Made by a program: the position numbers and the translations under genes
The notes under the pieces: generated by a model
The model's database searches: none
What the model was told of the DNA's origin: nothing
What the model saw: only the letters and a program-made list of their open reading frames with translations
Part shown: piece by piece, positions 1-64,000 of the stretch
How the letters are laid out: every line of letters begins with the position of its first letter
How positions within the stretch are numbered: position 1 is the first letter of the stretch
IMG/VR virus record: IMGVR_UViG_3300047462_000211
Reading direction: 5' to 3' (one strand)
Source: a virus
Taxonomy: Duplodnaviria > Heunggongvirae > Uroviricota > Caudoviricetes
Length of the DNA stretch: 64,000 nt

Positions 1-29
1 CATAAAGATATTTATTAAAAAATATAAAT

Positions 30-3000
30 TTATAACGGGAAATTAAGACTAATATAAGCAAGACCATTAGATGTGGTTTTTGCATAAGTTACTGTTGTAT
101 TTAATGATGCTCCTACCCCCATTAATGTTCTGTGACCAATATTGGCAGAGCAATTTAAATCCGAACCACCACTTGATGGTCCTGCTGTTGAATCACTTGT
201 CCAAGAATTATCAAATTGCGGAATAGTTGTTCCTAATGTTGTTTCTTGTTGCCCTAATAACATTCCAAGTTGCAAAGAATTAGATGAAGTTGAAGTGCTT
301 CCACTTCCAACATTTATAGACCCGCCATTTGGTGTTACATCGCCTTGATAGCAAACTTGGTCAAATGTAAATGTTGATGATAAGAAGTTAAGTTCATATA
401 ATCCAACAATGGCTCCGTCATTGTTTGCTGATAACGGAACATATGGACCTGTGGTATCACCAGAAACAACTTGTCGATAAAATATTCCTATGTAATCTTC
501 AGAATAAGATGTTTCTGCATTTAATTGATTCCAGCCAGTATTTGCGCCCAAGTTTATCCAAGAAGCACACAAAGCCAAAAGATAATTTCCTGGTATTGGT
601 ATATTTGGTAATGTGGCTGTTGAATCTGATGGTGATATATCAAGTGCGTATTGTATAATAGAAACATTTGGTACTGAATTTATAATTATTTCATAATTTG
701 TGTTTATATTCGTATTGGTAATTTGTGCCCATGCATAATATGTTCCTGCTGTTGAAATAGTAAATGTATCGGAATAAACCAAATTAGATGAAGATGTTGA
801 AGTATATGTTGGCGGAATAGTTGAAGATGTTGAAATCCCCATTTGCACATTTGTTACTGCGGCAGGCGTAGTGGTTGCTGTTATTGTAAATGGAACATTA
901 AGGTTAAAAATATTGTTTGTATTTGTTATAGAAATTGATGTAGGTGTTGCAGTTGAGGTAAACGGATTAAATATACAATATCCTATATTTTGATTTAAAG
1001 ATATACAATCTAACCAATAAGATAAGTACCATGTTCCTGTATATGGTGGCGGCGAAATACTTGCTGCTGTTTGTGCAATAATATAACCTTGCGAAGTTAA
1101 ATTATTACAATTTAAAAGAAAACTGTATAAACTACTAGAAGTATTGCTTGTTGCGCATAAAAATACTGTTGAATTGTCTATAACTGGTTCTAATGGTGTG
1201 CCTGTAGAATATGGATTATTTGTCCAGTAAACATTTAATAATAAATTGCTTTGTGTTATATTATAATTCGTAATTTGTGTTGATGTTGGACAAAAATAAA
1301 TAGTGCCAACGCCCGCTGGATAAGGCGGTGTAAAATTTATTCCAACAAGATTACCAGTGCCACCAGCAACAACATTTTGTTCTATGGGATAAGGATTTGT
1401 AACTATACCAGATTGATTAGTAATTGAAACAATTGGTAAATTATTTTGGTCATATTCAGATATTGTTATTTGTGTTGTTGATGCCAAAAAGTTAGATGGA
1501 TTTGATGTTTGCCAAACAACAAAATAATATGTACCTGGAACTGTGGGAGTAATAAAAACATTTGTTTGATTTTGGCTATTTTCTGGCGTTGCAAATATTA
1601 CTTGTGAAGATGAAAGAATTCCTGTTAAATCTGGTGTTGTGGAGAATTCCACTGATAAATCATTAAGTGGTGCAACGTAAGATGAAACACTATATAATTG
1701 ACATAAGTTTATTATATTTCTATTCAATGTGGATTGATTAAATGGATTATTATAAGATATATTTTCATAAGAAATATAGAAAACATTTCCTATAATTTCA
1801 GTTTGTACAAAAGCTGAAATATAACTTCCTGTGTTATAAAGTACGGTATAATCATATGCAATTATATAAGCTACGCCCGTTTCTGTTGCAAAAAAATTCA
1901 CAGCACTTGCGGTCCAATTTCCTAATGTTCCTGAATCTTGTAAACCTTCTGCTAGTAATTGATTAAAATTTGTTGGGTCATTAGAAGATGATACAGTAAC
2001 TAAAATTTGGTCATTTACGTTTGCTGTAGTTCCAGAAACCGAAATATTTGCACCTATTGTTCCTATAATTAATGTTGGATACGATGTTATAGTTATTAAT
2101 GGTTCTGTAATAACAATTTCGGTATTTGCAGTATATGTGCTATTGGAAATTTCTGCCCAAACATAATAAGTTCCAGATGTAGAAATAGATAAATTGCTTG
2201 AATAACTACCATTTATAAAATTTGGTACGAGAGTGTTATTAATAAAAGATGGAAGCATTGTAGATGATTCTGAATATCCAATAAGCACATTTGAGTTTGT
2301 TGGATAAACTGTTCCAAAAACAGAAAAATTTGTTGATTGTTGAATGCTATTAGTGTTTGTTGATATCGAAATATAAGGATTAATGATGTTTTCTTGATAT
2401 AAAGCAGACCCTTTTAATGTTATTGATATACCATAAATGCTTGAATCAGATAATGATACAGAAAAAATTAAAATATCATTTGGATGTATTGTCGTATCAA
2501 GATTTACAAAACTACCAGTAGTTTCTCCTGCTGCAAAAACCAATGAACCAAAAAATGTTCCATTTATTTTCATTGCTATGATAACTTCTGATGATGGAGC
2601 ATTTAGACATGTTGCTACACCAAAATTATTTTCTTGGAAAAAAATGGTATCTGAAAACGGAATAATAGCCAATGTTTGATTTACTGAAATATTTTGAAAA
2701 TATTGATAATTTTCATAATTATTTTTGTATGAATTTACATTTTGTATTGCATCAAAAGAAATATTAGAAGAAAAATTTCCACCTAATGTTAATTGATTTA
2801 ATGGATAAGAAGAAACTCCAGTAACAACAGTCCAATTATTTCCATTAAAGAGAAAAATATAACAACCGTAATTGATATCAATTACTACATTTTGAGATGA
2901 ATCAATTAAAGAATTATTTTGTGTTGAAATATAAATTGGATATAAACTTGCATTACCGCTTATATCTTTTACGATAAATGTTGTTCCTGATGTTGCATTT

Positions 3001-3344
3001 TGTGGTAATAATAATGAAGAAATTGACGCTATATCTACAGTAACAAACAAAGTATCTATATAGGTAATATTGTTGCCTATTATAACACCGCTTGAAGTTA
3101 TATTTTGTGTATAAAATCCATTAGATGACGATGATGATATCGCATCCCAAACATTAGAATTATATATATAAACTTCTGCTTCTGATTTGTTTATGTATAT
3201 ATCACCAGTTTTTGGTGATGGTACAATTGTTAGGTTATTTGGATTATTATTGCCTTGATGAAAGGTTATTCCGTTTTCTCCAATTTGGAAATAATTAGAG
3301 TATGTTCCATCGTTGTTTATTTTTGTTGTTGATATTTCTGTCAT
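30..3344 (-). CDS. Giant N/S/T-rich fibre-like structural protein (1104 aa) with repeated Ig-like/beta-sandwich modules
   Basis: Single long ORF. Asn/Ser/Thr-rich beta-type composition. Module signature G(T/A)YY(V/A)WA(E/Q)I occurs at least twice. N-terminus MTEISTTKIN..GTYSNYFQ.GENG is shared with the 3353..6157 paralog. Short internal opposite-strand ORFs are spurious. Confidence 0.7.
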   Translation of the reverse strand: MTEISTTKINNDGTYSNYFQIGENGITFHQGNNNPNNLTIVPSPKTGDIYINKSEAEVYIYNSNVWDAISSSSSNGFYTQNITSSGVIIGNNITYIDTLFVTVDIASISSLLLPQNATSGTTFIVKDISGNASLYPIYISTQNNSLIDSSQNVVIDINYGCYIFLFNGNNWTVVTGVSSYPLNQLTLGGNFSSNISFDAIQNVNSYKNNYENYQYFQNISVNQTLAIIPFSDTIFFQENNFGVATCLNAPSSEVIIAMKINGTFFGSLVFAAGETTGSFVNLDTTIHPNDILIFSVSLSDSSIYGISITLKGSALYQENIINPYISISTNTNSIQQSTNFSVFGTVYPTNSNVLIGYSESSTMLPSFINNTLVPNFINGSYSSNLSISTSGTYYVWAEISNSTYTANTEIVITEPLITITSYPTLIIGTIGANISVSGTTANVNDQILVTVSSSNDPTNFNQLLAEGLQDSGTLGNWTASAVNFFATETGVAYIIAYDYTVLYNTGSYISAFVQTEIIGNVFYISYENISYNNPFNQSTLNRNIINLCQLYSVSSYVAPLNDLSVEFSTTPDLTGILSSSQVIFATPENSQNQTNVFITPTVPGTYYFVVWQTSNPSNFLASTTQITISEYDQNNLPIVSITNQSGIVTNPYPIEQNVVAGGTGNLVGINFTPPYPAGVGTIYFCPTSTQITNYNITQSNLLLNVYWTNNPYSTGTPLEPVIDNSTVFLCATSNTSSSLYSFLLNCNNLTSQGYIIAQTAASISPPPYTGTWYLSYWLDCISLNQNIGYCIFNPFTSTATPTSISITNTNNIFNLNVPFTITATTTPAAVTNVQMGISTSSTIPPTYTSTSSSNLVYSDTFTISTAGTYYAWAQITNTNINTNYEIIINSVPNVSIIQYALDISPSDSTATLPNIPIPGNYLLALCASWINLGANTGWNQLNAETSYSEDYIGIFYRQVVSGDTTGPYVPLSANNDGAIVGLYELNFLSSTFTFDQVCYQGDVTPNGGSINVGSGSTSTSSNSLQLGMLLGQQETTLGTTIPQFDNSWTSDSTAGPSSGGSDLNCSANIGHRTLMGVGASLNTTVTYAKTTSNGLAYISLNFPL

Positions 3345-3358
3345 ATTAATATTTATAT
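3316..3358 (-). repeat. 43-nt block identical to 6129..6171, covering the start codon, first 9 codons and 14 nt of upstream sequence (ATATAAATATTAAT-ATG) of two paralogous giant genes
   Basis: Direct comparison of the two regions: tttatttttgttgttgatatttctgtcatattaatatttatat is present in both. TATAAATA lies 5 nt upstream of the ATG on the coding strand. Confidence 0.85.
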
Positions 3359-6157
3359 GAATGAAATTGGGTCAAGAACAAACGTATTTCCCAAACTATC
3401 AGTTATTGTTGTTGATATTTGACATGGATTTTCTGCATAATTACCTATGCCACCGTTTATTATATAAACCAAAGAATTATTATTATAAACAAAATCAAAC
3501 GTATCAACGTAAGTAATAAAATTATTTAATGTTCCAGAAGTTCCCGATGAATCATAAGTTTGTCCATTAAGAGCCGTTAGATTGTTTGTTACGCAACTGG
3601 CATATGCAGAAAAATTTGTAGGAACGTTATTATAAAACACACAAAAAGTATATGGACTTAATTCAGCGGCATTATCTAAATAGGCATAAGTTGTTGTTGT
3701 ATTACCATTAAAATTAGAATTTGATGCACAATATTGTGTAGTTCCATACACAGAAAATACAGATGATGAACTGTTTTGATCTAATATATATGCAGTAATA
3801 TTTGAGGGAACGGAAGAAAACCCCCATAAAGGAACACCAATTGGTCCGCGAGTATTTGGTGTTGTTGTAACATTTGTTGTTTCAATAGATGAAGAAACTA
3901 TATAATTGTTTGGGTAATTGCTGTATCTGACTATAGCGGAAATATTTTGACCATTAGAAAACCCAGTCGTTGGAATATAGTAGCCTAGCTTTACGTTATT
4001 TCCATAAGTTACTGTGTCTGAAACAGTCATCCAATTTGAAACACCGCTTGGCAAACCGTTATTTGACAATCCAATTTCTAATGGTTGGTTTGTGGTTCCT
4101 GTTCCAGAACTTGTTGTAACTACGTTTATTAATTTTGCATAGTTTATCGCTGGTGTTGGTGAATCGATTGAAACTAAAGTAGGTAATCCAGCTTCTTCAA
4201 TAAATGTGATTTCTCCAAGAATAGAAATGTTTCCAAATGTGTCTGTAAAAGTGGTATTTGATAATTCACCATAATTGTAAGAATTTGTTGGTGGCGGACC
4301 ATTTTGTATTCCAGTGAATGTATATTGAATATAATTTCCTTCTTGAACACTATAGTTAACATTAAAATTTTGTGCAGAAAAATTAACTACATATGTACCA
4401 TCATTACCATTTGAATTTGTTATAACTGTATTAGATGTAAATGTTTCTGTTGAAAGCCCTGTAATATATTGTGGAGTTGAGAAATTACCCCCATATGCAT
4501 TACTATATGCATATTGAGATGTTCCACATAATTGAGTTAAATATAATGGAATTTGGTTTTGAGTAAATTGTAATAAAGATGTTCCTACTGGGCTTTGGTA
4601 AGTATCATCTGGTATTGTTGTCGTAACAACAACATTTGCAGAAACTCCATAATTAGTTGGATGATTTTTGTATCTTACAACTGTACAAATATTTTCTCCA
4701 ACCGAAAAATTATTTGGTGGAATTATAAACGGTTGAACAGTAACATCATACCAAGTGACAACACCAGATGGTAAATTATTGTTAGATATTCCAGCTTCAA
4801 ATTGTTCTGTAGTGGTTCCATTTAAAGTAAAAACACTTTCTGATGCATATCCATAGCTTCCTAATCCCGCAATAGGAGGATTTATAGAAACAAAACTTGG
4901 TAAAATTACATTTGGTATTACTTCTAAAATCGTATAATTATTTGTTCCATACATTTCTGCCCAAACAAAATATGTTCCAAGCACATTTGGAAATGTTAAA
5001 GTTCCGTTCCAAAAACCATTAGAATTTGGTGTAATTAAAACAGGATTTTCTGGTGGAATTGTATTTGACATTGAATATCCAAAATTAATATTTTTATTAT
5101 TCGGATAAACATTTCCTTCAAAAACAAATGGAGTTTCTGCAATAATTGGTTCTAAAGTATTTACTATTTTTATATAAGGTTCAATAGTATTTGTTATTGG
5201 TGTTGTATAACCACATAATGTAAAAAATATATTTGAAATTGTTGAATCGCTTAAAGAAACGGTAAAGGTTAAATTATCTCCAGGAATTAAATTTATGATA
5301 TTATTCGAAGAAAATACGCCAAAGGTAGATGAATAAAAACAAAGACTTCCAACAAATGTTCCATTTTGTGTAATGTTTATTGTAACATTATTGCTTGGTG
5401 CTGTTATACAATGTGCAATACTTCCTGTAAAATTAATTGGAATATAAACATAATCTTTGATTGTAATAATAGAAATAATTTGATTAGTTGATATTGTTGA
5501 AATTAATGGACTGTTGTATTCAAAAGAATTTATTGTTGATAATTCAGTTGACGCTCCTTGTGGGGTATATGCTGCTGAAAAATTACCACCAAGTTTTAAT
5601 TGGTTTAAAGGATAAGATGAAATTGCAGAAATAATATTCCATGAATTATTATAAAATAAAAAAGTATAACTTCCATAATTTATATCAATATTTATTGCTG
5701 ATTGATTATCTATAAGTATTCCATTTTGGGAATTTATAGTTATGGGATATGTGCCCGATATTCCAAGTTCATCTTTTAGAATAATAATTGTTCCTGGTGA
5801 TGATGATGCTGGCATATATAAATTACAATCAGAATTTATATTGATAGCACAATAAAGAATTCCTCCATCAAAACTTATATCATTGCCTATTTGGAAATTG
5901 TTTTGTGTAATATTTTGATAAAAAAATAAATTTGAATTAGATGAAGATTGCCCAATAGGAGACCAAGTATTATCATATATGTAAACTATTGACAAAGATG
6001 TGCACAGATACATGTCTCCGTTTTGTGGTAAAGGATTTAGAGAAGCATTATTTGGATTTGATGTTCCTTGATATATTTTAAATCCGTTTTCACCAAGTTG
6101 AAAATAATTTGAATAACTGCCGTTTGCATTTATTTTTGTTGTTGATATTTCTGTCAT
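3353..6157 (-). CDS. Giant N/S/T-rich fibre-like structural protein (934 aa), paralog of 30..3344
   Basis: Identical first 9 codons and near-identical N-terminal ~60 aa to 30..3344. GTYFVWAEM module motif. Confidence 0.7.
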   Translation of the reverse strand: MTEISTTKINANGSYSNYFQLGENGFKIYQGTSNPNNASLNPLPQNGDMYLCTSLSIVYIYDNTWSPIGQSSSNSNLFFYQNITQNNFQIGNDISFDGGILYCAININSDCNLYMPASSSPGTIIILKDELGISGTYPITINSQNGILIDNQSAINIDINYGSYTFLFYNNSWNIISAISSYPLNQLKLGGNFSAAYTPQGASTELSTINSFEYNSPLISTISTNQIISIITIKDYVYIPINFTGSIAHCITAPSNNVTINITQNGTFVGSLCFYSSTFGVFSSNNIINLIPGDNLTFTVSLSDSTISNIFFTLCGYTTPITNTIEPYIKIVNTLEPIIAETPFVFEGNVYPNNKNINFGYSMSNTIPPENPVLITPNSNGFWNGTLTFPNVLGTYFVWAEMYGTNNYTILEVIPNVILPSFVSINPPIAGLGSYGYASESVFTLNGTTTEQFEAGISNNNLPSGVVTWYDVTVQPFIIPPNNFSVGENICTVVRYKNHPTNYGVSANVVVTTTIPDDTYQSPVGTSLLQFTQNQIPLYLTQLCGTSQYAYSNAYGGNFSTPQYITGLSTETFTSNTVITNSNGNDGTYVVNFSAQNFNVNYSVQEGNYIQYTFTGIQNGPPPTNSYNYGELSNTTFTDTFGNISILGEITFIEEAGLPTLVSIDSPTPAINYAKLINVVTTSSGTGTTNQPLEIGLSNNGLPSGVSNWMTVSDTVTYGNNVKLGYYIPTTGFSNGQNISAIVRYSNYPNNYIVSSSIETTNVTTTPNTRGPIGVPLWGFSSVPSNITAYILDQNSSSSVFSVYGTTQYCASNSNFNGNTTTTYAYLDNAAELSPYTFCVFYNNVPTNFSAYASCVTNNLTALNGQTYDSSGTSGTLNNFITYVDTFDFVYNNNSLVYIINGGIGNYAENPCQISTTITDSLGNTFVLDPISFI

Positions 6158-6171
6158 ATTAATATTTATAT
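6129..6171 (-). repeat. Second copy of the 43-nt start-region block (see 3316..3358)
   Basis: Identical sequence to 3316..3358. Confidence 0.85.
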
Positions 6172-6193
6172 TTGATTTTTTTAAAACAAATTA

Positions 6194-8002
6194 TTAATAA
6201 ACTGTATATGGTTCAAGAAGAATTGTATTTCCTTGATTGTCAAAATATGTCACAATTACTTGTCCATTATCTGGAACTCCGCCTGTTGAGCCACCTGTTG
6301 AAACAGGTAAAAATATAGATGATTGCGATGCTTGAATAATATATTGCGGATTGAGTGGATTAAATTGAGAAATAATTCCAGGAATTAATGTTGTATATGT
6401 ATTATCTAATGAAACGCTATATGTTCCAGCAATAGTTAAAGTACCAGTTGTTGAAATAAAACTTGGTAATGCAAAACTCGCTGCTGCTTGATATGATGAA
6501 AAGAAATTTTCATTTATTTGAGATGATACCCCATAATAAATTAATTGAAGATTATTTATTGAGTTTGATGATGATATATTTATGGAAACTGGGGTAATCT
6601 CTCCAAATGGTCCAACTGTTGTTCCACCAGTTATATATGAGCCACTTACAGTTCCATTATAAGTTATTGAATTTGTAACAGTAAACGTTGCAACAACTAT
6701 TGCTGTATTTGGGTAACCAGTATATTCTGCATATAAATAATAGTTTCTTGGGGAAAAAAATGGTAATGGTAACGTGAATTGCGAATAAACATCAATTTCG
6801 TAATAATTACCAAAAAAATATGCATTGTATGGATAAGATGCCGGTATCCAATTGCTTACCGATGATGGTGAGTTATTTGTTCCTGAATATCCAATTTGTA
6901 TTGGGTCTGTATATTCGCTGGCATTTACAACATAAATTGCTTCGTAACCTGGATAAAATTGGATTGGACCATTTGAATTGTTAGCAAAATAACCTGAATT
7001 GGTTATTGTTCCAACACTAAAACTTGCATCAACAATAATGGAAATTTGTGATACTGTCGTTATACTGGTATTATTTGTTTGTTCCGCCCAAATATAAAAT
7101 GTTCCAACAGAAGATAATGTTAAATTAGCAGTCCAATTGTTCCCTGTAACATTGGCAGCAACAAATCCAGATGTTGGGGCTATGTTATTGCTTGGACTTG
7201 TTGCAATTTGAACTGGTTGCCCAGATGGAATTACTTCTCCACTTACAATTATGGAAGAATCTTGTATAACTGATGTTGCATTTGAACCGTTTTGTGTAAT
7301 TGAAATAATTGATACGGTGTAGGGAAGAATAAAAAATGGACTGATTTTATATATATCTGGATTTGATTCAAAAACAACCCAAATATAAAATTCATTATCT
7401 AACAAATATGTTTGTTGAGTATTAATGCTTGCTGACCAAGTATTTCCAGTTGTTGTGCAATTATAAAATGTGGCGGGATTATTTTCAAATGTTGGCGCAA
7501 CATTTGAATCTGATATTGCATATTGTAAATTTGTATTTTCAGGATAAACTTTGCCAGAAATTGTTGTTGAAAACGTAGAGTAATATTGAGATTGGTTTAA
7601 TGTAAAAGTTGATGAAAAAAATGCACCAGTGCCAGTTTCGATTGTTATAGGTGCAATATATTCATCACCATTTAAAATAAACGATAAACCCTCAATATTA
7701 GAATTAGCTGAAGATGAAAAAATTAATACATCATTTGTATTGACAAATGTTAAAGGGGTTTCAAAAGAACCATAATTATTTCCAGGAACAAAAGTAACAG
7801 TTCCTATATTTTCATTATTTAATAATATGTTTACAATAAAAATAGAACTTGGTGGTGTTGCACAATAAGCAACGCTATTTTCAAAATTTACAGGAAAAAT
7901 AATTGGATTTATAAAAACTGTTGCGTTAATTACTGTGTTATATTGAACACTTCTTAAATAAGAAAATTGTGTTCTATATGCAAATGTTCCTGAATTTATC
8001 AT
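6194..8002 (-). CDS. N/S/T-rich fibre-like structural protein (602 aa)
   Basis: Long ORF with the same composition. Module motifs GTFYIWAEQ and FYIWVVFE. Start overlaps the stop of the upstream gene (translational coupling). Confidence 0.65.
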   Translation of the reverse strand: MINSGTFAYRTQFSYLRSVQYNTVINATVFINPIIFPVNFENSVAYCATPPSSIFIVNILLNNENIGTVTFVPGNNYGSFETPLTFVNTNDVLIFSSSANSNIEGLSFILNGDEYIAPITIETGTGAFFSSTFTLNQSQYYSTFSTTISGKVYPENTNLQYAISDSNVAPTFENNPATFYNCTTTGNTWSASINTQQTYLLDNEFYIWVVFESNPDIYKISPFFILPYTVSIISITQNGSNATSVIQDSSIIVSGEVIPSGQPVQIATSPSNNIAPTSGFVAANVTGNNWTANLTLSSVGTFYIWAEQTNNTSITTVSQISIIVDASFSVGTITNSGYFANNSNGPIQFYPGYEAIYVVNASEYTDPIQIGYSGTNNSPSSVSNWIPASYPYNAYFFGNYYEIDVYSQFTLPLPFFSPRNYYLYAEYTGYPNTAIVVATFTVTNSITYNGTVSGSYITGGTTVGPFGEITPVSINISSSNSINNLQLIYYGVSSQINENFFSSYQAAASFALPSFISTTGTLTIAGTYSVSLDNTYTTLIPGIISQFNPLNPQYIIQASQSSIFLPVSTGGSTGGVPDNGQVIVTYFDNQGNTILLEPYTVY

Positions 8003-11000
8003 TATATTACTGTAATTGAATTATTAGAAACAACTACTCCCAATAAAACATTATTTATGTCATAAACTGCTAATTTAAAATAATATGTTCCTGGATTATT
8101 TTCAAAAATAAGAATTTGATGATAAGGAGAGAATTGAGTATATGCTTCTTGCTGACCATAACCAGCACTAAACGATAAAGAATAATAGTCCAAAATAAAT
8201 GGGAAACCGCTATCAACTGATAATCCAACAGCGGTTATAGAATTTTGTGAAATTATATTTTGTTGAATTTGTTGTGAAAATGATGGTGGTTCATTGTTTG
8301 GGTCATATGGTTGTAAAGTTGTTGGATTAGTTGGCAAAACTTCGGTATTATTTGTATCTATATACAAAACAGCGCTGCCTACATTTGATACTCCATCAAA
8401 ATAAATTGTTGCATTTGATGCTATAGAAATTGTATTTCCAATACCATACCCATTTACACTATTGTTGTTTACAAAAATTCCACCAAAAGATGGAACAAAG
8501 CTTGCATTATTTAAACCACCATTGCCAGAATTTTGTATTACATTCATCCCTATATATTGATAAGTCAATAAATTTGTTTGACTTGCATATAATGAAATTG
8601 TTGGTAAACTTTGTTGAGTATTATTTAATGAAGTGGAAATATATCCGTTTAATGCTTGTATAACAACACCAGTATTTGTATTCTTCATCCAAAGAAAATA
8701 TGCACCATCTTCTGGTAATGTAACTAATGCATAAAATCCATAAAAAATCATTTGTTCAGTTGCATTATAACTATCATTTAAAATATCTGCTGTTGAATTT
8801 ATGAAATTATTGGTGGGTATCCATCCAGATGTTGGTTGGATATTTGTTGTTGTAAAAGCAATTTCAATAGCATCATTTGGAATTGTTGAGGTATCTACTA
8901 AATATGTATTTGAACTGTTTGTTGTATTATTGTTATAAACAAAACCATAATTTCCACAAACGCCATTTACTAAAAATGGAACATTTGTATTTACATAATT
9001 TTTTGCATTATTTTTAATAAATTGTGATTCGGGGTTTGATATAAGATTATTTTGATAATATGGAATATACGCAGAATTATACATAATTGCATCTGATGAA
9101 ACAATAAATGGTGTGGAATTAATGCTGCTACCGTCAGATAACCAAACAGAAATATAAAAAGTGCCATAAGTTACTGGAACATAAATTTGACTATTTTGAT
9201 CTATTACGGAATATGAATAAGAAGAACCAATAATGTTGTTAGTAGAAGAATTAAAATATCTTTCTAAATTACTTACTGAACACGCGCTACTATAAATTAA
9301 ATCTAAATCACCTGATTGCGGTTCTGATGTTACGTCTTGTGTTGTAATATACAAATTACCAGTTATTCCACTAGGTATTGGTGTGTTAGAAAATAATGTG
9401 AAATTTATATTAGGAAAAATTTGTTGTGGTGGATAAAACCCATTAAAATTTGAATTTGCAACATTATAAACTGGCATGCTTGATGCAAGACCAAAAGAAA
9501 AAGACGTAGAATTTTGTCTTGCGATTTGTATTACTGAATTGGAATCTGATATTATATAAGGACCAATACTTGAATAACATCCAGTAACCACATCTTTTGC
9601 AAAAATGTAAAATTCACCAGCACTTTGTGGAATTATTGGAACAACCCAATTTGCGCCATGTAAAGAACCAGTTGTAAAAGAAATAACATCATTAATATTA
9701 TTAGTTGGAGAAAACCCAACCATAACATTATTGCCGTAATTAGTTAGTCCATAGACAAAAGAAGTAATACCAACTTGTCCAATCATCCAAGGCACATCAG
9801 AATAAAAAGACAAAATATCAAATGGTGCCAATTCATTAATCAAATTAATTTCATTTGAAATTCCTATAATACTGATGTTGTTTTTGTTTCTTGCATACAA
9901 ATAATAATTCGCTAAAAAATAATTGAAAGCGTGATTAGAATATGTAGTTCCAGTCAACATCGAATAATTACCCAAAGAATAAAATAATGGATTCGTTGGA
10001 CCATATGAACCAGAAAACGTATCACTTGAAACTGTTGCATTTTGCCATACCGTTGGTAAAACATTACTGGCATCAGATATTCCAAATTCAACTTGTGTAA
10101 TATCGATTGTTTGTGCACCAGAAAATTCAATATAATCTGGAATTGTTGTTTCAGAAACAATATTAAAATATACATAATCTAAAGGCGTAATGGGAGAAAT
10201 TGCAGTTGGAATATTAGCTAAAATCGTTCCCCCAGTAGTAATAAAATCATCATATAAAACAATATATGCAGTTTGTGCAAAAGTCCCTGAAGGTTGGTAT
10301 GGAACAGGAATCGGAACCTCAATAGTGGTAAAAAAACTTCCAGAGGGAAGAACATTTACAAATTGCGAAACTTCTGCTTCATATCCGTCAACTGTAACAA
10401 AACTATCACCAAATTTAGGAACACCAAAATTATTTGAATTTAAACTTAACGTTATCAATGTTTGTTGATTAACATTAGCACTCGTTCCAGAAACAGAAAT
10501 GGTTTGATTTGGTGAAATATATTGTGGAGTATTTAATGCACCAACAGATGTTGTTCCAAGACTTACTAATCCACCAGATAATTTCATTTCATTCATTGGA
10601 AAAGAAGTCAAAGACGAAACAACAACCCATTTAACACCAGTATATAAAATCTTTAAAACACCATACGGAATGTCAATTGTAAAAATATCAGAATTTATTG
10701 TGTTACTTATTCTTATTGGATATAAAGTTGATGCCGTTCCAGATAAATCTTTAACAAAAATATTTGTTCCAGCAGAAGGATTCGATGGCAAAATTAACGC
10801 GCTTGTACAATATGGAGCAGTAACAAAAACCGAAAGATAATTTTGATACGTTACACCAGAACCTATAGTTGCGGTTACCGTAGTTCCATATGTACCTGTA
10901 ATAAATTGTGTTGCATATAAAACATTTACAATTGAACCAGTAGATTCAGTAATTTCAACCCACACAGAGTTTTCTTTTACAAATAATACTCCCAAAGTTG

Positions 11001-11139
11001 TGGAAATATAAACATCACCAGATACACCTATTGAATTGTTTGGTGTTCCAGAACCTTGATAAATCGTGGCTCCATTACCTAATTGAAATGATTGAGAGTA
11101 AGTGCCAGTCGCGTTAATGAAATTATTTGTAGATACCAT
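8002..11139 (-). CDS. Giant N/S/T-rich fibre-like structural protein (1045 aa), related N-terminus to 30..3344
   Basis: N-terminus MVSTNNFINATGTYSQSFQLGNGATIYQGSGTPNN resembles the MTEISTTKIN family. Module motifs GEFYIFAKD, GAYFLWMKN, GTFYISVWL. CATAAATA lies just upstream of the ATG. Confidence 0.7.
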   Translation of the reverse strand: MVSTNNFINATGTYSQSFQLGNGATIYQGSGTPNNSIGVSGDVYISTTLGVLFVKENSVWVEITESTGSIVNVLYATQFITGTYGTTVTATIGSGVTYQNYLSVFVTAPYCTSALILPSNPSAGTNIFVKDLSGTASTLYPIRISNTINSDIFTIDIPYGVLKILYTGVKWVVVSSLTSFPMNEMKLSGGLVSLGTTSVGALNTPQYISPNQTISVSGTSANVNQQTLITLSLNSNNFGVPKFGDSFVTVDGYEAEVSQFVNVLPSGSFFTTIEVPIPVPYQPSGTFAQTAYIVLYDDFITTGGTILANIPTAISPITPLDYVYFNIVSETTIPDYIEFSGAQTIDITQVEFGISDASNVLPTVWQNATVSSDTFSGSYGPTNPLFYSLGNYSMLTGTTYSNHAFNYFLANYYLYARNKNNISIIGISNEINLINELAPFDILSFYSDVPWMIGQVGITSFVYGLTNYGNNVMVGFSPTNNINDVISFTTGSLHGANWVVPIIPQSAGEFYIFAKDVVTGCYSSIGPYIISDSNSVIQIARQNSTSFSFGLASSMPVYNVANSNFNGFYPPQQIFPNINFTLFSNTPIPSGITGNLYITTQDVTSEPQSGDLDLIYSSACSVSNLERYFNSSTNNIIGSSYSYSVIDQNSQIYVPVTYGTFYISVWLSDGSSINSTPFIVSSDAIMYNSAYIPYYQNNLISNPESQFIKNNAKNYVNTNVPFLVNGVCGNYGFVYNNNTTNSSNTYLVDTSTIPNDAIEIAFTTTNIQPTSGWIPTNNFINSTADILNDSYNATEQMIFYGFYALVTLPEDGAYFLWMKNTNTGVVIQALNGYISTSLNNTQQSLPTISLYASQTNLLTYQYIGMNVIQNSGNGGLNNASFVPSFGGIFVNNNSVNGYGIGNTISIASNATIYFDGVSNVGSAVLYIDTNNTEVLPTNPTTLQPYDPNNEPPSFSQQIQQNIISQNSITAVGLSVDSGFPFILDYYSLSFSAGYGQQEAYTQFSPYHQILIFENNPGTYYFKLAVYDINNVLLGVVVSNNSITVI

Positions 11140-11174
11140 GCAGATATTTATGTTTAATTAATTTAAAAATTTAC

Positions 11175-11202
11175 TTGACAAATATAGAAATTATGTTAAA
11201 AC
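11175..11202 (+). promoter_or_regulatory. Sigma70-like promoter: TTGACA, 13-nt spacer, TGtTAAAAC extended -10
   Basis: TTGACA at 11175-11180 and TGT+TAAAAC at 11194-11202. The same architecture recurs at 13430 and 26998. Confidence 0.45.
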
Positions 11203-11388
11203 CTATATATCGAATGGTATTTTGGAGAGTTTTGTGGAAGAGCGTTTTGAATTCAACATTCCTGATGAAAATCTTTCCAAATTCAAGGAAATGATGAAAA
11301 AAGTTTCGCGTAAATCCGTGAAGCTTGGCTTTGCGCCTGTCCCTTACATTACCCTTGGTTATCATATCGACAAAGAAAAAGGTAAACT

Positions 11389-12390
11389 TTGGGATATGTA
11401 CGTTACCACACACCATCTTTCAAAATTGGTGGATGGAATTTTGCCGCCGTAATTGACCATACCTATGAAACTGGCAACATCATTCGTGCATTGCCAAATG
11501 AAACGATTCCAGACAAATTCAAGGAAACTTCGCCTATTTGTGAGCATTGCAATATCAATCGATATCGCAAGGATACCTATGTGCTTCGTTCTGATGATGA
11601 GGAATTCAAGCAAGTTGGTAAAACCTGTTTGAAGGATTTTACTGGTCATGACCCAATGCATTTGGCGCGTTTGGCTGAATATATTGGTGCAATGCGCGAA
11701 GATATTAATAGCGGAATGCAAGAAATTGGTGGTGGTTTTCGTATTACTTATGATTTGCAAAAATATTTGCTTATGTGTGCTAAAAGCATTCGCCAAAATG
11801 GTTGGGTTTCTCGTTCCGTTGCAAAGGATGATTCCAGCAAACTTGCAACCGCTGATGATGCATTAAACATGTATAATAAAGGTGTTTGCGGCTGGCTTAA
11901 GGCTGCGGAAGAAGACAAAAATTTGGTTATGGCTGCTTTGGCATGGGCGGAAAGCCTTTTTGAAAAAGAAGATAAATCAGAATATGAATATAATATTAGC
12001 ATCATTGCTGGTTCAGAATTTATTGAGCCGCGCTCTTGTGGTCTTGCTGCCAGCATTGTGGGGGTTTATGTAAAGAATGAGGAACGTAAGCGCATTCAGG
12101 CTGGTATGATGAAAGGTGATTTTATTGGCGAAGTTGGTCAAAAAATCAAAGACCTTCCAGTAAAAGTTTTGGTCAAACGTTACATTGATAGTGGATTTGG
12201 TAGCACAATGTGCAAATTTTCTGATAAGGATGGGAATATTCTTACTTGGTTTGCTACCACAAACACTGATTTTCAAATTGATGACCATATTGTGATTTCT
12301 GCCAAAATTAAGAAGCATGATGTTTATCAAGGTGTTAAAAGCACATTAATTTCTCATTGTAAGGTAAACGGTCTGATGAAAAATCTGTGA
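11389..12390 (+). CDS. Hypothetical protein (about 333 aa) with CEHC..C cysteine cluster; TTG start or frameshift fusion with the upstream 11222..11452 frame
   Basis: ORF track. No ATG until far downstream; codon 11389 is TTG. The upstream ORF in the other frame overlaps by 64 nt. The many ORFs on both strands inside it are spurious. Confidence 0.5.
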   Translation: MGYVRYHTPSFKIGGWNFAAVIDHTYETGNIIRALPNETIPDKFKETSPICEHCNINRYRKDTYVLRSDDEEFKQVGKTCLKDFTGHDPMHLARLAEYIGAMREDINSGMQEIGGGFRITYDLQKYLLMCAKSIRQNGWVSRSVAKDDSSKLATADDALNMYNKGVCGWLKAAEEDKNLVMAALAWAESLFEKEDKSEYEYNISIIAGSEFIEPRSCGLAASIVGVYVKNEERKRIQAGMMKGDFIGEVGQKIKDLPVKVLVKRYIDSGFGSTMCKFSDKDGNILTWFATTNTDFQIDDHIVISAKIKKHDVYQGVKSTLISHCKVNGLMKNL

Positions 12391-12408
12391 TTGTAATTGG
12401 TGGTGACC

Positions 12409-12612
12409 ATGATAATTTTGATATTATCGAGCATCTCTTACCCAGACGGTGTTATTATACTTGCCTCTAATATCACAACATACAATGGTGCGATTCCAGA
12501 TTTTTTTAAAAAAGAAATTGATTTAACAGAATATGTTTTGAGAGAACCGCCGCCAGAAATTTTTAATCCATACGTTGGAAAAGAAAAAATTCTGGAAGAA
12601 TTTCTGGTTTGA
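12409..12612 (+). CDS. Small hypothetical protein (67 aa)
   Basis: ATG at 12409 preceded by GGTGGTGA Shine-Dalgarno. ORF track lists it from a GTG at 12397. Confidence 0.4.
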   Translation: MIILILSSISYPDGVIILASNITTYNGAIPDFFKKEIDLTEYVLREPPPEIFNPYVGKEKILEEFLV

Positions 12613-12650
12613 TTCCCAAACATCACAATAAGAAAAAGAAGAATCGTTGA

Positions 12651-13436
12651 TTAACGATTATACATTTGATGTAATTTTTCAAGAATCATAACAATTTTTT
12701 CTTCAAATTTTGGGTCATTGAATTTTGTTGGTACATCCAAAGGAATTGGTTTATCAAACATTCTACCATCCGCGTAAACCAACATTAATTTATTTGGTTC
12801 GTCTTGTGGTGTTATAAATATGGCTCTTGTATCTTTTGGATTATTGCCATTGGAATTATAAACAAGCATTGCCTGAACCATTTCTGCAAAAGTTTCGGGC
12901 GTTCCATAAACATTTATTCTGCCTTCAAAATTATGTTTACCAAAAGCATTTATTGTATAAATTTTTTCTGACTCGTAACTCAATTCCCACAAATGTTTTT
13001 TTAAATAATTTAAATCTCTATAAGATTGAACATGAATTTTATTATTATAGCTGTGTTTGTCAGGTTGCCAAGGTGGCACCAAAGGATTTTCTTCGCTTCG
13101 CCTAAATCTTTCTGCATGTGATGGTTGAAAACCACCAGTTGAAGAATAATTTGAATTAGAAGAATTCCAATTTTTTAGATAATCATAAGCAGCATTAATT
13201 TCACCAACATCTATTCCAGAATTTTTATTCCCCAAATCTGGATGATATTTCTTCATCAATTCTTTCCATTTTGCTTTTAATTCTTCTGGCGTCATTCTTT
13301 CGAAATCTTGATGAGATATACCAAATTTAGAAAGAGCCATGTTTATGGTCATTTCTTCAAATAAAAACATTTCTTCTAATAGCATGATTTTACGGTCTTT
13401 TTTATGCAATAAAGTATTTATAAAACATGTTGACAA
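12651..13436 (-). CDS. DnaJ (J-domain) protein with unknown C-terminal domain
   Basis: J-domain signature TPEELKAKWKELMKKYHPDLG...INAAYDYLKNW with the HPD motif. True start may be an internal Met (MTINMALSKFG). Confidence 0.75.
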   Translation of the reverse strand: MSTCFINTLLHKKDRKIMLLEEMFLFEEMTINMALSKFGISHQDFERMTPEELKAKWKELMKKYHPDLGNKNSGIDVGEINAAYDYLKNWNSSNSNYSSTGGFQPSHAERFRRSEENPLVPPWQPDKHSYNNKIHVQSYRDLNYLKKHLWELSYESEKIYTINAFGKHNFEGRINVYGTPETFAEMVQAMLVYNSNGNNPKDTRAIFITPQDEPNKLMLVYADGRMFDKPIPLDVPTKFNDPKFEEKIVMILEKLHQMYNR

Positions 13437-13457
13437 ATAAATTTTATATGGTAATTT
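13430..13457 (+). promoter_or_regulatory. Sigma70-like promoter: TTGACA, 13-nt spacer, TGgTAATTT
   Basis: TTGACA at 13430-35 and TGG+TAATTT at 13449-57. Followed by GAAAGAGGGAA Shine-Dalgarno and the ATG at 13481. Confidence 0.5.
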
Positions 13458-13480
13458 GATAATGAAAGAGGGAATTTATT

Positions 13481-13726
13481 ATGTCTGCTGTAGCTTATTC
13501 TGACCGTTCTGGAGTCATTGGTATTACCAATGGGCGTATGCCAAAAGGCATGTTGCCGATTATTCGCATGGACAATGAATTTGCATTGCGTGAATTAATT
13601 TCCGCAACATGCCGCCATTCTTATGATGGTATTACATTATTGGTTCCTGGTATTCCAGAAGCGGGCGATGATGCGGATGCGGCATTAGATGCGCTGATGA
13701 AATTTCGTGATTTTGTAAAGAAATGA
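13481..13726 (+). CDS. Hypothetical protein (81 aa), first gene of an operon
   Basis: Good Shine-Dalgarno. Stop overlaps the start of the next gene by 4 nt. Confidence 0.5.
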   Translation: MSAVAYSDRSGVIGITNGRMPKGMLPIIRMDNEFALRELISATCRHSYDGITLLVPGIPEAGDDADAALDALMKFRDFVKK

Positions 13727-14166
13727 GATATTTGTTCGCGGACGTAAATCACAGGTATAATAATATGACCGCCAACGAAATTGGCGAATGTCTTCCTATG
13801 CCTGGAGATTTTGTTTATCCAATTGGGTGCGAAAGTCTTCCTGGTGATAAAAATTTTTCTCGTGAAGAAAAGCCTTACGGCTATTCAATGTATTTTTTGT
13901 GGAGTTTGGTTAATAGAAACAAACTAAAGAATTATTGTTGGGATTATGAAGACAGATTGCAGACTCAAAATCCAGAAAAATTTGAGGAAGCAAAAACTTC
14001 TATAAACGAAATTATGGAGAATTATTCGCGCAAACAAACTTCAGAATTTCTTTCGATTTACACTGGAAAAAAATGCAAAGCTGTTGCATTGATTGATTCA
14101 TGTAATCTTGCTAATGGTCGCCCGCTCAAATTGTTTATTTACAAAATCCTGGAAACAAAAGAATGA
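13723..14166 (+). CDS. Hypothetical protein (147 aa)
   Basis: ORF with 4-nt start/stop overlaps to both neighbours (operon). Confidence 0.5.
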   Translation: MRYLFADVNHRYNNMTANEIGECLPMPGDFVYPIGCESLPGDKNFSREEKPYGYSMYFLWSLVNRNKLKNYCWDYEDRLQTQNPEKFEEAKTSINEIMENYSRKQTSEFLSIYTGKKCKAVALIDSCNLANGRPLKLFIYKILETKE

Positions 14167-14699
14167 AAATTATTTATAAAACTGGTGATTTATTCAAGAA
14201 CAATGAAAAAATCATTGTGCATTCTTGCAATATTCTTGGTGGATTTGGTTCTGGAGTTGCTGGCGTTATAGCCAAGCTTTATCCTGAAGTGCGCGAAGAA
14301 TATATAAAAGAATTTAATACCAATAAATTAAAACTCGGTTCGATTTTATGGACCAAAACTAAAGATGGTTTTGTTGAAATTGGTAATATGATGTGCCAGC
14401 CAACCGTCAAGGGGATGCGTGGATTATCGCATTGGGGAGAACGCCATGTTTCTTATGATGCGGTTGATGATGCCTTTGCTAATCTCGATGACGAAATGCG
14501 CGGAAAGGCAGATTTTGGAAAAACTTTTAAAGAAGTCATAAATTCAAAGAATGAAGTAAATTTATTTTCAGTTGCCATGCCATTGATTGGTTCGGCATTG
14601 GGGGGTGGTTCTTGGTCAATTATTTCTTCGATTATTGAATATCGGTCAAAGAATTTTCAACCAATTGTTTATACTCTTGATGGGAAAATTCCAGAATGA
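14163..14699 (+). CDS. Macro-domain (ADP-ribose binding/processing) protein
   Basis: N-terminal macro signature KIIVHSCNILGGFGSGVAGVIAKLYPE (Gly-rich ADP-ribose pocket), and a later Gly-rich loop LIGSALGGGSW. Confidence 0.7.
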   Translation: MKIIYKTGDLFKNNEKIIVHSCNILGGFGSGVAGVIAKLYPEVREEYIKEFNTNKLKLGSILWTKTKDGFVEIGNMMCQPTVKGMRGLSHWGERHVSYDAVDDAFANLDDEMRGKADFGKTFKEVINSKNEVNLFSVAMPLIGSALGGGSWSIISSIIEYRSKNFQPIVYTLDGKIPE

Positions 14700-15121
14700 A
14701 ATCAAAAATAAAATACGGAAATTCTTTTGATTTTAAAACAATTATTGCCAAAATTCGCAATAATGTTTTGAAATATTTTTACACGTTAAAACAACAATAT
14801 AATAAATATTCTTTATTTTTTGTTTTAAAAGTTAAATCTTTTAAAAAACAAGAAATTTTTCATCATAGCGATAAACGCCTGTACGTAAAAGATATTGAAA
14901 ATATCTTTGATGGTGGTTTGCCTATTGAGGCAGTCGAATTTCTATTGCTTCCGCCAGAAGGTAGAACTATCGAAGAAACAAAAAATATTTTGATGGAAAT
15001 TTCTTCTGGTAAATATTTGCCGCCAAAAAAAGAAGAAATAAAAATGGTTGCCGAAACAATTGAAGTTGCTCCTGGTATCGTAAAACCAAGGAGAAAGAGA
15101 AAAATTTTGGTTGACAATTAA
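14696..15121 (+). CDS. Basic hypothetical protein (141 aa)
   Basis: ORF track. Overlapping start/stop with neighbours. Confidence 0.45.
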   Translation: MKSKIKYGNSFDFKTIIAKIRNNVLKYFYTLKQQYNKYSLFFVLKVKSFKKQEIFHHSDKRLYVKDIENIFDGGLPIEAVEFLLLPPEGRTIEETKNILMEISSGKYLPPKKEEIKMVAETIEVAPGIVKPRRKRKILVDN

Positions 15122-15167
15122 TTACTATTTCGTTATCGACAACAGCACCACAAGAAAGGAATACCCG

Positions 15168-16136
15168 ATGTTTAAAAGTTTTAGTTTTTTGAGTTTGGTT
15201 TTGGTTTTGTTTTTTTCCATGGCATTGAGTCGAGGATATGCCCAAACGGCACCATCGCTCGATTCGTTGATGCCCGATAATACACAATTTTCCGCCACAA
15301 TGACGGTTGCTTGTGGTGATTTGCAAAAATCAAATTGTGCACAGGTTTTGCCACACATCGCTTACTATTCTGTGCCACAAGGGGTTACATTAAATCCCAT
15401 AGCATCCAAGGGAAGTGTTCAATCTGCCTTTGGTGTTTGTAAGGGTGTTGTGAACGCTGCCATTGGTCAAGCTGATGCTTTTTCTTATGTGGCTGACACA
15501 ACGGCATGTACGGCTTCCTATGATACGATTGGTGCTCCTTTATATCCCTATTTTGGATATCTGATTACATCGGCAAAGAATTCTGCAAACTCTTTGAATG
15601 ATTTGGTGAATAACACACCTGATGGGCAATCTGTTACGATTGCTGATGGTAAAATTGGTTCTGGTGGTCAAATCACATTTGGAAATATTTTGGCTACGGA
15701 TACTGAATATAAACAGAAAATCAGTGAAGTTCCAGAAGACCAAAATATTGCTCTTGGTGCAATACAAGATGGTTCATTAAGCGGCTATTTTATTATGGAC
15801 AGTCCTGGTTCGCCATTGATTGTCAGTATCAAAAGCGCCACCGATAAAAACGGCAAGCCGCTTTATAAATTCCTTGATATTCGTCCGAGTGACCAGTTTT
15901 TTGCACTGCAAGATTGGAACAACAAACCGATGTATCAGGCGGTAACTATCAGCAGTGGATTTTTTAGCGATAAGAAAACCGTAAGTACGAATGCTGTGAT
16001 TATTGTTAATCATTCGTATTTTAATTCCAATTCGCAAGCAGTGAATTATCTTCGCGGAGCAGCAGACCAAGCAGATGCCGCAATTCGCGCTGCTACTTTA
16101 ACGCCGAGTAATTGGACCGGACAAATCAGCAATTAA
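15168..16136 (+). CDS. Secreted protein with N-terminal signal peptide (MFKSFSFLSLVLVLFFSMALSRGYA/QTAP)
   Basis: First ATG at 15168 with AAAGGAA Shine-Dalgarno. Classic h-region and AxA-like cleavage site. Minus-strand ORFs inside are spurious. Confidence 0.6.
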   Translation: MFKSFSFLSLVLVLFFSMALSRGYAQTAPSLDSLMPDNTQFSATMTVACGDLQKSNCAQVLPHIAYYSVPQGVTLNPIASKGSVQSAFGVCKGVVNAAIGQADAFSYVADTTACTASYDTIGAPLYPYFGYLITSAKNSANSLNDLVNNTPDGQSVTIADGKIGSGGQITFGNILATDTEYKQKISEVPEDQNIALGAIQDGSLSGYFIMDSPGSPLIVSIKSATDKNGKPLYKFLDIRPSDQFFALQDWNNKPMYQAVTISSGFFSDKKTVSTNAVIIVNHSYFNSNSQAVNYLRGAADQADAAIRAATLTPSNWTGQISN

Positions 16137-16144
16137 TTGAAATT

Positions 16145-16180
16145 AAAGCCATGAGATTTTATCTCATGGCTTTTTTTTTA
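16145..16180 (+). terminator. Rho-independent terminator: 10-bp perfect stem gccatgagat/atctcatggc followed by a T9 run
   Basis: Hairpin 16148-16170 plus TTTTTTTTT 16171-16179, immediately after the stop of the secreted-protein gene. Confidence 0.85.
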
Positions 16181-16193
16181 ATAGGAGATTACA

Positions 16194-16454
16194 ATGCGTA
16201 GTAAAATTTGGTTGTTTATTCTTGCGTTTGTTTTGATTGTTCTTTTCACAATCAGATGGACAATTGAATGGACAATTGAATGGACAATTGAATGGACACA
16301 AGATGAAGTTGGATATATTTTTCAAGCATGTCTTCCACATGCCGCTGTTCATGTTCCAGGATTCGTTGCGTTTTTGCTTTTATTTTTTACTGGTGGACAA
16401 TTTTTATGGGTTGATTTGTTCACTTGGATTTTTCGTTCCACTATCGGCAATTAA
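16194..16454 (+). CDS. Small membrane protein with WTIE x3 repeat encoded by a 12-bp tandem DNA repeat
   Basis: TAGGAGA Shine-Dalgarno. Hydrophobic N-terminal and C-terminal segments. Sequence RWTIEWTIEWTIEWTQ. Confidence 0.5.
   Translation: MRSKIWLFILAFVLIVLFTIRWTIEWTIEWTIEWTQDEVGYIFQACLPHAAVHVPGFVAFLLLFFTGGQFLWVDLFTWIFRSTIGN
16257..16299 (+). repeat. Tandem 12-bp repeat tggacaattgaa, 3 perfect copies plus a partial copy
   Basis: Read directly: atggacaattgaatggacaattgaatggacaattgaatggaca. Confidence 0.9.
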
Positions 16455-16466
16455 CAGGAGAAAGAA

Positions 16467-17720
16467 ATGATTTTTCGAATAATTTTATCAGTTTTGCTTG
16501 TGATTGGAGATTCCATACTTTCAAACATATGGTATCCACTATCATCAATTGGTGCTGCTAATATGGCAGGAAAACAGCTTGAAAATACAAATATTGGCGC
16601 TGTTCAAGCAAATACAGGTGTTGGGTTTTTTCATGGTATAGGCGGTCTTTGTTCTCTAGGTGTTTTGATTTTACTGGCTATTATTTGGTATCCAGTAATT
16701 AAAACAAAACTAAAGCCTATTGTTACAACAGTAACAATTTTGGCTTTGGTTTTTGGATTATCAACCAATTCGGCTTTTGCATATTATTCGCAACAAGACA
16801 AAGCTGAAGCTGTTGGTATCCCTCCAAATTCAACTGCGTTTTGGATTCCAGACCAAGGCAACACAGCAGCAAATCAGGTTCAAACCGATGATGCTGCATT
16901 TTATAACGCAAACAAAGTCCCTGGCAAAATATTTATTGTTCCTCATCATGTTTTTCAAAATTCAGGAGGCGTTCATTTATGGGATGCAGATTATTATGTT
17001 CCAGATGGAAAGCTTATTTTGGTGGATAGAACACCAATTACTCGTGAATGGACTTCTGGTAATGGAACAGGCACATCTGCCACTAATCAAGGGTTTCAAT
17101 GTCAATCAAATGATGGATTAAATATTTCCGCCGCCGTGAGTATCGCGGTTTCAATTAAACCATCTGATGCTGCAACGTATTTGTATTATTTTGGTACAGA
17201 TTCAATCGCACCAAATCCAAATGATTCTTACATGTCTGCTAACCCAAATGCTGACCCCGCAAATGACCCAGAAGTTATTTTCGCCAGTGTTTATCATGCC
17301 AAGAGTTTAGCAAATGTTATGGATACTGTTGGGCATGGTTTGGTTGAGGCGGCGGTGTGTCAAGCGATTGGCGCAAATGATTTAAAAACCGACAACCAAA
17401 ACTATAATCAAATAATGACACAAGTTCAAACGGCAGCAAATAATTATTTGTCACAACGCGGTATCACGATTGATTATATTGGTTGGGCTGGAACTTTTGG
17501 TTTTGACCAAGATGTGCAACAAGCAATTAACAATGCGTTTACGGCACAAACTATTGGTCCATATATCCCAGTTCTTCAACAGGCTGCTTTAATTCAAGCA
17601 ATTCAGAATTGGAACCATGTCTTACCAACAAATATTACACTCGTTGGTTCGAATTTTCTTTCAGATTTGTTTAGTTTTGCTCCTGGCACTGGAACATCAC
17701 ATCCAACCACCACGAAGTGA
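16467..17720 (+). CDS. Membrane protein with SPFH/band-7-like domain
   Basis: AGGAGA Shine-Dalgarno. N-terminal TM helices. Central and C-terminal region with an SPFH-like pattern (LANVMDTVGHGLVEAAVCQAIGANDL...QRGITIDYIGWAGTFGFDQDVQQAINNAF). Confidence 0.45.
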   Translation: MIFRIILSVLLVIGDSILSNIWYPLSSIGAANMAGKQLENTNIGAVQANTGVGFFHGIGGLCSLGVLILLAIIWYPVIKTKLKPIVTTVTILALVFGLSTNSAFAYYSQQDKAEAVGIPPNSTAFWIPDQGNTAANQVQTDDAAFYNANKVPGKIFIVPHHVFQNSGGVHLWDADYYVPDGKLILVDRTPITREWTSGNGTGTSATNQGFQCQSNDGLNISAAVSIAVSIKPSDAATYLYYFGTDSIAPNPNDSYMSANPNADPANDPEVIFASVYHAKSLANVMDTVGHGLVEAAVCQAIGANDLKTDNQNYNQIMTQVQTAANNYLSQRGITIDYIGWAGTFGFDQDVQQAINNAFTAQTIGPYIPVLQQAALIQAIQNWNHVLPTNITLVGSNFLSDLFSFAPGTGTSHPTTTK

Positions 17721-17722
17721 AA

Positions 17723-17757
17723 AAAGAGGGGGATTTTAAAATGTCCCCCTTTTTTTC
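17723..17757 (+). terminator. Rho-independent terminator: gagggggat-loop-gtccccct followed by a T7 run
   Basis: Stem ggggga/tccccc extended by A:T pairs, then TTTTTTT, directly after the SPFH gene stop. Confidence 0.8.
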
Positions 17758-17998
17758 AAAATTCCATTAGGAGTAATAAATGCGCAAACTTATAAAACTT
17801 TTATTCAGCCCTGATTTTCCTACTCCAGCAAAAGGTGATTTTTGGGTAGCTTTAAGGAACGGCTATTTGAAAGGTAATGTGATTCTTTTTCCTTTTGTTA
17901 TATTTTTTATAACTTGGAAATTGATGAAATGAATTGATGCATATCCTGCACAATCTAGTTATGATAATATACACGCCACCAAAATAGGAATCGGTTTT

Positions 17999-18376
17999 AT
18001 GAAAAAAGAAGAAATCATTCATTCATTGGAAGCTTGTTTTAAAATAAGACCAACAGGCTTCTTTTATTCTGTTGTAAATTTATCAGCAAACGATTTTTGT
18101 TTTGATAAATTCAGAGAAGAAGGAATTGACGTTTTTAATGTCGATGATATAAATTTCAAAAAAACTAAAGAATTGGTTCAGGATACATTACTTGGAAAAA
18201 TAATATCAGAAAATAAAGAAACCGGAGAACAAATTATCCAGAAAAGAAAAAGTTTTATTGTTTGCTATCCTGATGGAACAACCAAATTATCAGATGAAGG
18301 ATATAAAATTCCTATTCATGATTTAGCGACTTCGACATTTGCTAATAGGTCAACTTGGTTAGAATTTAATAAATAA
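17999..18376 (+). CDS. Hypothetical protein (125 aa)
   Basis: ORF with AGGAA Shine-Dalgarno. Confidence 0.45.
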   Translation: MKKEEIIHSLEACFKIRPTGFFYSVVNLSANDFCFDKFREEGIDVFNVDDINFKKTKELVQDTLLGKIISENKETGEQIIQKRKSFIVCYPDGTTKLSDEGYKIPIHDLATSTFANRSTWLEFNK

Positions 18377-18380
18377 TGTT

Positions 18381-18584
18381 ATGTTGTTAATTGACCCATA
18401 CGCATATAAACATCTTTCATTCAAAGACATTAAGTTTTTGAATGCCGTTGTTGATGCTATTGTGTCAGAAAAAGATGAAATAGATACAAAATTATTAATT
18501 ATAACAACATTAGCTTTATATAAACCAGGAATGAACAAACATGCACTTAAAACACATGTTTATCGAGAATTAAAACTAAACTGA
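18381..18584 (+). CDS. Hypothetical protein (67 aa)
   Basis: ORF track only. Confidence 0.35.
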   Translation: MLLIDPYAYKHLSFKDIKFLNAVVDAIVSEKDEIDTKLLIITTLALYKPGMNKHALKTHVYRELKLN

Positions 18585-18762
18585 TTGTTGTTTTAATTCA
18601 AAGGTTTTTGGTAATCCTTCAAAACCATCAGCAGGAACAATAACGTTGAAAACTCGATGTTTTGTTAAATTTAACGCAAGTTGTTCAGCATGATTTTTTA
18701 AAAATACGCCATCAATTTGTTTCCAAATATAACTATTTTCATTTCCGATTCTGAATAAAATT

Positions 18763-19194
18763 TTATACATTTTCCACCTTTATTTTTTTAATGTTTGTGC
18801 TGTTTAATTCTGTAATACCTGGAACAATTAATTTCAATATTGGATACATAATTGATTCTTTTAAATGTAAAAACATATAGTTCTTTTTTCTATGAAAATG
18901 CTGTATCAAAACATCTTCCTTAATTCCATTAATTGTTTCTTCTAATCGGTAGGCTTCTAAAATATCTATTTTTGTATAATATGAAAAAAACTTTTTACAA
19001 ATATTGTTTTCAATATATCCATATGGAATAAATCTTTCTGGCTGGTGAACCACATCATTCCAATAATCATAAACATATTTTCCACCAAAATGAACAAATC
19101 TAATTCCGACAGACATGACGTTTTTGTTTAAACCATCGGATTCAAAAATAGCATTTTCTGAACCGTCATCAAAATCAAATGGAATTTTTTTCAT
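18763..19194 (-). CDS. Hypothetical protein (143 aa)
   Basis: ORF track. Stop/start coupling with 19191..20873. Confidence 0.45.
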   Translation of the reverse strand: MKKIPFDFDDGSENAIFESDGLNKNVMSVGIRFVHFGGKYVYDYWNDVVHQPERFIPYGYIENNICKKFFSYYTKIDILEAYRLEETINGIKEDVLIQHFHRKKNYMFLHLKESIMYPILKLIVPGITELNSTNIKKIKVENV

Positions 19195-20873
19195 TTTAAA
19201 CTTTTAATTACCCAATTCCAATAATCTTTAATTGTCCAAGATGATACAAGAGGAAAACTTGGAACAGAACGAACGTCATAATCAGAAACAAAACAATAAT
19301 TCTGTTCAATCATTTTAATATCATTTGAAATTTCATTATTCTTTTTCCAATAATCATACACAGATTGCAAAGCTTTATCAAATAAAATAGTATCTTTTTT
19401 TGGATAATTATTAATAATTATGTTGCAATAATATGGTCTATATGAATCTGGTTCATTCGTGCATTTATCAATTTGTTTGAAACCATAATCACTAAAAATA
19501 ATTGGTTTAGAATTTGGAACCCATTGGCTATATCCACCATGAGCAACAACCCCCATTCCATCTTTGGCATCATACATAGCTTGATGTTGATTGTTCCACC
19601 ACCATCTTATTCTCTTTAAAGCCAATAAATCTTGATTTATTGTATAGGGATTTCTTTGTTGACTGGCTCTATCTGATGATGGGGAAGGAGAAATATAATT
19701 ATTTTCTAAAAATCCAGATGTATTATCTTTGTAATACCAAGAAAAATATTCTCCACTTTCAATATTTGTTTTCAAATAATCTTGATTATATAAATTAGGA
19801 AAACCAGCCAATCCTAAATTATTCATTACGTTTGGACTTGGTGGATAACTTGTTTTTGAAGCTGCTGGAGCATTATTCCAATTATCAACATCAATACCAC
19901 CAGATGGCGTCCAATCAGATAACGGCATATAATTCTTTATTGCAATATATGAGATATTTGGATTTGAATATAATTGGTCAAGATGTGGAATTTTGGCATT
20001 TACATCATTATGATAAATGCCCATCCAATTTTTCCAATCAACAGAATATGCAATATTCGTATTTGGTAAAATGGTTTGAACCGCATCACATAAGCCATTT
20101 AAAGAGGCTACAAACGGGTAATCCCATATTGTGGCATTGGCGTCAGTTTGTCCTTTAACAGTCCAGGAAGCGCCTCTAATGGCTTCTAAGCCAGATAATC
20201 CATCACCTATGAAAAATAAATCAACGCCAGATATGGCACATAATTTTGCATAATGTAAAATCATTCTACTATAAGAAAAATCTGTTCCAGAATATAATAA
20301 TCCATCATTTGTATATGAAAACATTGAAGGGGTTGCATTCCCAACGAAATTATTGATGGCATTTGAAGCATTTTCAGATATATCAGCAGAATAAGTAATT
20401 TCAGAAGATTTCGTTTCATCTGTCATAATTAATTTTGGTGTAAATGAAACAGTAAATCCTTGAGATTTAAGATATTTTATTAATCTAAAAACTGATTTAT
20501 CAGATGGTGTTCCAGGACCAGAAATTGGAAATAAGTTAGAAGTGGATGTTAATCCAGAACATGTCCAGGATTCTTCTGACCATTTGCTATTTTGATATAC
20601 TTGGGTTTTTTTGCAATTTGATGATGGAAATACTTTCGCTTGACTTGCATCTAAATTATCACAAAACCAAGAAACTATAATATTGATATTTTTACAAGCT
20701 GGATAATTTTCTTTTAAATTATTAATGGCAATGATTAAATCGGTTGCTTTAAGAGAACCATCAGAAAAACAATTTACTATATTTCCGTTTACTCGATATG
20801 GCAAAGTATCATAGACAAATTCACCAATTGAAGGATTTAAATTTATTCCAGTAATGTAATAATTTGGTAGCAA
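19191..20873 (-). CDS. Large hypothetical protein (560 aa), possibly carbohydrate-active/TIM-barrel-like, perhaps tail-associated
   Basis: Long ORF with many W/Y/N/D residues and a segment GVDLFFIGDGLSGLEAIRGASW. The functional guess is weak. TTG start. Confidence 0.3.
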   Translation of the reverse strand: MLPNYYITGINLNPSIGEFVYDTLPYRVNGNIVNCFSDGSLKATDLIIAINNLKENYPACKNINIIVSWFCDNLDASQAKVFPSSNCKKTQVYQNSKWSEESWTCSGLTSTSNLFPISGPGTPSDKSVFRLIKYLKSQGFTVSFTPKLIMTDETKSSEITYSADISENASNAINNFVGNATPSMFSYTNDGLLYSGTDFSYSRMILHYAKLCAISGVDLFFIGDGLSGLEAIRGASWTVKGQTDANATIWDYPFVASLNGLCDAVQTILPNTNIAYSVDWKNWMGIYHNDVNAKIPHLDQLYSNPNISYIAIKNYMPLSDWTPSGGIDVDNWNNAPAASKTSYPPSPNVMNNLGLAGFPNLYNQDYLKTNIESGEYFSWYYKDNTSGFLENNYISPSPSSDRASQQRNPYTINQDLLALKRIRWWWNNQHQAMYDAKDGMGVVAHGGYSQWVPNSKPIIFSDYGFKQIDKCTNEPDSYRPYYCNIIINNYPKKDTILFDKALQSVYDYWKKNNEISNDIKMIEQNYCFVSDYDVRSVPSFPLVSSWTIKDYWNWVIKSLK

Positions 20874-21212
20874 AATAATAATCCTCTTATGAGGATTATT
20901 TATTATTTTAAATATCGAATAGCTTTTGGATTTTGTTGAAGGGGGGCTAATTGCACATCATCTGATGGATTTTCTATATATTCGATTATCATAACGCCGG
21001 TGATTTTGCATTTTCTGATGGATTTTTTATCGGCAATTTGTGCGGCTTCTGACAAGTTAATCGCGGTTAAAAATTATCCTTATAATATACAATATATAGA
21101 AAATCCATCTGAACAAGTGCAAATAGCTGCTGTTAAAAAAACCGAGTCTGAAAAATACAATAGTTTAAAAAGAGCCATGTCTTCCGCATCTTTAAAATAT
21201 ATAAATTTTTTA

Positions 21213-21990
21213 TCCTCTCATGCCGTAAAACCACGTCCTTTAGGGCGTGGGTCATTGGTATATTGTCGTTTTATGTGAAACAAATAAAAAGGATAGACCT
21301 GTTGGTGATGATGTAGTTGGTATTGACCTGGGATTAAAGGATTGGATAATCACAAGTGATGGTGAAATATTTAATTTACATCCTAATTTGTTAGAAAAAG
21401 AAGAAAAAGTAAAAAAAGAACAACGCCGTTTATCAAAAAAACAAAAAGGAAATAATAGAACTAAACAAAGAAAAAAATTACAACGTGCATACACCAAAGT
21501 AAGATATGCACGAAATGATAATGCACATAAGGCAAGTAGTTCGATAGCCAAGAATTATTCCTGTGTGGCAATAGAAGATTTAAATGTTCGAGGGATGATG
21601 AAAAATCACTGCTTGGCACGTCGAATTGCTCAAGTTAGTTGGGGTCAACTGAAATTATATTTGTCATATAAAACAAATGTCAAATTAGTTAACCGCTGGT
21701 ATCCGAGTAGCAAGACATGTAGCGAATGCGGAAATAAACAGGATATGCCTTTAAGAATTAGAACATACGAATGTATTAATTGCGGTATGATAATGGATAG
21801 AGATTTAAATGCCGCGATTAATATAAAAAATATTACCTTTGGAACGAAGGAAAATTACGCCTGTGGAGATATCAATTTCGGGGAAGATGATCATTTTCTA
21901 GATATGTGTCTATGAATCAGGAAAAATTTAAGACGGATATTGCTTGCGATATCTTTGGTCAAGAAGCCCCGTCCTTTAGGGCGGGGTAGT
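21213..21990 (+). mobile_element. Truncated IS200/IS605-family element (tnpB-only remnant) bounded by two near-identical GC-rich subterminal hairpins
   Basis: Hairpins ccacgtcc-ttta-gggcgtgg (21215-21234) and ccccgtcc-ttta-gggcgggg (21966-21985) flank a TnpB C-terminal-half ORF. Local GC content is far above the window average. Confidence 0.6.
21247..21915 (+). CDS. tnpB: TnpB (OrfB) fragment: RuvC-like nuclease split by a CxxC..CxxC zinc ribbon, lacking the N-terminal WED/REC half
   Basis: RuvC-I GIDLG, RuvC-II AIEDL, Zn ribbon CSECG...CINCG, RuvC-III DRDLNAAINI. Only 222 aa against about 400 aa for intact TnpB. Confidence 0.8.
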   Translation: MGHWYIVVLCETNKKDRPVGDDVVGIDLGLKDWIITSDGEIFNLHPNLLEKEEKVKKEQRRLSKKQKGNNRTKQRKKLQRAYTKVRYARNDNAHKASSSIAKNYSCVAIEDLNVRGMMKNHCLARRIAQVSWGQLKLYLSYKTNVKLVNRWYPSSKTCSECGNKQDMPLRIRTYECINCGMIMDRDLNAAINIKNITFGTKENYACGDINFGEDDHFLDMCL

Positions 21991-22003
21991 TCACATAAAC
22001 TCA

Positions 22004-24223
22004 TTAATAGCCACCATTATCAAAACTGTTTTGTGCTGTAAGACCAGAAAGTGTTCTTAATCTTCCAAGATAATTACCACCAACATCTTCTTCATCACCA
22101 GTAATAGGGTCGCTTACTGTTTTAGAGAGGACTTCGCTTTTGAAAGAATCTTCCTGGTTTTCATCAGGAAATATAATATCTTCTCTGCTAATTACGTCAT
22201 CATCTTCATCAACTAATTCTGGTGAATTTACATCATCATCATCTGTGATTTCAAAACCTTTTCCATGCAAATAATCAATGGTTTGTTGTAAATATTCTTC
22301 CGCAAGTTCTTCTGGATTCATTTGATTTTCATCTTCTGAAAAATATTCAATCAAAGAATCTTTTACTTCATCACGAGATACTTTATCTTCCATCCCACCA
22401 AGTGATTGCGTTCCTAAACCAATACCATAAGATGTTTTTCTGGCTCTCGAATTCCACCAAGCAATTGGGCTAAATTCCAAGTCATCATCCATTTCATCCA
22501 ATAATGCATAATCTTCAGTTACGGCTTCAACACCAGCGCTTTTAACAGCCTTGGATGCAATAGCACGTAATTTCATCAACATATCTTCATCTTTTTCTTC
22601 TGGTAATTTTTCAGCAACAGTACCCAATAAATTACTCAAAGAATCATCAGCAATATGTGGAACCAAAGCACTTAATTCATAAACCATTTTGGCAGTTTTG
22701 TTTAAGAATTTTGGAATGTCAGTAAATGAAGGTTTACCTTCTAAATTAATTACACCATGTTTGAAATTATCCCAAACGGATTTTTTTAATTTATTACCCA
22801 TAACAGAAACATAAGAATCTTCATCACCTTCATTTAAATCACGTTCTTCCATATCATTTTTTGATTCATTTAAAACTTTTTTAATATCAAAAGAATCAAT
22901 CCATTTTTGATATTCCATTATAGCTTTTGATTTAACTTTAACGCCTTCATCCAATGATACACCAGCATTTTTCAATGTTTTCATACCAACAGCCAAAAAT
23001 TGCTTTTTCAATTCTGGATTTTTAACTTCTTGGGTTTTTTCAGCAATTGCATTTACTAAATTCTGTAAAGCATCGTTTTCAATATGTGGAACAATTTTTG
23101 AAACTTTATACATCAATTCAGCAGTTTTTGAAAGAAATTGTGGTTTGTCATTAAAATCAGGCTGACCAACTAATTGCATTACACCATGTTTGAAATTTTC
23201 CCAAACTGTTTTATCAATTTTTTTACCAAATACAGAAATAAGATTTGGTTTTTCTTCTTTTTCTTTCAATTCCAATTTTTTACCTTCTTTGGTCATCGCA
23301 TCACAAGCAGCTTCAACAATTTTTCTTGAACAATGTTTGCCTTCAGACATTAATAAATCACTCATTTCATCCAAAGTTTCCTCTGGAGTTTTTCCTTTTT
23401 TCTTCTCTGATTCATTCAAAGTAACAATTGAAAATTTCTCATCATTATATGATTCTGCTAATGCCAATTTAACAAACGTTTCAAACATCTTTTTTACTTG
23501 GCTTCTGCAAGCTTCCTGAACGGTCATGAGGGCTTGTGGTTCTGCACTACCTTCGATACCAGAAATATGATTAACGGCTCCTACGAGGCTGCTATAGTCT
23601 TGTGCCATGCGATTAATCTGTTGACCAACAACATCAGCAAAATTACCACCATGATTCATATGTTGTGCCATTGCTTTAGCGGGCATTAGATTATTTGTTG
23701 GGAATGTAAATGTTTCTCCATTACCATCTTCTAGAATAATGCTTTCAATGCATTTTGCGCGTTCTTTTGGATTATCTGTTTTTTTGGAATGCTTAACTGT
23801 CATTTTCGCATTTTCTAATTTTAAGTATGATGTACTCATTGTGCCGTACATACCTTCAAAAATATTCATCTCATTTCCTTTTTTTCTTGTTTCTTGAAGA
23901 TTTGAAAAATCTTTTGGTGAAATCTCTTTTCCATATTCTCTTGTATGGAATAATAATTTATATTTAGAACTTGTTGTTCTTAATGTTTTGATTAAATTTA
24001 ATAAATCACCAATTGGTGATTTATTACCCTTGTATAATTTAACACAAGAATTTTCTTCATCCTCACTCAAAGATACTAATAAATTTTCTTTCTTAACAAA
24101 AAATCTACGAGCGTCTCCTGGGTCATCAGTGCGATTACCATCAATGTCATACATGACTTGAATGTAGCCACATGATTTTAATATCTCAAAAATCTCTTTG
24201 GCAGGAGCACTAAAATCTATCAA
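22004..24223 (-). CDS. Acidic 739-aa protein with internal tandem duplication of a ~110-aa domain
   Basis: Two copies of ..G(K/N)K(I/L)(D/K)K(T/S)VW(E/D)NFKHGV..L.G.P.F.D.P.FL.KTA..(M/V)Y..S..VPHI..D.L.NL.... D/E/K-rich. Confidence 0.55.
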   Translation of the reverse strand: MIDFSAPAKEIFEILKSCGYIQVMYDIDGNRTDDPGDARRFFVKKENLLVSLSEDEENSCVKLYKGNKSPIGDLLNLIKTLRTTSSKYKLLFHTREYGKEISPKDFSNLQETRKKGNEMNIFEGMYGTMSTSYLKLENAKMTVKHSKKTDNPKERAKCIESIILEDGNGETFTFPTNNLMPAKAMAQHMNHGGNFADVVGQQINRMAQDYSSLVGAVNHISGIEGSAEPQALMTVQEACRSQVKKMFETFVKLALAESYNDEKFSIVTLNESEKKKGKTPEETLDEMSDLLMSEGKHCSRKIVEAACDAMTKEGKKLELKEKEEKPNLISVFGKKIDKTVWENFKHGVMQLVGQPDFNDKPQFLSKTAELMYKVSKIVPHIENDALQNLVNAIAEKTQEVKNPELKKQFLAVGMKTLKNAGVSLDEGVKVKSKAIMEYQKWIDSFDIKKVLNESKNDMEERDLNEGDEDSYVSVMGNKLKKSVWDNFKHGVINLEGKPSFTDIPKFLNKTAKMVYELSALVPHIADDSLSNLLGTVAEKLPEEKDEDMLMKLRAIASKAVKSAGVEAVTEDYALLDEMDDDLEFSPIAWWNSRARKTSYGIGLGTQSLGGMEDKVSRDEVKDSLIEYFSEDENQMNPEELAEEYLQQTIDYLHGKGFEITDDDDVNSPELVDEDDDVISREDIIFPDENQEDSFKSEVLSKTVSDPITGDEEDVGGNYLGRLRTLSGLTAQNSFDNGGY

Positions 24224-24450
24224 ATTATAACCTATTTGTTTGTTATATTTTATTTATCCAATAGATTATTTTATCTCTTTTTATTAATTATTTGCCTGCC
24301 AGTTGCCTAATACCTGATTATAGGTAATGTCACTTTTGTCTCAAATGAAATTCCATAGATACGTTCTACAAATTATTAAAATCATGACAAAAATTATTTG
24401 ACAAAAACATAAATAGAACTATTTTTGGCTGGTTTTTCATAAATATTTAA

Positions 24451-24969
24451 ATGCGTATTTCTGATTTTCAAAATTATAAAATTTCATTTCAAGAAGAGAT
24501 GCATAGTTTTCAACACGGTCAAAAAGATTTGTCTTTGAATGCTTTTGTAAACAATGAAAAAGTTGGATATATTGATTATTCGGAATATGATGGAACGCCA
24601 GCAATAAAATATATTGAAGTGTTTGATAAAAACAAAGGTATTGGAAAAGCATTAATTAAAAAATTACAAACAATGTATCCTGATAAAGAAATTGAATGGG
24701 GTAATTTAACGTCTGATGGAATGATGTTAAAAAATTCTTTACCAACCAAAACAGTTTATAATCCAAAATATCAGGAATATTTGAGTAAATTAGAAAGACT
24801 TAAACAATTAGAAGATAGTTATACGAAGATTATTGAAAACAAAAATACAACTACAGAAAAACGACTTGAATTGGGTGTTAAATGGAATCAATTACATGAT
24901 TTGGAATATCAATTAAAAGAAAAATTAAAAAATTTATCTCAATCAAAAACTTTAATAATTACAGATTAA
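24451..24969 (+). CDS. GNAT-like acetyltransferase candidate
   Basis: Motif-A-like KNKGIGKALIKKLQ following a beta-strand IKYIEVF. Weak. Confidence 0.35.
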   Translation: MRISDFQNYKISFQEEMHSFQHGQKDLSLNAFVNNEKVGYIDYSEYDGTPAIKYIEVFDKNKGIGKALIKKLQTMYPDKEIEWGNLTSDGMMLKNSLPTKTVYNPKYQEYLSKLERLKQLEDSYTKIIENKNTTTEKRLELGVKWNQLHDLEYQLKEKLKNLSQSKTLIITD

Positions 24970-25007
24970 ATATTGATTAATTATTTAATTTCTGTATTTT
25001 AAATAAA

Positions 25008-26024
25008 ATGTTGTCTGTTCCATATCATAGTTTAGTTTTATTATCTAATAGAAATTTAAAGAATAAATTTCCTATCCATGAATTTGTGGACATTGAAAGC
25101 ATCAAAGGAACATTAAATCACAGAGATTGTAATCCAGATGTTTTATTTGAAGAAATTTTTTATGTATTGGAAAGTAAATTTCGATTAGGTGATAGAGTTG
25201 TTATGGTAGTTAATGACCAATATCAAAAAGAATTATATGCAAAATTTTGTGAAGATAATGGTGCAAAGATTTTTGTTGGTGATGCTGATTATAAACCTGT
25301 GTTGCAACCTAATCCAAAAAACTTCTCTGGTATTACCGTAATTGGTGATGTTCATGGCGATATTGATAATTTACGGTCTGCTATAAAATGGGGGATTGGA
25401 CGTTCCAATCTACTTTGTTTTTTAGGTGATATTATTGATTATGGTAATGATAATATTGAAGTAATGAACACAGTATATTCCTTGGTTATGCAAGGAAAAG
25501 CAATTATGATGATGGGCAATCATGAACGAAAAATATTGAAATGGTTAAACAATAAAAAAGTAAAATTATCCGATGGTAATATGAAAACTGTCAATAATTT
25601 GAATAAACTATCCGATGAAGAAAAACAAAAATGGATAGGTAGATTTAAATCTTTATGTGCTCATACAAAAGTTGTATATGAAATAGATGATTTTGTATTC
25701 ACACATGGTGCTGTTCATCAATCATATTGGTTAAAAGAAAATAATAAAAATTTAGAACATTATGCGTATTATGGCGAAAGCAGTGATAATAATTCTTTAA
25801 ATTATCGATTAATGTACAATTGGGTAAATTATATTCCAAAAAACAAAACAGTTATTGTTGGACATGATACACGTTCTACGGTTGCACCATTGATTATGAA
25901 TTCTTCCAATGGTGGTAGTGCTATTTTTTTAGACACTGGTTCTGGAAAAGGTGGCAAATTAACCAGTGCAGATTTAAAATTTGATAATAATAAATTGAAA
26001 TTATCTAATTATAACAAATATTAA
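25008..26024 (+). CDS. PPP-family metallophosphoesterase (lambda Ser/Thr protein phosphatase-like) with N-terminal extension
   Basis: Signature motifs in the right order: GDVHGD, GDIIDYG, GNHE. Confidence 0.75.
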   Translation: MLSVPYHSLVLLSNRNLKNKFPIHEFVDIESIKGTLNHRDCNPDVLFEEIFYVLESKFRLGDRVVMVVNDQYQKELYAKFCEDNGAKIFVGDADYKPVLQPNPKNFSGITVIGDVHGDIDNLRSAIKWGIGRSNLLCFLGDIIDYGNDNIEVMNTVYSLVMQGKAIMMMGNHERKILKWLNNKKVKLSDGNMKTVNNLNKLSDEEKQKWIGRFKSLCAHTKVVYEIDDFVFTHGAVHQSYWLKENNKNLEHYAYYGESSDNNSLNYRLMYNWVNYIPKNKTVIVGHDTRSTVAPLIMNSSNGGSAIFLDTGSGKGGKLTSADLKFDNNKLKLSNYNKY

Positions 26025-26077
26025 AACGCTAGACAAAATAAAATAATATGGTAATTTTCCATTATAGGAGAATTATT

Positions 26078-26281
26078 ATGGAATTTTATATCACAAAGCG
26101 TTTTCTGAATTTTGCTGCCTGGAAGGATGAATTTGAAAGCATTTTTCCATCCCATGGTTATGTTCAGCAGGGTAACGTTTGGTATGACCGTAACGCACGC
26201 GGTTCGTATAATGTTGTCTCACGTGAAGGACAATATATTAATTTGGAACATCCTCTTCTTCTCAACAAAGAAGCTGCATAA
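26078..26281 (+). CDS. Small hypothetical protein (67 aa)
   Basis: ATG preceded by AGGAGA Shine-Dalgarno. Track ORF starts further upstream. Confidence 0.4.
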   Translation: MEFYITKRFLNFAAWKDEFESIFPSHGYVQQGNVWYDRNARGSYNVVSREGQYINLEHPLLLNKEAA

Positions 26282-26291
26282 GGAAATCAAC

Positions 26292-26702
26292 ATGATTAAG
26301 GTATTTTATTTCAAGCGGGAAGATTCTCGTTATATCGATGATTTGATGTGGCGGCTTGGCAACAAAGCTGTTGGTATGATGGACTATGAAAAAAATAAGA
26401 ACGAAATCATAAATTCTATTTTGGAAAAATTTAACAGTGATGGCTATGAATTGGTTGCAGAAGTTGATTCATCTGATTTAGAAATTGCCTATGCACATTT
26501 GCAAAATGGCGTTCATACTGAATCATGGGACAAAGAACCAACGAAAATTGTGAAACCAATCATTGGAACATTGACTTTCAATAATAAAGTTTATGGTAAT
26601 CGTTCTTCAATGATGGGTGATATTTACCAAACTGATGATGGCGCATTGCATATCGTAAGTGCAATCGGCTTCAAACAAATTAAGGAGGGTGAACATGTCT
26701 GA
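26292..26702 (+). CDS. Hypothetical protein (136 aa)
   Basis: ATG at 26292 preceded by AAGGAAA. Track lists a longer out-of-context N-terminus. Confidence 0.45.
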   Translation: MIKVFYFKREDSRYIDDLMWRLGNKAVGMMDYEKNKNEIINSILEKFNSDGYELVAEVDSSDLEIAYAHLQNGVHTESWDKEPTKIVKPIIGTLTFNNKVYGNRSSMMGDIYQTDDGALHIVSAIGFKQIKEGEHV

Positions 26703-26991
26703 ATATGTGAATTTTGGAAATCAAGTTGTTCACAAGTTTGGTTTGGGTCAAACGCAATATATTTCGCGTTATATCAATCAAAATTTTGATGAAGAATATC
26801 CCATGCTTGGTGAAGGATTGCGTTTTATTGGCAATCCTTCAAATTATCACAATGTTGAAATTCATGTTGATGATATCGAAAAATTCTTGCGTAGATATCG
26901 CGCATATTCAGAATTACAAAATACATGGAAGGTTGGTGAAGAAACACCGTTTCTTAAAATTAATAAAATGATTTTGTATGGAGAAATATAA
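26695..26991 (+). CDS. Hypothetical protein (98 aa)
   Basis: ATG at 26695 with a perfect AAGGAGG Shine-Dalgarno 7 nt upstream. Overlaps the previous stop. Confidence 0.5.
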   Translation: MSEYVNFGNQVVHKFGLGQTQYISRYINQNFDEEYPMLGEGLRFIGNPSNYHNVEIHVDDIEKFLRRYRAYSELQNTWKVGEETPFLKINKMILYGEI

Positions 26992-26997
26992 AAACAT

Positions 26998-27025
26998 TTG
27001 ACAAAATCCAATATTATGGTATAAG
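26998..27025 (+). promoter_or_regulatory. Sigma70-like promoter: TTGACA, 13-nt spacer, TGgTATAAG extended -10
   Basis: TTGACA at 26998-27003 and TGG+TATAAG at 27017-27025. Then GGAAGGGA Shine-Dalgarno and the ATG at 27047. Confidence 0.55.
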
Positions 27026-27046
27026 AATGGGGAAGGGATTATTCTC

Positions 27047-27496
27047 ATGAGCGTTTTCAAATGTGCTGAAGTTGTAAACGAGTTTTTGTTTGCTGGTAAA
27101 GCGGTTATTACGCTCAAGAGTCTCAAGAGCGATTCGCATTTTACCTACAAAATCACGCCGAACAAAAACCGTACTGTTTGGTTTGTTTCGGTTTTGGTTG
27201 CTGCTGATAAATTCCTTTATCTTGGAGTTTTGTCGCAAAACCAATTTCGAATTATCCATACGGCAAAATCAGCTTTTGCTGGCGCCGATATTCGGTTTTC
27301 CGCATTTCAATATTTTCTCACAAATGTTGTGATTGAAAAAACCATTCCCGCATCATTAGAAGTGCGTCATGAAGGTATTTGCGGGCGTTGTTCGCGTGCT
27401 CTGACACATCCTGAGTCCATTGACCGTGGCATTGGTCCTGAGTGCTGGAATAAGATGATGCCAGCGAAAACCAGTTCTAAAAGCAGATTGGATTGA
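27047..27496 (+). CDS. Hypothetical protein with C-terminal zinc-ribbon-like motif ICGRCSRALTHPESIDRGIGPEC
   Basis: ORF with good promoter and Shine-Dalgarno. The C-terminal motif resembles a widespread phage domain of unknown function. Confidence 0.5.
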   Translation: MSVFKCAEVVNEFLFAGKAVITLKSLKSDSHFTYKITPNKNRTVWFVSVLVAADKFLYLGVLSQNQFRIIHTAKSAFAGADIRFSAFQYFLTNVVIEKTIPASLEVRHEGICGRCSRALTHPESIDRGIGPECWNKMMPAKTSSKSRLD

Positions 27497-27723
27497 TAAT
27501 TATGTTAATTAAATCCAAAAAAATAAATTCTGGTTTGTATCAAATCGCAGTAAATACTCACATTTTTCAGGTTGAGAAATTTCCAGATGCAAGCTGGTAT
27601 GTATTTTTATTACTACCAAATGGTGCAAGGGAGTGGTATCAAGATTTTCACACGAAACGAGATGATGCTGTAAATTATATAATCAAATTGGATATATGTG
27701 TTGACAAATTAAAAGTTAGATAA
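27493..27723 (+). CDS. Hypothetical protein (76 aa)
   Basis: ORF track. 4-nt overlap with the upstream gene. Confidence 0.4.
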   Translation: MIIMLIKSKKINSGLYQIAVNTHIFQVEKFPDASWYVFLLLPNGAREWYQDFHTKRDDAVNYIIKLDICVDKLKVR

Positions 27724-27870
27724 TAACTTTTATATCTTGTCGCGATGCGTAGGGGCAAGAGTTCGAAGGTTATCGACGTTTGGGGCTAGAAAATGCTACA
27801 GTGTACGGAATCAGAACCCGTAGTTTGTTGGGGATGAAGTAGCCACTACCAACCAATTGAATAATGCTTA

Positions 27871-27899
27871 TTGACAAATTAATTGTTTTAATTTATTAA
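27871..27899 (+). promoter_or_regulatory. Sigma70-like promoter: TTGACA, 17-nt spacer, TATTAA
   Basis: TTGACA at 27871-76 and TATTAA at 27894-99, 9 nt before the ATG at 27908. Confidence 0.45.
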
Positions 27900-27907
27900 A
27901 TATTCCC

Positions 27908-28654
27908 ATGAGAAAAGATATGGGAAAAGTTGTGATTGAGAAGCCCAGAACCCATAGTGAATATGGATATAAGGCTGTGCGTCATAACAACAAATTTGTT
28001 TTGAATAAATTAAAAAATCTCAATCTCAATGATTTGAGAGCCGCCAATGATGACGATATTGAAGACGTTTTGGAACATATTGAAACTGGTGGCATTGAAC
28101 CTATGCTGGGTGCTTATTATAGCAGCAGCATTACCAAAGATTTTACTGATGTTTTGGGTCCAATTTCGGGTTATCTTCACTCAAAAGTTGGTTGCCTTTG
28201 GAATGATGTTTGGTCAGATGTTTGTGAAAATCTTCGTGGTGGATATGTCGTTGAACATGTTCGCGGTCATGTTGAAGACATGGTTGATTTTGAAGGATTC
28301 GACAAATATGGCACTTGGCGTTCACAAGAAGATATAAAATATGCAGGCAGATTTCGTTTTCGTGCCGAATTTTATGTTGATGAACATGGTGTTCTTCAAC
28401 GCAAATTGCCTGCTAAGAAAATTCCAAAATACGAATACAAATCTTACGGTAAAATTGGTTTTTTAAAAGAACAAGACGACCGTTTTTGGAAACTTAACCG
28501 TTACGCCAATCCATATTTTCGTTTTGTCAGCAAAAAACGTTATGATGAATATGATGAAAAAATGAATAATTTTAGATTGTTCATCAAAGATGATATCGAA
28601 TATATTTTATTAAACAACATCTGGTTTACTTTTGAATTTGAAAAACAATTCTGA
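27908..28654 (+). CDS. Hypothetical protein (248 aa)
   Basis: ORF track. Confidence 0.45.
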   Translation: MRKDMGKVVIEKPRTHSEYGYKAVRHNNKFVLNKLKNLNLNDLRAANDDDIEDVLEHIETGGIEPMLGAYYSSSITKDFTDVLGPISGYLHSKVGCLWNDVWSDVCENLRGGYVVEHVRGHVEDMVDFEGFDKYGTWRSQEDIKYAGRFRFRAEFYVDEHGVLQRKLPAKKIPKYEYKSYGKIGFLKEQDDRFWKLNRYANPYFRFVSKKRYDEYDEKMNNFRLFIKDDIEYILLNNIWFTFEFEKQF

Positions 28655-28841
28655 TATTTCTAATCGTGTTAGCAAAGACGTTGATGGTAATATCACCACT
28701 CGTTTATTTTGTTATAAACAATACGACATTTTGGGAAATTTCCATGGTGAAGAAATGACACAGATTGATAATAACAAAACCATTCGTTACAAAATTCGTC
28801 AATTAAACCATAATGAATTGAAAAAATTGAATTTGGTATGA
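28632..28841 (+). CDS. Hypothetical protein (69 aa)
   Basis: ORF track. Confidence 0.3.
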   Translation: MNLKNNSDISNRVSKDVDGNITTRLFCYKQYDILGNFHGEEMTQIDNNKTIRYKIRQLNHNELKKLNLV

Positions 28842-29149
28842 GAACACTATATGTTCTTGCAGTAAATGAAGAACGAAAACAATATTCCGATAAAGAATAT
28901 TTGGAATTAATTGAAAAATTATTTAATTTATTTGGTACTGGTATAGTTGACTATTACCAATTTAAATCATTAAAGCCTAAATTAAAAAAAGAAATTAAAG
29001 AATTTGTTTCTCAAGAAAATCTTGATGTATTGTTTTCGAATAAATTAAGAAAAACAAAAATTTTAATTGTTTGGTATTTTGATTTTGATTATGAATTTAT
29101 TTATTTTGTAAATGAAAAAGATTTAGCTATGGCTAAATTGGTGTTATAA
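28838..29149 (+). CDS. Hypothetical protein (103 aa)
   Basis: ORF track. Confidence 0.4.
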   Translation: MRTLYVLAVNEERKQYSDKEYLELIEKLFNLFGTGIVDYYQFKSLKPKLKKEIKEFVSQENLDVLFSNKLRKTKILIVWYFDFDYEFIYFVNEKDLAMAKLVL

Positions 29150-29611
29150 AAATATCAAACTTTGCAAAGATTTATATCCGTCTCTCAAAACATTTTTTAT
29201 TTCATCTTCTGATAAATCTTTTGAGGCGACTTGGTTTTCGTTTGGTGAAACCGTAATATGTAAACGATACCCAATTTCGCCTTCAAGAGCCATTGGTTTA
29301 AGAGTTAACCAAATCCATTTTGCATCATTTGCAACTATTTCTAAACCAGAAACTTTTACATAATTTCTATTTAAAGCAAGCCGTTCCCAAGCAGAATTCT
29401 CGGTCCATGGATAATCTTTTGATAATTCTTCTGGTAAGAAACTCGAATCTAATTCTCTGGCAAAGGCTCTTAGCATTTTTAATGATATAGAATTATCAAT
29501 TTCAAAATCTCTGTATTTTCTTTTTACATAGATACCCAAGTCACCAAATACTGGTGTATCGGTTTGTAGAATTGGATTAAACCAACAATTTAAATGTCCT
29601 GGCTTTGTCAT
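29144..29611 (-). CDS. Hypothetical protein (155 aa)
   Basis: ORF track. Confidence 0.45.
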   Translation of the reverse strand: MTKPGHLNCWFNPILQTDTPVFGDLGIYVKRKYRDFEIDNSISLKMLRAFARELDSSFLPEELSKDYPWTENSAWERLALNRNYVKVSGLEIVANDAKWIWLTLKPMALEGEIGYRLHITVSPNENQVASKDLSEDEIKNVLRDGYKSLQSLIFL

Positions 29612-29622
29612 TTATATATTAT

Positions 29623-29967
29623 TTATGTTAATAATTTTGCTAACGTGCAATCTGATTGATTTTTGAAATAAAAATTATTTTTAACAATTAATTTATAAGG
29701 AAATTCTAATGGCATTGTTTCATAAGAAAATTTCCATTTTTTTTCATTAAAATTATTGTTGTTTGTGAAAAATTTTATTTCTAGTGGACAATAAAATTCA
29801 TAAAATCCTAATCCAAAAATATTATAATAAGTTTGAAAAATTTCTAAACCAAATAACTCACCGTATGATATAAATTGTTTTTCAAGTTTTATTATAACTG
29901 AATGGCAAAAAATATATTCATCTGTATGGCAAGTTGCATTTTCATATCTGTTTTCTTTTTTCATCAC
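29623..29967 (-). CDS. Small protein, member of the ..SDC(V/T)L.KLL C-terminal paralog family
   Basis: C-terminus FKNQSDCTLAKLLT resembles FENKSDCVLYKLLGGE of 38935..39120. Confidence 0.4.
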   Translation of the reverse strand: MMKKENRYENATCHTDEYIFCHSVIIKLEKQFISYGELFGLEIFQTYYNIFGLGFYEFYCPLEIKFFTNNNNFNEKKWKFSYETMPLEFPYKLIVKNNFYFKNQSDCTLAKLLT

Positions 29968-30623
29968 AATTTTCCAATAATTGTTGAAATTTTAGGTCTA
30001 TCTTCAAAAAGAGGATAAACCTGTGTTGGGTCAACGATAATCCATGATTTATCACCATTGCCTTCTGCAATGTTTTCAAAACAAACTCCATCATATCCTT
30101 TGTCTAAAAGCATGACATTCACGATTTCATTTTTCTTATCATATGTCAATTTTTTTATTTGCTGTTCTGAATATCCCGCTTCCAATAATATACCAACATA
30201 TTCTGGGTTTAACGCATTGATTTTCTTTGAAAAAAACGCAATATCTTTACTCATATATAATGGATTTGCAATATGTAAAAATGCAGGAATAATCATCGCA
30301 TGTTTGGGATAGATATCATATTCGTCATAAGTTCCCCAAGGATGTTCCCTGACAATTTTTAATTGGTCAGCGTGTTTGATATAATCTTCATGTAAATGTC
30401 TGTAGACAATTGAATCGGGGTCTCCAAACAACATACGCAATCTTTGATTTTCGGTTTCGTATGTTCCAAATTGCATCAAAATATGATAAGTTTTGTTTGG
30501 AATAATTGTTCCATGAAAAACGATTAAAGGATAACCATCTTTATCCAAAACTTTTGAATGACCTACCCATGACCAAAAGTTATAATCATTTTTTCTTATG
30601 TAGTAATTATCTTGGAATTTCAA
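29964..30623 (-). CDS. Hypothetical protein with HGT motif; possible H-Y-E-class ADP-ribosyltransferase / Tpt1-like fold
   Basis: PLIVFHGTIIPNK resembles the strand-1 HG(S/T) motif of DT/PARP/Tpt1-type ART folds. Speculative. Confidence 0.3.
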   Translation of the reverse strand: MKFQDNYYIRKNDYNFWSWVGHSKVLDKDGYPLIVFHGTIIPNKTYHILMQFGTYETENQRLRMLFGDPDSIVYRHLHEDYIKHADQLKIVREHPWGTYDEYDIYPKHAMIIPAFLHIANPLYMSKDIAFFSKKINALNPEYVGILLEAGYSEQQIKKLTYDKKNEIVNVMLLDKGYDGVCFENIAEGNGDKSWIIVDPTQVYPLFEDRPKISTIIGKL

Positions 30624-31203
30624 AATTTTCTCTTTTTATTTTTATGTAAATATTTTCTCTACTTTCATCAAACAATTTTATAATTTTTTCTGTTGGATTT
30701 TTTATGTAATATATTGCTGTAAAATCTTGCATTATCGCTTCCAATTGAATATTTTCAGATGGATTTTTTAAATATCCAATTAACAAAGGATTTTTCTTTA
30801 CTGTCAATAATTGAACATTTTCTGTTGGTTTTTTTATATATTGTATAACATCTGGGTCAAGTTCTATAGCCGTCAATTGAACATTTTCAGATGGATTGTC
30901 TATCCATTTAATATATTTTGGAAAATATTTTATTCCTGCTAATTGAAATTCTTCTGATGGATTATCGATTTTATTAAATTTATAATCTAATTCTTGTAAA
31001 TCAGAAAGATACAATAATTTGAATAAAACCAAATCTTCGTTGTTGGCAAATTGAATTGTTTGTTTCGTGCCATCATATGTTATATTCTGAACCAAATTAT
31101 TATCTTTAAGGAATTCTTTTAAATAAGCATTAGCATATATCGAATGCTTTTCATCGTCTGTTGGAAATTGTAAAGTTATATCAACAAAATAATATTTACC
31201 CAT
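30607..31203 (-). CDS. Repeat protein with tandem NPSEN(V/I)QL.AI..dp..I.YIK degenerate repeats (DUF4116-like)
   Basis: At least four visible repeats in the C-terminal half. Confidence 0.5.
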   Translation of the reverse strand: MGKYYFVDITLQFPTDDEKHSIYANAYLKEFLKDNNLVQNITYDGTKQTIQFANNEDLVLFKLLYLSDLQELDYKFNKIDNPSEEFQLAGIKYFPKYIKWIDNPSENVQLTAIELDPDVIQYIKKPTENVQLLTVKKNPLLIGYLKNPSENIQLEAIMQDFTAIYYIKNPTEKIIKLFDESRENIYIKIKRENFEIPR

Positions 31204-31777
31204 TTGCAGTTTCTTTCAATTTCTTCAAAACATTTTCCAACATCTCTTTTTTGGAATTATTTCCAGTAATTAAAATATATTTTTTAAAATTATCAAGATA
31301 TCTTCCAAACCAACCTTCATTTAATTGAAACAAATCAATAATTGTTGGTTCAAATTTTGCCAATAATGGAACATATTCAATAATTCTTGGTTCTGGTTTT
31401 CCTTCAAGTAAATGCTTTGGAGTGACAATAGAATCATTCCAAACAACCAACCAAAGATTTTCAATTTTATCTTTATCTTTTATTCCATAACCACTCCAAT
31501 ACGTTTTTGTTTTCCAAAAAATATAAGGATTATGCACCGAATTTAATTTTTTTCCAATTAACGAATCGCCATATCCCCATGACATAAATTCTTTGAAATC
31601 TCTGACATTAGTATTTGGTGATTTATTTTTGTTAAACTCAGACAGACATTTTTCAACAAAAGATATGTTTATACCAACAAAGGGTTCGTTAAACATTTTG
31701 CTAATTTTTCTACCAAATTCGTTGTATTCAACAACGTAATCATGTATTTCATTATATGTTTCTGGAATTTTTTTCAT
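31196..31777 (-). CDS. Hypothetical protein (193 aa)
   Basis: ORF track. Confidence 0.45.
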   Translation of the reverse strand: MKKIPETYNEIHDYVVEYNEFGRKISKMFNEPFVGINISFVEKCLSEFNKNKSPNTNVRDFKEFMSWGYGDSLIGKKLNSVHNPYIFWKTKTYWSGYGIKDKDKIENLWLVVWNDSIVTPKHLLEGKPEPRIIEYVPLLAKFEPTIIDLFQLNEGWFGRYLDNFKKYILITGNNSKKEMLENVLKKLKETANG

Positions 31778-32047
31778 TCAAAATCATCCAAATAAAGTAA
31801 TTGCGCAGCTTCAGAATAAAAGGGTGAAGATTTTAGTCCGTCTTTATAACCATCTTTATAAGAATCATAATCCCATTTAGAACATGCAGTGCAATTTGCT
31901 AAATCAGCCGTAAGTGTTGTCAAATCTGGATTTATTTTTTTTTACATAATTAAAAGCATTTTTCTTACCACGCTCATATTCGTTTTTCCCGGTATTGATA
32001 TGGTGTTTTCGTTTTACAAATCCAAGAAAAAAATCTAATGAATATAT

Positions 32048-32638
32048 TCATTCATATAACTCCAATATGGCATTTGTTCCTGCATCAACAATATCCCGAC
32101 GAGACCCTATTCCCGCATATACCAAACCATCTTTAAATTTTGGGGGAGATATGATTTCATTCCAATTTGTTCCAGACCATTCATGCCATTTTTCTGTAAT
32201 CTGACAAAATACATAACACGGACAAGCATTGAAATTATTTTTTACAACAAACATTGCAGTTGCCCAAGCGGTTCCTCCAGCAATTTTTCCTTGTTCAATT
32301 TTTGAAACTGCATAACAAGCATCAGAATCTTTGATTTGATAATAATTTCTTCGAAGAAGATTATTTACGTAAAGACTACTTGAAGGAAATTTCCTTCCCA
32401 CAACTTCATTGGCTTGAATCAAATATTCATCAGCAATATTCAATTCATCTTGTGTTAAAACATGAATATAGGATAACTGTTTATTGTCTTTTTCAAATTT
32501 TAATTTATGATTTTTGAATGTAAAATGAACTAAATCATGACCAGCAGCAAGCGCACAAGCGCCGAAAATAGAATCAGCCCCTTCTGCTCCACCACTCATA
32601 CAAACGCTTTTTACAATTTCCATAAATATCCTTAGCAT
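32048..32638 (-). CDS. Rossmann-fold DprA/LOG (SLOG)-like protein
   Basis: N-terminal SGGAEGADSIFGACALAAGH and later KIAGGTAWAT resemble DprA/Smf and LOG Gly-rich nucleotide-binding motifs. Confidence 0.35.
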   Translation of the reverse strand: MLRIFMEIVKSVCMSGGAEGADSIFGACALAAGHDLVHFTFKNHKLKFEKDNKQLSYIHVLTQDELNIADEYLIQANEVVGRKFPSSSLYVNNLLRRNYYQIKDSDACYAVSKIEQGKIAGGTAWATAMFVVKNNFNACPCYVFCQITEKWHEWSGTNWNEIISPPKFKDGLVYAGIGSRRDIVDAGTNAILELYE

Positions 32639-32707
32639 AATACCATGAAAAAGTCACTGGTAAAAAATAAATTCTGATAGATTCTTTGATATCATTAATT
32701 AATATCT

Positions 32708-32953
32708 TCATTTTGAAATCTTGTCCGCTTTTTTCTGCACTTCTTTTCGTGCACAAGATTTCCAAATATGACCAAAATTTTTCCACCAACGCGCTTTATC
32801 TTCTGGTGTATCGTTATTCCCAACCATCCAAACAGCCGCTTCCAATTCTGCAATTCTATCAGCCGCCAAATTCAAAACATCACGAATTTGTGCGCCATCA
32901 GAAAAAATGGAATTCGCCGCCGTTTTAACTTGTGATAAAACTGATTTTTTCAT
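32708..32953 (-). CDS. Hypothetical protein (81 aa)
   Basis: ORF track. Confidence 0.35.
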   Translation of the reverse strand: MKKSVLSQVKTAANSIFSDGAQIRDVLNLAADRIAELEAAVWMVGNNDTPEDKARWWKNFGHIWKSCARKEVQKKADKISK

Positions 32954-33406
32954 TTAACTTCCCATTGCCAATGACCAAGTATCGCCTTGTTTATAACCGC
33001 CTTCTAATACCAAATCACCAATATCATGACCCCAAATGCCATATTTCCCATGAGATTTTTTGCGGTTTAACATACCAGAAATATGTCCAGGGTCTTCGCC
33101 TTCTTCTTCATAGATTTTCTTATATGAAGAAATAACTGCTTCAATAAATTGTTTCAAAGTCCAAGAAGAACCATCTTCATGAGTTAATTCAAAACTCGCA
33201 TGATTGGTCAAAGGATAGGTTATTTTGAATTTAATGATATTTGATTTTTCGATGATTTTGTTTTCATCTGTCATCCCTTTATAATCATCAGGACCAGGAA
33301 ACATTTCACCACCACCAATATCAATTGGTTCGCGAAGATTTAATCTTTCACCATCACAAATATCAACAACACAAAGAAATTTTTTCATTTCAGTTTTTCC
33401 TACCAA
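32954..33406 (-). CDS. Hypothetical protein (150 aa) with GIWGHDIGDLVLEGG motif
   Basis: ORF track. Confidence 0.45.
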   Translation of the reverse strand: MVGKTEMKKFLCVVDICDGERLNLREPIDIGGGEMFPGPDDYKGMTDENKIIEKSNIIKFKITYPLTNHASFELTHEDGSSWTLKQFIEAVISSYKKIYEEEGEDPGHISGMLNRKKSHGKYGIWGHDIGDLVLEGGYKQGDTWSLAMGS

Positions 33407-33600
33407 AAAAATAATTCAACAAGGTCATCAATTTCTAATTCTAAATGAATCAATTTGTTTTCCAAATTAAATTCAATAAAAAATCCTAATATATTTTCAC
33501 TTTTAAAATAATAAGGACCAGAAGACAAAACATGCACCACGTGACCGCGATACATAATATCTTGTCCAGCTTTGATTTTTTCTGCTTTGCGTAATATCAT
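33400..33600 (-). CDS. Hypothetical protein (66 aa)
   Basis: ORF track. Confidence 0.3.
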   Translation of the reverse strand: MILRKAEKIKAGQDIMYRGHVVHVLSSGPYYFKSENILGFFIEFNLENKLIHLELEIDDLVELFFW

Positions 33601-33814
33601 TCAATGTGCTTAAATTAAATAAAAACTCTTGTCAAGTAATTTTTATTCAGAATCACAAGGTTTTTGGACAAACTTTTCTATATTTTGAGACGAATTTTTT
33701 TCTTTTGTTGTTCTTTCGACAATTACGTTATAATACAAATAAGCAAATTTTGTTGAGTGAAAAACGTTATCTTCCCAAATACCATCAGTGCGTTTAATTT
33801 TGTCCATACATTAT

Positions 33815-34120
33815 TTATTTTTCCCCATGAAAAATATCACCAAGTTTTGCCAAGGTTAATTGTATTTCGAATTCCTTATGAAATTTAGGAAAAAATCTTT
33901 CAATTTTATCATAATCGGTATAATCTTTGTAATTTTTGTTATTGATTTTTTCACGACATAATGAACGTAATTTACTATCATCAGGATAACGTTTAAATGT
34001 TATTTTTTTATTTCCACGTCTACCCCAAAAATTTATATAACCGCTTGGGGTTAAAATCCATCCCCAATATTTATCATGTGTGTCTTCATGGCACCAAAGA
34101 AACTTGTCGATTTTTAGCAT
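33815..34120 (-). CDS. WGR-domain protein (101 aa)
   Basis: DKYWGWIL...INFWGRRGNKKITFKRY...KINNKNYKDY matches the WGR consensus (dKFY.lql...wGRiG..G...f.s.....f.kli.eK.kGY). Confidence 0.6.
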   Translation of the reverse strand: MLKIDKFLWCHEDTHDKYWGWILTPSGYINFWGRRGNKKITFKRYPDDSKLRSLCREKINNKNYKDYTDYDKIERFFPKFHKEFEIQLTLAKLGDIFHGEK

Positions 34121-34494
34121 TGTTCACTCCAAGAACTATGTTGATTTTCTATATCAACCAAAACTTCAAACAATTCTTCAACAGGTAATTTCTCATATTC
34201 TTGAAAAACATCATGTATCCAGATATTATCAAAATTGCATCCAAGTTGTTTTAGTTTTAACATTTCTTCACCTACAGTTAAAATAAAAGCATTAATATTT
34301 AAAACTCTTGGATTTTTTGTTTTTGTAATCATATTTGAAAAACTGTTCAAAAAGAAAATATATCGAACGGGTCTGCCATTAATAAAAACATATTTTATAT
34401 TATCAATTACAGCAAACATTGGTTTTGCTAATTTTGATAATACAATTTGATGTTCAACTGTTAAAGGCACTTTCTGTAGTGAATTTTCCATCAA
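34114..34494 (-). CDS. Hypothetical protein (126 aa)
   Basis: ORF track. Confidence 0.4.
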   Translation of the reverse strand: MMENSLQKVPLTVEHQIVLSKLAKPMFAVIDNIKYVFINGRPVRYIFFLNSFSNMITKTKNPRVLNINAFILTVGEEMLKLKQLGCNFDNIWIHDVFQEYEKLPVEELFEVLVDIENQHSSWSEQC

Positions 34495-35083
34495 TTATAC
34501 AATCTTTCCATTTATCAAACAAAAATACTTTAGATACAACATTGGGTTCTGGAATAAATCCATAACTCAGATATTTGGTTAATCTTTCTGGCGAAGTAAT
34601 ATGCTTATAGGTATCAGTAAATTGCAATATTTTTTTCTGATTATGTTCATGGAAATCTTTATGCAATACAAAGTTCTTTCCATCAGTAATACCATTACAA
34701 CAAGTAAAATCAATTGATTCCAAAACATCTTTCCATGAATTAAAAAATATAAATTTTACAAAATTAAATGTGATGATACTATCTTTTGCTTTTAAATTAC
34801 AAAATTTACTGATTTTTCTATATTGTTCTTCATCTTTGAAATAAACATCAACATCTCTTGGTAATTTATCTTCAAATTTATTGCGAACATAGCCACCAGC
34901 AATCCAAGGACCATTTTCTAAATCAAAAATTTTATTGTCAGAAAAATCATCATTTATAAAAGTGCCATGATAATATTTCGAATCTGATAAATAATTAGAA
35001 AGAGAATTATCGAATGCCTTATCAGATTCTAAACGCGGATGGAACTTTATTACTGACTTTAGCGGATGACGTAATTGATACAT
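34454..35083 (-). CDS. Minimal Pol-beta-superfamily nucleotidyltransferase (GG-type, CCA/PAP head-like)
   Basis: AGGYVRNKFEDKLPRDVDVYF fits the GGxVRD...D.D nucleotidyltransferase head motif. The track ORF extends to 35281 but that overlaps the conserved start of the tail-fibre gene at 35014 on the other strand. The only downstream Met is at 35083. Confidence 0.5.
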   Translation of the reverse strand: MYQLRHPLKSVIKFHPRLESDKAFDNSLSNYLSDSKYYHGTFINDDFSDNKIFDLENGPWIAGGYVRNKFEDKLPRDVDVYFKDEEQYRKISKFCNLKAKDSIITFNFVKFIFFNSWKDVLESIDFTCCNGITDGKNFVLHKDFHEHNQKKILQFTDTYKHITSPERLTKYLSYGFIPEPNVVSKVFLFDKWKDCIIDGKFTTESAFNS

Positions 35084-36450
35084 CCACAACTTCACTTTCT
35101 CTCTTAGGGAAAGATGCTTCTGGTTATGGTCAATATATTGCTGACAATTTTGTTCAACTTCTTGAAAATTTTGCAAGCCCGAATCCTCCAAATAGTCCAC
35201 AAGCTGGACAATTATGGTATAATAAAGGGTCATCATTATTAAGTGTATATAATTCTTCAACTTGGATTCCATTAGCCACACAAGCTTGGGTTAGTTCTCA
35301 AAATTATGTTTTACAAAGCACATTAACGAATTTTGCATCTCAAAGTTTTGTATTACAACAAGTTGCTGCCAACATAGTCAACACAGCCCTTACAGGCACG
35401 CCTACAGCCCCTACAGCATCTTTAGGTACTAACTCATCCCAAATTGCTACAACTGCCTTTGTAACTTCTTCAATCAATTTAATTAACGTAAATCACACAC
35501 TTACAATAACAGGCGATGTTACAGGCACAACGCCTTATGGAACAGCTAATGAATCCTTTGCCTTAACATTAGCGCCATCTGGTGTAACACCAGGAACATA
35601 TAATTCAGTTGTTGTTAATTCTAAAGGATTGGTTATTTCTGGTAGTGTAACAAATACTGGCGGCGGAAGTGGCGGTGGAACAACATTTACAACACCAGTA
35701 CAATTTGATAACTCAACAAATGTTGCAACAACCGCTTTTGTTCAAAGAGCACTTGGTAATTATTCAAATTATGTAAATGTTAATTCACAAGGAACAATCG
35801 TAACTTCGCAACTTGGTTCATCGATTGCGATTAATTCCACAACAAATAATTCTTATATCACAACAATCCCAGAAGCCGTAAATGCTTCTACTTTTCTTTC
35901 TTTTTATAATAATTCAACAGTTAATCAACAAATCCAAACAACGAATTCAAAATTCTATGGTCCAAATGGTTCTGGAACAACAACATTTACGATATATCCA
36001 AACGAAGTAATTGATGTTGTTGCAAATGGAACAAATTGGATAGTTAAATTAAATAAAATGAGAACCAGTGCTGGTCCATCTGTTTGGAATTATAGCGCAT
36101 CAACTGTACAACCAACTTATGTTTGGGGAACAAATGATGGAATAAACATGAACATTTATAATCCATCAAATTTAAATGTTGCTACAGTTTCTTCAATCGC
36201 TTGGAATAATGTAATTGGCAAACCAACAGATTTATCTTATTTCACAAATGGTCCAGGCTATATTGCTGGTGGTGTTAGAACAGCAGCAGGAATTGCCGTA
36301 GGTTCTCCAACTGGAAATTGTGGTAATTGTGGCGGTGTTGCAACAGGAAATTGCACAACATATTTAACTTTGAACACAACAGGAAGTTTTAGTATGACAT
36401 ATGATGTTGTTAATTGCACAACACCAACAGACTGTTCTAATTGCGGTTAA
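35014..36450 (+). CDS. Tail fibre protein (478 aa) with Phage_fiber_2 repeat and Cys-rich tip
   Basis: N-terminal module (..GYGQY..DNFVQLLENFA...P.AGQLWYN) shared with 51290, 52556 and 53685. TGTPTAPTASLGTNSSQIATTAFV equals the phage tail-fibre repeat. C-terminus GNCGNCGG..GNC..NC..DCSNCG. Confidence 0.8.
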   Translation: MPYQILNADGTLLLTLADDVIDTSTTSLSLLGKDASGYGQYIADNFVQLLENFASPNPPNSPQAGQLWYNKGSSLLSVYNSSTWIPLATQAWVSSQNYVLQSTLTNFASQSFVLQQVAANIVNTALTGTPTAPTASLGTNSSQIATTAFVTSSINLINVNHTLTITGDVTGTTPYGTANESFALTLAPSGVTPGTYNSVVVNSKGLVISGSVTNTGGGSGGGTTFTTPVQFDNSTNVATTAFVQRALGNYSNYVNVNSQGTIVTSQLGSSIAINSTTNNSYITTIPEAVNASTFLSFYNNSTVNQQIQTTNSKFYGPNGSGTTTFTIYPNEVIDVVANGTNWIVKLNKMRTSAGPSVWNYSASTVQPTYVWGTNDGINMNIYNPSNLNVATVSSIAWNNVIGKPTDLSYFTNGPGYIAGGVRTAAGIAVGSPTGNCGNCGGVATGNCTTYLTLNTTGSFSMTYDVVNCTTPTDCSNCG

Positions 36451-36845
36451 ATAATAATTATTGGGAAACCACGCACCGCACCAGCCGTTTCTATATATAA
36501 TTCTCCATTATTGTTAATTTTTAATTTTCCCTTAAAAAATAATCTTGTCGATTCCAAACGCCAAACTTCATCTGTTCTAAATATATCTGGTACTAAATCA
36601 TTAGTTGGTTTAAAAACTTTGGAATGACCATGAATCGCATAAACAAAATATTTTTGTTTTGGATTTGTTATAATTGTTGTTTTCCAATCATCATACCCAC
36701 CAATCGCCATCAAACATTTTTCTATTGATGGAGCAAAACATATTCTTTTTATTTTGTGGTCTTCAACTGGGTCCATTTTTGATGGAATTTGAGGGTCAAA
36801 CCAAACAGTTTTCCCATGATATTTTTCTGACAAATGATAATACAT
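36447..36845 (-). CDS. Hypothetical protein (132 aa)
   Basis: ORF track. Convergent with the fibre gene. Confidence 0.45.
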   Translation of the reverse strand: MYYHLSEKYHGKTVWFDPQIPSKMDPVEDHKIKRICFAPSIEKCLMAIGGYDDWKTTIITNPKQKYFVYAIHGHSKVFKPTNDLVPDIFRTDEVWRLESTRLFFKGKLKINNNGELYIETAGAVRGFPIIII

Positions 36846-36875
36846 GAAAATATATTATCATAATTAAGTTTTCTG

Positions 36876-37100
36876 TCAAGAAGATTTTGCAAGTTTTAAA
36901 AATACCAAAAATCTTTCAAATTCTACTTTCAATGTCGGGTTTTCTTCTATTGTTTGCCAGATTGTTTTATAATACAATAATTCTTTTTGATATTCTTCAA
37001 CCGCATCTTCCAAAACTCTTACATCAATCTGTAATTGTTGTATTTTTTCATACAATAAATGAATTTTGTATCTGTCATCATCTGAATCGCCATAAAACAT
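36876..37100 (-). CDS. Small coiled-coil protein, paralog of 37100..37399
   Basis: C-termini align: NPTLKVEFERFLVFLKLA against NPSLQSEWVKFVTFIKLIA. Confidence 0.5.
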   Translation of the reverse strand: MFYGDSDDDRYKIHLLYEKIQQLQIDVRVLEDAVEEYQKELLYYKTIWQTIEENPTLKVEFERFLVFLKLAKSS

Positions 37101-37399
37101 TATTTCAATTTCTCAATTTCTTCTGGTTCAGCAATCAATTTGATGAAAGTCACGAATTTTACCCATTCAGATTGTAAAGATGGATTTGCTTGTATCAAAG
37201 CAGTTAAATAATCATAATATTCAGCACTTTTTCTTTTAGATTCCCACATGTTTATTTGTCTACTCAACCTGTCTTCTGTTCGCATCAACAACGTTATTTT
37301 ATTCTCCATCAATTCAATTTGAGTATTTAATTCTTGAATTTTTCTCTTCAATAAAATATTTTCAGTTTCTTCAATGTTAATTTTTAATTCTTCTTGCAT
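37100..37399 (-). CDS. Small coiled-coil protein, paralog of 36876..37100
   Basis: See the paralog entry. Heptad-rich N-terminal half. Confidence 0.5.
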   Translation of the reverse strand: MQEELKINIEETENILLKRKIQELNTQIELMENKITLLMRTEDRLSRQINMWESKRKSAEYYDYLTALIQANPSLQSEWVKFVTFIKLIAEPEEIEKLK

Positions 37400-37457
37400 A
37401 AAAATATCGTATCAAAAAAATATATCAAGTTCAATATTATTATGTTATAATTATTTT

Positions 37458-38765
37458 ATGGCAACATTTAAATTACATACAGTATCGGCAACAACTGGTG
37501 ATAAAAAAATATTTTATTATGATAATGAATTTTCAACATTAGTAGATGAAAATGGCGAAAACATAATTAATCAAGAAAACAAAAAACAATTTAATGATTG
37601 GATTGCGATTAGTAAAGATAAACCAGGAATAAAAACATCACCAAAAATAATCAAAATACAAATGGGATTATCATGTAATTATTCCTGTTTCTATTGCAGC
37701 CAAAGATTTGTGCCACATGCAGAAGAAACAAATAAAAATAATATAGAAAAATTCATGAAAGATTTACCAAAATGGTTTTCAAGTAATGATGGAACAGATT
37801 GTTCAATCGAATTCTGGGGCGGTGAACCATTTGTATATTGGAAAACAATGCAACCATTAGCAGAAGAATTAAAACAAAAATACCCAAATGCAAAAATGTC
37901 AGTCATTACAAATGGTTCTCTTTTAGATACAGAAAAAAATATCTGGTTAGATGAAATGGATTTTGCAGTTGCAATCTCGCATGATGGACCAGGACAAATT
38001 ATTCGTGGACCAAATCCATTAGATGATGAAGAAAATAAAAAATCTATATTGGATTTATATAATAGATTAAGACCAAAAAATAAAATTACTATCAATGCCA
38101 TGGTTAATAAAAATAATATCAACAGAGAAGCAATACATGATTATTTAAAAGAATTTTTTGGTGAAGATGTGCCTATTGGTGAAGGTGGATTTATTGACCC
38201 TTATGATGAAGGCGGAATGCAATCTTGTTTTGAAACACAAGAAGAACATATCAACTATAGAAATAATTATTTGATTGAAATACGAAACGGTAAAGTTAAA
38301 AACTTCGTAAACATAATGCAAAAAATAAACGATTTCTATCATTCAATTTGTGATAATAGACCATCAAAATCGTTGGGTCAAAAATGTGGCATGGATAATC
38401 CAGAAAATATTTCTGTTGATTTAAAAGGCAATGTTTTAACATGCCAAAATGTTTCATCAGTTGCAAAAAGCATGAATGGAGAAAATCATAAAATTGGACA
38501 TGTAAATGATTTAGAAAATGTTAAATTAAATACCGCAACACATTTCTCAAATCGTAAAGAATGTTTGGATTGTCCCGTTCTACAATTATGCAAAGGTAGT
38601 TGTATGTTTCTCGAAAATGAATTCTGGGAAAAAGGATGCGATTCATCTTTTAGTGATAATATTCCATTATTCGCATCAGTTATTGAAGCAATTACTGGAT
38701 ATCTGCCTGTTTATATTGATGGACCACAAAGAGAAGAAAGAAAAAATATTTTTTGGAGTCTTTGA
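37458..38765 (+). CDS. Radical SAM enzyme with C-terminal SPASM-type cysteine cluster
   Basis: CNYSCFYC (Cx3Cx2C), GGEPFVYW and ITNGSLL motifs. C-terminal CGMDNPEN...TCQN...CLDCPVLQLCKGSC. First ATG in context at 37458. Confidence 0.8.
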   Translation: MATFKLHTVSATTGDKKIFYYDNEFSTLVDENGENIINQENKKQFNDWIAISKDKPGIKTSPKIIKIQMGLSCNYSCFYCSQRFVPHAEETNKNNIEKFMKDLPKWFSSNDGTDCSIEFWGGEPFVYWKTMQPLAEELKQKYPNAKMSVITNGSLLDTEKNIWLDEMDFAVAISHDGPGQIIRGPNPLDDEENKKSILDLYNRLRPKNKITINAMVNKNNINREAIHDYLKEFFGEDVPIGEGGFIDPYDEGGMQSCFETQEEHINYRNNYLIEIRNGKVKNFVNIMQKINDFYHSICDNRPSKSLGQKCGMDNPENISVDLKGNVLTCQNVSSVAKSMNGENHKIGHVNDLENVKLNTATHFSNRKECLDCPVLQLCKGSCMFLENEFWEKGCDSSFSDNIPLFASVIEAITGYLPVYIDGPQREERKNIFWSL

Positions 38766-38938
38766 TTATTCTTCTGTAAGTTTATTTTTTCTTGAAAAAT
38801 AAAAATATCTAAATTTATTTCATCAGATGCTTCAAATATAATTTCACTTGAATGAGGAAAATCAGAAAATTTCAATGACTTTAATGATTTTATGTCTTCA
38901 TATGAATAAAATATTTTTACTTTATTGCCCATATTCAT
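38711..38938 (-). CDS. Hypothetical protein (75 aa)
   Basis: ORF track. Confidence 0.35.
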   Translation of the reverse strand: MNMGNKVKIFYSYEDIKSLKSLKFSDFPHSSEIIFEASDEINLDIFIFQEKINLQKNNQRLQKIFFLSSLCGPSI

Positions 38939-39120
38939 TCCCCTCCAAGTAATTTATATAAAACACAATCTGATTTATTTTCAAAGAATATTTCATCTAT
39001 TTTTATATAAAAATCACCTGAACAATTCTGTTTGCACCAATTTAAAAGATTGTTATATCTGTATAAACTAACAGTAATTATTATGTTTTTCATATCATTT
39101 ATATCCAAAACATACGTCAT
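38935..39120 (-). CDS. Small WC..NC-motif protein (61 aa), paralog family member
   Basis: LNWCKQNCSGDFYI....FENKSDCVLYKLL. Compare 39363 and 47397. Confidence 0.5.
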   Translation of the reverse strand: MTYVLDINDMKNIIITVSLYRYNNLLNWCKQNCSGDFYIKIDEIFFENKSDCVLYKLLGGE

Positions 39121-39362
39121 TGAACGATGTGGTAATTTATATGAAAATTTTTTCTTTTTTTTGTAAATGTTCTTTAATAAAATTATTTATTTTTGGTATA
39201 TCCACTTCATTATATGATATTGGATGGTCGAAAATTATTTCTAATGCATGATATTCAATCGATGTGAGTATTATTTCTACTTTATTTAAAAAACACACAT
39301 GTTGTTTTTTCAGTATATTTCTAGTGTGTCATTAGTAAAATATAAAGATAGTTTACTCATTC

Positions 39363-39635
39363 TCATTCTTGTATGAGTTTATAAAGCGCGGCATCAGATT
39401 CTTTTTCAAACGATACCCCATTATATTCAATCAAATATTCACCAATGCAATTATTTTTACACCAATCAATAAGATTTTTGTATTTTGAAATTATAACAAC
39501 AAGTTCGAATCCAAAATCATTGTTTACTAACCATACAATCCAAGGGTTAAAATTAAATGCAATAGATAATTTTTGATTTGAAAGTAAATTATTTAATTTT
39601 TTATTTAAGTGAAATTTGCCAAAATGTGGAATCAT
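39363..39635 (-). CDS. Small WC..NC-motif protein (90 aa), paralog family member
   Basis: IDWCKNNCIGEYLI....FEKESDAALYKLI. Confidence 0.5.
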   Translation of the reverse strand: MIPHFGKFHLNKKLNNLLSNQKLSIAFNFNPWIVWLVNNDFGFELVVIISKYKNLIDWCKNNCIGEYLIEYNGVSFEKESDAALYKLIQE

Positions 39636-39803
39636 TTCATTTATATTTACATCATCAATGATTTCAAAATCTTGGAATTTATAATTCCAAAATTGTGGTT
39701 TTGTTAAAAAATATCATCATCATCAATGTAATTTACTTTTAACGGCATACCACATTTTGACAGAAATCAAACAAAAACACAAGTTTTAAAAAGATAAATA
39801 CTG

Positions 39804-40010
39804 TTGCGCGAGTCGCGGATGGCAAAATCCCACTCGCCCTATCGTTTGGGAGAAACAACAGCTTATGAATATAGAGGCAGAACAGCTTGGAATAAGGGGC
39901 TTTCTTTTCATACTGATGAAAATAAACAAAAAATTAGTGAAGCTTCAAAAAGAATGTGGGAAAATAAACGGAAAGAAAAATTAGAAGACCAAAAAGATAT
40001 GGGCTTATAG
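39804..40010 (+). CDS. Small basic protein with NUMOD3-like motif (homing-endonuclease DNA-binding module remnant?)
   Basis: SFHTDENKQKISEASKRMWENKRK resembles NUMOD3 (hs.EtK.KiSea..g). Local GC-rich 5' end. Stop lies inside a hairpin. Confidence 0.4.
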   Translation: MRESRMAKSHSPYRLGETTAYEYRGRTAWNKGLSFHTDENKQKISEASKRMWENKRKEKLEDQKDMGL

Positions 40011-40019
40011 CCCATATCT
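39993..40019. terminator. Bidirectional hairpin terminator: 12-bp perfect stem aagatatgggct/agcccatatctt, in which both convergent genes terminate
   Basis: Perfect palindrome read directly. Stop codons of 39804..40010 (+) and 40005..41615 (-) both lie within it. Confidence 0.7.
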
Positions 40020-41615
40020 TTTCTTTAATTCTTTTCTAATTTCCACAAAAACATCATCCCATTTTCCTTTTTCAGTTTGATAAAATATTTTCATATTTGG
40101 ATACCATTCTGATTCATTTGGAGTTCCTTCATTTTTGTGTTTTTCTTGATTCCACCGCCAGCAGCTATCTTTTCTTGAAATCATCCAAACTTCTGGACCA
40201 TCAATAGCAGCCGATAAATGTGCTGGTGCGGTATCTGCTGTTATAACTAAATCTAGCCCTTTTATAATATTTGCGGAATCAAGAAAATCAAAATTTGAAT
40301 TAAGTAATTTAGGAATTAGATGATTTTCTGCTTCTGCTGCTGGAACACCAAGTTGTAAAGAACCAAATTCTAAAGGTAAATCAAGCAAATTATCTTCAAA
40401 AATTTTGAAAAAAAGGCTCCTACGTTTGTCAACTGCCGCCAAATCCGCATCTTCGCGTTTATGTCCTGCCCAGACCAATCCAATTTTAGCAGACGTTTTG
40501 ACAACTTTTTCGCATTTAAGATATGGAATTGTATTTGGAATTGTTTCCATTGTTGTTTTAAAAATCAAAGGTGAGTTTAATAATGGCACTTCATAATCAT
40601 AAGGATATGCATCATTTCTTGTATCGGTTACATTTACATTTGGAAATGATAATTTAAATAATCTAACCAAAGGTGTTGGAACACAGACCCAGATTTCTTT
40701 TGCAATATTTTCATACATTGGAATATAACGACAAAATTGCAAACTGTCACCAAAACCTTGTTCATGAAATACACAGATTTTTTTATCTTTGATTTCTTCT
40801 AAAGTTGTTGCAACTGGCGCTCTAAAATCTGCTCTATCTTTTACTGTTAAAGTTGATTCCCAACGTCTTGCATAATGTTTCCAACCATTTTCATAATCAC
40901 CTTCATCCAAATAAAACAATGAAAGCATGAAAGCAACTTCAGCAGAATCTTCAATCTTTAAATAATCCAGACACATTTGTTTTGCATCTTCAACATGTTC
41001 ACCTTTAGCCATTCTATATGAAGCATGATTAAATTTCGCACGATGATTTTTTGGCTCAATTTCCAAAATTTTTGAATAACAATCAAACCCCAATCCTGGT
41101 TCATCTAATTTTCGGTATACGTTTCCGAGGTTTAACAAAATTTCAATTGATTTTGGATTTAATTTCAAACCTTCAAGAAATGCATCTCTTGCTTCAGTAT
41201 ATTTTTCCATACCAACCAAAGCATTTCCTTTACAAAAATACAATGTTTCATATTGATGATGATTTAAACCTTCACTTGCAAATAACATAGCTTCTTGTGG
41301 ATATTTTTCACAAAGAACAACAGAAGCATTTGCATACCAATTAATAACTTGTGGCATTAACATTGATGCAGTTTTTAATAATGGCAATCCCATCTCTGCT
41401 TTACCGTTTACAACCATTGCCAAACCAGAAATATGAAGCATTTCTGGAACACAATCATCTACGAATTTTTTAGAAATTCCTTCTAATAGTTTCTGATAAT
41501 TTTTTTCAAAATATAATTGCCAAAGATGTTGTACTTTACTTGGTTGGTGCGTTTCTTTTTTGTTATTATTATTCACAAATAAACCCTTTATTTTATTTTT
41601 GTTATTGTAGCGCAA
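40005..41615 (-). CDS. TPR-repeat protein fused to GT9-like (heptosyltransferase-family) glycosyltransferase domain
   Basis: N-terminal half with several TPR-like repeats (..AxxxFxxxLxxxP..LG..Y..). C-terminal half FHEQGFGDSLQFCRYIP...TAPAHLSAAIDGPEVW resembles GT9 motifs. Confidence 0.55.
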   Translation of the reverse strand: MRYNNKNKIKGLFVNNNNKKETHQPSKVQHLWQLYFEKNYQKLLEGISKKFVDDCVPEMLHISGLAMVVNGKAEMGLPLLKTASMLMPQVINWYANASVVLCEKYPQEAMLFASEGLNHHQYETLYFCKGNALVGMEKYTEARDAFLEGLKLNPKSIEILLNLGNVYRKLDEPGLGFDCYSKILEIEPKNHRAKFNHASYRMAKGEHVEDAKQMCLDYLKIEDSAEVAFMLSLFYLDEGDYENGWKHYARRWESTLTVKDRADFRAPVATTLEEIKDKKICVFHEQGFGDSLQFCRYIPMYENIAKEIWVCVPTPLVRLFKLSFPNVNVTDTRNDAYPYDYEVPLLNSPLIFKTTMETIPNTIPYLKCEKVVKTSAKIGLVWAGHKREDADLAAVDKRRSLFFKIFEDNLLDLPLEFGSLQLGVPAAEAENHLIPKLLNSNFDFLDSANIIKGLDLVITADTAPAHLSAAIDGPEVWMISRKDSCWRWNQEKHKNEGTPNESEWYPNMKIFYQTEKGKWDDVFVEIRKELKKRYGL

Positions 41616-41815
41616 TAATTATTTTTTAATCAATATATTATTTTAAAATAAATGAATTATTTTTTCATCCACCAAATTCAGGTTTAAGATTTCCTTCTTC
41701 ATCCAAAATACCTTCTTTTATTAAACAACGTTCTGCTGCTTCAGGCGTTTCTGTATGCTTTTTTGTATATTTTTCTACAAATTGTTTGAATTTTTTTAAT
41801 TGCTCTTGATTCATA

Positions 41816-42334
41816 TTACCAAATCATCTTTTTTAATATTGGTTGCCCTTTGAATAAATTTTCAGCAAAATATAAAAAACTAAATTTGTTACGTTTTACC
41901 CATGTTTTTAATGTTGGATATTCTACAGCAAAATCAATTCCTAATTTTTCATTACCAAGTCCTTCATCAGTTAGATACAATTCCAATTGATGGGTTTTTG
42001 CAATATCTTGGGCAACGAGAGATGAAATAGTTTCTGCAAACCACCAATTAATATCCCCTCGTTGATGACGCCATTCTATTTTTTTATTGTTGTTCCAATA
42101 TGAAAATTCTCCTAATTTTTCATAAGTATCAGGGGATATAATCGTTACTGTAGCACCTTCTGGTTCAATTTCAAAATTCATGTTTATGCCAACAAATCTG
42201 TTTTGTATAACAGACAAAGATGCACAAAAATGCGCAAATAATACTCCAGGTTTCAATCTTTTTTTAGAATGTAAAAATGCATGATTTACCATTAAACACC
42301 TTTTTTTCCAGGAGTTTTGAAAGACCATTTCCAA
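41816..42334 (-). CDS. Hypothetical protein (172 aa)
   Basis: ORF track. Confidence 0.4.
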   Translation of the reverse strand: MEMVFQNSWKKRCLMVNHAFLHSKKRLKPGVLFAHFCASLSVIQNRFVGINMNFEIEPEGATVTIISPDTYEKLGEFSYWNNNKKIEWRHQRGDINWWFAETISSLVAQDIAKTHQLELYLTDEGLGNEKLGIDFAVEYPTLKTWVKRNKFSFLYFAENLFKGQPILKKMIW

Positions 42335-43005
42335 AATCCATGTTTTTCAAATTTTATTTTATCATCAATTTTTACCATTTCATTTCCAGCATTTGGCAAA
42401 ACACCAGTAACGTATTGTTCAATCATTTGATGAGTTTGGAAAGCATCAAACAATCTAAAAAACTCAACGTTTTTTAAATCATCTCGATTATATGAAATTT
42501 TATATTCTTGAAAATAATCTTCTTGTATTACCATCACAACGATTTTATTGTTAATCATCCATTCCAAAGAAGATTTTGATAATGATTTTTCACCAAAATA
42601 TTTTTCATCAAAATCAGCTTCATTATGTTTTTTAAACCAAATTTTATTGGTAAAAGCTTCATATTCATATTCAACAAGAAATTTTTCAAATGATTCCATT
42701 GTCCAAAAATATTGAGTTTTTGGAAATGAAGATGTTTTATAATCATAATCTGGTTTGTATCGAATTCCTTGCCATGCTTTATCAGCAATCACAACAAACA
42801 CAGAAGATAACTTATGTTCTATATAAGAACGAAAAGATTTGTCTTTTTTGCCCTTTAAAGTCAAAGAACATAAATTGTATAATTCTGGCAAAGGTAATGT
42901 GTTGGAAAGAAACTGGTCAATATTATTACGAACAAAGCATACAGATGTATCAACACCAAATTGCGCTGCTGAATCGTAGTAATCTTTGCCACCAATAATT
43001 CTCAT
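42292..43005 (-). CDS. Hypothetical protein (237 aa)
   Basis: ORF track. Confidence 0.45.
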   Translation of the reverse strand: MRIIGGKDYYDSAAQFGVDTSVCFVRNNIDQFLSNTLPLPELYNLCSLTLKGKKDKSFRSYIEHKLSSVFVVIADKAWQGIRYKPDYDYKTSSFPKTQYFWTMESFEKFLVEYEYEAFTNKIWFKKHNEADFDEKYFGEKSLSKSSLEWMINNKIVVMVIQEDYFQEYKISYNRDDLKNVEFFRLFDAFQTHQMIEQYVTGVLPNAGNEMVKIDDKIKFEKHGFWKWSFKTPGKKGV

Positions 43006-43044
43006 AGAGAATAATCTATCAAATATTAATAACTTTCGTCAAGA

Positions 43045-43278
43045 TTAATCTTCCAAACGAAACTCAGGAAACATATCAATGATTTCTTCTTCTGTAAGAA
43101 AATTTTTAGCAACCAATTTTTCAATTAGTTGCGCCAACATCTTTTTGGTTTTTTTCAAAGACGATTTTAAAATATGTTCTTCTGTTTGGTCAGTATATGG
43201 ATACTCTCCTTCAAGAGTTCTATCAACCATATCTCTGATTGTTGCATCAGTATTAAAAACACTTTTAAAAACAGCCAT
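43045..43278 (-). CDS. Small acidic protein (77 aa)
   Basis: ORF track. Confidence 0.4.
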   Translation of the reverse strand: MAVFKSVFNTDATIRDMVDRTLEGEYPYTDQTEEHILKSSLKKTKKMLAQLIEKLVAKNFLTEEEIIDMFPEFRLED

Positions 43279-44510
43279 TAAACCAACTCTAATTTATGAG
43301 TTTTCACAATTATTCCAAGTTGTGGATTACCGCGTTTATATCCACCAGTATACCATTTCAGCTTTTTGCAATGAACACAACGCTGTCTGGTGGTTGAATT
43401 TTCTTCATAGACATAAGCATGGTCGCATTTTCTGTTGCCATCGTTCTTATAAGAACGCCATGACCCCATTACATCATGTTGTCTCTTATCAGATGTTCCA
43501 AAACTATCACGAACATATTGTTCCACAATTTCACGAGGAACTTTCAAAGACACTGTGATATGTTCGATATATGGAACAATTTTTCCAGCAATCAATTTTT
43601 TTTGTTGCGGACGAGATGATTTTGTTTGGGTAATATATTCTCTGGTATTAATTAATGCCAACAGCGACACAATGAACCGATATGTTCCTGCTGATTCAAC
43701 AACATCACTGCGCAAATATTCCTTAATCACTTTTGGTTCAATATCATATGTTGAAATTACTTCTTGTTTGGTGATTGGAGTCAAACAAGTAGTGCAATGT
43801 TCCATGAATTCTTCACAGACATTTACTTTCGTAATACCAGCATAAAAATGGTCAGGTACTTTTGAATGATGCCCATAAGGCAATAGTTGCACAGCATCAA
43901 CCATATTTTTTAAATTGGCTGTTACATAAGCAGTGCCAACATTCGCCTTGTTTAAAAAGCTTTCATCATATGACGTAACATTTTTGATGAATTCGATTTC
44001 TTTTTTATTTGGTGATGGTTTTTCATCAGTGCGGAAAACATATGATAATGGTGAAATCAGAATTTTGCTTGCACCAAAACCATTACCAATTCCACCAACA
44101 ATGGTCATTCGATAAAGTGGTTTATCAGATTGGATTGTTTGGATAAAACATCCAATTTTTTCTGGCGCATCTGGGTGTGCTTCTTCGCCACCAGAAGTGC
44201 ATGCAACACGATTAAACCATTCAACATATATGTTTTCAAATGGCAATCTGGCACGGCGCAACAATTGGATTAATATTTCTGGCTGTTCGATACCAATTCT
44301 GGCAGCAGTTTTTGTTACTTCTTCATCAACCAAGAATTGTTTTGAATTTTGAACAAGAACACGCAAAGCATCACCATGCTGTTTGCGTGTTTTATTGTCC
44401 TTTGCTGTAAGCAAAAATCCCAAAGGATTATTTGCAGCAAGAGAAATATTATCAATTAAATTCATTTTCATATTCTTGATTAATCCGCTTTTAGGATTGA
44501 GCCACAGCAC
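43278..44510 (-). CDS. Hypothetical protein (410 aa) with C-terminal C..H...CxxC cluster
   Basis: ORF track. No RuvC or other catalytic motif recognised. Confidence 0.45.
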   Translation of the reverse strand: MLWLNPKSGLIKNMKMNLIDNISLAANNPLGFLLTAKDNKTRKQHGDALRVLVQNSKQFLVDEEVTKTAARIGIEQPEILIQLLRRARLPFENIYVEWFNRVACTSGGEEAHPDAPEKIGCFIQTIQSDKPLYRMTIVGGIGNGFGASKILISPLSYVFRTDEKPSPNKKEIEFIKNVTSYDESFLNKANVGTAYVTANLKNMVDAVQLLPYGHHSKVPDHFYAGITKVNVCEEFMEHCTTCLTPITKQEVISTYDIEPKVIKEYLRSDVVESAGTYRFIVSLLALINTREYITQTKSSRPQQKKLIAGKIVPYIEHITVSLKVPREIVEQYVRDSFGTSDKRQHDVMGSWRSYKNDGNRKCDHAYVYEENSTTRQRCVHCKKLKWYTGGYKRGNPQLGIIVKTHKLELV

Positions 44511-44800
44511 TTACAAATTTTCATCGGATGCTTTTGCATGTATTCAATAATATTTTTACATACATCCAAAGCATTATCCAATTGTTTACGATTTGCCTTT
44601 AACAAAACAGGCTCAAAATCACCGTTGCCCAAAGTTGTACCAAGAGCATGCATCAACGATGCCAATGCCATGCCACCCATGTACATTGAATTACAACTAT
44701 CAGGACCAGAGCGATAATATACCGCTTGGCGAATTAAATTACGGTCTTTATCAATCGTATTCATCTGGTGGATGGTAATAATGCCATTCCGCACGCTCAT
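44480..44800 (-). CDS. Hypothetical protein (about 94-106 aa)
   Basis: ORF track. Real start may be Met13 (44764), because the upstream unlisted zinc-ribbon ORF ends at 44751. Confidence 0.4.
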   Translation of the reverse strand: MSVRNGIITIHQMNTIDKDRNLIRQAVYYRSGPDSCNSMYMGGMALASLMHALGTTLGNGDFEPVLLKANRKQLDNALDVCKNIIEYMQKHPMKICKCCGSILKAD

Positions 44801-44909
44801 TGGCGTGGTCGATTGCCTTATCTTGGCATCGATTACACATGTTTAATTCTTCTTCCATAGAAGAGAAGAGAGTATTCTTTTTGCAATGCGGGCAAATATC
44901 GTATTTCAT
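44751..44909 (-). CDS. Unlisted 52-aa zinc-ribbon protein (CPHC...CNRC)
   Basis: Manual translation of the minus strand: MKYDICPHCKKNTLFSSMEEELNMCNRCQDKAIDHANERAEWHYYHPPDEYD. Confidence 0.4.
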   Translation of the reverse strand: MKYDICPHCKKNTLFSSMEEELNMCNRCQDKAIDHANERAEWHYYHPPDEYD

Positions 44910-44950
44910 ATATTGATAATACCATATAAAATTTATTTGTCAACCATATA

Positions 44951-45484
44951 TTATATAAAATTAGTTAAATCTTGTCTTTCGTATTCATTATATTCCAAAG
45001 ATTTAAGTATTTTTTCAAGGGGAATTGCATATCCTTCTGTATCCCAACATTTATTTTTTATTATATTTTTTGAATATTTTTGAGTTTTTATTAAATTATT
45101 GATTATTAGACAAAGTTTATTTACATCATAAAAAATATATAAAATTTTATTTTTTGTAAAATAATTACCAAATAATACATGTTCATTGATTATTTGTCCC
45201 TCTTGTACAGTGCGGTATGGACCACCTATTTTTTCTCTTTGTACATCACTAAAAGTTTCAACAAACATATTTTTTGTGTCATCGTAATTTTCAGATTTCA
45301 TTTCTAAATAACAAATATCATTTCCAAAATTTACTATATAATCTATACCTTTAATTTGTTTATTTTTTCTTGCGTTTGAAAATATAGTGTTTGTTTTCAT
45401 CCAAGCATTAACAGCTTCATCTGCGTAATGATTTCCAAAATTCAAATCATTTTTAAAATTAATTTCTCCATTTATCATTTTCAT
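44951..45484 (-). CDS. PD-(D/E)XK-family nuclease candidate (177 aa), co-transcribed immediately downstream of a Dam-like MTase
   Basis: E..(ADEAV) ... GIDYIV ... 13 aa ... YLEMK gives the E / D / ExK arrangement. Start overlaps the MTase stop by 26 nt. Confidence 0.45.
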   Translation of the reverse strand: MKMINGEINFKNDLNFGNHYADEAVNAWMKTNTIFSNARKNKQIKGIDYIVNFGNDICYLEMKSENYDDTKNMFVETFSDVQREKIGGPYRTVQEGQIINEHVLFGNYFTKNKILYIFYDVNKLCLIINNLIKTQKYSKNIIKNKCWDTEGYAIPLEKILKSLEYNEYERQDLTNFI

Positions 45485-46205
45485 ATATTCCCATTACTTC
45501 AGTATCTCCCTGTTTTGCACCATTTACTCTCATTTTTCTTGATGAAACCGCACTAATGTTTTGTTTTTTAAAATTATATTCTCTGTCAAAAAGTATAATG
45601 GTTTTTGCTATTTTTTTAATTTCGTTTATATAATCCCAGTAAATAGTATAATCAAAAATAGTATTATATGATGCTTGAGAATTTTGATATGGTGGGTCAA
45701 TTACTATAGTTTTGCCAATTAAAAATTCTTTTGGTATATCAATATAAGATAAATTTAAACATTTTGGTGATAATTCGGTCCAACGTACCAAGGCTAAATC
45801 ATACTCTGGTTTAACATTTATATTTTTTAAATTAAAATCTTTTTTCATTGGAACATTAAATCCATTTTTGGAATATCTAAAAACCCCAGAAAAACTCATT
45901 TTTTGTAAACAATATATATATTTCCACCATTCAATATCTTTTCGATATTTCATGTAATCTTCTTTGGTAAATGTTTCAAGAACAATTAATTTGTCAAAAT
46001 TTGCCATAATTTTGTAAACAATTGAATCGATATCGTTCAAAATTGCGGTTTTTGCTAAATTTGCTGAAATTACAGAAGAACCACAAAAAAGTTCAACAAA
46101 ATTTTCATTTTTAAATTCTTGTAAATCCTTTATCCAATAAGCTTTTGAGCCTACATAAGACGGTAAAAATTTTATTAAATTTGTTTTCAAACTATTATTT
46201 CTCAA
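45459..46205 (-). CDS. N6-adenine DNA methyltransferase, D12/Dam-like class
   Basis: N-terminal YVGSKAYW, FCGSSVIS (AdoMet motif I-like), catalytic DPPYQN. Confidence 0.75.
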   Translation of the reverse strand: MRNNSLKTNLIKFLPSYVGSKAYWIKDLQEFKNENFVELFCGSSVISANLAKTAILNDIDSIVYKIMANFDKLIVLETFTKEDYMKYRKDIEWWKYIYCLQKMSFSGVFRYSKNGFNVPMKKDFNLKNINVKPEYDLALVRWTELSPKCLNLSYIDIPKEFLIGKTIVIDPPYQNSQASYNTIFDYTIYWDYINEIKKIAKTIILFDREYNFKKQNISAVSSRKMRVNGAKQGDTEVMGIYENDKWRN

Positions 46206-46741
46206 AAGAAAAATAATATCAAAAATAAATAAAAATATCTATAAATAAATTTATGAGATTTATTGAATTATTTGAAGGCAGAGAATCGCCTTTATATCAC
46301 GGCACAGACCTTTTTGCTGCTATGGAAATTATAAACAAAAATGAAATTTTGAATCGAACTTATATGTGTCAAAAAAAACTTTGGTAATTTAAAATTGACC
46401 AATTAAAATTATCTTATAATCATAAAATAATTCCAGTAGATTATTGGCAACCTGTAGATTCAAAAATTACTGTAAGAAATCCACAAAAAACCAAGGTTTT
46501 TACAGCAAACTTGACGAGGATTAATTATGAAGCAGAAGAATTTTGTGTTGGTTCTATTAAACCATTAAATAAATATCTTTTGCAAATTTTGATGAAAACA
46601 TCTTTTCTTGAAAATCTTAAAAGCAGTAAATGATTGGCACGATGAATATTCGATAATAACATCACACCCATTATTTAAATTATATTAACTTATTTAATAT
46701 TAAAATTTTCAATAAATATCTGATAAAAAGGGAATTTTTAT

Positions 46742-47098
46742 ATGAAAATTATAGAAAAAATTAAAACAATGAATGATATTGTTGCAATTAAAACGACAAA
46801 TATTGTAAACACAATGTGGTGCACTTATGCATTCGTTTTATTATGTTTTTTGCCAGTTATTTTTACTGCTTGGCAAAATAATATTCTATACCTTTCAAAC
46901 TGCCTTCAATTGGTATTTTTGCCACTCATCCTTGTGGCTGGTAATTTATTAGGAAAAAATGCAGAAGATAGAGCAATATCTGACCATAAAAAACTGATTA
47001 AAGAGTTTCATCTTCTTAAAGAAGAAAATGCTAAATTACAACTTATTTTGACAAAATTAGAAGGCATTGAAGCAAAAATTTCACAAAATAATGGTTGA
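46742..47098 (+). CDS. Small membrane protein with 2 TM helices and coiled-coil C-terminus (holin-like topology)
   Basis: Hydrophobic stretches at about aa 25-45 and 55-72, then a charged heptad-rich tail. Function is a guess. Confidence 0.35.
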   Translation: MKIIEKIKTMNDIVAIKTTNIVNTMWCTYAFVLLCFLPVIFTAWQNNILYLSNCLQLVFLPLILVAGNLLGKNAEDRAISDHKKLIKEFHLLKEENAKLQLILTKLEGIEAKISQNNG

Positions 47099-47130
47099 TT
47101 GAGTTTTAAAAGTAAGGTAACCATATCGTC

Positions 47131-47391
47131 ATGATGACAAAACACGCACCATTGGATGCCGATAACCCAAGTTTGAATTATCTTTCTATGGAAGATACTC
47201 AAAGAAAACGTGGCATTTATGAGAAAATTGAAAATATGTTCTGGTTAGTTCATCCAGAAAATGGTTTGATTTTTTATAAAAATTCTCCACAATGCCATAT
47301 GGACGAAACAGTTATTAAAAGAATGCAGATTGTTTATCCGTGGTCAGAAATTAAATTTTTTGAAAAAGTATTGGTTCGTTTTACAGAATAA
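47131..47391 (+). CDS. Hypothetical protein (86 aa)
   Basis: ORF track. Confidence 0.4.
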   Translation: MMTKHAPLDADNPSLNYLSMEDTQRKRGIYEKIENMFWLVHPENGLIFYKNSPQCHMDETVIKRMQIVYPWSEIKFFEKVLVRFTE

Positions 47392-47396
47392 GTTGT

Positions 47397-47705
47397 TTAA
47401 ATCAAACAAAGTTTAAATAATGTTGCATCATTTTTTGATTTGAATGCAAATTCTTTTTCATTAAATACCCAATCTTCATTACAATTTTCTTGGCACCAAT
47501 GAATTAAATTATTTAGTTCTAAAAATTTAAAACATCTATGGATAACAGTATATCCAAAAGTTTCGTCAATTATTTTTACATATTTTGGATAAAAACAGGA
47601 AATTTCTGTTTGCTCTATGTTACGTTTTCTTGGTGGCATAGATAAACAACTGTAAAGTATATCAATTTTTAAAAAATATTCAGAAATACTATCACCAAAA
47701 CTCAT
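47397..47705 (-). CDS. Small WC..NC-motif protein (102 aa), paralog family member
   Basis: IHWCQENCNEDWVF....FKSKNDATLFKL. Confidence 0.5.
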   Translation of the reverse strand: MSFGDSISEYFLKIDILYSCLSMPPRKRNIEQTEISCFYPKYVKIIDETFGYTVIHRCFKFLELNNLIHWCQENCNEDWVFNEKEFAFKSKNDATLFKLCLI

Positions 47706-47784
47706 GAAATTATTTAGCGATTATAATTTATTGATTTTGATTATCTTTAATTTTATATTGAAGAATAAATTTTGGAAGCCAAAA

Positions 47785-49185
47785 ATGAAACCATATCAAG
47801 TTGTTGAAAAATTAGAAAAAACTCCTGGCAAAAAAGATAAAGAACAAATTCTTATTGAAGCATTTATGAGCAACAACCATGAATTTTTTATTGGTGCACA
47901 ATATGCGTTAGATAATTTGATTTCATTTGGTGTTAAACAAGTCGCACTAATTGATGATTCAGATTTAAATCCAGAAAATCCTGGAACTGTAAGTTTTGAT
48001 GATTTCATTGATTTATTGAAAAAATTATCAGCAAGAAAATTAACTGGTCATGCAGCAAGAGATGCTATTAATGAAATGGCATCTAATTGTCATGGTCCAA
48101 CATGGAATTCATTTTATCGAAGAGTTTTATTAAAGAATTTGCGATGTGGTGTTGATACATCAATCAATAAAGTTTTGGAAAAATTAAAAGCATATCCAGA
48201 AGCAGAAGAATTAAAAATCCCAGTATTTTCTTGCCAATTAGCAAGCGATGGTTCCAAACCACCACATAATAAGAAATTAAAATCGACTATGTATCTGCAA
48301 TTAAAAATAGATGGGTCAAGATTGCTGACCTTTCTTAATAAAGAAGATGGAACGGTTAAACAATATTCTCGTGTTGGTCATTTAAATGAAAATTTCTCAC
48401 ATATTACGGAACCTCTTAAAAAATTACTTCCTCATTTAAAAGAATCTGTTGTTTTTGATGGTGAAATAGTTGGTAAATCTTTTCAGGAATTGATGAAATC
48501 ATTTAGTAGAAAAACAGAAACAACCAATGATTCAAAACTTGCTTTATTTGATATGATTCCAATGAATGATTTCAAAAAAGGATATTGTGCATTATCACAA
48601 GAAAAACGACATTGGTTATTATCTGAATTTCAAACGTCTGGTTTGTTTACAAAATACACAAACGGTTTGGTTTATGTTTTGCCAGAAAAAATTGTAGATT
48701 TTGATACTGATGATGGACAAGAAGAATTCAAAAAATTTGTTAATTATGCTGCATCTTTACGTGTTAATGACCCAACAATTGAGGGTGTTATGGTCAAAGA
48801 TATGAAAGCACCCTATGAAGGTAAACGTGTTGATAAATGGTTAAAAATCAAACCGTTTGTTTCAGTATCTTTGACAGTAATGTCTGTAGAATTAGGTGAC
48901 AAAGATGGCAAATATAAAAATGTTATTGGAAATATCATTTGTGAAGGCATTGATGATGGTGTGAAAATAAAAGTTTCTGTAAGCAGTGGCATTACAGATG
49001 ATTTGCGTAAAGAATGGTTGGTTAAACCGCCTATTGGTTTTATTGTTGAAATTGAAGGTGATGCTTTTACATTAGATGAAGCGGCTATCAAAGAAGCAGA
49101 ATATACAGGAAATGACCCTGTTTATTCAATTCGTTTTCCAAGATACAAGGGACAAAGAGGATTTAAGGCTGGACAAAAAATTTGA
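47785..49185 (+). CDS. ATP-dependent DNA ligase
   Basis: Motif I LQLKIDGSR (KxDG), III VVFDGEIV, IV EGVMVKD, V DKWLKIK. The track start 47704 would overlap the divergent gene; the in-context ATG is at 47785. Confidence 0.85.
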   Translation: MKPYQVVEKLEKTPGKKDKEQILIEAFMSNNHEFFIGAQYALDNLISFGVKQVALIDDSDLNPENPGTVSFDDFIDLLKKLSARKLTGHAARDAINEMASNCHGPTWNSFYRRVLLKNLRCGVDTSINKVLEKLKAYPEAEELKIPVFSCQLASDGSKPPHNKKLKSTMYLQLKIDGSRLLTFLNKEDGTVKQYSRVGHLNENFSHITEPLKKLLPHLKESVVFDGEIVGKSFQELMKSFSRKTETTNDSKLALFDMIPMNDFKKGYCALSQEKRHWLLSEFQTSGLFTKYTNGLVYVLPEKIVDFDTDDGQEEFKKFVNYAASLRVNDPTIEGVMVKDMKAPYEGKRVDKWLKIKPFVSVSLTVMSVELGDKDGKYKNVIGNIICEGIDDGVKIKVSVSSGITDDLRKEWLVKPPIGFIVEIEGDAFTLDEAAIKEAEYTGNDPVYSIRFPRYKGQRGFKAGQKI

Positions 49186-49210
49186 GAATTAAGAATTTAT
49201 TAGCCTAAAA

Positions 49211-49250
49211 GGCTCCAACGAGGTGTTCAAGACCTCGTTGGAGCCAAATT
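49211..49250. terminator. Strong hairpin terminator: 14-bp perfect stem ggctccaacgaggt/acctcgttggagcc, loop gttcaag, A/T flanks
   Basis: Read directly, just after the ligase stop. Flanked by AAAA 5' and AAATTT 3', so potentially bidirectional. Confidence 0.8.
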
Positions 49251-49381
49251 TAGGTCGCGGTGCAAAGTCTATCCCTCGGCACTGCGGTGAAAGCTGAGCC
49301 TATTAAGCCCTGCCTGTCGTTTTCCAACGATAAAAGTAATATAGACGCTATTTTTATTATGTCAATAAGAAAAAATGCACT

Positions 49382-49509
49382 GAAACGAAAAGTAAACCAT
49401 GACTTGAAAACCCGCCAAGTCTCGCTGTTACACGATTTACTACGTGGGAAACGAAAAGTAAACCATGACATCATTGGTCTCATAGTGAATTGCCCAGATG
49501 ATTTACTAC
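49382..49509. CRISPR. Candidate orphan mini-CRISPR array: 66-bp period, full 36-nt repeat GATTTACTACGTGGGAAACGAAAAGTAAACCATGAC flanked by two exactly 30-nt variable segments and degenerate terminal repeats
   Basis: gaaacgaaaagtaaaccatgac occurs at 49382 and 49448. gatttactac occurs at 49434 and 49500. Intervening segments are 30 nt each and unrelated to one another. The repeat contains an internal TTTACT/AGTAAA palindrome. AT-rich leader-like sequence lies upstream. The alternative reading is iterons or a protein-binding-site array. Confidence 0.4.
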
Positions 49510-50504
49510 CAGTAATTTGTGATAATTAAATGCCTAACATCTTGATTATTTCTGTTTTTAAAATTCACACTGTATTTCTTATCAAATGATTTTATATTAA
49601 ATCCAGTATATAGTTTACTTATGTTTGGTGTTTCTTTCACAACTGCCATGAATTTTGCTGGTGTTATAGTCAACAAATCTGCCAATTCTATTTGTTTATT
49701 GAAATCAAAATCTTCTTCTTTATTATATTGAGAAAATTCGCTGTCATATGGCGGGTCAATAAAAATAAAATCGTATTTTGTAAAATTATTATATTTTGAA
49801 AAAAATCTTTTGAAATCCATGCAATTAAATTCTGTATTATTATAAAAACTTCTTTCTGATAAATCTAACATATTATAGAATTTACTTCGCATTCTCTTTT
49901 TATTATATGAAATACCACCATATGGAACATTGAAATTTCCATTTTTGCAAAATCTAAACATTCCAGAATAAGACAATTCTCGCATAATAAAAAAGTAAGC
50001 ACTATCAGCACAAGGTGCTTTATTATAAAATTCTCGATATGCATAATATAAAGCGGCATGCATTGCTGTTTTTATAAACAAAAAATATTCTTCATCGGTT
50101 ATTTTTTTATTATTTTTTAGTTCTATTTTTTGAATTAATTTATTTTTACTATCTATTTCTCTTTGAAAATATTTTATATAAGCTGGATGAGTGCAAATAG
50201 TTTTATTTTTCTCGAAAATATTATGCCCAATGTTCAAATCCAATTCATCAATAGCATCAGAAATATCATCAAAATCTTTTAAATCCTCATAAATTAACCA
50301 AAAATTATCGTTTATATCTACATAAAATTTCATTAATTCATTATTCAAATCATTTACGATGCTTTTTTCATGTTCAAGATGAAAATATAAAGCACCGCCG
50401 CCAAGAAATGGTTCAACATATCTATCAAAATTTTTTGGCATGTTTTCAAGAATTACTGGTATTTCAGAAGTTTTTCCACCAGTCCATTTAATAATGTTTT
50501 TCAC
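49506..50504 (-). CDS. N6-adenine DNA methyltransferase, D12/Dam-like class
   Basis: KWTGGKTSEIP...YVEPFLGGGALYF (motif I), DPPYDSEF (motif IV). Confidence 0.8.
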   Translation of the reverse strand: MKNIIKWTGGKTSEIPVILENMPKNFDRYVEPFLGGGALYFHLEHEKSIVNDLNNELMKFYVDINDNFWLIYEDLKDFDDISDAIDELDLNIGHNIFEKNKTICTHPAYIKYFQREIDSKNKLIQKIELKNNKKITDEEYFLFIKTAMHAALYYAYREFYNKAPCADSAYFFIMRELSYSGMFRFCKNGNFNVPYGGISYNKKRMRSKFYNMLDLSERSFYNNTEFNCMDFKRFFSKYNNFTKYDFIFIDPPYDSEFSQYNKEEDFDFNKQIELADLLTITPAKFMAVVKETPNISKLYTGFNIKSFDKKYSVNFKNRNNQDVRHLIITNYW

Positions 50505-50506
50505 AT

Positions 50507-51234
50507 CTATTCCTTAATAAAAATATTTTTTATTGAATTCTTTTTGTATTCTATCTTCTGCGCTATTTTGAAATATTTTTCATCTTTTTCTATACCAATA
50601 AATTTTCTATTTTCTAAAACACACGCAACCCCAGTTGTTCCGCTGCCCATTGTATTGTCTAAAACCACATCATCTATATCGGAATATGTTTTTAAATATC
50701 TCATCAAATCTATTGGTTTTTGTGTTGGATGCAATCCACATTGTGAAGAGTGTTTAGGAAAATTTAATATAGTTTTTGGATATTTCATTCCAGAAGTATC
50801 ATCAGCTACTCTTTTATTAATTAAACGAGTTTCGGAAAAATTTTCTTTTGCATTTTTACCTTGAATATGATTTGGTTTTCCAGAAATCATTTGTGGATTA
50901 TATTTTGTTTGTTTTTTACCAAAAACAATAATATCTTCATGTTGTTTTAATGGTTGTTTTTTTGCATTTGCAAAATTGGCAGCATTTTCTTTATTCCAAA
51001 TCCAAGAACATCGAAACATTTCAAGATTTGATGATACTAACATGGACGTAAATGGTTGAGATTTTTATATTCGAACCATAATTTGTCCATAGGAATTATT
51101 TTATCAAATTCGGCATAAGTAGTACCGTAAGGCAAATCTGCTAAAATTAAATCAACATTTTTGTCTGAAATTTTTTTCATTATATTAAGACAATCACCCA
51201 AATATAATTCATATTTTTCTTTAATTGAAACCAT
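50507..51234 (-). pseudogene. Beta-class N4/N6 DNA methyltransferase split by a -1 frameshift (51037..51234 N-terminal part with DLPYG; 50507..51043 C-terminal part with TMGSGTTGVA)
   Basis: N-terminal ORF has LILADLPYGTTY (motif IV first). C-terminal ORF has CSWIWNKEN and VLDNTMGSGTTGVACV (motif I). The two frames overlap near an A5 run at about 51040-51060. Confidence 0.6.
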
Positions 51235-51289
51235 TAAATACCATTTTAAAAAAGTTCATAAATACCATTATAACATATTTGGTTTAGAA

Positions 51290-52552
51290 ATGGCATATTT
51301 AATTACAACAACTAATGGCGCAGTATTAGGTGAAGTTTTACCACAACAATCTAATAATACATTTAGTTCTTTAACGTTAATTGGTGAAGGTTTGCTAAAT
51401 TACGGGCAATATTTGAATGATGATTTGATTGCCTTAACTGAAAATTTTGCGAATACTTCTTCACCAATTTATCCATTAGTTGGGCAGCTTTGGTATAACA
51501 CTGCATCAAAACTTTTAAATTATTATGATGGTTTAAGTTGGGACGCTGTTGCTTCACAAAATTGGGTATCTAGTAATTTTGTTGCTAGTGCATCATATAA
51601 TTCTATATCAAGTACAATTTCAAACATTATTGCTTCTGATGGTTTAAATTCAGATGGAACAAAATCGAATTATACATCAAATAATTATATTTTAAATAGT
51701 GATTCATTACTTTCAGCAATTAGCAAATTAGATCATGCTTTATCCAGTTCAAATACACCAGCTTCATATTTGACAATTTCTGCTGCGCAATCAACTTACG
51801 CGCCATTAATATCTCCAAATTTTTCTGGAATACCAACTGCACCAACTGCTTCTGCTGGAACAAATAATTCTCAAATTGCAACAACAAATTTTGTATCTAG
51901 TAATTTTGTTTCAACAACATCTGCTGGTTCACTTTATTTAACAGTAGTCAGTGCAGCTTCAACATATGCGCCAATTGCATCACCCACATTTACTGGTTCG
52001 CCAACTGCACCAACTCCAACAACCACAGATAATAGCACAAAACTTGCTACTACTGCTTTTGTAAATTCATTTTCAACGACATTAAGCAATCAAATTTTAA
52101 CTAATGTTAGCGGGACATATCTTACCATTGCTGCTGCACAATCTGAATATGCACCAAAAGTATCACCAAATTTTGGCGGTATTCCAACAGCACCAACACC
52201 AGCTACAGGAAATTCAAGCACACAATTAGCAACCACACAATTTGTGCAAAATACTATTACTTCATTATTTGGTTCTAATTTATCACAAAATGGATATCAA
52301 AAATTATCAAGTGGTTTAATTATGCAATGGACAGAAATTAATGGCACTGGACCTTGGACATATCCCATAGCTTTTCCAAATTCTTGTTTTATATGCATAG
52401 GAAATGCTTATGTAAACAATTCTACTTATATTGACGTTATTGAAATGGGTACATTTAGTGCAACACAAGCAACATTTTCAATAAGTAGAGTTGGTCCAAG
52501 CTATGAAGGTAGTGGGTCTGGAATAGCTTGGTTATTTGCTTTAGGATTTTAA
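51290..52552 (+). CDS. Tail fibre protein (420 aa) with three Phage_fiber_2 repeats
   Basis: Shared N-terminal module (..NYGQYLNDDLIALTENFANTSSPIYPLVGQLWYN). Repeats SPNFSGIPTAPTASAGTNNSQIATTNFV / SPTFTGSPTAPTPTTTDNSTKLATTAFV / SPNFGGIPTAPTPATGNSSTQLATTQFV. C-terminal GYQKLSSGLIMQW module. CATAAATA lies 28 nt upstream. Confidence 0.85.
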   Translation: MAYLITTTNGAVLGEVLPQQSNNTFSSLTLIGEGLLNYGQYLNDDLIALTENFANTSSPIYPLVGQLWYNTASKLLNYYDGLSWDAVASQNWVSSNFVASASYNSISSTISNIIASDGLNSDGTKSNYTSNNYILNSDSLLSAISKLDHALSSSNTPASYLTISAAQSTYAPLISPNFSGIPTAPTASAGTNNSQIATTNFVSSNFVSTTSAGSLYLTVVSAASTYAPIASPTFTGSPTAPTPTTTDNSTKLATTAFVNSFSTTLSNQILTNVSGTYLTIAAAQSEYAPKVSPNFGGIPTAPTPATGNSSTQLATTQFVQNTITSLFGSNLSQNGYQKLSSGLIMQWTEINGTGPWTYPIAFPNSCFICIGNAYVNNSTYIDVIEMGTFSATQATFSISRVGPSYEGSGSGIAWLFALGF

Positions 52553-52555
52553 AAT

Positions 52556-53683
52556 TTGTTATTATATTCATCAGATAAATCACAGATATTAACGGTAAAT
52601 AATTTTACAACGGATAATTCAACATCATTAACTTTTATAGGTTATGGTTATGTAAATCCAGAAAATCCTTCTGGTGAAATTTTAAATCAAAATCTTCTTT
52701 ATTTGCTTCAAAATTTTTCATCTGGAAATGCACCTATTAATCCTCTTATTGGACAAACATGGTTTAATGATTCAACTAATATTTTTAATGTATATAATAA
52801 TTCCGGTTGGGATGGATTAATTTCAGAATCTAATATATCAAGCACACAATATGTAAATACAAATATTGAAACACAAAGCGATATTTTGTCTGATAATTTC
52901 GCAAATCTATCATTTTTAAATTCACAAAATTATGAACGAGAAATAAATTTAAATTATATTACATTGTCTCAAATATATGGTTATGCAACAACATCTTATC
53001 TTAATACAAGTATAACAAATTTTCTTAATAATTTTGTTTTAACATCATCTCTTAGTAGTACATTTGTCACAAGTTCTCAGTTATCTGGTTATAATTATTT
53101 AAATCAAAACACTTTAACATCTTTAAATTTAGCAACAGAAAATCAATTATCAAATCTTTTAACACAAAATCAAACAATTACATTTTCTGGAGATATTACT
53201 GGTTCTGGCACAAACAGCATTAATTCTAATTTGTCTACAATAACAAGTGCAGGAACTTATGAAAATATTGCAGTAAATGTAAAAGGGTTAATTGTTTCTA
53301 ATGTTGGTTTGAATGAAACAATAATTTCTAACGCTCTTGGTTTTACTCCACTTGGATTAAGTAATATTTCTGATTCAATATTAACAAATTCAGGTTATCA
53401 AAAATTACCATCTGGATTAATTATTCAATGGATTCAAAGCAATGTGGACCCGGCAGATAATACAGAAACAACGCAAACATTACCATGGGCATTAGCATTT
53501 CCAAATTCATTTTTGGGTGCAACTGTTTCAACAAATATTCAAACATCATCATCCAATGCGGATTTATGGTATCAAATATCAGAAAGTCAAACAAATAGCT
53601 CACAGGTAGTTATAAATAGACATAATGATTCTTCATCTAACAATACAACTACGTCTGCATTCATTATAGGCTTTGGATATTAA
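52556..53683 (+). CDS. Tail fibre protein paralog (375 aa)
   Basis: Same N-terminal (LLYLLQNFSSGNAPINPLIGQTWFN) and C-terminal (GYQKLPSGLIIQW...FIIGFGY) modules, different centre. Confidence 0.8.
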   Translation: MLLYSSDKSQILTVNNFTTDNSTSLTFIGYGYVNPENPSGEILNQNLLYLLQNFSSGNAPINPLIGQTWFNDSTNIFNVYNNSGWDGLISESNISSTQYVNTNIETQSDILSDNFANLSFLNSQNYEREINLNYITLSQIYGYATTSYLNTSITNFLNNFVLTSSLSSTFVTSSQLSGYNYLNQNTLTSLNLATENQLSNLLTQNQTITFSGDITGSGTNSINSNLSTITSAGTYENIAVNVKGLIVSNVGLNETIISNALGFTPLGLSNISDSILTNSGYQKLPSGLIIQWIQSNVDPADNTETTQTLPWALAFPNSFLGATVSTNIQTSSSNADLWYQISESQTNSSQVVINRHNDSSSNNTTTSAFIIGFGY

Positions 53684-53684
53684 A

Positions 53685-54869
53685 ATGACGGTTTTTACAA
53701 TTAAAAATTCAGATGGTTCTGTTTTAACAACAATTTCTAACTTAAGTGTCGATAATACAACATCATTATCTTTACCAGGATATGGCTATCCATCATGGGC
53801 AGAAACTTTTAATCAAAATTTTGTTTATTTACTTCAAAATTTTTCATCATCTGGTGCTCCAAATAATCCAACCCAAGGACAATTATGGTATAATAATTCA
53901 ACAAATAATTTACAAGTTTATACATTATCTTCTGGAACATATAGCTGGCAAATTTTAGCTACAGAAAATTGGTTGGCAACTGAAGGATATTTAACACAAA
54001 GCGATGTTGCTAATTTTGCAACTATACAATGGGTTGAACAACAAAATTATGTTACACAAAGCTATGTTCTTGGTCAAAATTATGTTACTGCATCATATGT
54101 GGCTGGACAAAATTTTGTTACTCAAAGCTATTTAACTTCACAAAATTATATAAATCAAGCAGCTTTGAATAACGCTTTAACACAAGCAACTAATTCATTA
54201 TCAACATCTTATGTTACAGAATCCTATTTTGTTGCTCAAAATTATATAACACAAACCTATCTTGCTTCACAAAATTTTGTAACGGCTTCTTATGTAGCTG
54301 CACAAAATTATGCGCCTGCTACAGCCCTTGCTGGCTATCTTACAGCCAATCAAACAATAACGGTGTCTGGTGATGCATCTGGTTCTGGAAGCACTTCTAT
54401 CGCTCTTACATTGGCTTCTACTGGCGTATCTGCTGGCACATATTCAAAAGTTGTTGTGAATGCAAAGGGATTGGTTACCGCTGGTTCTTCATTAGTATCT
54501 GTTGATGTTACTGCTGCATTGGGTTTTACTCCATTATCATTAACAAATTTTGGTGCATCAATTGGAACAAATGGTTATCAAATTTTACCATCTGGATTAA
54601 TTATTCAATGGGTTACTGGTAACTCAGACCCAGCAGATAATACAACACCAACACAAATTTTAAATTGGGCGTTGACATTTCCAAATGGTTTAATTGGAGC
54701 ATCGGTATCAACTTATATTGCCACATCAGCAAACGATGATACTTGGTATCAAGTTATAAGTTCTGGTTCTAATTCATCACAAGTCATTGTTCAAAGACAA
54801 GCTGGACAAGGAGTTGGAGCAACATTTAATTCAACAACCAAACCATTCATTATTGGTATTGGTAATTAA
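53685..54869 (+). CDS. Tail fibre protein paralog (394 aa)
   Basis: N-terminal FVYLLQNFSSSGAPNNPTQGQLWYN. Central Q(S/N)Y(V/L)TQSY 9-10-aa repeats. C-terminal GYQILPSGLIIQW...FIIGIGN. Start is 1 nt after the previous stop. Confidence 0.8.
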   Translation: MTVFTIKNSDGSVLTTISNLSVDNTTSLSLPGYGYPSWAETFNQNFVYLLQNFSSSGAPNNPTQGQLWYNNSTNNLQVYTLSSGTYSWQILATENWLATEGYLTQSDVANFATIQWVEQQNYVTQSYVLGQNYVTASYVAGQNFVTQSYLTSQNYINQAALNNALTQATNSLSTSYVTESYFVAQNYITQTYLASQNFVTASYVAAQNYAPATALAGYLTANQTITVSGDASGSGSTSIALTLASTGVSAGTYSKVVVNAKGLVTAGSSLVSVDVTAALGFTPLSLTNFGASIGTNGYQILPSGLIIQWVTGNSDPADNTTPTQILNWALTFPNGLIGASVSTYIATSANDDTWYQVISSGSNSSQVIVQRQAGQGVGATFNSTTKPFIIGIGN

Positions 54870-54892
54870 TAAATAAAAAAAAAGGAATAATT

Positions 54893-55435
54893 ATGGGACA
54901 AAAATTTGCGGCATTTAATGAAACAGGAACAATCATAGCATTTTATGATAGTGTTGATAGTCCTTTGCCTGTTGGTGTTGGTGCTAATGCCATTCCAATT
55001 ACTGACCAACAGTGGCAAATGTGTTTGGCAAGTCCTGGAGGCTTTATCGTTGTTAATAAAATGTTAACTGCTTCTACAATTCCTGTTCAAACACCAAAAG
55101 CACCAACATTAACACAACAAGCCAAATCACTTTTGGCTAATGGCGTTTCTGTTATTAGTAATAGTGTTTCTGCAATTTCAAGCACTTATGCAATTGACAC
55201 AATTTCAATGTCAAAAGCGATGAATACTGCTATGTATGTTCAGATGAATAATAAATTTCCTGGTAATCAAACCACATTACCTTGGCAAGATGCTGGTAAT
55301 AATACTGTTGTATTTCCAACAACTGTATCATTTTTGAATTTTGTAAATGGTTTATCTGATTATGTTTCTGCTTTGGATGCTGTTATGTTGGGAACATCAA
55401 CTACGTTGCCAAAAAATCCAATTACAATTGACTAA
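54893..55435 (+). CDS. Tail-fibre assembly chaperone-like protein (180 aa)
   Basis: Position immediately after the fibre genes, size, AAGGAA Shine-Dalgarno, and N-terminal pattern ..TIIAFYDSV..P....ANAIPITDQQWQ....GGFIVVN typical of Caudovirales Tfa proteins. Confidence 0.5.
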   Translation: MGQKFAAFNETGTIIAFYDSVDSPLPVGVGANAIPITDQQWQMCLASPGGFIVVNKMLTASTIPVQTPKAPTLTQQAKSLLANGVSVISNSVSAISSTYAIDTISMSKAMNTAMYVQMNNKFPGNQTTLPWQDAGNNTVVFPTTVSFLNFVNGLSDYVSALDAVMLGTSTTLPKNPITID

Positions 55436-55899
55436 TGAGATACTTTGAAATTCTTGAAAGTTTTTATGATAGTTTTAGATTACCATCTTATTTAATATCT
55501 CCTGGACAATCAGAAATTTGTGAGATTTTTAAAAATCCAACAAAATCAGAATATAAAATTTGTCAAGGAAAATTAAATAAAGAAGTACGAGCATTTATTG
55601 TTGGAAATGATTTGTTTGCTTGGGATTCAAATTGTTTACATCAAACAGTCAAAAACCATTTAAAATTATCAGACGATTCGATACCATTTATTATTTGGGG
55701 AAATTTTGAAAATTATGCTGATTGCCAAATAACTGATACAATAAAAAATTCTCATTTATGGCACAATCCAAAAGTTGCTGAAATTATAATGAATAATCCT
55801 TATATAAAGAGAAATTTCACACAAGTTGAAGTGTCTTATTACGATGAAGATATTTATGGTGATTGGGCAAAACTTACTAATGATGAAGAAGAATATTGA
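55435..55899 (+). CDS. Hypothetical protein (154 aa)
   Basis: ORF track. Coupled to Tfa. Confidence 0.45.
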   Translation: MRYFEILESFYDSFRLPSYLISPGQSEICEIFKNPTKSEYKICQGKLNKEVRAFIVGNDLFAWDSNCLHQTVKNHLKLSDDSIPFIIWGNFENYADCQITDTIKNSHLWHNPKVAEIIMNNPYIKRNFTQVEVSYYDEDIYGDWAKLTNDEEEY

Positions 55900-55974
55900 A
55901 ATTATAATTTAATTAATATATTTTCTATTTGAATGTCGAAAAAATAATCGACAAAATAAAAATTGGATTAATTA

Positions 55975-56616
55975 ATGAATTATAGAGTTATTTGTAATCA
56001 AACTATTATTTTGAGTGAACAAAATAGAAAAATTCATTCAGAAGAATGTTTAGAAATGGTTGATGGTTTATCTGAACCAGGACAATCATTAGATTTTTAT
56101 GAAGCCACAAGAAAAACCAATAAGAAAAAAGCAAAAAAAGATGTTATTCTTGGTAAAATGGGTGAAATATTATCCAAAAATTATCTTATGAAAGAATTTA
56201 ATCTTCCTGAAATTGAAATCGATTTTTCAATCAAAGATAAAAAAAACAAAGGATGGGAACATGATATTCCCTATTCAAAAATATCAGAAAATCTTCCAAA
56301 TTTTCATGTCAAAACATGTAGCAAATCAACATTAAAATATTGTCCAGCAAAACAACCAAGTTGGATGTTTCAAAAATCAGATAAAATGGTTTTTAAGAAA
56401 ACAGATGAAGAAACCAAAAATGATTATTGTGTTTTCGTTTATATGGATAATGAAAATTCAACAGAAGGCAAAATTATGGCGATATTACCAATTAATGAAG
56501 TTAAACAAAAATGTAGAGAACCAGGAGTTCATCAATTAAGAAATTCAAAAACAACTTTGTATTTTGCTGATTATGTCAATGAATTACCAGAAGAATTAGA
56601 GGAAGCAATTTCTTAA
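55975..56616 (+). CDS. Hypothetical protein (213 aa), tandem paralog of 56616..57323
   Basis: Shared G(K)xGE...(I/L)..ID....KGW.HD.PY...LPNFHVKTCSK.TL...SW.FQ..DK..F...DY.VFVY.D...IM...PI.EVK..R.P....SKT.LYF. Confidence 0.55.
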   Translation: MNYRVICNQTIILSEQNRKIHSEECLEMVDGLSEPGQSLDFYEATRKTNKKKAKKDVILGKMGEILSKNYLMKEFNLPEIEIDFSIKDKKNKGWEHDIPYSKISENLPNFHVKTCSKSTLKYCPAKQPSWMFQKSDKMVFKKTDEETKNDYCVFVYMDNENSTEGKIMAILPINEVKQKCREPGVHQLRNSKTTLYFADYVNELPEELEEAIS

Positions 56617-57323
56617 TGCTTCCTCCATTAACTGCTATGAACATACCAAAATTAGGTTTCAAGCCAAATTATGGAACAATTGAGCCGATTGATTATACAA
56701 GAATATTAAAACAAAAAGTTGTGTTTTCTGATAATATTAATGAAAATTATATGAATCAAATCTTTACTTTTGTTGAAAAAATGAATTCAAAAGGTCAGTC
56801 AAATGAACATTATGAAAAAACTCGTTTCACTACAAAAGAAAATGCAGAAAATGACCAATTGATTGGAAAAAAAGGTGAATTTTTTGCATTACATTTTTTA
56901 GAAAGAGAATTTGCATTTCCATTAATATCTATTGATTTAGAAATCAGACAAAAACATCAGAAAGGATGGATGCATGATTTGCCTTATAATTTTCATTATA
57001 ATTTTCTACCTAATTTTCATGTAAAAACATGTAGTAAAAAAACATTAGGAATAACTAAAGGTGTTGAAAGCTGGACATTTCAACAATGGGATAAATCAAT
57101 ATTTAATCAGCGATTAGAATATGATTATGGTGTATTTGTTTATCTTGATGATGCTTTTGCAAAAGAAGCAACTATAATGATTGTTTATCCTATTCATGAA
57201 GTGAAAAAAATATTGAGACAACCAACGTTATCCAAATATCGTGATTCAAAAACCTGTCTTTATTTTGAAGAATTTTCTGAAAAAGAAATTGATAATCGCA
57301 AAGAAATCTACTATATTTCTTAA
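56616..57323 (+). CDS. Hypothetical protein (235 aa), tandem paralog of 55975..56616
   Basis: See the paralog alignment above. Confidence 0.55.
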   Translation: MLPPLTAMNIPKLGFKPNYGTIEPIDYTRILKQKVVFSDNINENYMNQIFTFVEKMNSKGQSNEHYEKTRFTTKENAENDQLIGKKGEFFALHFLEREFAFPLISIDLEIRQKHQKGWMHDLPYNFHYNFLPNFHVKTCSKKTLGITKGVESWTFQQWDKSIFNQRLEYDYGVFVYLDDAFAKEATIMIVYPIHEVKKILRQPTLSKYRDSKTCLYFEEFSEKEIDNRKEIYYIS

Positions 57324-57627
57324 TTATGAAAAAAATTTCCTCACAACAAATTAAAAAAATACAAACCGAAATTCTTTTGAAAGCTATTGAAAAAATTCAG
57401 CCACTTAAGCCAGATTTAATTTCAACAAATACCGCTTGTCAAATAATTAAAAATATGATAAAAGTGTTAAATGAAGATTCAAACAGCATGGTTTATTGAA
57501 ATTCTGAGAAAATTACATCGTTCCAAAAAGAAAGGTGGAATGGATTCTGGCGACCATCGTTTGGATGATAGCTATCGTGCAAAAAGTGAACGTAAACGCC
57601 GTTCTTCTATGAAGAAAGTTTCTGATA

Positions 57628-58302
57628 ATGAAAGAGATTGATTTTATTGTGAAAAAACCCCTCACTATTTTTGAGGGTGCGCTTTCTCGTGTTCCAGTTT
57701 TGTTTGAATATAAAGATTTTCTAAAAAACACATATCTGTCATATGGTAGATATTATCACGGCATTTATCATTTAGCACAAATGGTTCATATGCATCAACA
57801 GTTAAAAGAAATTTTAAATTTAGATTTCTCTTATAATGATGAAATGATTTTGTATAGCGCCATTATGTATCATGACGTTGTTTACGATGCTTTGCGAAAT
57901 GATAACGAATTACAATCTGCAAATTTGTGGATTAAACATAGAAAAAATAGTGGGAAATATCTTGGTAGTGAGGCAGAAACCAAAATAATTGAATCATTTA
58001 TTCAATTAACTGCAAATCATTTTCTTGATAGACCATTTGATGAAAACAATCATTTAGATATATTAAGAGAATGGTTTATTGGTTTGGATTTGGTATCATT
58101 GGCGTTGCCATATCCAATGTTTAAATCAAATAGTTCAGCAATCAGAAATGAATATTCTCATTTAACAGATCAAGAATGGAATTCTGGCAGAGGAAAATTT
58201 TTGGAAAATGTTAATAAAATTCCAAAAATATTTCTTCATCCGGTCATGTATGATTTGTTTGAAACAAAAGCAAGAGACAATATTAAGATTGTGTTGCAGT
58301 AA
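57628..58302 (+). CDS. HD-domain phosphohydrolase candidate (224 aa)
   Basis: YHGIYH ... LYSAIMYHDVVYD (H..H / HD / D arrangement). Confidence 0.45.
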   Translation: MKEIDFIVKKPLTIFEGALSRVPVLFEYKDFLKNTYLSYGRYYHGIYHLAQMVHMHQQLKEILNLDFSYNDEMILYSAIMYHDVVYDALRNDNELQSANLWIKHRKNSGKYLGSEAETKIIESFIQLTANHFLDRPFDENNHLDILREWFIGLDLVSLALPYPMFKSNSSAIRNEYSHLTDQEWNSGRGKFLENVNKIPKIFLHPVMYDLFETKARDNIKIVLQ

Positions 58303-59272
58303 CGCTTACATAAACTTGATTTGCTGTTCCTACCAAAGCATTAACATAAACTGATGTTGATGGGGCAACATTAATAAATGCAGTTGTATAATAGTTTCCA
58401 ACTGTTTGTAATGTTGAAGGAACAATATTCAAAGTTTGTGAATTAGAACCATTGTCGGTATAAAGAACATTGATAGAAATATTTGTTGCTGCTGTAACAA
58501 CTCTATAAAATATTTGAATAAAATAATTTGATATTGTTGCTGGTGTAAAAGTTAAAAGATTAATTGTTGTGGTTAATGTTAACTGTGTATCATGAACAGA
58601 AGTAGTTGCATTAGTCAATTTAGTTATATTTGTATTTGCTGTTGCCTCAAAAGTTTCCAAATTAGTCACTCTTGTTCCCAAATTCAAACCATTTATTGTA
58701 TAAATCTGTCCATCTAATGTTGTTAAAGCATTTAATACCGATGTTGTAGAACCAAGATAATTGCTTGTTGGTGCAGTATATGAGCCTAATGTTGATAACC
58801 CAACAGAGGTTTCAACAGTATTTAAAATTGTTTTGTTGTTATAAATTGCAGTATCTAATTTATTTGTTGAATCGACAACCGAAATTGCAGTGTTTATAAA
58901 ATGTGCTGCTGTATTTTGATTATAAACTCCAGCAGCATTTAATCCAACATTTGTATTTGTTGTATATAACGCGGAATCTAAATTATTGGTTGCTCCAATA
59001 ACAGAAGTTACGGAATTAATATAATGAGAAGAAACGTTTGGAGAATATGTCGAACCAGCAGAAATACCAACGGCTGTTCCCAAAACATCAACATATCCTT
59101 TATTTGACGCATGACCAGATACAGTTGGTGTAGCAACAATTACTGGAGCAATTGTTGTTCCATCGGAAAGATATAATGAAAATTGTGTTCCATTAGAACC
59201 AATCATTAATCCTTGTTTACCAAATTGCACTGTATTTGAAATACCAGCAATACTATAATCAAAAAATGCCAT
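58283..59272 (-). CDS. Fibre-like protein with three tandem ~37-aa repeats (VG(I/L)S..G.Y...(S/T)..(Y/H)(I/L)...(T/S)(S/V)...(T/L)..LD.(A/Q)(L/I)Y)
   Basis: Repeats read directly from the translation. N/S/T-rich. Start either 59272 (MAFFDYS) or 59284. Confidence 0.55.
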   Translation of the reverse strand: MAFFDYSIAGISNTVQFGKQGLMIGSNGTQFSLYLSDGTTIAPVIVATPTVSGHASNKGYVDVLGTAVGISAGSTYSPNVSSHYINSVTSVIGATNNLDSALYTTNTNVGLNAAGVYNQNTAAHFINTAISVVDSTNKLDTAIYNNKTILNTVETSVGLSTLGSYTAPTSNYLGSTTSVLNALTTLDGQIYTINGLNLGTRVTNLETFEATANTNITKLTNATTSVHDTQLTLTTTINLLTFTPATISNYFIQIFYRVVTAATNISINVLYTDNGSNSQTLNIVPSTLQTVGNYYTTAFINVAPSTSVYVNALVGTANQVYVSVTATQS

Positions 59273-59290
59273 AAAAAAATCCAATAATAT

Positions 59291-61186
59291 ATGGAGTTAT
59301 TTACCATAATAAATACTCATATAATATTTAGGTTTTTTAATTTGTCTGGTTCTACATCACCATCCGTAAATGCCGCACGAGCTACAGGAATATATCCAGG
59401 GCAAGGAATTTTCAATGTTTCTAATTCAACAAGCGCTAGGGGTGGTTTGTTAGATGCGAGACAAAGTTTTGTAGGTATAATCAATAATATTTTGTCACAG
59501 ACTCCAGTCGTTTTAGATAGAGCATCTGGTGTAACTACATTAGCACGAAGTCAAACAATTTCTCAAAATTTAATATGGTATAGAATTGATAATTCTTATG
59601 GAATTGAATATCCTTTACCATATCAATATATTAGCGGAAATAATCAATATTATAAAGTTTTCAATTCAACAGAAAGAAATAATTTATTTTTAAATCCAGA
59701 AATTATTTCAGCAATAAAAAATAATATCACAATTAAAGTATTTGTTGATACCACAAATTCAAATTATCCTGCATGGTCTATTTGGCAAATAAACAATTCT
59801 ATTGCAAATGAATATATTAATGCCGCAAACGGAATTAATGTTCAAAGTGTTTTGATGGAACAAGCCGATAAAATATTTTTTATTGCACAAGCATATAACA
59901 CAACATCAGATAATTATTTCGATATGCTTTCTTTATCAAATCTTACCGATAAAGAATATATATATGTTGATGCTGATGAAACCGCCGATGGTTTTTGGTC
60001 AATATATCAATATAACGATATAAATTCTCAAACATATACGACCTTTTCTTTATCAAATACTTTTTCTACATATGCTTCTATGTTAGCAGCAACATCGTTG
60101 ACAAATGGAGAATATTTGTATGTATTAAATGATGAAACTATTGTTCCAAGTTTATATTCAGCAAATACATCTGCTTATTTTTGGTCAATATATCAATATT
60201 TTACCGATACAAATTCTTTTGTTTATGTAACGTCAAAATTTGTTATTTTACAAACACAAGCATATAGAACAACTGATTTTTATAATCAAACTGATTGGTA
60301 TGCTCAAAATATTACTATATCAAATATCGTTAATTCATATTCAGCAAATAATTATCCAATGATAAAATATGTTTCTGAATCTGCTAGAAATTTAGCAGAA
60401 GGACCAAATCCAACAAATATTTTTGTTGAAATAAATGATGGCGTTAATCCATGGTATTGGCAAGCATATGATTCAACATCTGCCTCTTGGATTACAGTAG
60501 CATTGGAAAATGGTACAATAGAATTAAGTTCAGAATTTTATAATCCTTCAAATGTGGTTTTCAATCCAGCACAACCAATCGTTTCAAATGTTGCAATTAG
60601 AGATGGCTCTTGGGAAATTCGTGTTTTAGCAGATATTTTATTTTATGAAAAATTATTAGAAAATATTGAAATAAATGAAACATTTTTTAGTATTTTACAT
60701 TTCATTCATGTTCAACAAACCAATATAGATTGGGCTTTCAAAACAAATTTTATGACCGTTGCTGGTTATCAAATTCCACTTATTCAATCAGGTTTTGAAA
60801 CAACAGATATTTCATCAAGTCTTACATCTTATATCGAAGAAGTAAAACCATATAGAGTAAAAATTAGAAATTTTGAAAATCAATATTCGCCAGATATTGA
60901 CCAAGTAAATGCAGATGTAACAGATTTTGATAAACCTGTTTATTATGACCCAACATTAAAAGCATATAGAAGATTAGACCCAAATAATGCAACAGATTTA
61001 TCGATTATAGAATCACAATTTCCAGATTGGTATAATGAATACGAAACATATTTAAATGCTATTACAAATAATCAAACTCCAATGTTACAATTCTATTTGA
61101 TAGAGTTACAGGATATGAAACAGAATTTAGTGGAGCATTTGGTAAAAATTATGACAAATATGATTCATATGATGGAACTGCATTAG
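59291..61186 (+). CDS. N/S/T-rich fibre-like protein (631 aa). Its authentic frame most likely shifts -1 near 61075-61110 into the downstream open frame
   Basis: Last ~35 aa (..LQDMKQNLVEHLVKIMTNMIHMMELH) look non-proteinaceous, whereas the -1 frame opened at 61072 reads GYETEFSGAFGKNYDKYDSYDGTALDRILKFYEPQTG. Confidence 0.55.
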   Translation: MELFTIINTHIIFRFFNLSGSTSPSVNAARATGIYPGQGIFNVSNSTSARGGLLDARQSFVGIINNILSQTPVVLDRASGVTTLARSQTISQNLIWYRIDNSYGIEYPLPYQYISGNNQYYKVFNSTERNNLFLNPEIISAIKNNITIKVFVDTTNSNYPAWSIWQINNSIANEYINAANGINVQSVLMEQADKIFFIAQAYNTTSDNYFDMLSLSNLTDKEYIYVDADETADGFWSIYQYNDINSQTYTTFSLSNTFSTYASMLAATSLTNGEYLYVLNDETIVPSLYSANTSAYFWSIYQYFTDTNSFVYVTSKFVILQTQAYRTTDFYNQTDWYAQNITISNIVNSYSANNYPMIKYVSESARNLAEGPNPTNIFVEINDGVNPWYWQAYDSTSASWITVALENGTIELSSEFYNPSNVVFNPAQPIVSNVAIRDGSWEIRVLADILFYEKLLENIEINETFFSILHFIHVQQTNIDWAFKTNFMTVAGYQIPLIQSGFETTDISSSLTSYIEEVKPYRVKIRNFENQYSPDIDQVNADVTDFDKPVYYDPTLKAYRRLDPNNATDLSIIESQFPDWYNEYETYLNAITNNQTPMLQFYLIELQDMKQNLVEHLVKIMTNMIHMMELH

Positions 61187-64000
61187 ATAGAATTTTAAAA
61201 TTCTATGAACCGCAAACTGGTATGCCTGAAGCAGACCCAAAAACATTAATGAATTTGAATTTTAAAGGCACAAATACCGATGGTGGATTAATGACACAAT
61301 TCACCACAGCCGCATCAGATTTTGATAATACAGAAACAGGGTTCGATACAGTTGGTTTTGATACACAAGTCAACTCTGGTTTAAATCAAATTGTGGATGG
61401 AGGAACGCTTCCAGGACCATCTACAGAGGCTTATCAACTTAATGCTATCTCAACGTCAGACCCATTAGGATATGGCTTGAGAGACCCTTATGTGTCTTCA
61501 CAACACCCAGAAGAAAGAATACCCGTTATTTGTGATGATGTTTTAAATTTAAAAATAACATCAAACTCACTTCCTGGTGCAGCACCACAAACAACAAAAT
61601 ATTTCGATGTAAGTTCTTATACAGAAAACACAGTAACTTTATTTCATGGCGCATTTGCACCAAATTCAGAATCAATTTTGGTATGGCGTGATGGAATTAG
61701 ATTAACTGTTGACGAATATAACATTGATTTTTTTGGTAGAACAGTAACACCATCATTAATTAATTCAGATACTTCAAAAGCATCTTCAATTGTTGTTAAA
61801 ATATTTGGTATTGGCGGTTCAGATGCAATTATAGAAACAGATTATTTTGCTGGAAATAACACAAATACTTTGAATATCTCAACACCCAATGTGCAACAAC
61901 AACAATTATTGGTTTCAATTAATGGATTTTTATATCCATCAACATCGTTGAGTATTGTCAACGAAACAATCACTTTACCAGTCGTTATTGAACCTTCAGA
62001 TGATGTTGCAGTATATGTTTTTGAAACAAATTCAACAACATATTCAAATTTGGTTAATCAACAAAATCTTATCTACAATTCACAACAAACATGGACACTA
62101 AATTATCCAGATACACAAACAATTCCAGCACATGCAGGAACTATTGTTGAAGTAAACGGATTAAGATTATTACCACCATTAACATATTATGGAACATTTG
62201 ATATTTTAATTAAATATTTGAATTTTGATGTTTCTATTCAATCAGGAACTACTATTCAAGTTTTCGTCAATCAAGTATTTTATCCATATCAAATTCCAAC
62301 GGTTACCGCTGGTTCAAGCAACCTTCCTTTTGGTGTTGTCGTTCCAAACGGTCAAATGCCAAATAACAGCAATGGCATGTTTGCTATATATGGACAACAA
62401 TTGATTTCATTAGACCCTAATTTTACAGCAAATGAAGTATGTTTAGTTATTCATCAAGATAATGATTTTGAAATATCTGATGGAACATTAACCATTTCAA
62501 AATCATTACAATCAACTGATAATATTTTTGTTACTACATTTTCCAACGCTTCTATTATGGGAATCAAAACACATACTTACTTGGCTGATTCATCTGGTGA
62601 ATATTTAATGTATTCACCATTTGGCAATGATTATACTTGGGCAACAATTGATGGAAAAATACTTGTTGGTGGAAAAGATTATTCATTTACAAAAGTAGTG
62701 AATTCTTACCCCATAACTGGTTTTGGACCCGCTGGAGAAAATATCAATTTAATCACAAGCAACAAAAGTAATTTAACTTTTGCAAAAAGTTTAAATTTAA
62801 TTTCTAATGAATGGCTTGTTGTTACTGTATTTACAGTAGAACCATTGAGAGAAAAAATTTCTTGGATTGCAACAACAAACACACCAGCAGCACAAAGAAT
62901 GGTTCCAGTTCCAGATAGAGGTGGTTTTGGTTTGATGCCTTTTGGTATTGTCGGTTTTGATGAAAAAGTTGATTGGCAATTAACAATTTCAAATTATGAA
63001 ATATCTTACGATGTTTTTGATAGTCCAGTTTCTACTCCAGTTTATAAAATGAATAATTCTTGGGAATATTTGAGAGCCGATAATCTTTACAGCGGAATAT
63101 TACTTAATCAATTAAATCTAAACGATACAGAAATTACTATTTCTTTGTATGATGCAAATGTATCGCCAAAACTTGCACCAACAAATCCATTTTATGTTCC
63201 AGAAATTCCACCATATTCATTTGTACAAAATTTTACATTTGATGGTAATACAATTGTATACACAGTTAATCAAGTTGGTGATTTTATTTCTGTTATAATT
63301 TCTGGAAACGAAATAAATTCATCTCTTTATATAGTAGAAAAAACATTCACTTCTACAACGATTATTTTAACAGAAATTATTCCATCATTAGGGGATGAAA
63401 TTACAATTACTATATCAAAACCAAAAATATCTCAAATTCCAGGTGTTGTGTTTATTCATGGTGAACGAATTGAATATTGGGATATCGAAACAAATGGTTC
63501 AACTGTTGTTCTAAGCAACATCAGAAGAGCAACAAGAGGAACATCTTCTTGTAGTGAACAAAGATATGTATCTTCATTTATGGCAAATACTGTTGGACCA
63601 TATGTTTTTGATTATGTTGGTAATTTAGATATCTACAAATCAACATCAACTACAACTGATTTTGTTGGTGATGGATTAACAGAAACATTTAACGTTTATA
63701 ATACAATATCTGAATCTCTTTCTGGATTATCAGTGACAGTAAACGGAACATTGGTATCAAATTATGTAGTTGCAAATAATGTAGATAATATATCAATTAC
63801 TTTCAATTCTGCACCGGCATTAAATGCAAATATTGTTGTAACAACAAATTATAATATTTGGTTAATTGAAAATATAGATTTTACTCAAACAATTTCAAGC
63901 AATTCCACATCAATAACATTTAATTCTGTTTCAGATTGTGAAATTGTTATTGGTTTTGCATTAGGAAATTATGTTCCAGTAGGAACCATTGTAAGAAATG
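61072..64000 (+). CDS. Long open frame (at least 975 codons, runs off the window end) encoding an N/S/T-rich fibre-like protein. No in-context ATG at its start, so a probable continuation of 59291..61186 via frameshift
   Basis: Manually translated frame (61072 mod 3 = 1) is open to the window end and has tail-fibre-like composition. The only listed ORF in the region (62797..62979 -) is spurious. Confidence 0.6.

Follow-up and report, generated by a model that had tools for sequence, protein, structure and literature searches.

An internally deleted, very probably decaying tnpB-only IS200/IS605 element in a tailed phage genome

Truncated tnpB and its flanking hairpins

The stretch of phage DNA analysed here (64,000 nucleotides in full, referred to as the window) carries a truncated tnpB open reading frame (ORF) of 222 amino acids (aa) with a GTG start at 21247-21915 on the plus strand, identified from the ORF list, profile matches and alignment to full-length relatives. 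A search against TnpB profiles, as suggested in the initial annotation, returned Pfam OrfB_IS605 (E 4.6e-23, profile positions 10-119 of 120), the Pfam Cas12f1-like_TNB zinc ribbon (E 3.1e-18) and the PHROG 506 ‘transposase’ family (profile positions 163-364 of 403, with the N-terminal ~160 positions missing). As the Pfam and PHROG matches cover just the C-terminal 60% of TnpB profiles, they were counted in favour of a TnpB element deleted at its 5′ end.

All of the RuvC and zinc motifs of TnpB/Cas12 that had been read from the sequence were located in the 222-aa ORF, namely GIDLG (nt 21319-21333), AIEDL (nt 21568-21582), the two CxxC pairs CSEC (nt 21718-21729) and CINC (nt 21772-21783), and DRDLNAAINI (nt 21796-21825), each on the plus strand. 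The protein is made up of the last WED strand, the RuvC domain with its three catalytic residues (D27, E110, D186) and the TNB zinc ribbon with both CxxC pairs, with all of REC and most of WED missing. It had been described as half-size and devoid of the whole WED/REC half, which is accurate for REC and most of WED, but the last WED strand is kept and the loss is 39% (~158 of ~409 residues), leaving 60% of tnpB. The complete N-terminal WED/REC lobe (HTH_OrfB_IS605) required of a TnpB is not there, the alignment beginning at residue 159 of 409, and a search across the 64-kb window found the missing part nowhere else. An ORF at 21000-21278, previously considered a displaced upstream fragment of the same gene, gave an E value of only 0.82 in BLASTP against full-length TnpB and is not related to it.

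The C-terminal peptide of the family (SRYVSMNQEKFK...AG*) is encoded at 21897-21989 on the plus strand, in a frame other than that of the ORF. The shift is due to a 4-nt length difference in a variable stem of the putative omega-RNA (family peptide SRYVSMKQEKF...). A reading of the frameshift as a second lesion was dropped, the region corresponding to the disordered CTD that is dispensable in ISDra2 TnpB (PMC10097598).

Two related GC-rich hairpins flank the ORF, as first noted from the sequence. Both are subterminal imperfect palindromes on the plus strand, the left at 21231-21250 (CCACGTCC-TTTA-GGGCGTGG) and the right at 21967-21986 (CCCCGTCC-TTTA-GGGCGGGG), and they are the sole matches to this structure in the 64 kb at up to three mismatches (0 in 100 shuffles). 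The two differ at two positions, which form one compensatory pair (A-T to C-G), and a T.G mismatch occupies an identical stem position in each, owing to which the top strand folds better than the bottom strand. Base composition of the element resembles that of the surroundings (GC 0.29-0.38), so the TnpB family has long been resident in AT-rich genomes.

Upstream, in the gap between a tail-protein gene and the tnpB locus (20903-21278), a motif encoding YI(E/K)NPSxxVQ(L/I)A, which we take to be DUF4116-like, occurs three times, twice on the minus and once on the plus strand. The motif forms a 51-nt inverted repeat, 78% complementary (arms 20932-20982 and 21091-21141), with direct copies at 20956-20977 and 21009-21030, and is carried by the small ORFs 21000-21278 (plus strand) and 20903-21055 (minus strand), the former matching PHROGs 5925 and 17056 (E ~5e-6). 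The gap looks like what is left of a repeat-protein gene, with part of it inverted. A terminator-like hairpin (20877-20900), a 10-bp palindrome flanked by T-runs on either strand, stands shortly before the start of the 560-aa GTA_TIM-barrel tail-protein gene. Furthermore, a perfect sigma-70 consensus (TTGACA-18-TATAAT, 12/12) runs antisense within the truncated tnpB at 21683..21654 on the minus strand, toward the tail-protein gene; it is not conserved in the full-length relative on contig L001, and could be a chance occurrence in AT-rich DNA or an outward promoter.

Full-length relatives and the ends of the family

A protein search identified three full-length relatives (P0003, P0004 and P0002) with 70-78% identity to the window protein. 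These sit in other phage contigs, P0003 on L001, which carries a T4-type portal gene, and P0004 on L002. Read from its true ATG, P0003 is 409 aa long and the window protein aligns to residues 159-382. The L001 hairpin, CCCACGGGT-CTTTA-GCCCGTGGG, is present twice, at the left end (LE, 4463-4485), 60 bp upstream of the tnpB ATG, and at the right end (RE, 5748-5770), where it is followed by TAGTTCAC. A metagenome scan with the conserved 3′ core added two further close relatives (L084 and L087) and a more distant group. A search of viral contigs with the TnpB alignment returned only relatives of at most 46% identity, which were of no help in placing the ends. When six right ends were aligned, identity was high as far as TAGTYCAC and the sequence beyond was unrelated. 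Across the relatives, nine different hairpin sequences were found, with the stem kept in all of them through compensatory changes.

The same comparison bears on the idea that the window hairpins are regulatory structures of the phage, such as terminators or RNA-stability elements, which flank a TnpB fragment by chance. GC-rich stems near gene ends in an AT-rich genome would suit such a role, but the hairpins lack following T-runs, were not called terminator-like and occur only at the two ends of the element. The same structures stand at LE and RE of the relatives in unrelated phage contexts, with conserved flanks (TTTAT plus 17 nt on the left, TAGTTCAC on the right), and we therefore regard a regulatory origin as extremely improbable.

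The exact ends of the family were obtained from contigs L105-L108, belonging to a phage with a P22-type coat protein, which hold several copies of the family, some of them nested. In L108, a derivative of ~370 bp (here D; reverse strand, 2653-3022) interrupts the tnpB gene of another copy. When D is excised in silico, CATATTTGAGTT meets ATAAAACAAATG and the frame of the host tnpB is restored (...SYLS|YKTNVK...). On the strand of D the sequence reads TTTTAT, then CACCTTGCGCCAGAAAA and the left hairpin, and at the other end of D the right hairpin and TAGTTCAC, followed by AACTCA; the TTTAT belongs to the coding sequence of the interrupted tnpB. Because of this nested insertion the family plan can be stated exactly: elements insert 3′ of TT(T)AT without target duplication, start 17 nt before the left hairpin and end 8 nt past the right hairpin. 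Four independent left ends (the window, L001, L104 and D of L108) share TTTAT, 17 nt ending in AAAA and the hairpin, and the sequence 5′ of TTTAT is unrelated among the four insertion sites. In D, the inner stem and loop of the left hairpin are inverted relative to the usual orientation. At least four TnpB-family copies were observed within 5 kb in this phage (L105 1116-5891, L107, L108 1-3350), as a tandem pair, a nested reverse insertion and copies with internal deletions.

In the window, the target or transposon-adjacent motif (TAM) TTTAT occupies 21209-21213 (plus strand), the same as in the other insertion sites, and is flanking DNA outside the element. LE extends over 21214-21250, with the 17-nt linker and then the palindrome laid out as in L001, L104 and D. 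RE (21963-21994) consists of GAAG, the right hairpin and TAGTTCAC, and similarity to the six aligned right ends ceases past 21994. The element is thus 21214-21994, 781 bp on the plus strand. The initial annotation had recommended alignment to related elements to define the ends, and the relatives together with the nested L108 insertion do fix those of the family; the window ends 21214 and 21994 follow from this shared structure, on homology and not on a before/after comparison of this phage. On the right the element comes within 9 bp of the stop codon (22004-22006) of a convergent 739-aa gene matching the PHROG ‘virion structural protein’ family.

Empty sites were sought and none was found for this phage, the window copy having TTTAT in place at 21209-21213. 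The 739-aa neighbour has no relative in the viral contigs, its closest homologues (57% and 41% identity) have diverged too far for an alignment across the insertion point, and the 560-aa tail protein has its homologues in non-syntenic loci. A Logan contig identical to this phage already has RE and is hence not an empty site.

In IS608, the cleavage sites CL and CR lie 19 nt 5′ of IPL and 10 nt 3′ of IPR, respectively; each cleavage site is read by a guide tetranucleotide located 5′ of the corresponding hairpin foot, AAAG for TTAC (PMC3201880). Tetranucleotides are found at the same positions in the window, AAAA at 21227-21230 (plus strand) at the end of the left linker, where IS608 has AAAG as GL, and GAAG in the GR position of RE. 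By analogy, AAAA would read TTAT and GAAG would read TCAC. The spacings differ, being 17 and 8 nt here against 19 and 10 nt in IS608, and so does the TAM, which is TTTAT here, TTAC in IS608 and TTGAT in ISDra2.

In other respects the family resembles the tnpB-only IS200/IS605 elements (IS1341 group, with IS608 and ISDra2 as models): TnpB has RuvC and a TNB zinc ribbon, subterminal imperfect palindromes stand at both ends on the same strand, insertion at the family level is 3′ of a short motif without target duplication, and the right end falls a few nt 3′ of its hairpin, with what is probably an omega-RNA scaffold running over the tnpB 3′ end to RE. The window element departs from the group in having lost the first 158 codons and the leader, in having no TnpA nearby and in residing in a phage genome. 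With TnpB profiles matched and the hairpins identified as LE and RE palindromes through the full-length relatives, the early reading of the locus as a decaying IS200/IS605 insertion was upheld. We conclude that 21214-21994 is very probably a single, internally deleted, non-autonomous tnpB-only (IS1341-like) element and an ordinary decaying mobile element.

The last ~150 nt of the family look like an omega-RNA-type scaffold which overlaps the 3′ end of tnpB and ends at RE, at 21836-21994 on the plus strand in the window (5′ limit approximate, from covariation in the alignment of six relatives). RNAalifold on the six sequences gave 51 pairs in this region, 16 of them with compensatory changes, and in local helices 95.9% of cells were paired, compared with 33-42% when partners were slid by 1-3 columns. 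None of 500 shuffles reached any of five pairing measures; with only six related sequences this control is weak and the slid control is more telling. Of 45 pairs, 41 are retained in the window copy, as many as in the intact L001 copy. Folding of the 3′ end, recommended at the outset, returned a covarying scaffold of this type. The segment 21916-21990 had been put forward as the omega-RNA and right-end region, which was the right region with the wrong limits, as the scaffold would start at ~21836 inside the ORF and the element ends at 21994.

TnpB elements of many bacteria and archaea also carry the core motif TACGCCTGTGG...GAAGCAGGAAAA at their 3′ ends. In L112-L150 the core, as TACGCCTGTGG-N35-65-GAANCAGGAAAA, was observed in TnpB elements of Bacillales, a Poribacteria MAG, Methanolobus and Halorientalis, including many copies in Shimazuella kribbensis (Bacillales) and five in the Poribacteria MAG, and some of these elements finish in a hairpin plus TAGTTCAC or a hairpin plus ...GTCAA. 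An exact omega-RNA core pattern had no match in the viral contigs or genome contigs, and Rfam over 20500-22500 returned nothing meaningful.

The homologous RuvC and TNB domains (Pfam Cas12f1-like_TNB) are shared with Cas12f and other miniature type V effectors, which differ from the window element in that here no CRISPR array is adjacent and transposon ends are present. No CRISPR or other repeat array was found in 20700-22300 and no CRISPR-type Rfam match in 20500-22500. The latter interval was also tested for an IStron, a group I intron fused to an IS605-type element, and no intron family was among its Rfam matches at E <= 1.

The deletion and the fate of the half-protein

Comparison with L001 places the deletion junction at 21247-21251 on the plus strand, where the LE hairpin runs, at its 3′ foot, straight into tnpB codon ~159. 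The junction reads GGT CAT TGG, corresponding to GHW of that codon region. As the L001 hairpin finishes in ...CGTGGG and its tnpB reads ...AGGTGGTCATTGG, GTGG is a microhomology at the junction. Homology in tblastn and blastn begins at window position 21250, equivalent to residue 159 of the L001 TnpB and element position 574, and ~530 bp are missing relative to L001 (approximately L001 4486-5016). The truncation point is unique to the window contig, and relatives with deletions break at other points. Their internal deletions also begin directly behind the left hairpin, which is kept: L104/L105-A lacks 414 bp and has an ORF (P0006) that runs through the hairpin, and D of L108 has lost most of tnpB.

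A sequence of events can be proposed from these features. A full-length element of ~1.33 kb would have inserted 3′ of TTTAT, 9 bp downstream of the stop of the convergent virion-protein gene, presumably as a single strand and without target duplication, as for IS200/IS605 elements. A later microhomology-mediated deletion (GTGG) would then have removed ~530 bp between the 3′ foot of the left hairpin and tnpB codon 159, and with them the leader, the start codon, REC in its entirety and WED for the most part. Left behind are both TnpA-recognition ends, the omega-RNA-type scaffold and an open RuvC+TNB frame which is most likely untranslated and non-functional.

The deletion could also have arisen in silico, through mis-assembly across two similar hairpins. 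The same phage is represented by an independent Logan contig (L101) that stops within the RE hairpin, suggesting that assemblers have trouble here. However, it is mid-tnpB and not the second hairpin that the LE hairpin is joined to, two positions distinguish the hairpins from each other, and an identical 222-aa protein, retrieved in the protein search, is on record from an 89-kb JGI contig in a cluster of four member sequences. An artefact of this kind is hardly credible.

We consider the 222-aa ORF most likely to be a young pseudogene. An in-frame TAG at 21241 bars any 5′ extension, and the GTG at 21247, within the left hairpin stem, is the only start ahead of the catalytic D27. The only Shine-Dalgarno-like purine run (AGGG) is 1 nt upstream of this GTG, and the first ATG of the frame falls beyond both D27 and E110. 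In ISDra2 TnpB, REC comprises residues 13-116 and WED residues 1-12 and 117-176; the TAM is read by these domains, which jointly with RuvC also hold the omega-RNA and heteroduplex, and single substitutions in them abolish cleavage (PMC10097598).

The initial annotation had left room for a domesticated minimal RuvC nuclease, a 222-aa RuvC+TNB protein that the phage would express and retain in a role of its own, such as that of a standalone or partner-dependent nuclease or of a dominant-negative modulator of full-length TnpB. The frame is indeed open over 222 codons in a region of ~33% GC, and its D/E/D and zinc motifs are intact. The window branch also shows no excess of non-synonymous change (dN 0.07-0.10, compared with 0.08-0.13 in intact relatives). 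This lack of excess amino-acid change fits a recent deletion and would also fit selection on a truncated protein. Pairwise dN/dS was 0.09-0.18 with saturated dS (>1), and because of this saturation, and since a short neutral period leaves no trace, the ratio is unable to separate the two.

Against domestication, the promoter-proximal region and the normal start have been lost, neither an ATG nor a credible ribosome-binding site is available, the only usable start being the GTG in the hairpin stem, and the REC and WED parts on which ISDra2 TnpB depends for TAM reading and omega-RNA/heteroduplex binding are missing. The truncation point is found in the window contig only, and both transposon ends are kept, which domestication does not require. 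Two other ‘half-size’ TnpB ORFs that were checked (P0032 and P0102) look like the 3′ halves of split genes, each directly following a short upstream ORF, which carries HTH_OrfB_IS605 in the case of P0032 and has no Pfam match in that of P0102. The suggestion of a domesticated nuclease therefore found no support, and we judge it very unlikely.

[quoted passage not shown] Compared with this description, the window protein is likewise a TnpB derivative minus part of the ancestral protein, but it keeps the catalytic residues and lacks the binding lobe, and is thus not a TldR. As a decaying remnant, it has probably been truncated only recently in evolutionary terms.

Residual mobility and circulation among phages

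Y1_Tnp, the profile of the Y1 HUH transposase TnpA, was matched by none of the 47 window ORFs of 95-230 aa; domains detected among them include Macro, ART-PolyVal (ADP-ribosyltransferase), DUF6011, N6_N4 DNA methylase and DUF4116. No TnpA was called in the related loci either, hence the element is non-autonomous. The search for additional copies proposed earlier was negative within the 64-kb window, in which no further hairpin of this type, omega-RNA core or TnpB fragment was found. For any mobility or homing that remains, both TnpA and TnpB would have to be supplied in trans. Based on the TnpB/omega-RNA mechanism (PMC10097598) and the RE boundary, the flank at 21995-22010 on the plus strand (ATAAACTCATTAATAG), which overlaps the stop of the convergent gene, would be the omega-RNA guide and homing target.

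The element may still be active as a non-autonomous passenger comparable to PATEs or MITEs, its protein dead and its intact ends and omega-RNA used in trans. Under this scenario TnpA from the host or a co-infecting element would move the copy, and a full-length TnpB of the same family would load its omega-RNA and cut empty TTTAT-ATAAACTC sites, so that homing keeps or spreads the copy; the difference from a decaying element lies in present-day activity only. Preservation of LE, RE and the omega-RNA (41 of 45 pairs) matches that of intact copies, the TnpB family is demonstrably active in phages (nested insertions, several copies per contig), and the ~370-bp derivative D sits inside another copy. 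On the other hand, the element is single-copy in 64 kb, the window contains neither TnpA nor full-length TnpB, no close copy was found in the viral or genome collections, and the kept ends may simply reflect a recent deletion. Present activity of this kind is unlikely.

The haloarchaeal PATEs are non-autonomous IS200/IS605 derivatives that keep ends and hairpins and have lost the internal coding sequence. Ends and hairpins are kept in the window element too, and the ~370-bp derivative in L108 is a member of this family; the window copy differs in having 60% of tnpB, in being single-copy in the window and in showing no sign of movement since the deletion. It is improbable that the remnant is anything but inert, whether by homing into TTTAT-ATAAACTC sites, by the RuvC+TNB half-protein acting alone (as a nuclease subunit or TnpB inhibitor), or both. 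If true, this would be the first example of a functional TnpB derivative without its binding lobe in a phage.

In three copies of the clade (window, L001 and L003) the neighbour is a convergent structural gene, with the element at its 3′ end. Since the reverse complement of the TAM (ATAAA) contains TAA, the surroundings of stop codons in convergent genes make natural targets. In L001 the element right end directly adjoins the portal TAG (5772-5782), and in L003 the TGA stop of the portal gene is supplied by the terminal TCAC of the element (968-975). The TnpB proteins of L001 and L003 are 73% identical, compared with 47% over 194 aa for the adjoining portal C-termini, which makes the element apparently younger than the phage split, though it is at the equivalent place; horizontal spread, homing or repeated targeting could account for this placement.

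Further observations were made in the related contigs. An intein interrupts the T4-type portal gene of L001 (5780-9430; Portal_T4 - Intein_splicing - Portal_T4). In P0004, AIENLN replaces AIEDLN (L002 832-846), so that the catalytic glutamate of RuvC-II is kept and the neighbouring acidic residue replaced. In another T4-like phage contig with UvsW, UvsY and PhoH (L152), a TnpB ORF follows a short ORF (2103-3196), and the two, flanked by uvsY and the genes on the UvsW side, are apparently a split gene. Remnants of TnpB seem to be common in this type of phage.

For genome annotation, 21214-21994 should be labelled a truncated IS200/IS605 (TnpB) remnant with defined ends and not a gene of phage biology. 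The locus belongs to a little-sampled TnpB clade with a TTTAT TAM, which circulates among differing phage types (among them contigs bearing a T4-type portal and others bearing a P22-type coat protein). The clade includes nested insertions and several different internal deletions, with the ends and the guide-RNA region always spared, and this natural deletion series could be used to ask which parts of the element are needed in cis. The clade also offers compact full-length TnpB/omega-RNA pairs with a known TAM for editor mining.

Follow-up and report, generated by a model that had tools for sequence, protein, structure and literature searches.

Candidate host-takeover and anti-defence genes in a block of small genes beside the tail-fibre gene of an AT-rich phage

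Layout of the gene block

The window analysed here, a stretch of 64,000 nucleotides, comes from an AT-rich phage with a contig of at least 89 kb. The phage is novel, and a megablast search against 50,697 phage records returned no match. The initial annotation had placed an island of small minus-strand genes at 29144-35083, and a block of 14 co-directional ORFs (~6 kb) was indeed found there. Most of its genes overlap or abut (junctions of -41 to +11 nt), apart from three gaps of 42, 69 and 124 nt. One edge is a convergent junction at 29144/29149 with the plus-strand gene 28838-29149, and the other is formed by a divergent tail-fibre gene that starts at 35014, the first 70 nt of which overlap the start of the nucleotidyltransferase (NTase) gene in antisense. 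The GC skew goes negative over the block. Its genes, with two genes outside it for context, are as follows.

35014..36450, plus strand: tail-fibre gene, outside the block; matches PHROG tail-fibre families (down to 2.6e-15)
34454..35083, minus strand: predicted Gad2-like Pol-beta nucleotidyltransferase, short form, 209 aa, NTase domain only (PHROG, tblastn, blastp)
34114..34494, minus strand: 126-aa ORF; no match in Pfam, PHROG, NCBIfam or PADLOC
33815..34120, minus strand: free-standing WGR-like protein, 101 aa (structure prediction and fold search)
33643..33807, minus strand: 54-aa ORF (ORF list); no Pfam match
33400..33600, minus strand: 66-aa ORF (ORF list); no significant Pfam match
32954..33406, minus strand: 150-aa ORF; no family match (Pfam, PHROG, NCBIfam, PADLOC)
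32708..32953, minus strand: 81-aa ORF (ORF list); no Pfam match
32048..32638, minus strand: predicted SLOG-superfamily or 'DprA-like' Rossmannoid protein, 196 aa (phrog_768, 5.4e-13)
31774..31923, minus strand: 49-aa ORF (ORF list); no Pfam match
31196..31777, minus strand: 193-aa ORF; no family match (Pfam, PHROG, NCBIfam, PADLOC)
30607..31203, minus strand: DUF4116-repeat protein, 198 aa (phrog_5925, 2.5e-24; phrog_17056, 1.2e-23)
29964..30623, minus strand: predicted free-standing ART-PolyVal-family ADP-ribosyltransferase (ART), 219 aa (Pfam, PHROG, hhalign)
29623..29967, minus strand: 114-aa ORF; sub-threshold Pfam YunG-like match only (15 bits, cut-off 27)
29144..29611, minus strand: 155-aa ORF, last gene of the block (ORF list); no family match (Pfam, PHROG, NCBIfam, PADLOC)
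14163..14699, plus strand: macro-domain protein, outside the block (Pfam Macro 3.9e-7, 30.5 bits, cut-off 22)

Ten of the 14 block genes were left without an assignment. When the ten block proteins of at least 100 aa were compared with PADLOC and NCBIfam, zero matches to defence systems or housekeeping families were obtained. For the products of 32954..33406 and 31196..31777, tblastn against the same phage records gave no match. Both PHROGs matched by the DUF4116-repeat protein are annotated as of unknown function, and its Pfam DUF4116 match (7.7e-5) fell under the cut-off. The macro domain that had been placed in another operon was confirmed by Pfam, and its gene lies in a separate plus-strand cluster 15 kb from the block. 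A degenerate second YHGT-containing fragment had also been proposed at 46253, but it bears no relation to ARTs: the region is a single reading frame interrupted by one TAA, and the read-through product had no Pfam family and aligned with the ART profile at 0.3% probability in hhalign.

Domain assignments of the ART, NTase, SLOG and WGR genes

The HGT-type ART-like protein suggested at 29964 was placed in the ART-PolyVal family by sequence profiles. Its Pfam PF18760 score of 31.3 bits just passes the cut-off (31.2), and it matched phrog_21376 (2.8e-10). Its N-terminal 'GYPLIVFHGT' matches ART-PolyVal domains in L002, a polyvalent protein of 3852 aa whose domain scores 61.6 bits in Pfam, and in L005, a large protein of a Dolichospermum phage (65.9 bits). 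The family of the block protein aligned with these domains over 175 columns in hhalign (97.1% probability, E 6.4e-11). Residues H37-G-T39, G176-Y-D178, P199 and Q201 are invariant in the family alignment. The homology with ART-PolyVal domains (PF18760; Tox-ART-HYD2 clade; PMC5512222) spans the whole domain and includes an N-terminal 'W-x-G-x-S-x-V-x-D…P-L-x-x-x-H-G-T', a 'G-Y-D' and a C-terminal 'P-x-Q'. Whereas ART-PolyVal domains sit in virion-delivered polyproteins of 2,000-4,000 aa, the 219-aa protein is free-standing. Between the HGT strand and the remainder of the domain it has a further stretch of ~60 residues that is His-rich and conserved, and its counterpart of the strand-2 Tyr of H-Y-D is uncertain. 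By its profile matches and motifs, it is a predicted H-Y-D ART of the ART-PolyVal clade and not of the PARP clade. The phage ARTs Alt, ModA and ModB of T4, which reprogram the host early in infection, have been invoked as a functional analogy for ART-PolyVal (PMC5512222); they belong to the R-S-E clade, in contrast to the H-Y-D protein, and a sequence relationship to it was not detected. An identity as Tpt1/KptA was rejected, as the family is ART-PolyVal and a match to PTS_2-RNA (Tpt1/KptA) in Pfam was absent.

The Pol-beta NTase suggested at 34454 was confirmed and could be refined to a Gad2-like NTase. Pfam gave no match, and the assignment draws on phrog_1614 'nucleotidyltransferase' (1.1e-5), phrog_18122 (1.3e-10) and tblastn matches to Gad2 of Bacillus phages SPbetaL6/L7 (30% identity, 5e-7) and to Lysinibacillus phage LC76P1 (39%, 5e-12). 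Pairwise blastp aligned the protein with residues 25-172 of Gad2 (Yirmiya et al., bioRxiv 10.1101/2023.05.01.538930) at 2e-13, the homologous NTase domains sharing 30% identity across 148 aa. The catalytic and family-specific motifs of Gad2 are all conserved (invariant in alignment A5: A62-G-G64, D77-x-D79-x-Y81, D125-F-T127, H141-x-D143-F, S164..R167..K170-Y171), and both proteins are encoded among small accessory phage genes. They differ in length (209 versus 400 aa), as the whole C-terminal part of Gad2 (~230 aa) is missing, and in the N-terminal extension of ~55 aa, which is unlike that of Gad2. The ORFs downstream were searched for the C-terminal region and do not supply it; the product of 34114..34494, a gene whose first 41 nt overlap the end of the NTase gene, is not homologous to it. 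A similarly short homologue (205 aa) occurs in Moorella phage MTATph1. Knockout of Gad2 makes SPbetaL7 sensitive to Gabija, and a homologue gives resistance back (bioRxiv 10.1101/2023.05.01.538930); owing to the missing C-terminal part, this anti-Gabija activity cannot simply be transferred to the short form. A CCA-adding enzyme was rejected, because 209 aa is too short and the significant relatives are of Gad2 type.

The DprA/LOG-like Rossmann protein proposed at 32048 stood at the level of PHROG and motifs. Its family, phrog_768, is widespread in phages and is annotated as 'DprA-like DNA recombination-mediator protein', and a weak Pfam YAcAr (SLOG) match covers the Gly-rich loop. Residues S15-G-G-A18, G20, D22 and G121-G-T123 are invariant in alignment A8. 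Large phages account for most of the 87 phage records and 279 IMG/VR stretches in which homologues were found. The Gly-rich loop and the GGT motif are shared with viral SLOGs (YpsA-like clade; Iyer et al. 2022, PMC9503650), a likeness drawn at the level of the superfamily and not of the clade, and the protein is free-standing, as are most viral SLOGs in that study. It is neither fused to nor adjoining Macro/NADAR, the context from which an ADP-ribose role had been argued (PMC9503650).

The WGR domain noted at 33815 was missed by the Pfam WGR model and is supported at the fold level by structure prediction and fold search. The protein has diverged too far from the WGR domains known from PARP1-3 and from bacterial proteins like 2ra8 (PF05406) for the Pfam model to recognise it; unlike these it is not joined to a catalytic domain or any other partner, and it has an extra conserved, family-specific C-terminal helical extension (residues 70-98). 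Its family is rare (84 clusters in 1.84 billion representatives) and occurs in the viral collection mostly on contigs of 100-600 kb. While the WGR fold is supported in this way, the ART and NTase assignments are backed by sequence profiles, with neither fold refuted.

Co-occurrence in other phages and alternative readings

The block had been interpreted as a coherent ADP-ribose/nucleotide-signalling toolkit. Such a split PARP-like module, in which the WGR protein senses ends and activates the ART in trans while SLOG and NTase process the products, would fit the position of the four genes in one co-directional, mostly overlapping block, yet it is very improbable given their distribution elsewhere. 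Co-location was seen in one close relative only (L001), which keeps the order fibre…WGR…SLOG…ART at 52-67% identity, with different genes in between and without the NTase. This order is explained by overall relatedness, as the tail fibre is also 59% identical and has an identical start. Within 10 kb of 19 other WGR loci there was one SLOG, zero ART and zero NTase genes, and these loci share no conserved neighbour. Around 80 SLOG loci, the same distance held four ART, one WGR, one macro and zero NTase genes; in a distant locus of high GC, 5 kb separate SLOG from a stand-alone homologue of the ART. The WGR-like and SLOG genes of jumbo phages Atu_ph07 and Phosso are more than 150 kb apart, and neither phage has a detectable homologue of the ART, which in any case falls outside the PARP clade. 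The order kept in the relative and the proximity of SLOG and ART in a few distant phages make some functional link possible, but as a multi-gene system the block is not conserved.

It is also improbable that the genes are a nucleic-acid repair or recombination set, with SLOG as a DprA-like mediator, WGR as an end binder working with a DNA ligase, the NTase in tRNA/RNA 3'-end repair and the ART as a Tpt1-like RNA 2'-phosphotransferase. A recombination role for SLOG is suggested by its 'DprA-like' annotation and by Caulobacter phage Cr30, where the homologue directly follows the gp46/47 recombination nuclease genes. Fusions of WGR domains with ATP-dependent DNA ligases occur in bacteria (PMC7470946), and the window encodes an ATP-dependent DNA ligase (47704-49185), but it lies 12.6 kb from the block on the opposite strand. 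In its head motif, 'IAGGYVRN…DVDV', the NTase is similar to poly(A)/CCA enzymes, but the best PDB sequence match, E. coli poly(A) polymerase, was not significant (E 1.9), and length and relatives argue for Gad2. A metallophosphoesterase (25008-26024) partially matches an 'RNA ligase' PHROG, but no RNA ligase was found within the window. Tpt1/CCA-like repair genes with a syntenic RNA ligase, which would have spoken against the initial annotation, were not encountered. The ART matches ART-PolyVal instead of PTS_2-RNA, and NCBIfam returned no equivalog of any repair gene. An unlikely but less remote reading is a chance cluster of fast-evolving ORFan 'morons' in an accessory-rich genome, which differs from the explanation we favour solely in denying a conflict-related theme. 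The ten unassigned ORFs, the different gene content between the conserved genes of the relative and the rarity of WGR, SLOG, ART and NTase as neighbours elsewhere would all fit; since 31% of jumbo phages reportedly carry a SLOG (PMC9503650), finding one together with other accessory genes would be no surprise. Against it, the Gad2 homology of the NTase points to conflict, relatives of ART and SLOG are located in virion-injected proteins, and both families are enriched in conflict contexts (PMC9503650, PMC5512222).

Possible roles of the encoded proteins

We consider it probable that the block is a lineage-specific accessory set of independent single-gene effectors of host takeover or counter-defence. 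Its accessory, variable nature is suggested by the gene differences in the close relative, the lack of a megablast match and the rare WGR family. The ART, SLOG, WGR and NTase proteins appear to be distinct, new representatives of families already known for host takeover or anti-defence in phages, not parts of one new system. The counter-defence or host-takeover role first proposed for the block remains plausible; it is anchored by the Gad2 homology and agrees with published predictions for viral ARTs and SLOGs. Its portrayal as a coherent module does not stand.

Transcription of the block would be divergent to that of the tail-fibre gene and would comprise one to three compact units. The Gad2-like NTase domain is the best candidate for a direct anti-defence enzyme, possibly acting against Gabija-type systems. 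The WGR-fold protein, which is minimal, presumably binds nucleic-acid ends. Viral SLOGs are predicted to bind nucleotide signals, ADP-ribose-derived or other, or to degrade them (PMC9503650), and the SLOG protein of the block may do likewise. By analogy, the free-standing H-Y-D ART may ADP-ribosylate a host macromolecule with NAD+ at an early stage of infection, and a host-takeover or counter-defence role has been predicted for viral ART domains (PMC5512222, PMC9503650). Both ART-PolyVal domains (L002, L005) and the SLOG family (within the virion RNA polymerase of Klebsiella phage Pylas) are found inside virion-delivered giant proteins, which fits an early-infection role (PMC5512222, PMC9503650).

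Layout of the island and its phage

The window has a GC content of about 30%, and no tRNA genes were found in it. It encodes virion structural proteins, a DNA ligase, several DNA methyltransferases, a radical-SAM gene and a metallophosphoesterase, and 14 minus-strand ORFs fill the stretch 29144-35083 (the island). The genes discussed below are:

14163-14699, plus strand: macro domain (PF01661), Pfam 30.5 bits (cut-off 22), E 3.9e-7
19191-20873: GTA-like tail protein, a structural gene
29964-30623, minus strand: ART-like protein (ART), 219 aa
32048-32638, minus strand: SLOG protein (SLOG), 196 aa
33815-34120, minus strand: WGR-like protein (WGR), 101 aa
34454-35083, minus strand: nucleotidyltransferase (NTase), 209 aa
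35014-36450, plus strand: tail fibre, a structural gene

Megablast of the island against 50,697 phage records gave no nucleotide-level match, nothing in the same records exceeds 30% identity to the tail protein, and the island proteins are on record from one 89,465-bp contig only. The phage is therefore novel and fairly large.

Within the island, 10 of the 13 junctions overlap or are at most 11 nt wide, the other three being gaps of 42, 69 and 124 nt. Because the junctions are so tight, these three excepted, the arrangement suggests one to three transcription units; scans for sigma-70-type promoters and terminators found fewer promoter-like sites than in shuffled sequence and so were uninformative. 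The low-coordinate end converges with a plus-strand gene (28838-29149), and the high-coordinate end is divergent from the tail-fibre gene. The fibre start, position 35014, follows from a good ribosome-binding site and from the homologue in L001, a 38-kb metagenomic contig from a related phage. The 5′ ends of the NTase and fibre genes overlap antisense by 70 nt (35014-35083), since NTase translation can start only at the ATG at 35083: between 35014 and the catalytic AGG motif there is no other ATG, GTG or TTG.

The ten island proteins of at least 100 aa matched nothing in NCBIfam and no defence-system model in PADLOC, where two hits of at most 16 bits were judged to be noise. ORFs of 150 and 193 aa had no match in tblastn against phages. 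A word-indexed homologue search recovered five close relatives for WGR, six for ART and one for NTase.

Family assignment of the four island proteins

All four proteins are new and divergent members of families already known. The initial annotation had read them from sequence as an ART-like protein, a DprA/LOG-like protein, a clear WGR domain and a Pol-beta NTase; all four assignments hold, with differing strength.

ART matches Pfam ART-PolyVal (PF18760) marginally (31.3 bits, gathering cut-off 31.2), and the alignment covers profile positions 43-130 only, i.e. the C-terminal half; five of its six homologues have precomputed PF18760 matches. Its N-terminus, FWSWVGHSKVLDKDGYPLIVFHGT, matches the ART-PolyVal domains of two large proteins, a 3852-aa polyvalent protein from IMG/VR and a protein of Dolichospermum phage Dfl-JY45, which score 61.6 and 65.9 bits in Pfam, respectively. 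When the ART family profile was aligned to these two domains with hhalign, the probability was 97.1% (E 6.4e-11, 175 columns). Profile and phmmer searches against PDB sequences gave nothing significant.

An alignment of the ART family with both polyvalent-protein domains leaves H37-G-T, G176-Y-D178, P199 and Q201 invariant. The active site of the Tox-ART-HYD2 clade consists of His in strand 1, Tyr in strand 2 and Asp in strand 5 (PMC5512222). H37 of the HGT motif and D178 of GYD are predicted to fit the strand-1 His and strand-5 Asp of this H-Y-D configuration, with strands assigned by alignment only. The best candidate for the strand-2 Tyr is Y81; relatives have Y or F there, and the two polyvalent-protein domains have F in the alignment, which is uncertain over an insert of about 60 residues. 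This conserved, His-rich segment (residues ~40-100) is specific to the stand-alone ART subfamily and absent from the polyvalent-protein domains; all six close homologues keep H76, H78, H84 and H94, and the insert could be a metal site. These six, all of 212-221 aa, are the only close homologues, and the island ART likewise stands alone and is not embedded in a large multidomain polyvalent protein. A stand-alone ART-PolyVal enzyme would be far easier to study than the polyvalent proteins of 2,000-4,000 aa in which ART-PolyVal was defined.

SLOG matches phrog_768, "DprA-like DNA recombination-mediator protein", over residues 11-130 (5.4e-13). No curated Pfam SLOG family scored above its cut-off; the only Pfam match was YAcAr (SLOG) over the Gly-rich loop, with 14.2 bits against a cut-off of 28.2, and a profile search of PDB sequences gave no hit. 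Invariant in the SLOG alignment are S15-G-G-A18, G20 and D22, which form the Gly-rich loop after strand 1, and G121-G-T123. A Gly-rich nucleotide loop and GG(x)T motifs are said to define SLOG in the work of Burroughs et al. from 2015. Homologues of 32-40% identity occur in 87 phage records, several of them annotated as DprA-like, and 279 IMG/VR stretches gave further matches. The phages carrying them include jumbo phages (Atu_ph07, Phosso, and Salmonella and Yersinia jumbo phages), the T4-like Cr30 and crAss-like phages. SLOG has been found in 31% of jumbo phages, and viral SLOGs have been predicted, not demonstrated, to degrade or bind immune signals derived from ADP-ribose (Iyer et al. 2022, PMC9503650). 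Two contexts of the family point in different directions. In Klebsiella phage Pylas (NC_049444.1, 42434-42934; positions 1501-2001 of locus L009), a homologue of 36% identity lies inside a 3819-aa N4-like virion RNA polymerase, so that the family is deliverable with an injected protein; in Cr30 the gene comes after the gp46/47 recombination nuclease genes.

For WGR, the fold and the motifs were borne out, although the Pfam WGR model (PF05406) gave nothing even at E up to 10, and neither the single sequence nor a 5-sequence profile found anything among PDB sequences. The AF2 model is confident (pLDDT 89.5, pTM 0.80) and has a four-stranded sheet and a helix, followed by a C-terminal helical extension. 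Its top Foldseek match was 2ra8 (probability 1.00), in the region where that protein has a true WGR domain (Pfam 70.5 bits). Searching 1.84 billion representative proteins with a profile yielded just 84 WGR-like clusters, mostly stand-alone proteins of 100-130 aa. WGR is the sole Pfam family matched by more than one member, with two of 80 members matching at E ≤0.01 (best 0.003). Searched against PDB sequences, the 80-member profile had the WGR domain of 2ra8 as its best hit (E 0.067, not significant), with the K-x-W, W-G-R and K-G-Y motifs aligned to the same motifs there. The island protein has W32-G33-R34; K17, W19 and Y64 are invariant in the 80 relatives, and conservation reaches 90% or more at F31, W32, G33, R35 and K58. 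Because the model matches 2ra8 and the family's Pfam and profile matches also lead to WGR, this is a divergent and minimal protein of the WGR fold. In IMG/VR the family was found on 19 contigs, 14 of which measure 100-600 kb; Phosso and, with a weak signal, Atu_ph07 were the only isolated phages in which it was detected. A 2022 survey of viral NAD+/ADP-ribose systems makes no mention of WGR (0 occurrences; PMC9503650). Eight members carry an N-terminal region of 100-150 aa without assignment, followed by an acidic or Pro/Ala-rich linker, and one protein (P0083, 233 aa) has the domain duplicated in tandem.

NTase matches the PHROG "nucleotidyltransferase" (1.1e-5). By tblastn it found 11 phage records, including those of Bacillus phages SPbetaL6 and SPbetaL7, where the matched gene is annotated Gad2 (5e-7); its residues 57-187 are 30% identical to Gad2 residues 25-172 over 148 aa (pairwise blastp E 2e-13). 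The Pol-beta signature (A-G-G, D-x-D-x-Y and a third Asp in D-F-T) is invariant in a five-sequence alignment, as are several family-specific positions, and phmmer and profile searches against PDB sequences gave nothing significant. Gad2 is an anti-Gabija protein and a predicted NTase; SPbetaL7 becomes Gabija-sensitive when Gad2 is deleted, and a homologue restores resistance (bioRxiv 10.1101/2023.05.01.538930). The NTase domain of Gad2 is homologous to the island protein and keeps the hG[GS]…DxD…D catalytic motifs. Gad2, however, has 400 aa with a C-terminal region, whereas the island protein has the NTase domain only, the alignment ending at about Gad2 residue 172. Short forms recur, since Moorella phage MTATph1 has a 205-aa homologue. 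The 126-aa ORF downstream of the NTase gene was considered as a split-off Gad2 C-terminus and rejected, as the downstream ORFs are not homologous to that region. A minimal Gad2-like NTase of this kind could help to locate the part of Gad2 that is required against Gabija.

Gene neighbourhoods in related and distant phages

The initial annotation had presented the four genes as an ADP-ribose and nucleotide-signalling toolkit. In L001, the fibre, WGR, SLOG and ART genes occur in island order with 52-67% identity, different genes lie between them, and NTase is absent. The fibre is conserved to the same degree, so the shared order stems from relatedness. Outside this one close relative the combination dissolves. 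Within ±10 kb of the 19 WGR loci beyond the island/L001 lineage, SLOG was found once and ART and NTase not at all; antisense artefacts apart, no neighbour family occurs in more than three of the 19, so a conserved WGR neighbourhood was rejected. Among 80 SLOG loci (1.29 Mb with ±10 kb flanks) there were four with ART-like genes, including one on the distant high-GC contig L032, one with WGR, one with macro and none with NTase. The top-80 SLOG contigs include eight of the 19 WGR contigs, with the genes far apart; SLOG is in any case common in jumbo phages. Both Atu_ph07 and Phosso encode WGR-like and SLOG proteins, and neither has a detectable homologue of the island ART. With the partners so rarely adjoining in the WGR and SLOG loci, we saw nothing that speaks for a conserved multi-gene system. 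When such domains lie together in one phage, they should not be taken for a system unless the conservation of the arrangement has been checked.

Two further genes had been linked to the toolkit. The macro-domain protein is real by Pfam and sits in a different plus-strand cluster, 15 kb from the island. At 46253-46633 (plus strand), where a degenerate second fragment with YHGT had been noted, a single reading frame is broken by one TAA (46385-46387); the stretch represents a gene with a nonsense mutation or else two tiny ORFs. A second ART here was rejected: the 126-aa read-through matches no Pfam family, has only the tetrapeptide context in common with ART, and reaches an hhalign probability of 0.3% against it.

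Some neighbouring genes were recorded in passing. Directly upstream of ART in L001, with a 4-nt overlap, lies a 250-aa gene (11542-12294, plus strand) with a HEFIH zincin-type (HExxH) motif; this pair echoes the metallopeptidase-plus-ART pairing of polyvalent proteins. At the corresponding position the island has a DUF4116-repeat gene and the 193-aa ORFan. On L032, a 147-kb IMG/VR phage contig (9797-10591 and 15333-15998), the best SLOG match (46% identity) is followed 5 kb downstream on the same strand by a stand-alone 221-aa ART of the island subfamily (phmmer 3e-30), and the interval holds two large paralogues of 554 and 588 aa, encoded on the other strand.

Possible roles of the island genes

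What the initial annotation observed is largely correct. Its reading of these genes as counter-defence or host-takeover functions was right in spirit, as the domains are of the conflict or takeover type and not those of housekeeping repair genes; their coherence was overstated. A Tpt1/CCA/RNA-ligase repair set has in its favour that NTase resembles the poly(A)/CCA head motif by eye, not significantly. ART has no PTS_2-RNA (Tpt1/KptA) hit in Pfam, however, NTase is a Gad2-like protein of 209 aa and no full-length CCA enzyme, and the annotated neighbours contain no RNA ligase, just a DNA ligase 12.6 kb away and a metallophosphoesterase; this reading was rejected. It is also conceivable, and in our view very improbable, that the small stand-alone WGR-like proteins are an undescribed family of phage sensors of nucleic-acid ends, and that in this lineage the WGR protein acts with the stand-alone H-Y-D ART as a "split PARP" in trans while SLOG and NTase handle nucleotide products. 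Host or phage targets would then be ADP-ribosylated when host nucleases generate DNA or RNA ends.

Most likely, the genes encode a set of independent effectors, with all four activities predicted from family membership. ART would use NAD+ and modify a host target, SLOG would bind or process nucleotides, the WGR protein would bind nucleic acid, and the Gad2-like NTase may neutralise a Gabija-type defence. If these roles are true, the island offers four compact candidates (101-219 aa each) for anti-defence and host-takeover screening. The most useful leads here are the small family of WGR-like proteins and the Gad2-like NTase in its minimal form.

Other observations concern the surroundings of the island. 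Four successive very large ORFs (1104, 934, 602 and 1045 aa) without any PHROG or Pfam match occupy 30-11139 on the minus strand. The metallophosphoesterase (25008-26024, plus strand) is calcineurin-like (Pfam Metallophos, 4.6e-13) with an extra N-terminal segment of about 100 aa; as the related contig L031 has a homologue just downstream of ART, the neighbourhood is syntenic in the lineage. Just past the fibre lies a 132-aa minus-strand gene (36447-36845) with homologues of unknown function in phiKZ-like Pseudomonas jumbo phages and Burkholderia phage BCSR5, preceded by a strong sigma-70-like promoter (TTGACA-16-TAATAT with TG, 36879-36852).

What the first reader, a model, noticed from the sequence alone, without database searches (positions are those of the whole stretch)
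37458..39635. Phage-encoded radical SAM/SPASM enzyme adjacent to members of a small two-Cys paralog family
A complete rSAM core (CNYSCFYC, GGEPF, TNGSLL) with a SPASM-like C-terminal Cys cluster is unusual in a phage. SPASM enzymes are typically peptide or protein maturases such as sulfatase maturases and RiPP synthases. Immediately downstream, though convergent, lie two members (38935, 39363) of a four-member family of 60-115-aa proteins sharing a C-terminal motif (F.(N/E)(K/Q)SD(C/A).L(Y/A)KL(L/I)); three of them carry a W-C-x2-N-C pair. The other members are at 47397 and 29623. The enzyme could modify these proteins or a structural protein, or act in nucleic-acid modification.
Basis: partly seen in the sequence, partly recalled or inferred. 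Interest (0 to 1): 0.55.

Follow-up and report, generated by a model that had tools for sequence, protein, structure and literature searches.

The report
Radical SAM maturase for tail fibres
The phage enzyme is real, but its conserved partner is not the small neighbouring proteins: it is a tail-fibre protein with an Asn-Cys-rich end, and this enzyme/fibre pairing recurs in hundreds of phages and prophages and appears to be undescribed.

Summary
Window 37458-38765 (+) encodes a complete radical SAM enzyme with a 7-Cys SPASM domain. A small paralog family lies convergently downstream.

The small family is an ORFan set found only on this contig. It is absent from 84 loci that carry the enzyme, including the closest relative.

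The enzyme's conserved partner is a tail fibre whose C-terminus is rich in Asn-Cys. In three independent samples, 49/56, 47/54 and (reverse search) 53/54 loci pair this enzyme family with a same-strand upstream fibre ending in (Asn-Cys)3-8.

The window carries a degenerate version. Fibre 35014-36450 ends NCGNCGG..GNC..VNC..DCSNCG, with all 6 Cys in the last 43 residues and 5 preceded by Asn. In the nearest relative the fibre and enzyme genes are directly adjacent.

By sequence and predicted fold the enzyme sits among peptide/protein-modifying SPASM enzymes (anSME, ChlB, CteB, PapB). It falls far below every curated family threshold.

Most likely it installs Cys-to-Asn/Asp thioether cross-links in the fibre tip. 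The substrate assignment rests on strong comparative evidence; the chemistry is inferred. I found no prior description. New variant of a known kind; high interest.

The parts
35014..36450 (+). Tail-fibre protein (478 aa), the proposed substrate of the enzyme
   Evidence: It matches several PHROG tail-fibre families (phrog_4209 2.6e-15, phrog_11518 9e-13). It is 59% identical to the fibre that lies directly upstream of the enzyme gene in relative L083. Three other fibre-like paralogs in the window (51161-54869) have 0-2 Cys and no Asn-Cys tail, which serves as an internal control.
36316..36447 (+). Asn-Cys-rich C-terminal tip of the fibre: NCGNCGGVATGNCTTYLTLNTTGSFSMTYDVVNCTTPTDCSNCG
   Evidence: All 6 Cys of the protein lie here. 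Five are preceded by Asn and one by Asp (P about 9e-6 against the window's own proteins). My hand count over the 39 tip residues shared with L083 gives about 87% identity, against 59% for the whole protein. The composition matches that of canonical (Asn-Cys)n tails: N 77%, D 11% within the runs, and 93% of other tail Cys preceded by N.
37458..38765 (+). Radical SAM / SPASM enzyme (435 aa), the proposed fibre maturase
   Evidence: The AF2 model has pLDDT 87.5 and pTM 0.88. The best fold matches are anSME, ChlB, CteB and SuiB.
37674..37697 (+). CX3CX2C motif (CNYSCFYC) that binds the radical SAM [4Fe-4S] cluster
   Evidence: The translation is. The three Cys are invariant in 40 family members.
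38385..38639 (+). SPASM domain with 7 invariant Cys (auxiliary Fe-S clusters)
   Evidence: TIGR04085 scores above its cutoff. In the alignment to anSME, one of anSME's two N-terminal SPASM Cys has no Cys counterpart in this family.
38935..39635 (-). Two members of the small ORFan paralog family (38935-39120 and 39363-39635). They lie inside the finding but are not part of the conserved system.
   Evidence: The paralogy is real. There is no co-occurrence with the enzyme family and there are no homologs outside this contig.

Best explanation
The enzyme is a dedicated maturase of a tail-fibre (receptor-binding) protein. It acts on the Asn-Cys-rich C-terminal tip of the fibre encoded at 35014-36450.

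Proposed mechanism:
- The radical SAM cluster cleaves SAM to a 5'-deoxyadenosyl radical.
- A substrate Cys thiolate binds the open site of SPASM auxiliary cluster I.
- A hydrogen is abstracted from a neighbouring Asn (or Asp) carbon.
- A Cys-S-to-carbon thioether forms.
- Repeated along the tail, within one chain or between chains of the fibre trimer, this would covalently staple the tip. It would do so in the reducing cytoplasm, where disulfides cannot form.

What is shown: the enzyme class, and the tight, bidirectional, long-conserved genomic coupling between this enzyme family and fibres with Asn-Cys tails.

What is inferred: that the fibre tail is the substrate, and that the modification is a thioether. 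My estimates are about 0.7 that the fibre tail is the substrate in the window (higher for the family as a whole), and about 0.4 that the chemistry is Cys-Asn/Asp thioether.
For: 1. Forward test. Of 56 IMG/VR loci found through the enzyme and holding at least 4 kb upstream, 49 have a same-strand ORF within 8 kb upstream that ends in at least 3 X-Cys units including at least 2 Asn-Cys (median gap 1454 bp). Four of the seven exceptions carry a variant: an Asn-Cys run followed by a Hint domain (JWF, L046), or shorter Cys tails (ACNCACC in L074, NCQCGN in RSP15).

2. Independent set from bacterial genomes, where enzyme identity falls to 37-42%: 47/54 meet the strict rule, and 53/54 when runs followed by a Hint domain or a short extension are counted.

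3. Reverse test. IMG/VR was scanned only for DNA encoding NCNCNCNC. Where the motif lies within 10 residues of the stop of a frame of at least 90 aa, 53/54 have this enzyme downstream on the same strand. For internal motifs the figure is 0/16, and for short frames 2/7.

4. The cultured phages RSP15 and JWF show the same layout, next to annotated tail-fibre genes.

5. In the window lineage, L083 has the fibre and enzyme genes adjacent and co-directional, 54 nt apart. The tip is more conserved than the rest of the fibre. Only the fibre near the enzyme gene has the Cys tail.

6. Codons in the Asn-Cys runs are mixed (adjacent hexamers identical in 32/79), so the repeat is selected at the protein level.

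7. Enzyme class. The best NCBIfam hit is the PapB ranthipeptide maturase (7e-21). Fold matches are anSME, ChlB, CteB and SuiB. The family has 7 rather than 8 SPASM Cys, as in thioether-forming CteB (that comparison is from my own knowledge).

8. The residue before Cys is N 77%, D 11%, A 6%. This mirrors the acceptor range of the Cys-Asn beta-thioether synthase NxxcB, which natively uses Asn and tolerates Ala, Gln and Asp (PMC9389541).
Against: - There are no biochemical data. The chemistry is inferred from class resemblance only.
- The window's tail lacks the canonical run of at least 3 X-Cys units. Profiles built from canonical tails do not detect it (no hit at E <= 10, and none at E <= 100 with filters off). 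A profile of mini-fibres reaches only domain E 0.022 on L083. The link for the window therefore rests on composition, position and the L083 adjacency.
- In the window, three minus-strand ORFs (36447-37399) separate the fibre and enzyme genes, so the two are not co-transcribed.
- The window lacks the two accessory genes common elsewhere: cluster 'c3' (43/56 loci) and a 2OG-Fe(II) oxygenase (40/56 loci).
- The closest fold match, anSME, makes formylglycine, not thioethers.
- No RiPP recognition element was detected.
- A few loci (L040, L058, L068) have the enzyme without any Cys-rich fibre.
Confidence: 0.6

Rival explanations
1. One reading: the enzyme matures the small two-Cys paralogs (38935, 39363, 47397, 29623) as RiPP-like precursors.
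For: The proteins lie close to the enzyme gene. Three members have a conserved W-C-x2-N-C that also contains an Asn-Cys dipeptide.
Against: The genes are convergent with the enzyme gene, not co-oriented. The profile finds no homolog in 84 enzyme-bearing loci, including syntenic L083, and none anywhere else in 5.8 billion protein clusters. The enzyme family is large and old. Two members lie 8-9 kb from the enzyme gene.
Confidence: 0.03
2. Same substrate (the fibre tail) but different chemistry. One option is anSME-like oxidation of Cys to formylglycine. Others are epimerisation or another radical modification, possibly working with the 2OG oxygenase that often accompanies the enzyme.
For: anSME is the best structural match (Foldseek E 1.7e-10) and the second-best PDB sequence match. 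anSME acts on whole proteins without a recognition element, as would be needed here. The epimerase YydG/EpeE also matches.
Against: The anSME family model scores 42.9 bits against a cutoff of 349. The anSME target motif C/S-x-P/A-x-R is absent from the tails. The strict Asn/Asp-Cys pairing suggests that both residues take part, as in Cys-Asn/Asp thioethers. The family has 7 rather than 8 SPASM Cys.
Confidence: 0.2
3. The Cys-rich tail is a metal- or Fe-S-binding tip, analogous to the His-x-His iron sites of T4 fibre tips. On this view the enzyme is linked for another reason, for example cluster or metal handling, or a fibre-assembly role that needs no covalent modification of the tail.
For: Alternating X-Cys in a beta-strand puts all thiols on one face, which suits metal ladders in a trimer (inference). 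Metal-binding repeats are known in fibre tips (my own knowledge).
Against: The enzyme keeps every catalytic radical SAM and SPASM residue across about 500 clusters at 50% identity. This model does not explain the preference for Asn/Asp before each Cys.
Confidence: 0.1
4. The enzyme acts on a non-protein substrate (nucleic acid, cofactor or host metabolite) and merely travels with fibre cassettes.
For: Phages do carry radical SAM enzymes for deazaguanine DNA modification, and viperin-like models give weak hits (viperin_w_prok 1.2e-17, against a cutoff of 180 bits; phrog_2076 QueE-like 0.0028).
Against: The enzyme has a full two-cluster SPASM domain. Its nearest folds are all peptide/protein modifiers. 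The coupling to one peculiar protein motif is near-obligate in both directions. No nucleotide-metabolism genes are conserved beside it.
Confidence: 0.05

Closest known systems
Anaerobic sulfatase-maturating enzyme (anSME, PDB 4K36-4K39)
   Same: It is an rSAM plus two-cluster SPASM enzyme. It is the best fold match (TM 0.5-0.6, 18-20% identity). It modifies a Cys in a full-length protein rather than in a leader-bearing peptide, and it has no recognition element.
   Different: The family model scores far below its cutoff (42.9 against 349 bits). anSME has 8 SPASM Cys; this family has 7. The sulfatase C/S-x-P/A-x-R motif is absent, and the partner is a phage fibre with Asn-Cys units.
PapB / ranthipeptide maturases and CteB (SCIFF)
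   Same: PapB is the best curated-family hit (7e-21) and CteB matches by fold and sequence. Their substrates are Cys-rich, and they link Cys sulfur to a side-chain carbon of Asp, Glu or Thr (PMC9413430 abstract; PMC9389541).
   Different: The PapB model scores 74.8 bits against a cutoff of 340. Their substrates are short leader-containing peptides with C-x3-D motifs and an RRE domain on the enzyme. Here the substrate is a structural protein of 90-890 aa with adjacent Asn-Cys units, and no RRE was detected.
NxxcB (Cys-Asn beta-thioether synthase of streptococcal RaS-RiPPs)
   Same: It is the only characterised rSAM that links Cys to Asn. It tolerates Ala, Gln and Asp as acceptors (PMC9389541), which parallels the N/D/A preference before Cys in the fibre tails. 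An (Asn-Cys)n run contains overlapping N-x-x-C motifs.
   Different: No specific sequence relationship was shown; no NxxcB model was among the 25 NCBIfam matches displayed of 43. NxxcB acts on a small quorum-regulated peptide. The window's own tail has Asn-Cys but no N-x-x-C spacing.
QhpD (maturase of the quinohemoprotein amine dehydrogenase gamma subunit)
   Same: It is an rSAM/SPASM enzyme that installs several Cys-Asp/Glu thioethers in a protein subunit rather than in a secreted peptide (my own knowledge). It gives a weak hit of 1.3e-12.
   Different: The model scores 47 bits against a cutoff of 453. The partner and biological context are unrelated.

Membership tests
Radical SAM superfamily | CX3CX2C cluster motif and a GGE-type SAM-binding motif | tested here: met
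   CNYSCFYC and FWGGEP are invariant in 40 family members. Pfam PF04055 gives 1.5e-6, at 29.0 bits just under its cutoff of 29.5.
SPASM-domain rSAM enzymes | C-terminal 7-Cys motif CX9-15GX4C...CX2CX5CX3C...C | tested here: met
   All 7 Cys are invariant. TIGR04085 scores 34.2 bits, above its cutoff of 27.
anSME (TIGR03942 / PRK13758) | Score above the family cutoff | tested here: not met
   42.9 bits against 349, and 33.6 against 441.
anSME (TIGR03942 / PRK13758) | Substrate with the C/S-x-P/A-x-R sulfatase motif | tested here: not met
   There is no such motif in the window tail or in the canonical tails. No sulfatase appears among the conserved neighbours.
PapB-type ranthipeptide maturase (NF047865) | Score above the equivalog cutoff | tested here: not met
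   74.8 bits against 340.
PapB-type ranthipeptide maturase (NF047865) | Thioether product between Cys and a side-chain carbon | not testable with these tools
   This needs mass spectrometry or NMR of the modified tail.
RiPP pathway (classical definition) | Short precursor with a leader and a core, plus a recognition element (RRE) on or beside the enzyme | tested here: not met
   Partner proteins are tail fibres of 95-891 aa. No PqqD/RRE family was hit. The enzyme's modelled N-terminus is three beta-strands only. Some loci do carry tandem ~95-aa mini-fibres that resemble multiple precursors.
Viperin-like rSAM (NF038283) | Score above the cutoff | tested here: not met
   64 bits against 180, and the match covers the rSAM core only.
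(Asn-Cys)n-tailed fibre + rSAM cassette (defined here) | Same-strand upstream fibre ending in at least 3 X-Cys units rich in Asn | tested here: inconclusive
   The window fibre has 5 Asn-Cys and 1 Asp-Cys in its last 44 aa but no contiguous run. Tail profiles do not detect it. Position and the L083 adjacency support membership.
(Asn-Cys)n-tailed fibre + rSAM cassette (defined here) | Enzyme belongs to the same orthologous family | tested here: met
   The window enzyme is 47-57% identical over its full length to enzymes of canonical cassettes, RSP15 and JWF included.

The most novel reading that the evidence does not exclude
A widespread, undescribed maturation pathway for a virion structural protein. 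Phage and prophage receptor-binding fibres end in poly(Asn-Cys) tails. A dedicated rSAM/SPASM enzyme, often together with a 2OG-Fe(II) oxygenase and a conserved ~285-aa protein, converts these tails into a ladder of Cys-Asn/Asp thioether cross-links. That would be RiPP-type chemistry used to harden or shape the host-recognition tip.
Probability: 0.4. Interest if true: 0.9.

Novelty: new variant of a known kind. Interest (0 to 1): 0.78.

Why it matters
rSAM/SPASM enzymes are known as makers of small peptide natural products and as maturases of a few enzymes. A family dedicated to phage tail fibres would extend radical peptide chemistry to virion proteins.

It would also add a new variable to host recognition and fibre stability, which matters for host-range prediction and for engineering phages and tailocins. 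The poly(Asn-Cys) substrate is compact and naturally diverse, which makes it attractive to enzymologists and to people designing peptide staples.

The hypothesis can be tested directly, because two cultured phage groups carry the cassette: Ralstonia phage RSP15 and Achromobacter phages JWF and 2-1.

Tried and rejected
- Small-family co-occurrence. A local HMM against 85 sequences and a profile search of 5.8 billion proteins found nothing outside the window. AF2 of the family gave pLDDT 50, which is uninformative. Pfam, NCBIfam and PHROGs gave no hit.
- Linking the window's fibre tail to canonical tails by profile. HMMs of 89 tails and of 6 mini-fibres gave no significant hit on the window.
- More relatives of the window clade. 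The metagenome scan gave one truncated locus, L205. The search with the fibre's C-terminal half returned nothing, not even the protein itself. The IMG/VR scan with the fibre found no relatives.
- Accessory genes of canonical cassettes (c3, 2OG oxygenases, c9, c10, J-like fibre). None is present in the window at E <= 10.
- DNA match to known phages: none.
- Promoter and terminator scan of 34800-40100: not informative, with promoter-like sites below the shuffled expectation.
- Literature. Eight full-text searches found no description of an rSAM acting on tail fibres or of Asn-Cys repeat tails. One paper merely notes 'radical SAM cassettes' in the host-recognition cluster of pelagimyophages (PMC7029224). 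Subscription journals are not covered, so prior work cannot be excluded.
Full report
**What is at the coordinates**

The + strand ORF 37374..38765 has its real start at ATG 37458. From there the protein (435 aa) begins MATFKL, matching the N-terminus MAxFxI shared by its homologs. It carries CNYSCFYC (37674-37697), FWGGEPF and VITNGSLL.

Its C-terminal part holds a complete seven-Cys SPASM pattern, C310-x13-G-x4-C329 ... C369-x2-C372-x5-C378-x3-C382 ... C394. NCBIfam's SPASM domain model passes its cutoff (34.2 against 27 bits). Pfam Radical_SAM is borderline (29.0 against 29.5) and Fer4_12 passes.

Convergent with the enzyme gene lie the small ORFs 38935-39120 and 39363-39635. With 47397-47705 they form a real paralog family (BLASTP 2e-13 and 2e-9), and each carries W-C-x2-N-C. 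The fourth member, 29623-29967, shares only the last 15 residues.

**What kind of enzyme it is**

Every curated family scores far below its threshold:

| Family | Score (bits) | Cutoff (bits) |
|---|---|---|
| PapB ranthipeptide maturase | 74.8 | 340 |
| prokaryotic viperin | 64 | 180 |
| QhpD | 47 | 453 |
| anSME | 42.9 | 349 |

A profile of the family against PDB sequences finds an unnamed rSAM (8VPO, 1.7e-16), then anSME (about 5e-11) and CteB (2e-9).

An AlphaFold2 model built on 40 homologs is confident (pLDDT 87.5, pTM 0.88). Its best Foldseek matches are anSME, ChlB, CteB, SuiB and SkfB, all peptide- or protein-modifying SPASM enzymes, at TM about 0.5-0.6. The enzyme belongs to that class but to none of its named subfamilies.

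In the HMM alignment to anSME, the family Cys in 'QKCGMD' pairs with the first of anSME's two N-terminal SPASM Cys. The second has no Cys counterpart. Only seven SPASM Cys are invariant. From my own knowledge of anSME (eight ligating Cys) and CteB (auxiliary cluster I with an open site that binds the substrate Cys), this suggests an open coordination site. That is an inference, not a result.

**The small family is not the partner**

A profile of the four small proteins finds only themselves in 1.28 Mb of sequence comprising the window and 84 loci that carry the enzyme. That set includes the syntenic relative L083. A profile search of 5.8 billion protein clusters again returns only these four proteins, all from one 89-kb contig.

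The enzyme family, by contrast, has more than 3000 hits at E <= 0.001, and its best 120 are all 51-100% identical to the window protein. It has 504 clusters at 50% identity with E <= 1e-30. The family's structure prediction was too poor to use (pLDDT 50).

**What the enzyme does travel with**

In the cultured phages that carry it, the enzyme gene lies at the end of the tail-fibre module:
- Ralstonia phage RSP15: 49% identity.
- Achromobacter phages JWF and 2-1: 46-47% identity.

The fibre just upstream ends ...VNCASGG...TNCQCGN in RSP15. In JWF it ends ...QNCNCDCNCNCS, followed by a Hint self-cleaving domain.

I then fetched 80 IMG/VR loci through the enzyme. Of the 56 with at least 4 kb upstream, 49 have a same-strand ORF within 8 kb upstream that ends in at least three X-Cys units with at least two Asn-Cys. 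Examples are ...YYNCNCNCNCNC and ...NCNCNCQCDC. The median gap is 1454 bp and the median length 307 aa. Four of the seven exceptions carry variants of the same thing, and three (L040, L058, L068) do not. These ORFs match tail-fibre PHROGs and follow J-like central fibre genes.

A second set came from one genome per bacterial species. It gave 199 relatives, mostly Burkholderiales such as Limnohabitans, Polaromonas and Burkholderia paludis MSh1, plus Alphaproteobacteria at 37-42% identity. There, 47/54 loci meet the strict rule, and 53/54 when runs followed by a Hint domain or a short extension are counted.

The reverse test is the strongest. I scanned IMG/VR for nothing but DNA encoding NCNCNCNC and sorted the hits by position of the motif:

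| Position of the motif | Loci with the enzyme downstream, same strand, within 8 kb |
|---|---|
| Within 10 residues of the stop of a frame of at least 90 aa | 53/54 |
| Internal to the frame | 0/16 |
| Short frames | 2/7 |

The pairing is thus close to obligate in both directions and has persisted over deep divergence of the enzyme.

**Anatomy of the tails and of the cassette**

In 123 distinct tails the terminal run has a median of 5 X-Cys units (range 3-8). X is Asn in 77%, Asp in 11% and Ala in 6%. Of the other Cys within the last 70 residues, 93% are also preceded by Asn. The recurring unit is therefore the Asn-Cys dipeptide.

All four synonymous hexamers are used, and neighbouring units are identical in only 32/79 cases. 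The repeat is kept by selection on the protein, not by DNA slippage.

Between the fibre and the enzyme gene most cassettes carry two further genes:
- A conserved ~285-aa protein with no family match (43/56 loci).
- A 2OG-Fe(II) oxygenase (40/56 loci). The evidence is Pfam PF13759 at 1.4e-9 and PF13640 at 4e-8, with a third cluster joined to the first by hhalign at 98%.

Some loci instead have very small Asn-Cys-tailed proteins 4-8 bp upstream of the enzyme gene, or tandem triplets of ~95-aa mini-fibres.

**The window's own version**

ORF 35014-36450 is a tail fibre by PHROGs. All six of its Cys lie in the last 43 residues: NCGNCGGVATGNCTTYLTLNTTGSFSMTYDVVNCTTPTDCSNCG. Five are preceded by Asn and one by Asp. 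The probability is about 9e-6 given how rarely Asn precedes Cys in the window's other long ORFs, and about 7e-6 for the Cys clustering itself.

The nearest relative, L083, has 78% enzyme identity and conserved synteny further upstream. It encodes the homologous fibre (59% identity) directly upstream of the enzyme gene, 54 nt away on the same strand. That fibre ends ...GNCGNCGTVSTGNCTTYLTLTTTGNFSMTYDVVNCS. By my hand count, the shared tip is about 87% identical, well above the protein average.

In the window, three minus-strand small ORFs (36447-37399) have been inserted between the two genes. One of them is a known phage ORF of unknown function. Three other fibre-like paralogs in the window (51161-54869) share the N-terminal anchor motif but have 0-2 Cys and no such tail.

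There are weak points:
- The window tail has no contiguous X-Cys run.
- Profiles of canonical tails do not detect it.
- The window has none of the accessory genes.

The window is therefore a minimal, divergent member. Its assignment rests on composition, position and the L083 adjacency.

**Mechanism**

The best-supported reading is that the enzyme matures the fibre tip. For the chemistry I favour Cys-to-Asn/Asp thioether cross-links, for four reasons:
- The best curated hit is a Cys-Asp thioether synthase.
- Related folds include the thioether synthases CteB and SkfB.
- The seven-Cys SPASM pattern fits thiolate binding at auxiliary cluster I.
- The N > D > A preference before each Cys mirrors the acceptor range reported for NxxcB, the one characterised Cys-Asn beta-thioether synthase (PMC9389541).

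A plausible rationale is that fibres fold in the reducing cytoplasm, where disulfides are not available, so thioethers would give a permanent staple. That is my inference. Hint domains placed after the run in some fibres suggest that the run must end up as the free C-terminus.

Each is scored separately in this report.

**Novelty**

Pfam, NCBIfam (June 2026 release) and PHROGs hold only generic names for this family. Eight full-text searches found no account of an rSAM acting on tail fibres or of Asn-Cys repeat tails. The nearest remark is that pelagimyophage host-recognition clusters differ by 'radical SAM cassettes' (PMC7029224). Subscription literature is not covered.

I class this as a new variant of a known kind: an rSAM/SPASM maturase with a new class of substrate, a phage receptor-binding protein.

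Noticed in passing
L002 5844-7295 (JWF gp028); L052 7993-9138; L046 7016-8440; L241; L262 (Burkholderia paludis MSh1): In some fibres the (Asn-Cys)n run is followed directly by a Hint (intein-like) domain, as in ...NCNCNCSC|FPAGTMVLMADG. Self-cleavage there would leave the run as the free C-terminus.
   Followed up: partly
L054 6518-7375 and 7372-7989; L062 9315-10001; L016 9231-9815; L001 6311-7989: Canonical cassettes carry two further genes between the fibre and the enzyme gene: a conserved ~285-aa protein with no family match, and a 2OG-Fe(II) oxygenase (PF13759 / PF13640). Both are absent from the window. The oxygenase may hydroxylate Asn/Asp in the tail.
   Followed up: partly
L011 7641-8553; L140 9623-10541; L165 4242-5179; L177 2021-2631: There are tandem triplets of ~95-aa mini-fibres with a shared N-terminus (M.TTLGNG.VTFGDGT), variable middles and (Asn-Cys)n ends. 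They resemble multi-precursor RiPP clusters.
   Followed up: partly
window 36447-37399 (-): Three small minus-strand ORFs are inserted between the fibre and enzyme genes. 36876-37100 and 37100-37399 look like tandem coiled-coil paralogs that share NP(T/S)L(K/Q)xE(F/W)x(R/K)F(L/V)xF(L/I)KL. 36447-36845 matches phrog_5043 (unknown function).
   Followed up: partly
window 40005-41615 (-): A 536-aa protein has TPR repeats and a weak C-terminal match to glycosyltransferase family 9. It may be a protein glycosyltransferase, and it lies close to the fibre/enzyme pair.
   Followed up: no
window 21247-21915 (+): A short (222 aa) TnpB-like ORF (OrfB_IS605 4.6e-23, Cas12f1-like TNB 3.1e-18) sits inside the phage structural region.
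   Followed up: no
window 29964-30623 (-): An ART-PolyVal ADP-ribosyltransferase domain (4e-7, at the Pfam cutoff) lies next to the fourth small-family member. It is conserved in L083 (66% identity).
   Followed up: no
window 51161-54869 (+): Three consecutive fibre-like paralogs share the N-terminal anchor motif with fibre 35014-36450 but lack its Cys tail, so this phage carries several alternative fibres.
   Followed up: partly
window 45459-46205 (-), 49506-50504 (-), 47704-49185 (+): Two Dam-like D12 adenine methyltransferases flank an ATP-dependent DNA ligase. The small-family member 47397-47705 abuts the ligase gene.
   Followed up: no

Follow-up and report, generated by a model that had tools for sequence, protein, structure and literature searches.

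We propose that a small cassette of repeats and variable segments in an AT-rich tailed phage is a CRISPR-derived mini-array, and that it is carried in an RNA-only accessory insert along with an independent small RNA (sRNA) gene. The cassette spans positions 49382-49509 (128 bp) of the stretch of phage DNA that we analyzed (64 kb at 30.6% GC; hereafter, the window). This is the best of the explanations that we considered, and we hold it tentatively, with somewhat less than even confidence. The pattern itself is real and non-random. That it is CRISPR is plausible and unproven, and what supports this identity is the geometry.

On the plus strand, the cassette consists of a truncated repeat with only the 3' 22 nt (R1), a variable segment of 30 nt, a full repeat of 36 nt (R2), a second variable segment of 30 nt, and another truncated repeat with only the 5' 10 nt (R3). 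R2 is the sole full repeat (49434-49469; GATTTACTACGTGGGAAACGAAAAGTAAACCATGAC) and is composed of GATTTACTAC-GTGG-GAAACGAAAAGTAAACCATGAC. R1 (49382-49403) is GAAACGAAAAGTAAACCATGAC, or GTCATGGTTTACTTTTCGTTTC in the minus sense, and is an exact copy of 49448-49469. R3 (49500-49509) is GATTTACTAC, an exact copy of 49434-49443, and it overlaps the stop codon of a methyltransferase gene (49506-49508). As described in the initial annotation, there are two perfect 22-mers and two perfect 10-mers with a period of 66 bp: a repeat search of the window confirmed the coordinates, with exactly two copies of the 22-mer and exactly two copies in register of the 10-mer, and the start-to-start distance is 66 bp for both pairs. 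A third copy of the 22-mer was not found in the window, even with three mismatches, and two copies of it arose in none of 100 dinucleotide shuffles. The internal palindrome TTTACT...AGTAAA that had been reported is also present in the repeat.

The two variable segments are TTGAAAACCCGCCAAGTCTCGCTGTTACAC (segment 1, 49404-49433, 50% GC) and ATCATTGGTCTCATAGTGAATTGCCCAGAT (segment 2, 49470-49499, 43% GC). By manual count, the segments are identical at 9 of 30 positions, which is the random level, so the original description of them as unrelated holds. The terminal repeats had been described as degenerate, but they are actually truncated: where the other 14 nt of R1 and the other 26 nt of R3 would be, the likeness to R2 is only random. 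Duplication followed by drift would leave residual similarity, and the variable parts show none, so the pattern is not the result of that process. Since duplication and drift would not easily produce perfectly conserved blocks around unrelated 30-mers, a CRISPR-type origin is the most natural reading. Repeats of 36 nt with spacers of 30 nt are the canonical geometry of type II, type VI-B, and type VI-D arrays. More broadly, the repeat is within the 23-55 nt range of CRISPR repeats and the spacers are uniform and unique, at the smallest possible number of units. There are only three copies of the repeat, two of them partial, which speaks against the CRISPR reading.

The cassette is the right-hand third of an insert of about 324 bp (49186-49509). 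The insert lies between the stop codons of an ATP-dependent DNA ligase (47704-49185, plus strand) and a Dam-class methyltransferase (49506-50504, minus strand), and both of these genes converge on it. Besides the ligase, the window encodes tail-fiber proteins, a GTA-TIM tail protein, and three DNA methyltransferases, which lie in an anti-restriction neighborhood (45459-46205, 49506-50504, and 50507-51043). The insert has a GC content of about 43%, as compared to 30.6% for the window, and it includes the highest GC island in the window (0.56 over 80 nt; the mean across the window is 0.306 with a standard deviation of 0.068). The GC content of both the insert and the spacers (43-50%) is well above that of the phage, which fits a foreign origin. 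For the spacers (43% and 50% GC), this also argues against an origin in close relatives of this phage. We note that the initial annotation overlooked this larger insert with its own sRNA gene.

Four relatives of the phage, whose ligases are 61-70% identical, all lack the inserted stretch (one of these contigs, L005, stops at the ligase). In L004/L037, three small ORFs separate the ligase from the methyltransferase; in L040, the ligase abuts the methyltransferase, which is 51% identical; and in L006, the ligase is followed by other content, with no methyltransferase there. Small ORFs that neighbor the insert also occur in relatives that do not have the module. The methyltransferase ends with NY* in the relatives versus NYW* in this phage, and the divergence starts exactly at the 10-mer. 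The sequence past R3 encodes the methyltransferase and is conserved in L004 and L040. Because the relatives lack the stretch and because the end of the methyltransferase departs from theirs at the 10-mer, we conclude that the ~324 bp are an insertion in a variable hotspot and that R3 was cut by the junction. As judged by these sequence comparisons, then, the element is an insertion that is absent from the relatives. The cassette would have reached the phage within this relatively GC-rich, RNA-only insert, which occupies a variable hotspot among the three DNA methyltransferase genes.

The other part of the insert appears to be an sRNA gene on the minus strand. A promoter scan identified a near-consensus sigma-70-type promoter at 49338-49365 on the minus strand (TTGACA-16-TATATT, matching at 11 of 12 positions). 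Sites of the form TTGACA-N16-18-TAnnnT are rare in this phage, with only seven in the 64 kb. Three of the others are directly upstream of genes (24398 on the plus strand, and 36879 and 44943 on the minus strand), so the phage appears to use this type of promoter. The AT-rich sequence upstream of the array had been called leader-like, but 49336-49381 is instead a strong minus-strand promoter that faces away from the array, and it is not an obvious leader. Downstream of the promoter, a hairpin at 49206-49249 has a 14-bp stem (GGCUCCAACGAGGU...ACCUCGUUGGAGCC), and UUUU comes after it, though only on the minus strand. Our scan for terminators did not call this hairpin because it has four U instead of five. 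Between these signals is a GC-rich body of about 80 nt with three hairpins, which has a better fold on the minus strand, at z = -1.9, against z = -0.6 for the plus strand; its helix GGGCUU/AGGCUC relies on G-U pairs that are present only on the minus strand. Together, the promoter, the better fold of the minus strand, and the hairpin with UUUU imply a structured, GC-rich sRNA of about 130 nt on the minus strand (49203-49331, with its ends placed from the promoter and the terminator). The predicted sRNA begins with the hairpin UCGUU-GGAA-AACGA, which is followed by two more hairpins and then the terminator. The promoter and terminator signals are evident in the sequence, and the sRNA is predicted from them.

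The predicted sRNA does not match any family in Rfam (E ≤ 10), and target prediction with RNAduplex gave only long, spurious duplexes that are rich in G-U pairs. We considered whether it could be a tracrRNA, but neither the sRNA nor the rest of the window contains a significant anti-repeat. The duplex of the repeat with the sRNA has an energy of -16.3 kcal/mol in the minus sense and -13.7 kcal/mol in the plus sense, which is within two standard deviations of the background for the window (-10 ± 3.5 kcal/mol). Similarly, local alignment of the repeat to the sRNA gave p = 0.1-0.25, and the 8-11-bp match of UCGUUUCC with GGAAAACGA is not significant. The best duplexes of the repeat with sequences other than itself (-25 kcal/mol) are in large ORFs at about 22.4 kb and about 10.2 kb, and energies this low are expected by chance from about 8,500 tiles. 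Nor does the sRNA resemble a vsgRNA, as there is no guide between its predicted start and the first hairpin, and this hairpin is unrelated to the repeat. A possible further degenerate repeat at 49322-49346 (R0; AACG--AAAAGTAA) was also rejected, as its similarity to the repeat is not significant (p = 0.09-0.24).

Which strand of the cassette would be transcribed? R2 folds to about -6.3 kcal/mol on either strand, and in each case z is roughly -2.4 to -2.5. The minus-strand stem is GGUUUACU/AGUAAAUC and the plus-strand stem is CGUGG/CCAUG, each with a G-U pair. Since the repeat folds equally weakly on both strands, its structure does not decide the strand of the cassette. Our promoter scan did not find a dedicated promoter into the array from either side. 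The methyltransferase operon has an extended -10 promoter (51296-51267), and there is no terminator ahead of the cassette. As the cassette begins at the stop codon of this operon with no terminator in between, it probably forms the 3' end of the operon's minus-strand transcript. In the minus sense, there is a U-run after the last repeat stub, and 22 nt or more of repeat come after each 30-nt spacer. In type II systems, the repeat-derived part of the mature Cas9 crRNA has that same length, 22 nt. The continuation of the methyltransferase transcript, the U-run, and the order of spacer then repeat are suggestive of the minus sense, which we favor.

If the cassette is a mini-array that is read in the minus sense, then a spacer with at least 22 nt of repeat would suit the maturation of guides by a tracrRNA-dependent (type II-like) system or another system with a 3' handle. 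Despite the truncated ends, both guides could still mature with the help of a host tracrRNA, which would be complementary to the repeat stub GUCAUGGUUUACUUUUCGUUUC. In all the other combinations of orientation and processing that we considered (an 8-nt handle of the Cas6 type, or a 5' handle of the Cas12a/Cas13a type), just one of the two spacers would be served. The RNAs would work with Cas proteins that are supplied by the host: they might target competitors or host genes, or they might occupy the effector as decoys. A more specific proposal is that the insert is a self-contained, RNA-only module for counter-defense or competition, in which two Cas9-type guide units, each with a 30-nt guide and a 22-nt repeat stub to pair with a tracrRNA, are made from the tail of the methyltransferase operon, and the companion sRNA sequesters the effector or acts as a divergent tracr- or scout-like cofactor. 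The module would thereby jam or reprogram an RNA-guided nuclease of a host whose repeat family lies outside the databases. We consider this fuller scenario to be distinctly unlikely.

If the cassette were a working array, its repeat might be expected to match a CRISPR locus of the host, and its spacers might be expected to match competing phages or plasmids; the initial annotation predicted both, and neither prediction was borne out. The exact 22-mer is absent from IMG/VR, from JGI metagenome contigs, and from 185,579 GTDB species genomes (one genome per species). The repeat also has no match in Rfam at E ≤ 10, including the CRISPR-DR families and tracrRNA. A pattern with the two-repeat stem hit ten loci in the species genomes (L007-L016), but all of these are unrelated tandem repeats of long perfect palindromes or chance matches. 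The spacer-flank pattern and the stem-plus-flank pattern had no matches in IMG/VR, and the stem-plus-flank pattern had one chance match in the metagenome contigs, which is within a gene. For the spacers, comparing the cassette to 50,697 phage and 72,556 plasmid records with blastn gave only chance matches. Central 16-mers of the spacers occur 12 and 7 times in IMG/VR, but extending these matches reaches at most 23 of 30 positions. The window and about 45 kb of sequence from related phages (which are partial genomes) also contain no match to the spacers. The sequence strings of the cassette were found in no relevant published paper.

Other comparisons did not point to a host. The sequenced phages are all very distant from this phage in similarity searches (identical sequence of the same phage is also present in a Logan assembly). 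The nearest relatives of the tail protein, at 30% identity, are from phages of Alphaproteobacteria, which gives little information about the host. Searches with the ligase, the methyltransferase, the TnpB-like protein, and the tail protein gave only matches at 48% identity or less, scattered over many taxa. Because our scans of the sequence collections mostly used exact patterns, and because these comparisons yielded no host, the negative results weaken the CRISPR reading without refuting it. Thus, of the original reading as a CRISPR-like array, the repeat-spacer architecture and the 36/30 geometry stand, but mostly exact-match searches provided no corroboration from the repeat or the spacers.

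The initial annotation also stated that no cas gene is visible in the window. This is correct near the cassette, but for the window as a whole it needs a qualification. Scans with Pfam and PADLOC covered 54 ORFs of the window (64 kb, or all but about 25 kb of the 89-kb source contig), and the only candidate is a truncated TnpB/Cas12f-like ORF of 222 amino acids (21247-21915). This ORF is 28 kb from the cassette and is flanked by GC-rich hairpin repeats of its own, so we consider it to be unrelated to the cassette. No acr or aca genes were identified. The repeat has some resemblance to the type VI-A repeats of Leptotrichia Cas13a, which have GATTTA..CTAC and AAACGAA, but the diagnostic 3' GACTAAAAC of type VI-A repeats is absent from the cassette repeat, so we do not assign it to that type.

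The cassette can also be read without CRISPR. Its repeats might be protein-binding sites in the DNA: they could serve the sRNA promoter as upstream operators or activator sites, or they could be recombination sites or resemble iterons, with TTTACT and AGTAAA as half-sites and a spacing of 66 bp (about six helical turns). The -35 box is 17 bp downstream of R1, which is centered near -60, where a class I activator binds, with R2 another 66 bp upstream; the palindromic half-sites are placed symmetrically; and the absence of CRISPR corroboration from our searches also favors this reading. However, it would be unusual for a phage regulator to have no other site in 64 kb at three mismatches. Also, perfect conservation over 32 nt, sharp edges, and GC-rich gaps of exactly 30 nt are more than binding sites usually need. 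Iterons, which had been suggested as the alternative to CRISPR, are three or more direct repeats of 17-22 bp in or near an origin, and the cognate initiator is usually encoded nearby. The cassette does resemble an array of iterons or operators in that it has direct repeats of about 20 bp, at a multiple of the helical turn, in non-coding DNA by a promoter. But there are just two copies of the 22-mer, with no more sites, and no adjacent gene encodes a replication initiator, a repressor, an integrase, or a DNA-binding protein that is specific to the module. Overall, we consider protein-binding sites to be unlikely, and the iteron version does not fit. Another reading is that the cassette is an RNA element that is not related to CRISPR. 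It would form two tandem 66-nt modules, placed either in the 3' UTR of the methyltransferase operon or in an sRNA precursor, with the arms AGUAAAUC...GGUUUACU closing variable loops, and it could act as a signal for processing or stability, as a decoy, or as a sponge. The cassette's position at the methyltransferase stop, with no terminator before it, means that it is probably in that mRNA; its conserved blocks can pair within one repeat or across a variable segment; and the insert is GC-rich, as structured RNAs in AT-rich genomes are. Its fold is no better than that of shuffled sequences, though (for the whole cassette, z = -0.7 in the minus sense and z = -1.2 in the plus sense). The two variable segments fold differently, so that they share no common structure, and no Rfam family matches. 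This explanation seems slightly less likely still.

A third possibility is that the cassette does nothing: a piece of a CRISPR locus from a bacterium, or repetitive DNA of another kind, might have been caught by illegitimate recombination along with a useful sRNA gene. This would account for the cut in each end repeat, which for one of them coincides exactly with the insertion junction, for the cassette having no promoter of its own, and for our searches finding no cas gene, anti-repeat, or targets. A 322-bp contig from NCBI encodes an 89-amino-acid ORF across the cassette (49260-49529), which hints at heterogeneity in the population or at a break in the assembly. But the repeat blocks of this supposed relic are still perfectly identical, and the 22 nt or more that survive after each spacer (in the minus sense) are what guide maturation would need, and we consider an inert relic to be very unlikely. 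Finally, the cassette might be part of a gene for a small protein with 22-residue repeats. On the minus strand, a 77-amino-acid ORF (49250-49483) contains the motif SWFTFRF twice and ends 1 nt before the terminator hairpin; on the plus strand, an ORF of 89 or 56 amino acids (49260-49529 for the 89-amino-acid form) contains the motif KRKVNHD twice. Both ORFs are open through the cassette because 66 is a multiple of three, and being open on both strands points to composition rather than coding. The public contig has no gene call here, and no sequence like a Shine-Dalgarno site lies upstream of the candidate starts. Searching 1.84 billion representative proteins with phmmer gave only a spurious, satellite-like repeat protein, and a word-indexed search returned only the ORF itself. 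Furthermore, protein repeats do not evolve as perfect nucleotide identity beside random sequence. A protein-coding cassette therefore seems extremely improbable.

We view the cassette as a sharply defined candidate that is cheap to test, and not as a discovery. If the repeats are protein-binding sites or a relic, then the finding is an ordinary one. If the cassette is a working mini-array, then the few viruses that borrow the CRISPR machinery of their hosts would be joined by a tailed-phage lineage that is distant from all sequenced phages. It would be unusual for such an array to travel with a dedicated sRNA gene, and for both to share an RNA-only insert of 324 bp within an anti-restriction cluster. 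This would also tie the cassette to the RNA mimics of CRISPR components that are found in phages (Racr, vsgRNA, and vscaRNA).

Among known systems with repeats in RNA, the antitoxins of type III toxin-antitoxin systems (ToxI) consist of tandem repeats of about 36 nt that adjoin one another, and the gene for the toxin endoribonuclease directly follows them. In the cassette, the repeats are instead parted by unique segments of 30 nt, and what comes next is the sRNA with its terminator and not a toxin ORF. The predicted sRNA is reminiscent of the tracrRNA or scoutRNA of type II and type V systems, as it is structured, about 130 nt long, equipped with its own promoter and an intrinsic terminator, and located beside a repeat-spacer array. 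But the anti-repeat that defines those RNAs is missing from it, and it does not match tracrRNA in Rfam.

Phages also carry compact RNAs that are directed at Cas9, known as viral sgRNAs and scaRNAs, in anti-defense islands (Feussner et al. 2026 preprint, 10.64898/2026.06.01.729453). In a vscaRNA, a guide is followed by a portion of the repeat that pairs with the tracrRNA; by definition, the guide of a vscaRNA or vsgRNA matches the promoter of the host's cas9 and the repeat part complements the anti-repeat of the tracrRNA, and these RNAs usually lie next to acr or aca genes (10.64898/2026.06.01.729453). The units of the cassette have a similar geometry in the minus sense (a 30-nt segment and then at least 22 nt of repeat), and a compact RNA that runs from promoter to terminator is alongside. 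The guides in the cassette, however, have the full length of 30 nt, whereas those of vscaRNAs are truncated to 11-14 nt, and acr and aca genes were not identified here. As for the sRNA, it differs from both vsgRNAs and vscaRNAs in that its first hairpin is not preceded by a guide and it lacks a repeat/anti-repeat stem that is related to the cassette.

Another phage RNA that is derived from a CRISPR repeat, without cas genes, is Racr (RNA anti-CRISPR, a solitary repeat unit), which is proposed to occupy Cas proteins. Racr has a single repeat directly behind a promoter, and this repeat matches the repeat family of the host (PMC10651486). The cassette differs in that it has spacers and several repeats, it is not immediately preceded by a promoter, and our searches turned up no cognate repeat family.

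The cassette also resembles the solitary mini-arrays that are carried by viruses (Medvedeva et al. 2019; Faure et al. 2019; reviewed in PMC11656645). These have one or two spacers and repeats that are identical to those of the host's CRISPR, and most of the spacers match related viruses (PMC11656645). In the cassette, no matching repeat or protospacer was found, both of the end repeats are truncated, and there is no promoter or leader into the array. What the cassette has in common with the viral mini-arrays is that it contains one or two spacers, in a viral genome, in an accessory region, with no adjacent cas genes. Its partial end repeat also resembles the "full plus partial repeat" pattern by which SRUFinder defines mini-arrays (PMC10651486). 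If the cassette is CRISPR, then it belongs with the known viral mini-arrays, and its sRNA companion is the unusual part.

The 89-amino-acid open reading frame that spans the CRISPR-like cassette (49260-49529) is also a called gene, P0125, on a separate 322-bp contig in NCBI. The region of the GC-rich insert (49186-49509) was therefore assembled as a small separate contig in some assembly. Either the assembly may have broken at the repeats, or the phage population may be heterogeneous for presence or absence of the insert.

A scan of genomes for the two-repeat stem pattern also found long tandem arrays in metagenome-assembled genomes of Saprospiraceae and Bacteroidia, with a period of 58-70 bp and a perfect palindrome (GTTTACTAAAC...GTTTAGTAAAC). 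These loci are L007 (7-2040), L014 (5428-6640), L011, and L012. They were retrieved solely because they share the TTTACT/AGTAAA stems with the phage repeat. They are not CRISPR arrays, because the segments between the palindromes are conserved.

The ligase next to the insert is surrounded by a cluster of three DNA methyltransferase genes (45459-46205, 49506-50504, and 50507-51234), and this is an anti-restriction neighborhood. The N6_N4 methyltransferase is apparently split between two ORFs, which points to either a frameshift or a split gene: a 65-amino-acid N-terminal piece that carries the DLPYG motif (51037-51234) and a second piece of 178 amino acids (50507-51043).

Another phage sRNA may be encoded at 27700-27880 (+ strand), as this second GC-rich stretch (GC content up to 0.53) is non-coding and lies between two promoter-like boxes (TTGACAAATTAA). 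Rfam gave no match for this stretch, and it folds no better than shuffled sequence (z = -0.5).

We also found a truncated TnpB/Cas12f-like ORF of 222 amino acids (21247-21915), in which the only domains left are OrfB_IS605 and TNB. Copies of a GC-rich palindromic hairpin lie on both sides of this ORF as a direct repeat (AAACCACGTCCTTTAGGGCGTGG at 21228 and AAGCCCCGTCCTTTAGGGCGGGG at 21964). The stretch 21228-21986 looks like a decayed IS200/IS605-family element within the phage.

The window also has in-frame, intragenic tandem repeats. The third tail-fiber gene (53673-54869) contains two 33-nt arrays of about three copies each (within 54041-54312), and a perfect 12-nt repeat (3.6 copies) lies within a gene at 16256-16298. 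At the right end of the window, an S-, T-, and N-rich ORF of over 976 amino acids (61074-64000, + strand) has the look of a protein of the tail or baseplate, and it continues past the end. (The window covers 64 kb of the 89,465-bp source contig, leaving about 25 kb of the phage outside it.)

Macro, DarG-like, and Csx1-like matches are also present among the window's 54 ORFs, and the ORF at 29964-30623 contains an ART-PolyVal domain. These may be polyvalent-protein or anti-defense domains. It is unusual for a phage to carry a defense-type gene; the radical-SAM ORF at 37374-38765 matches models of the prokaryotic viperins (pVip; E = 3e-17).
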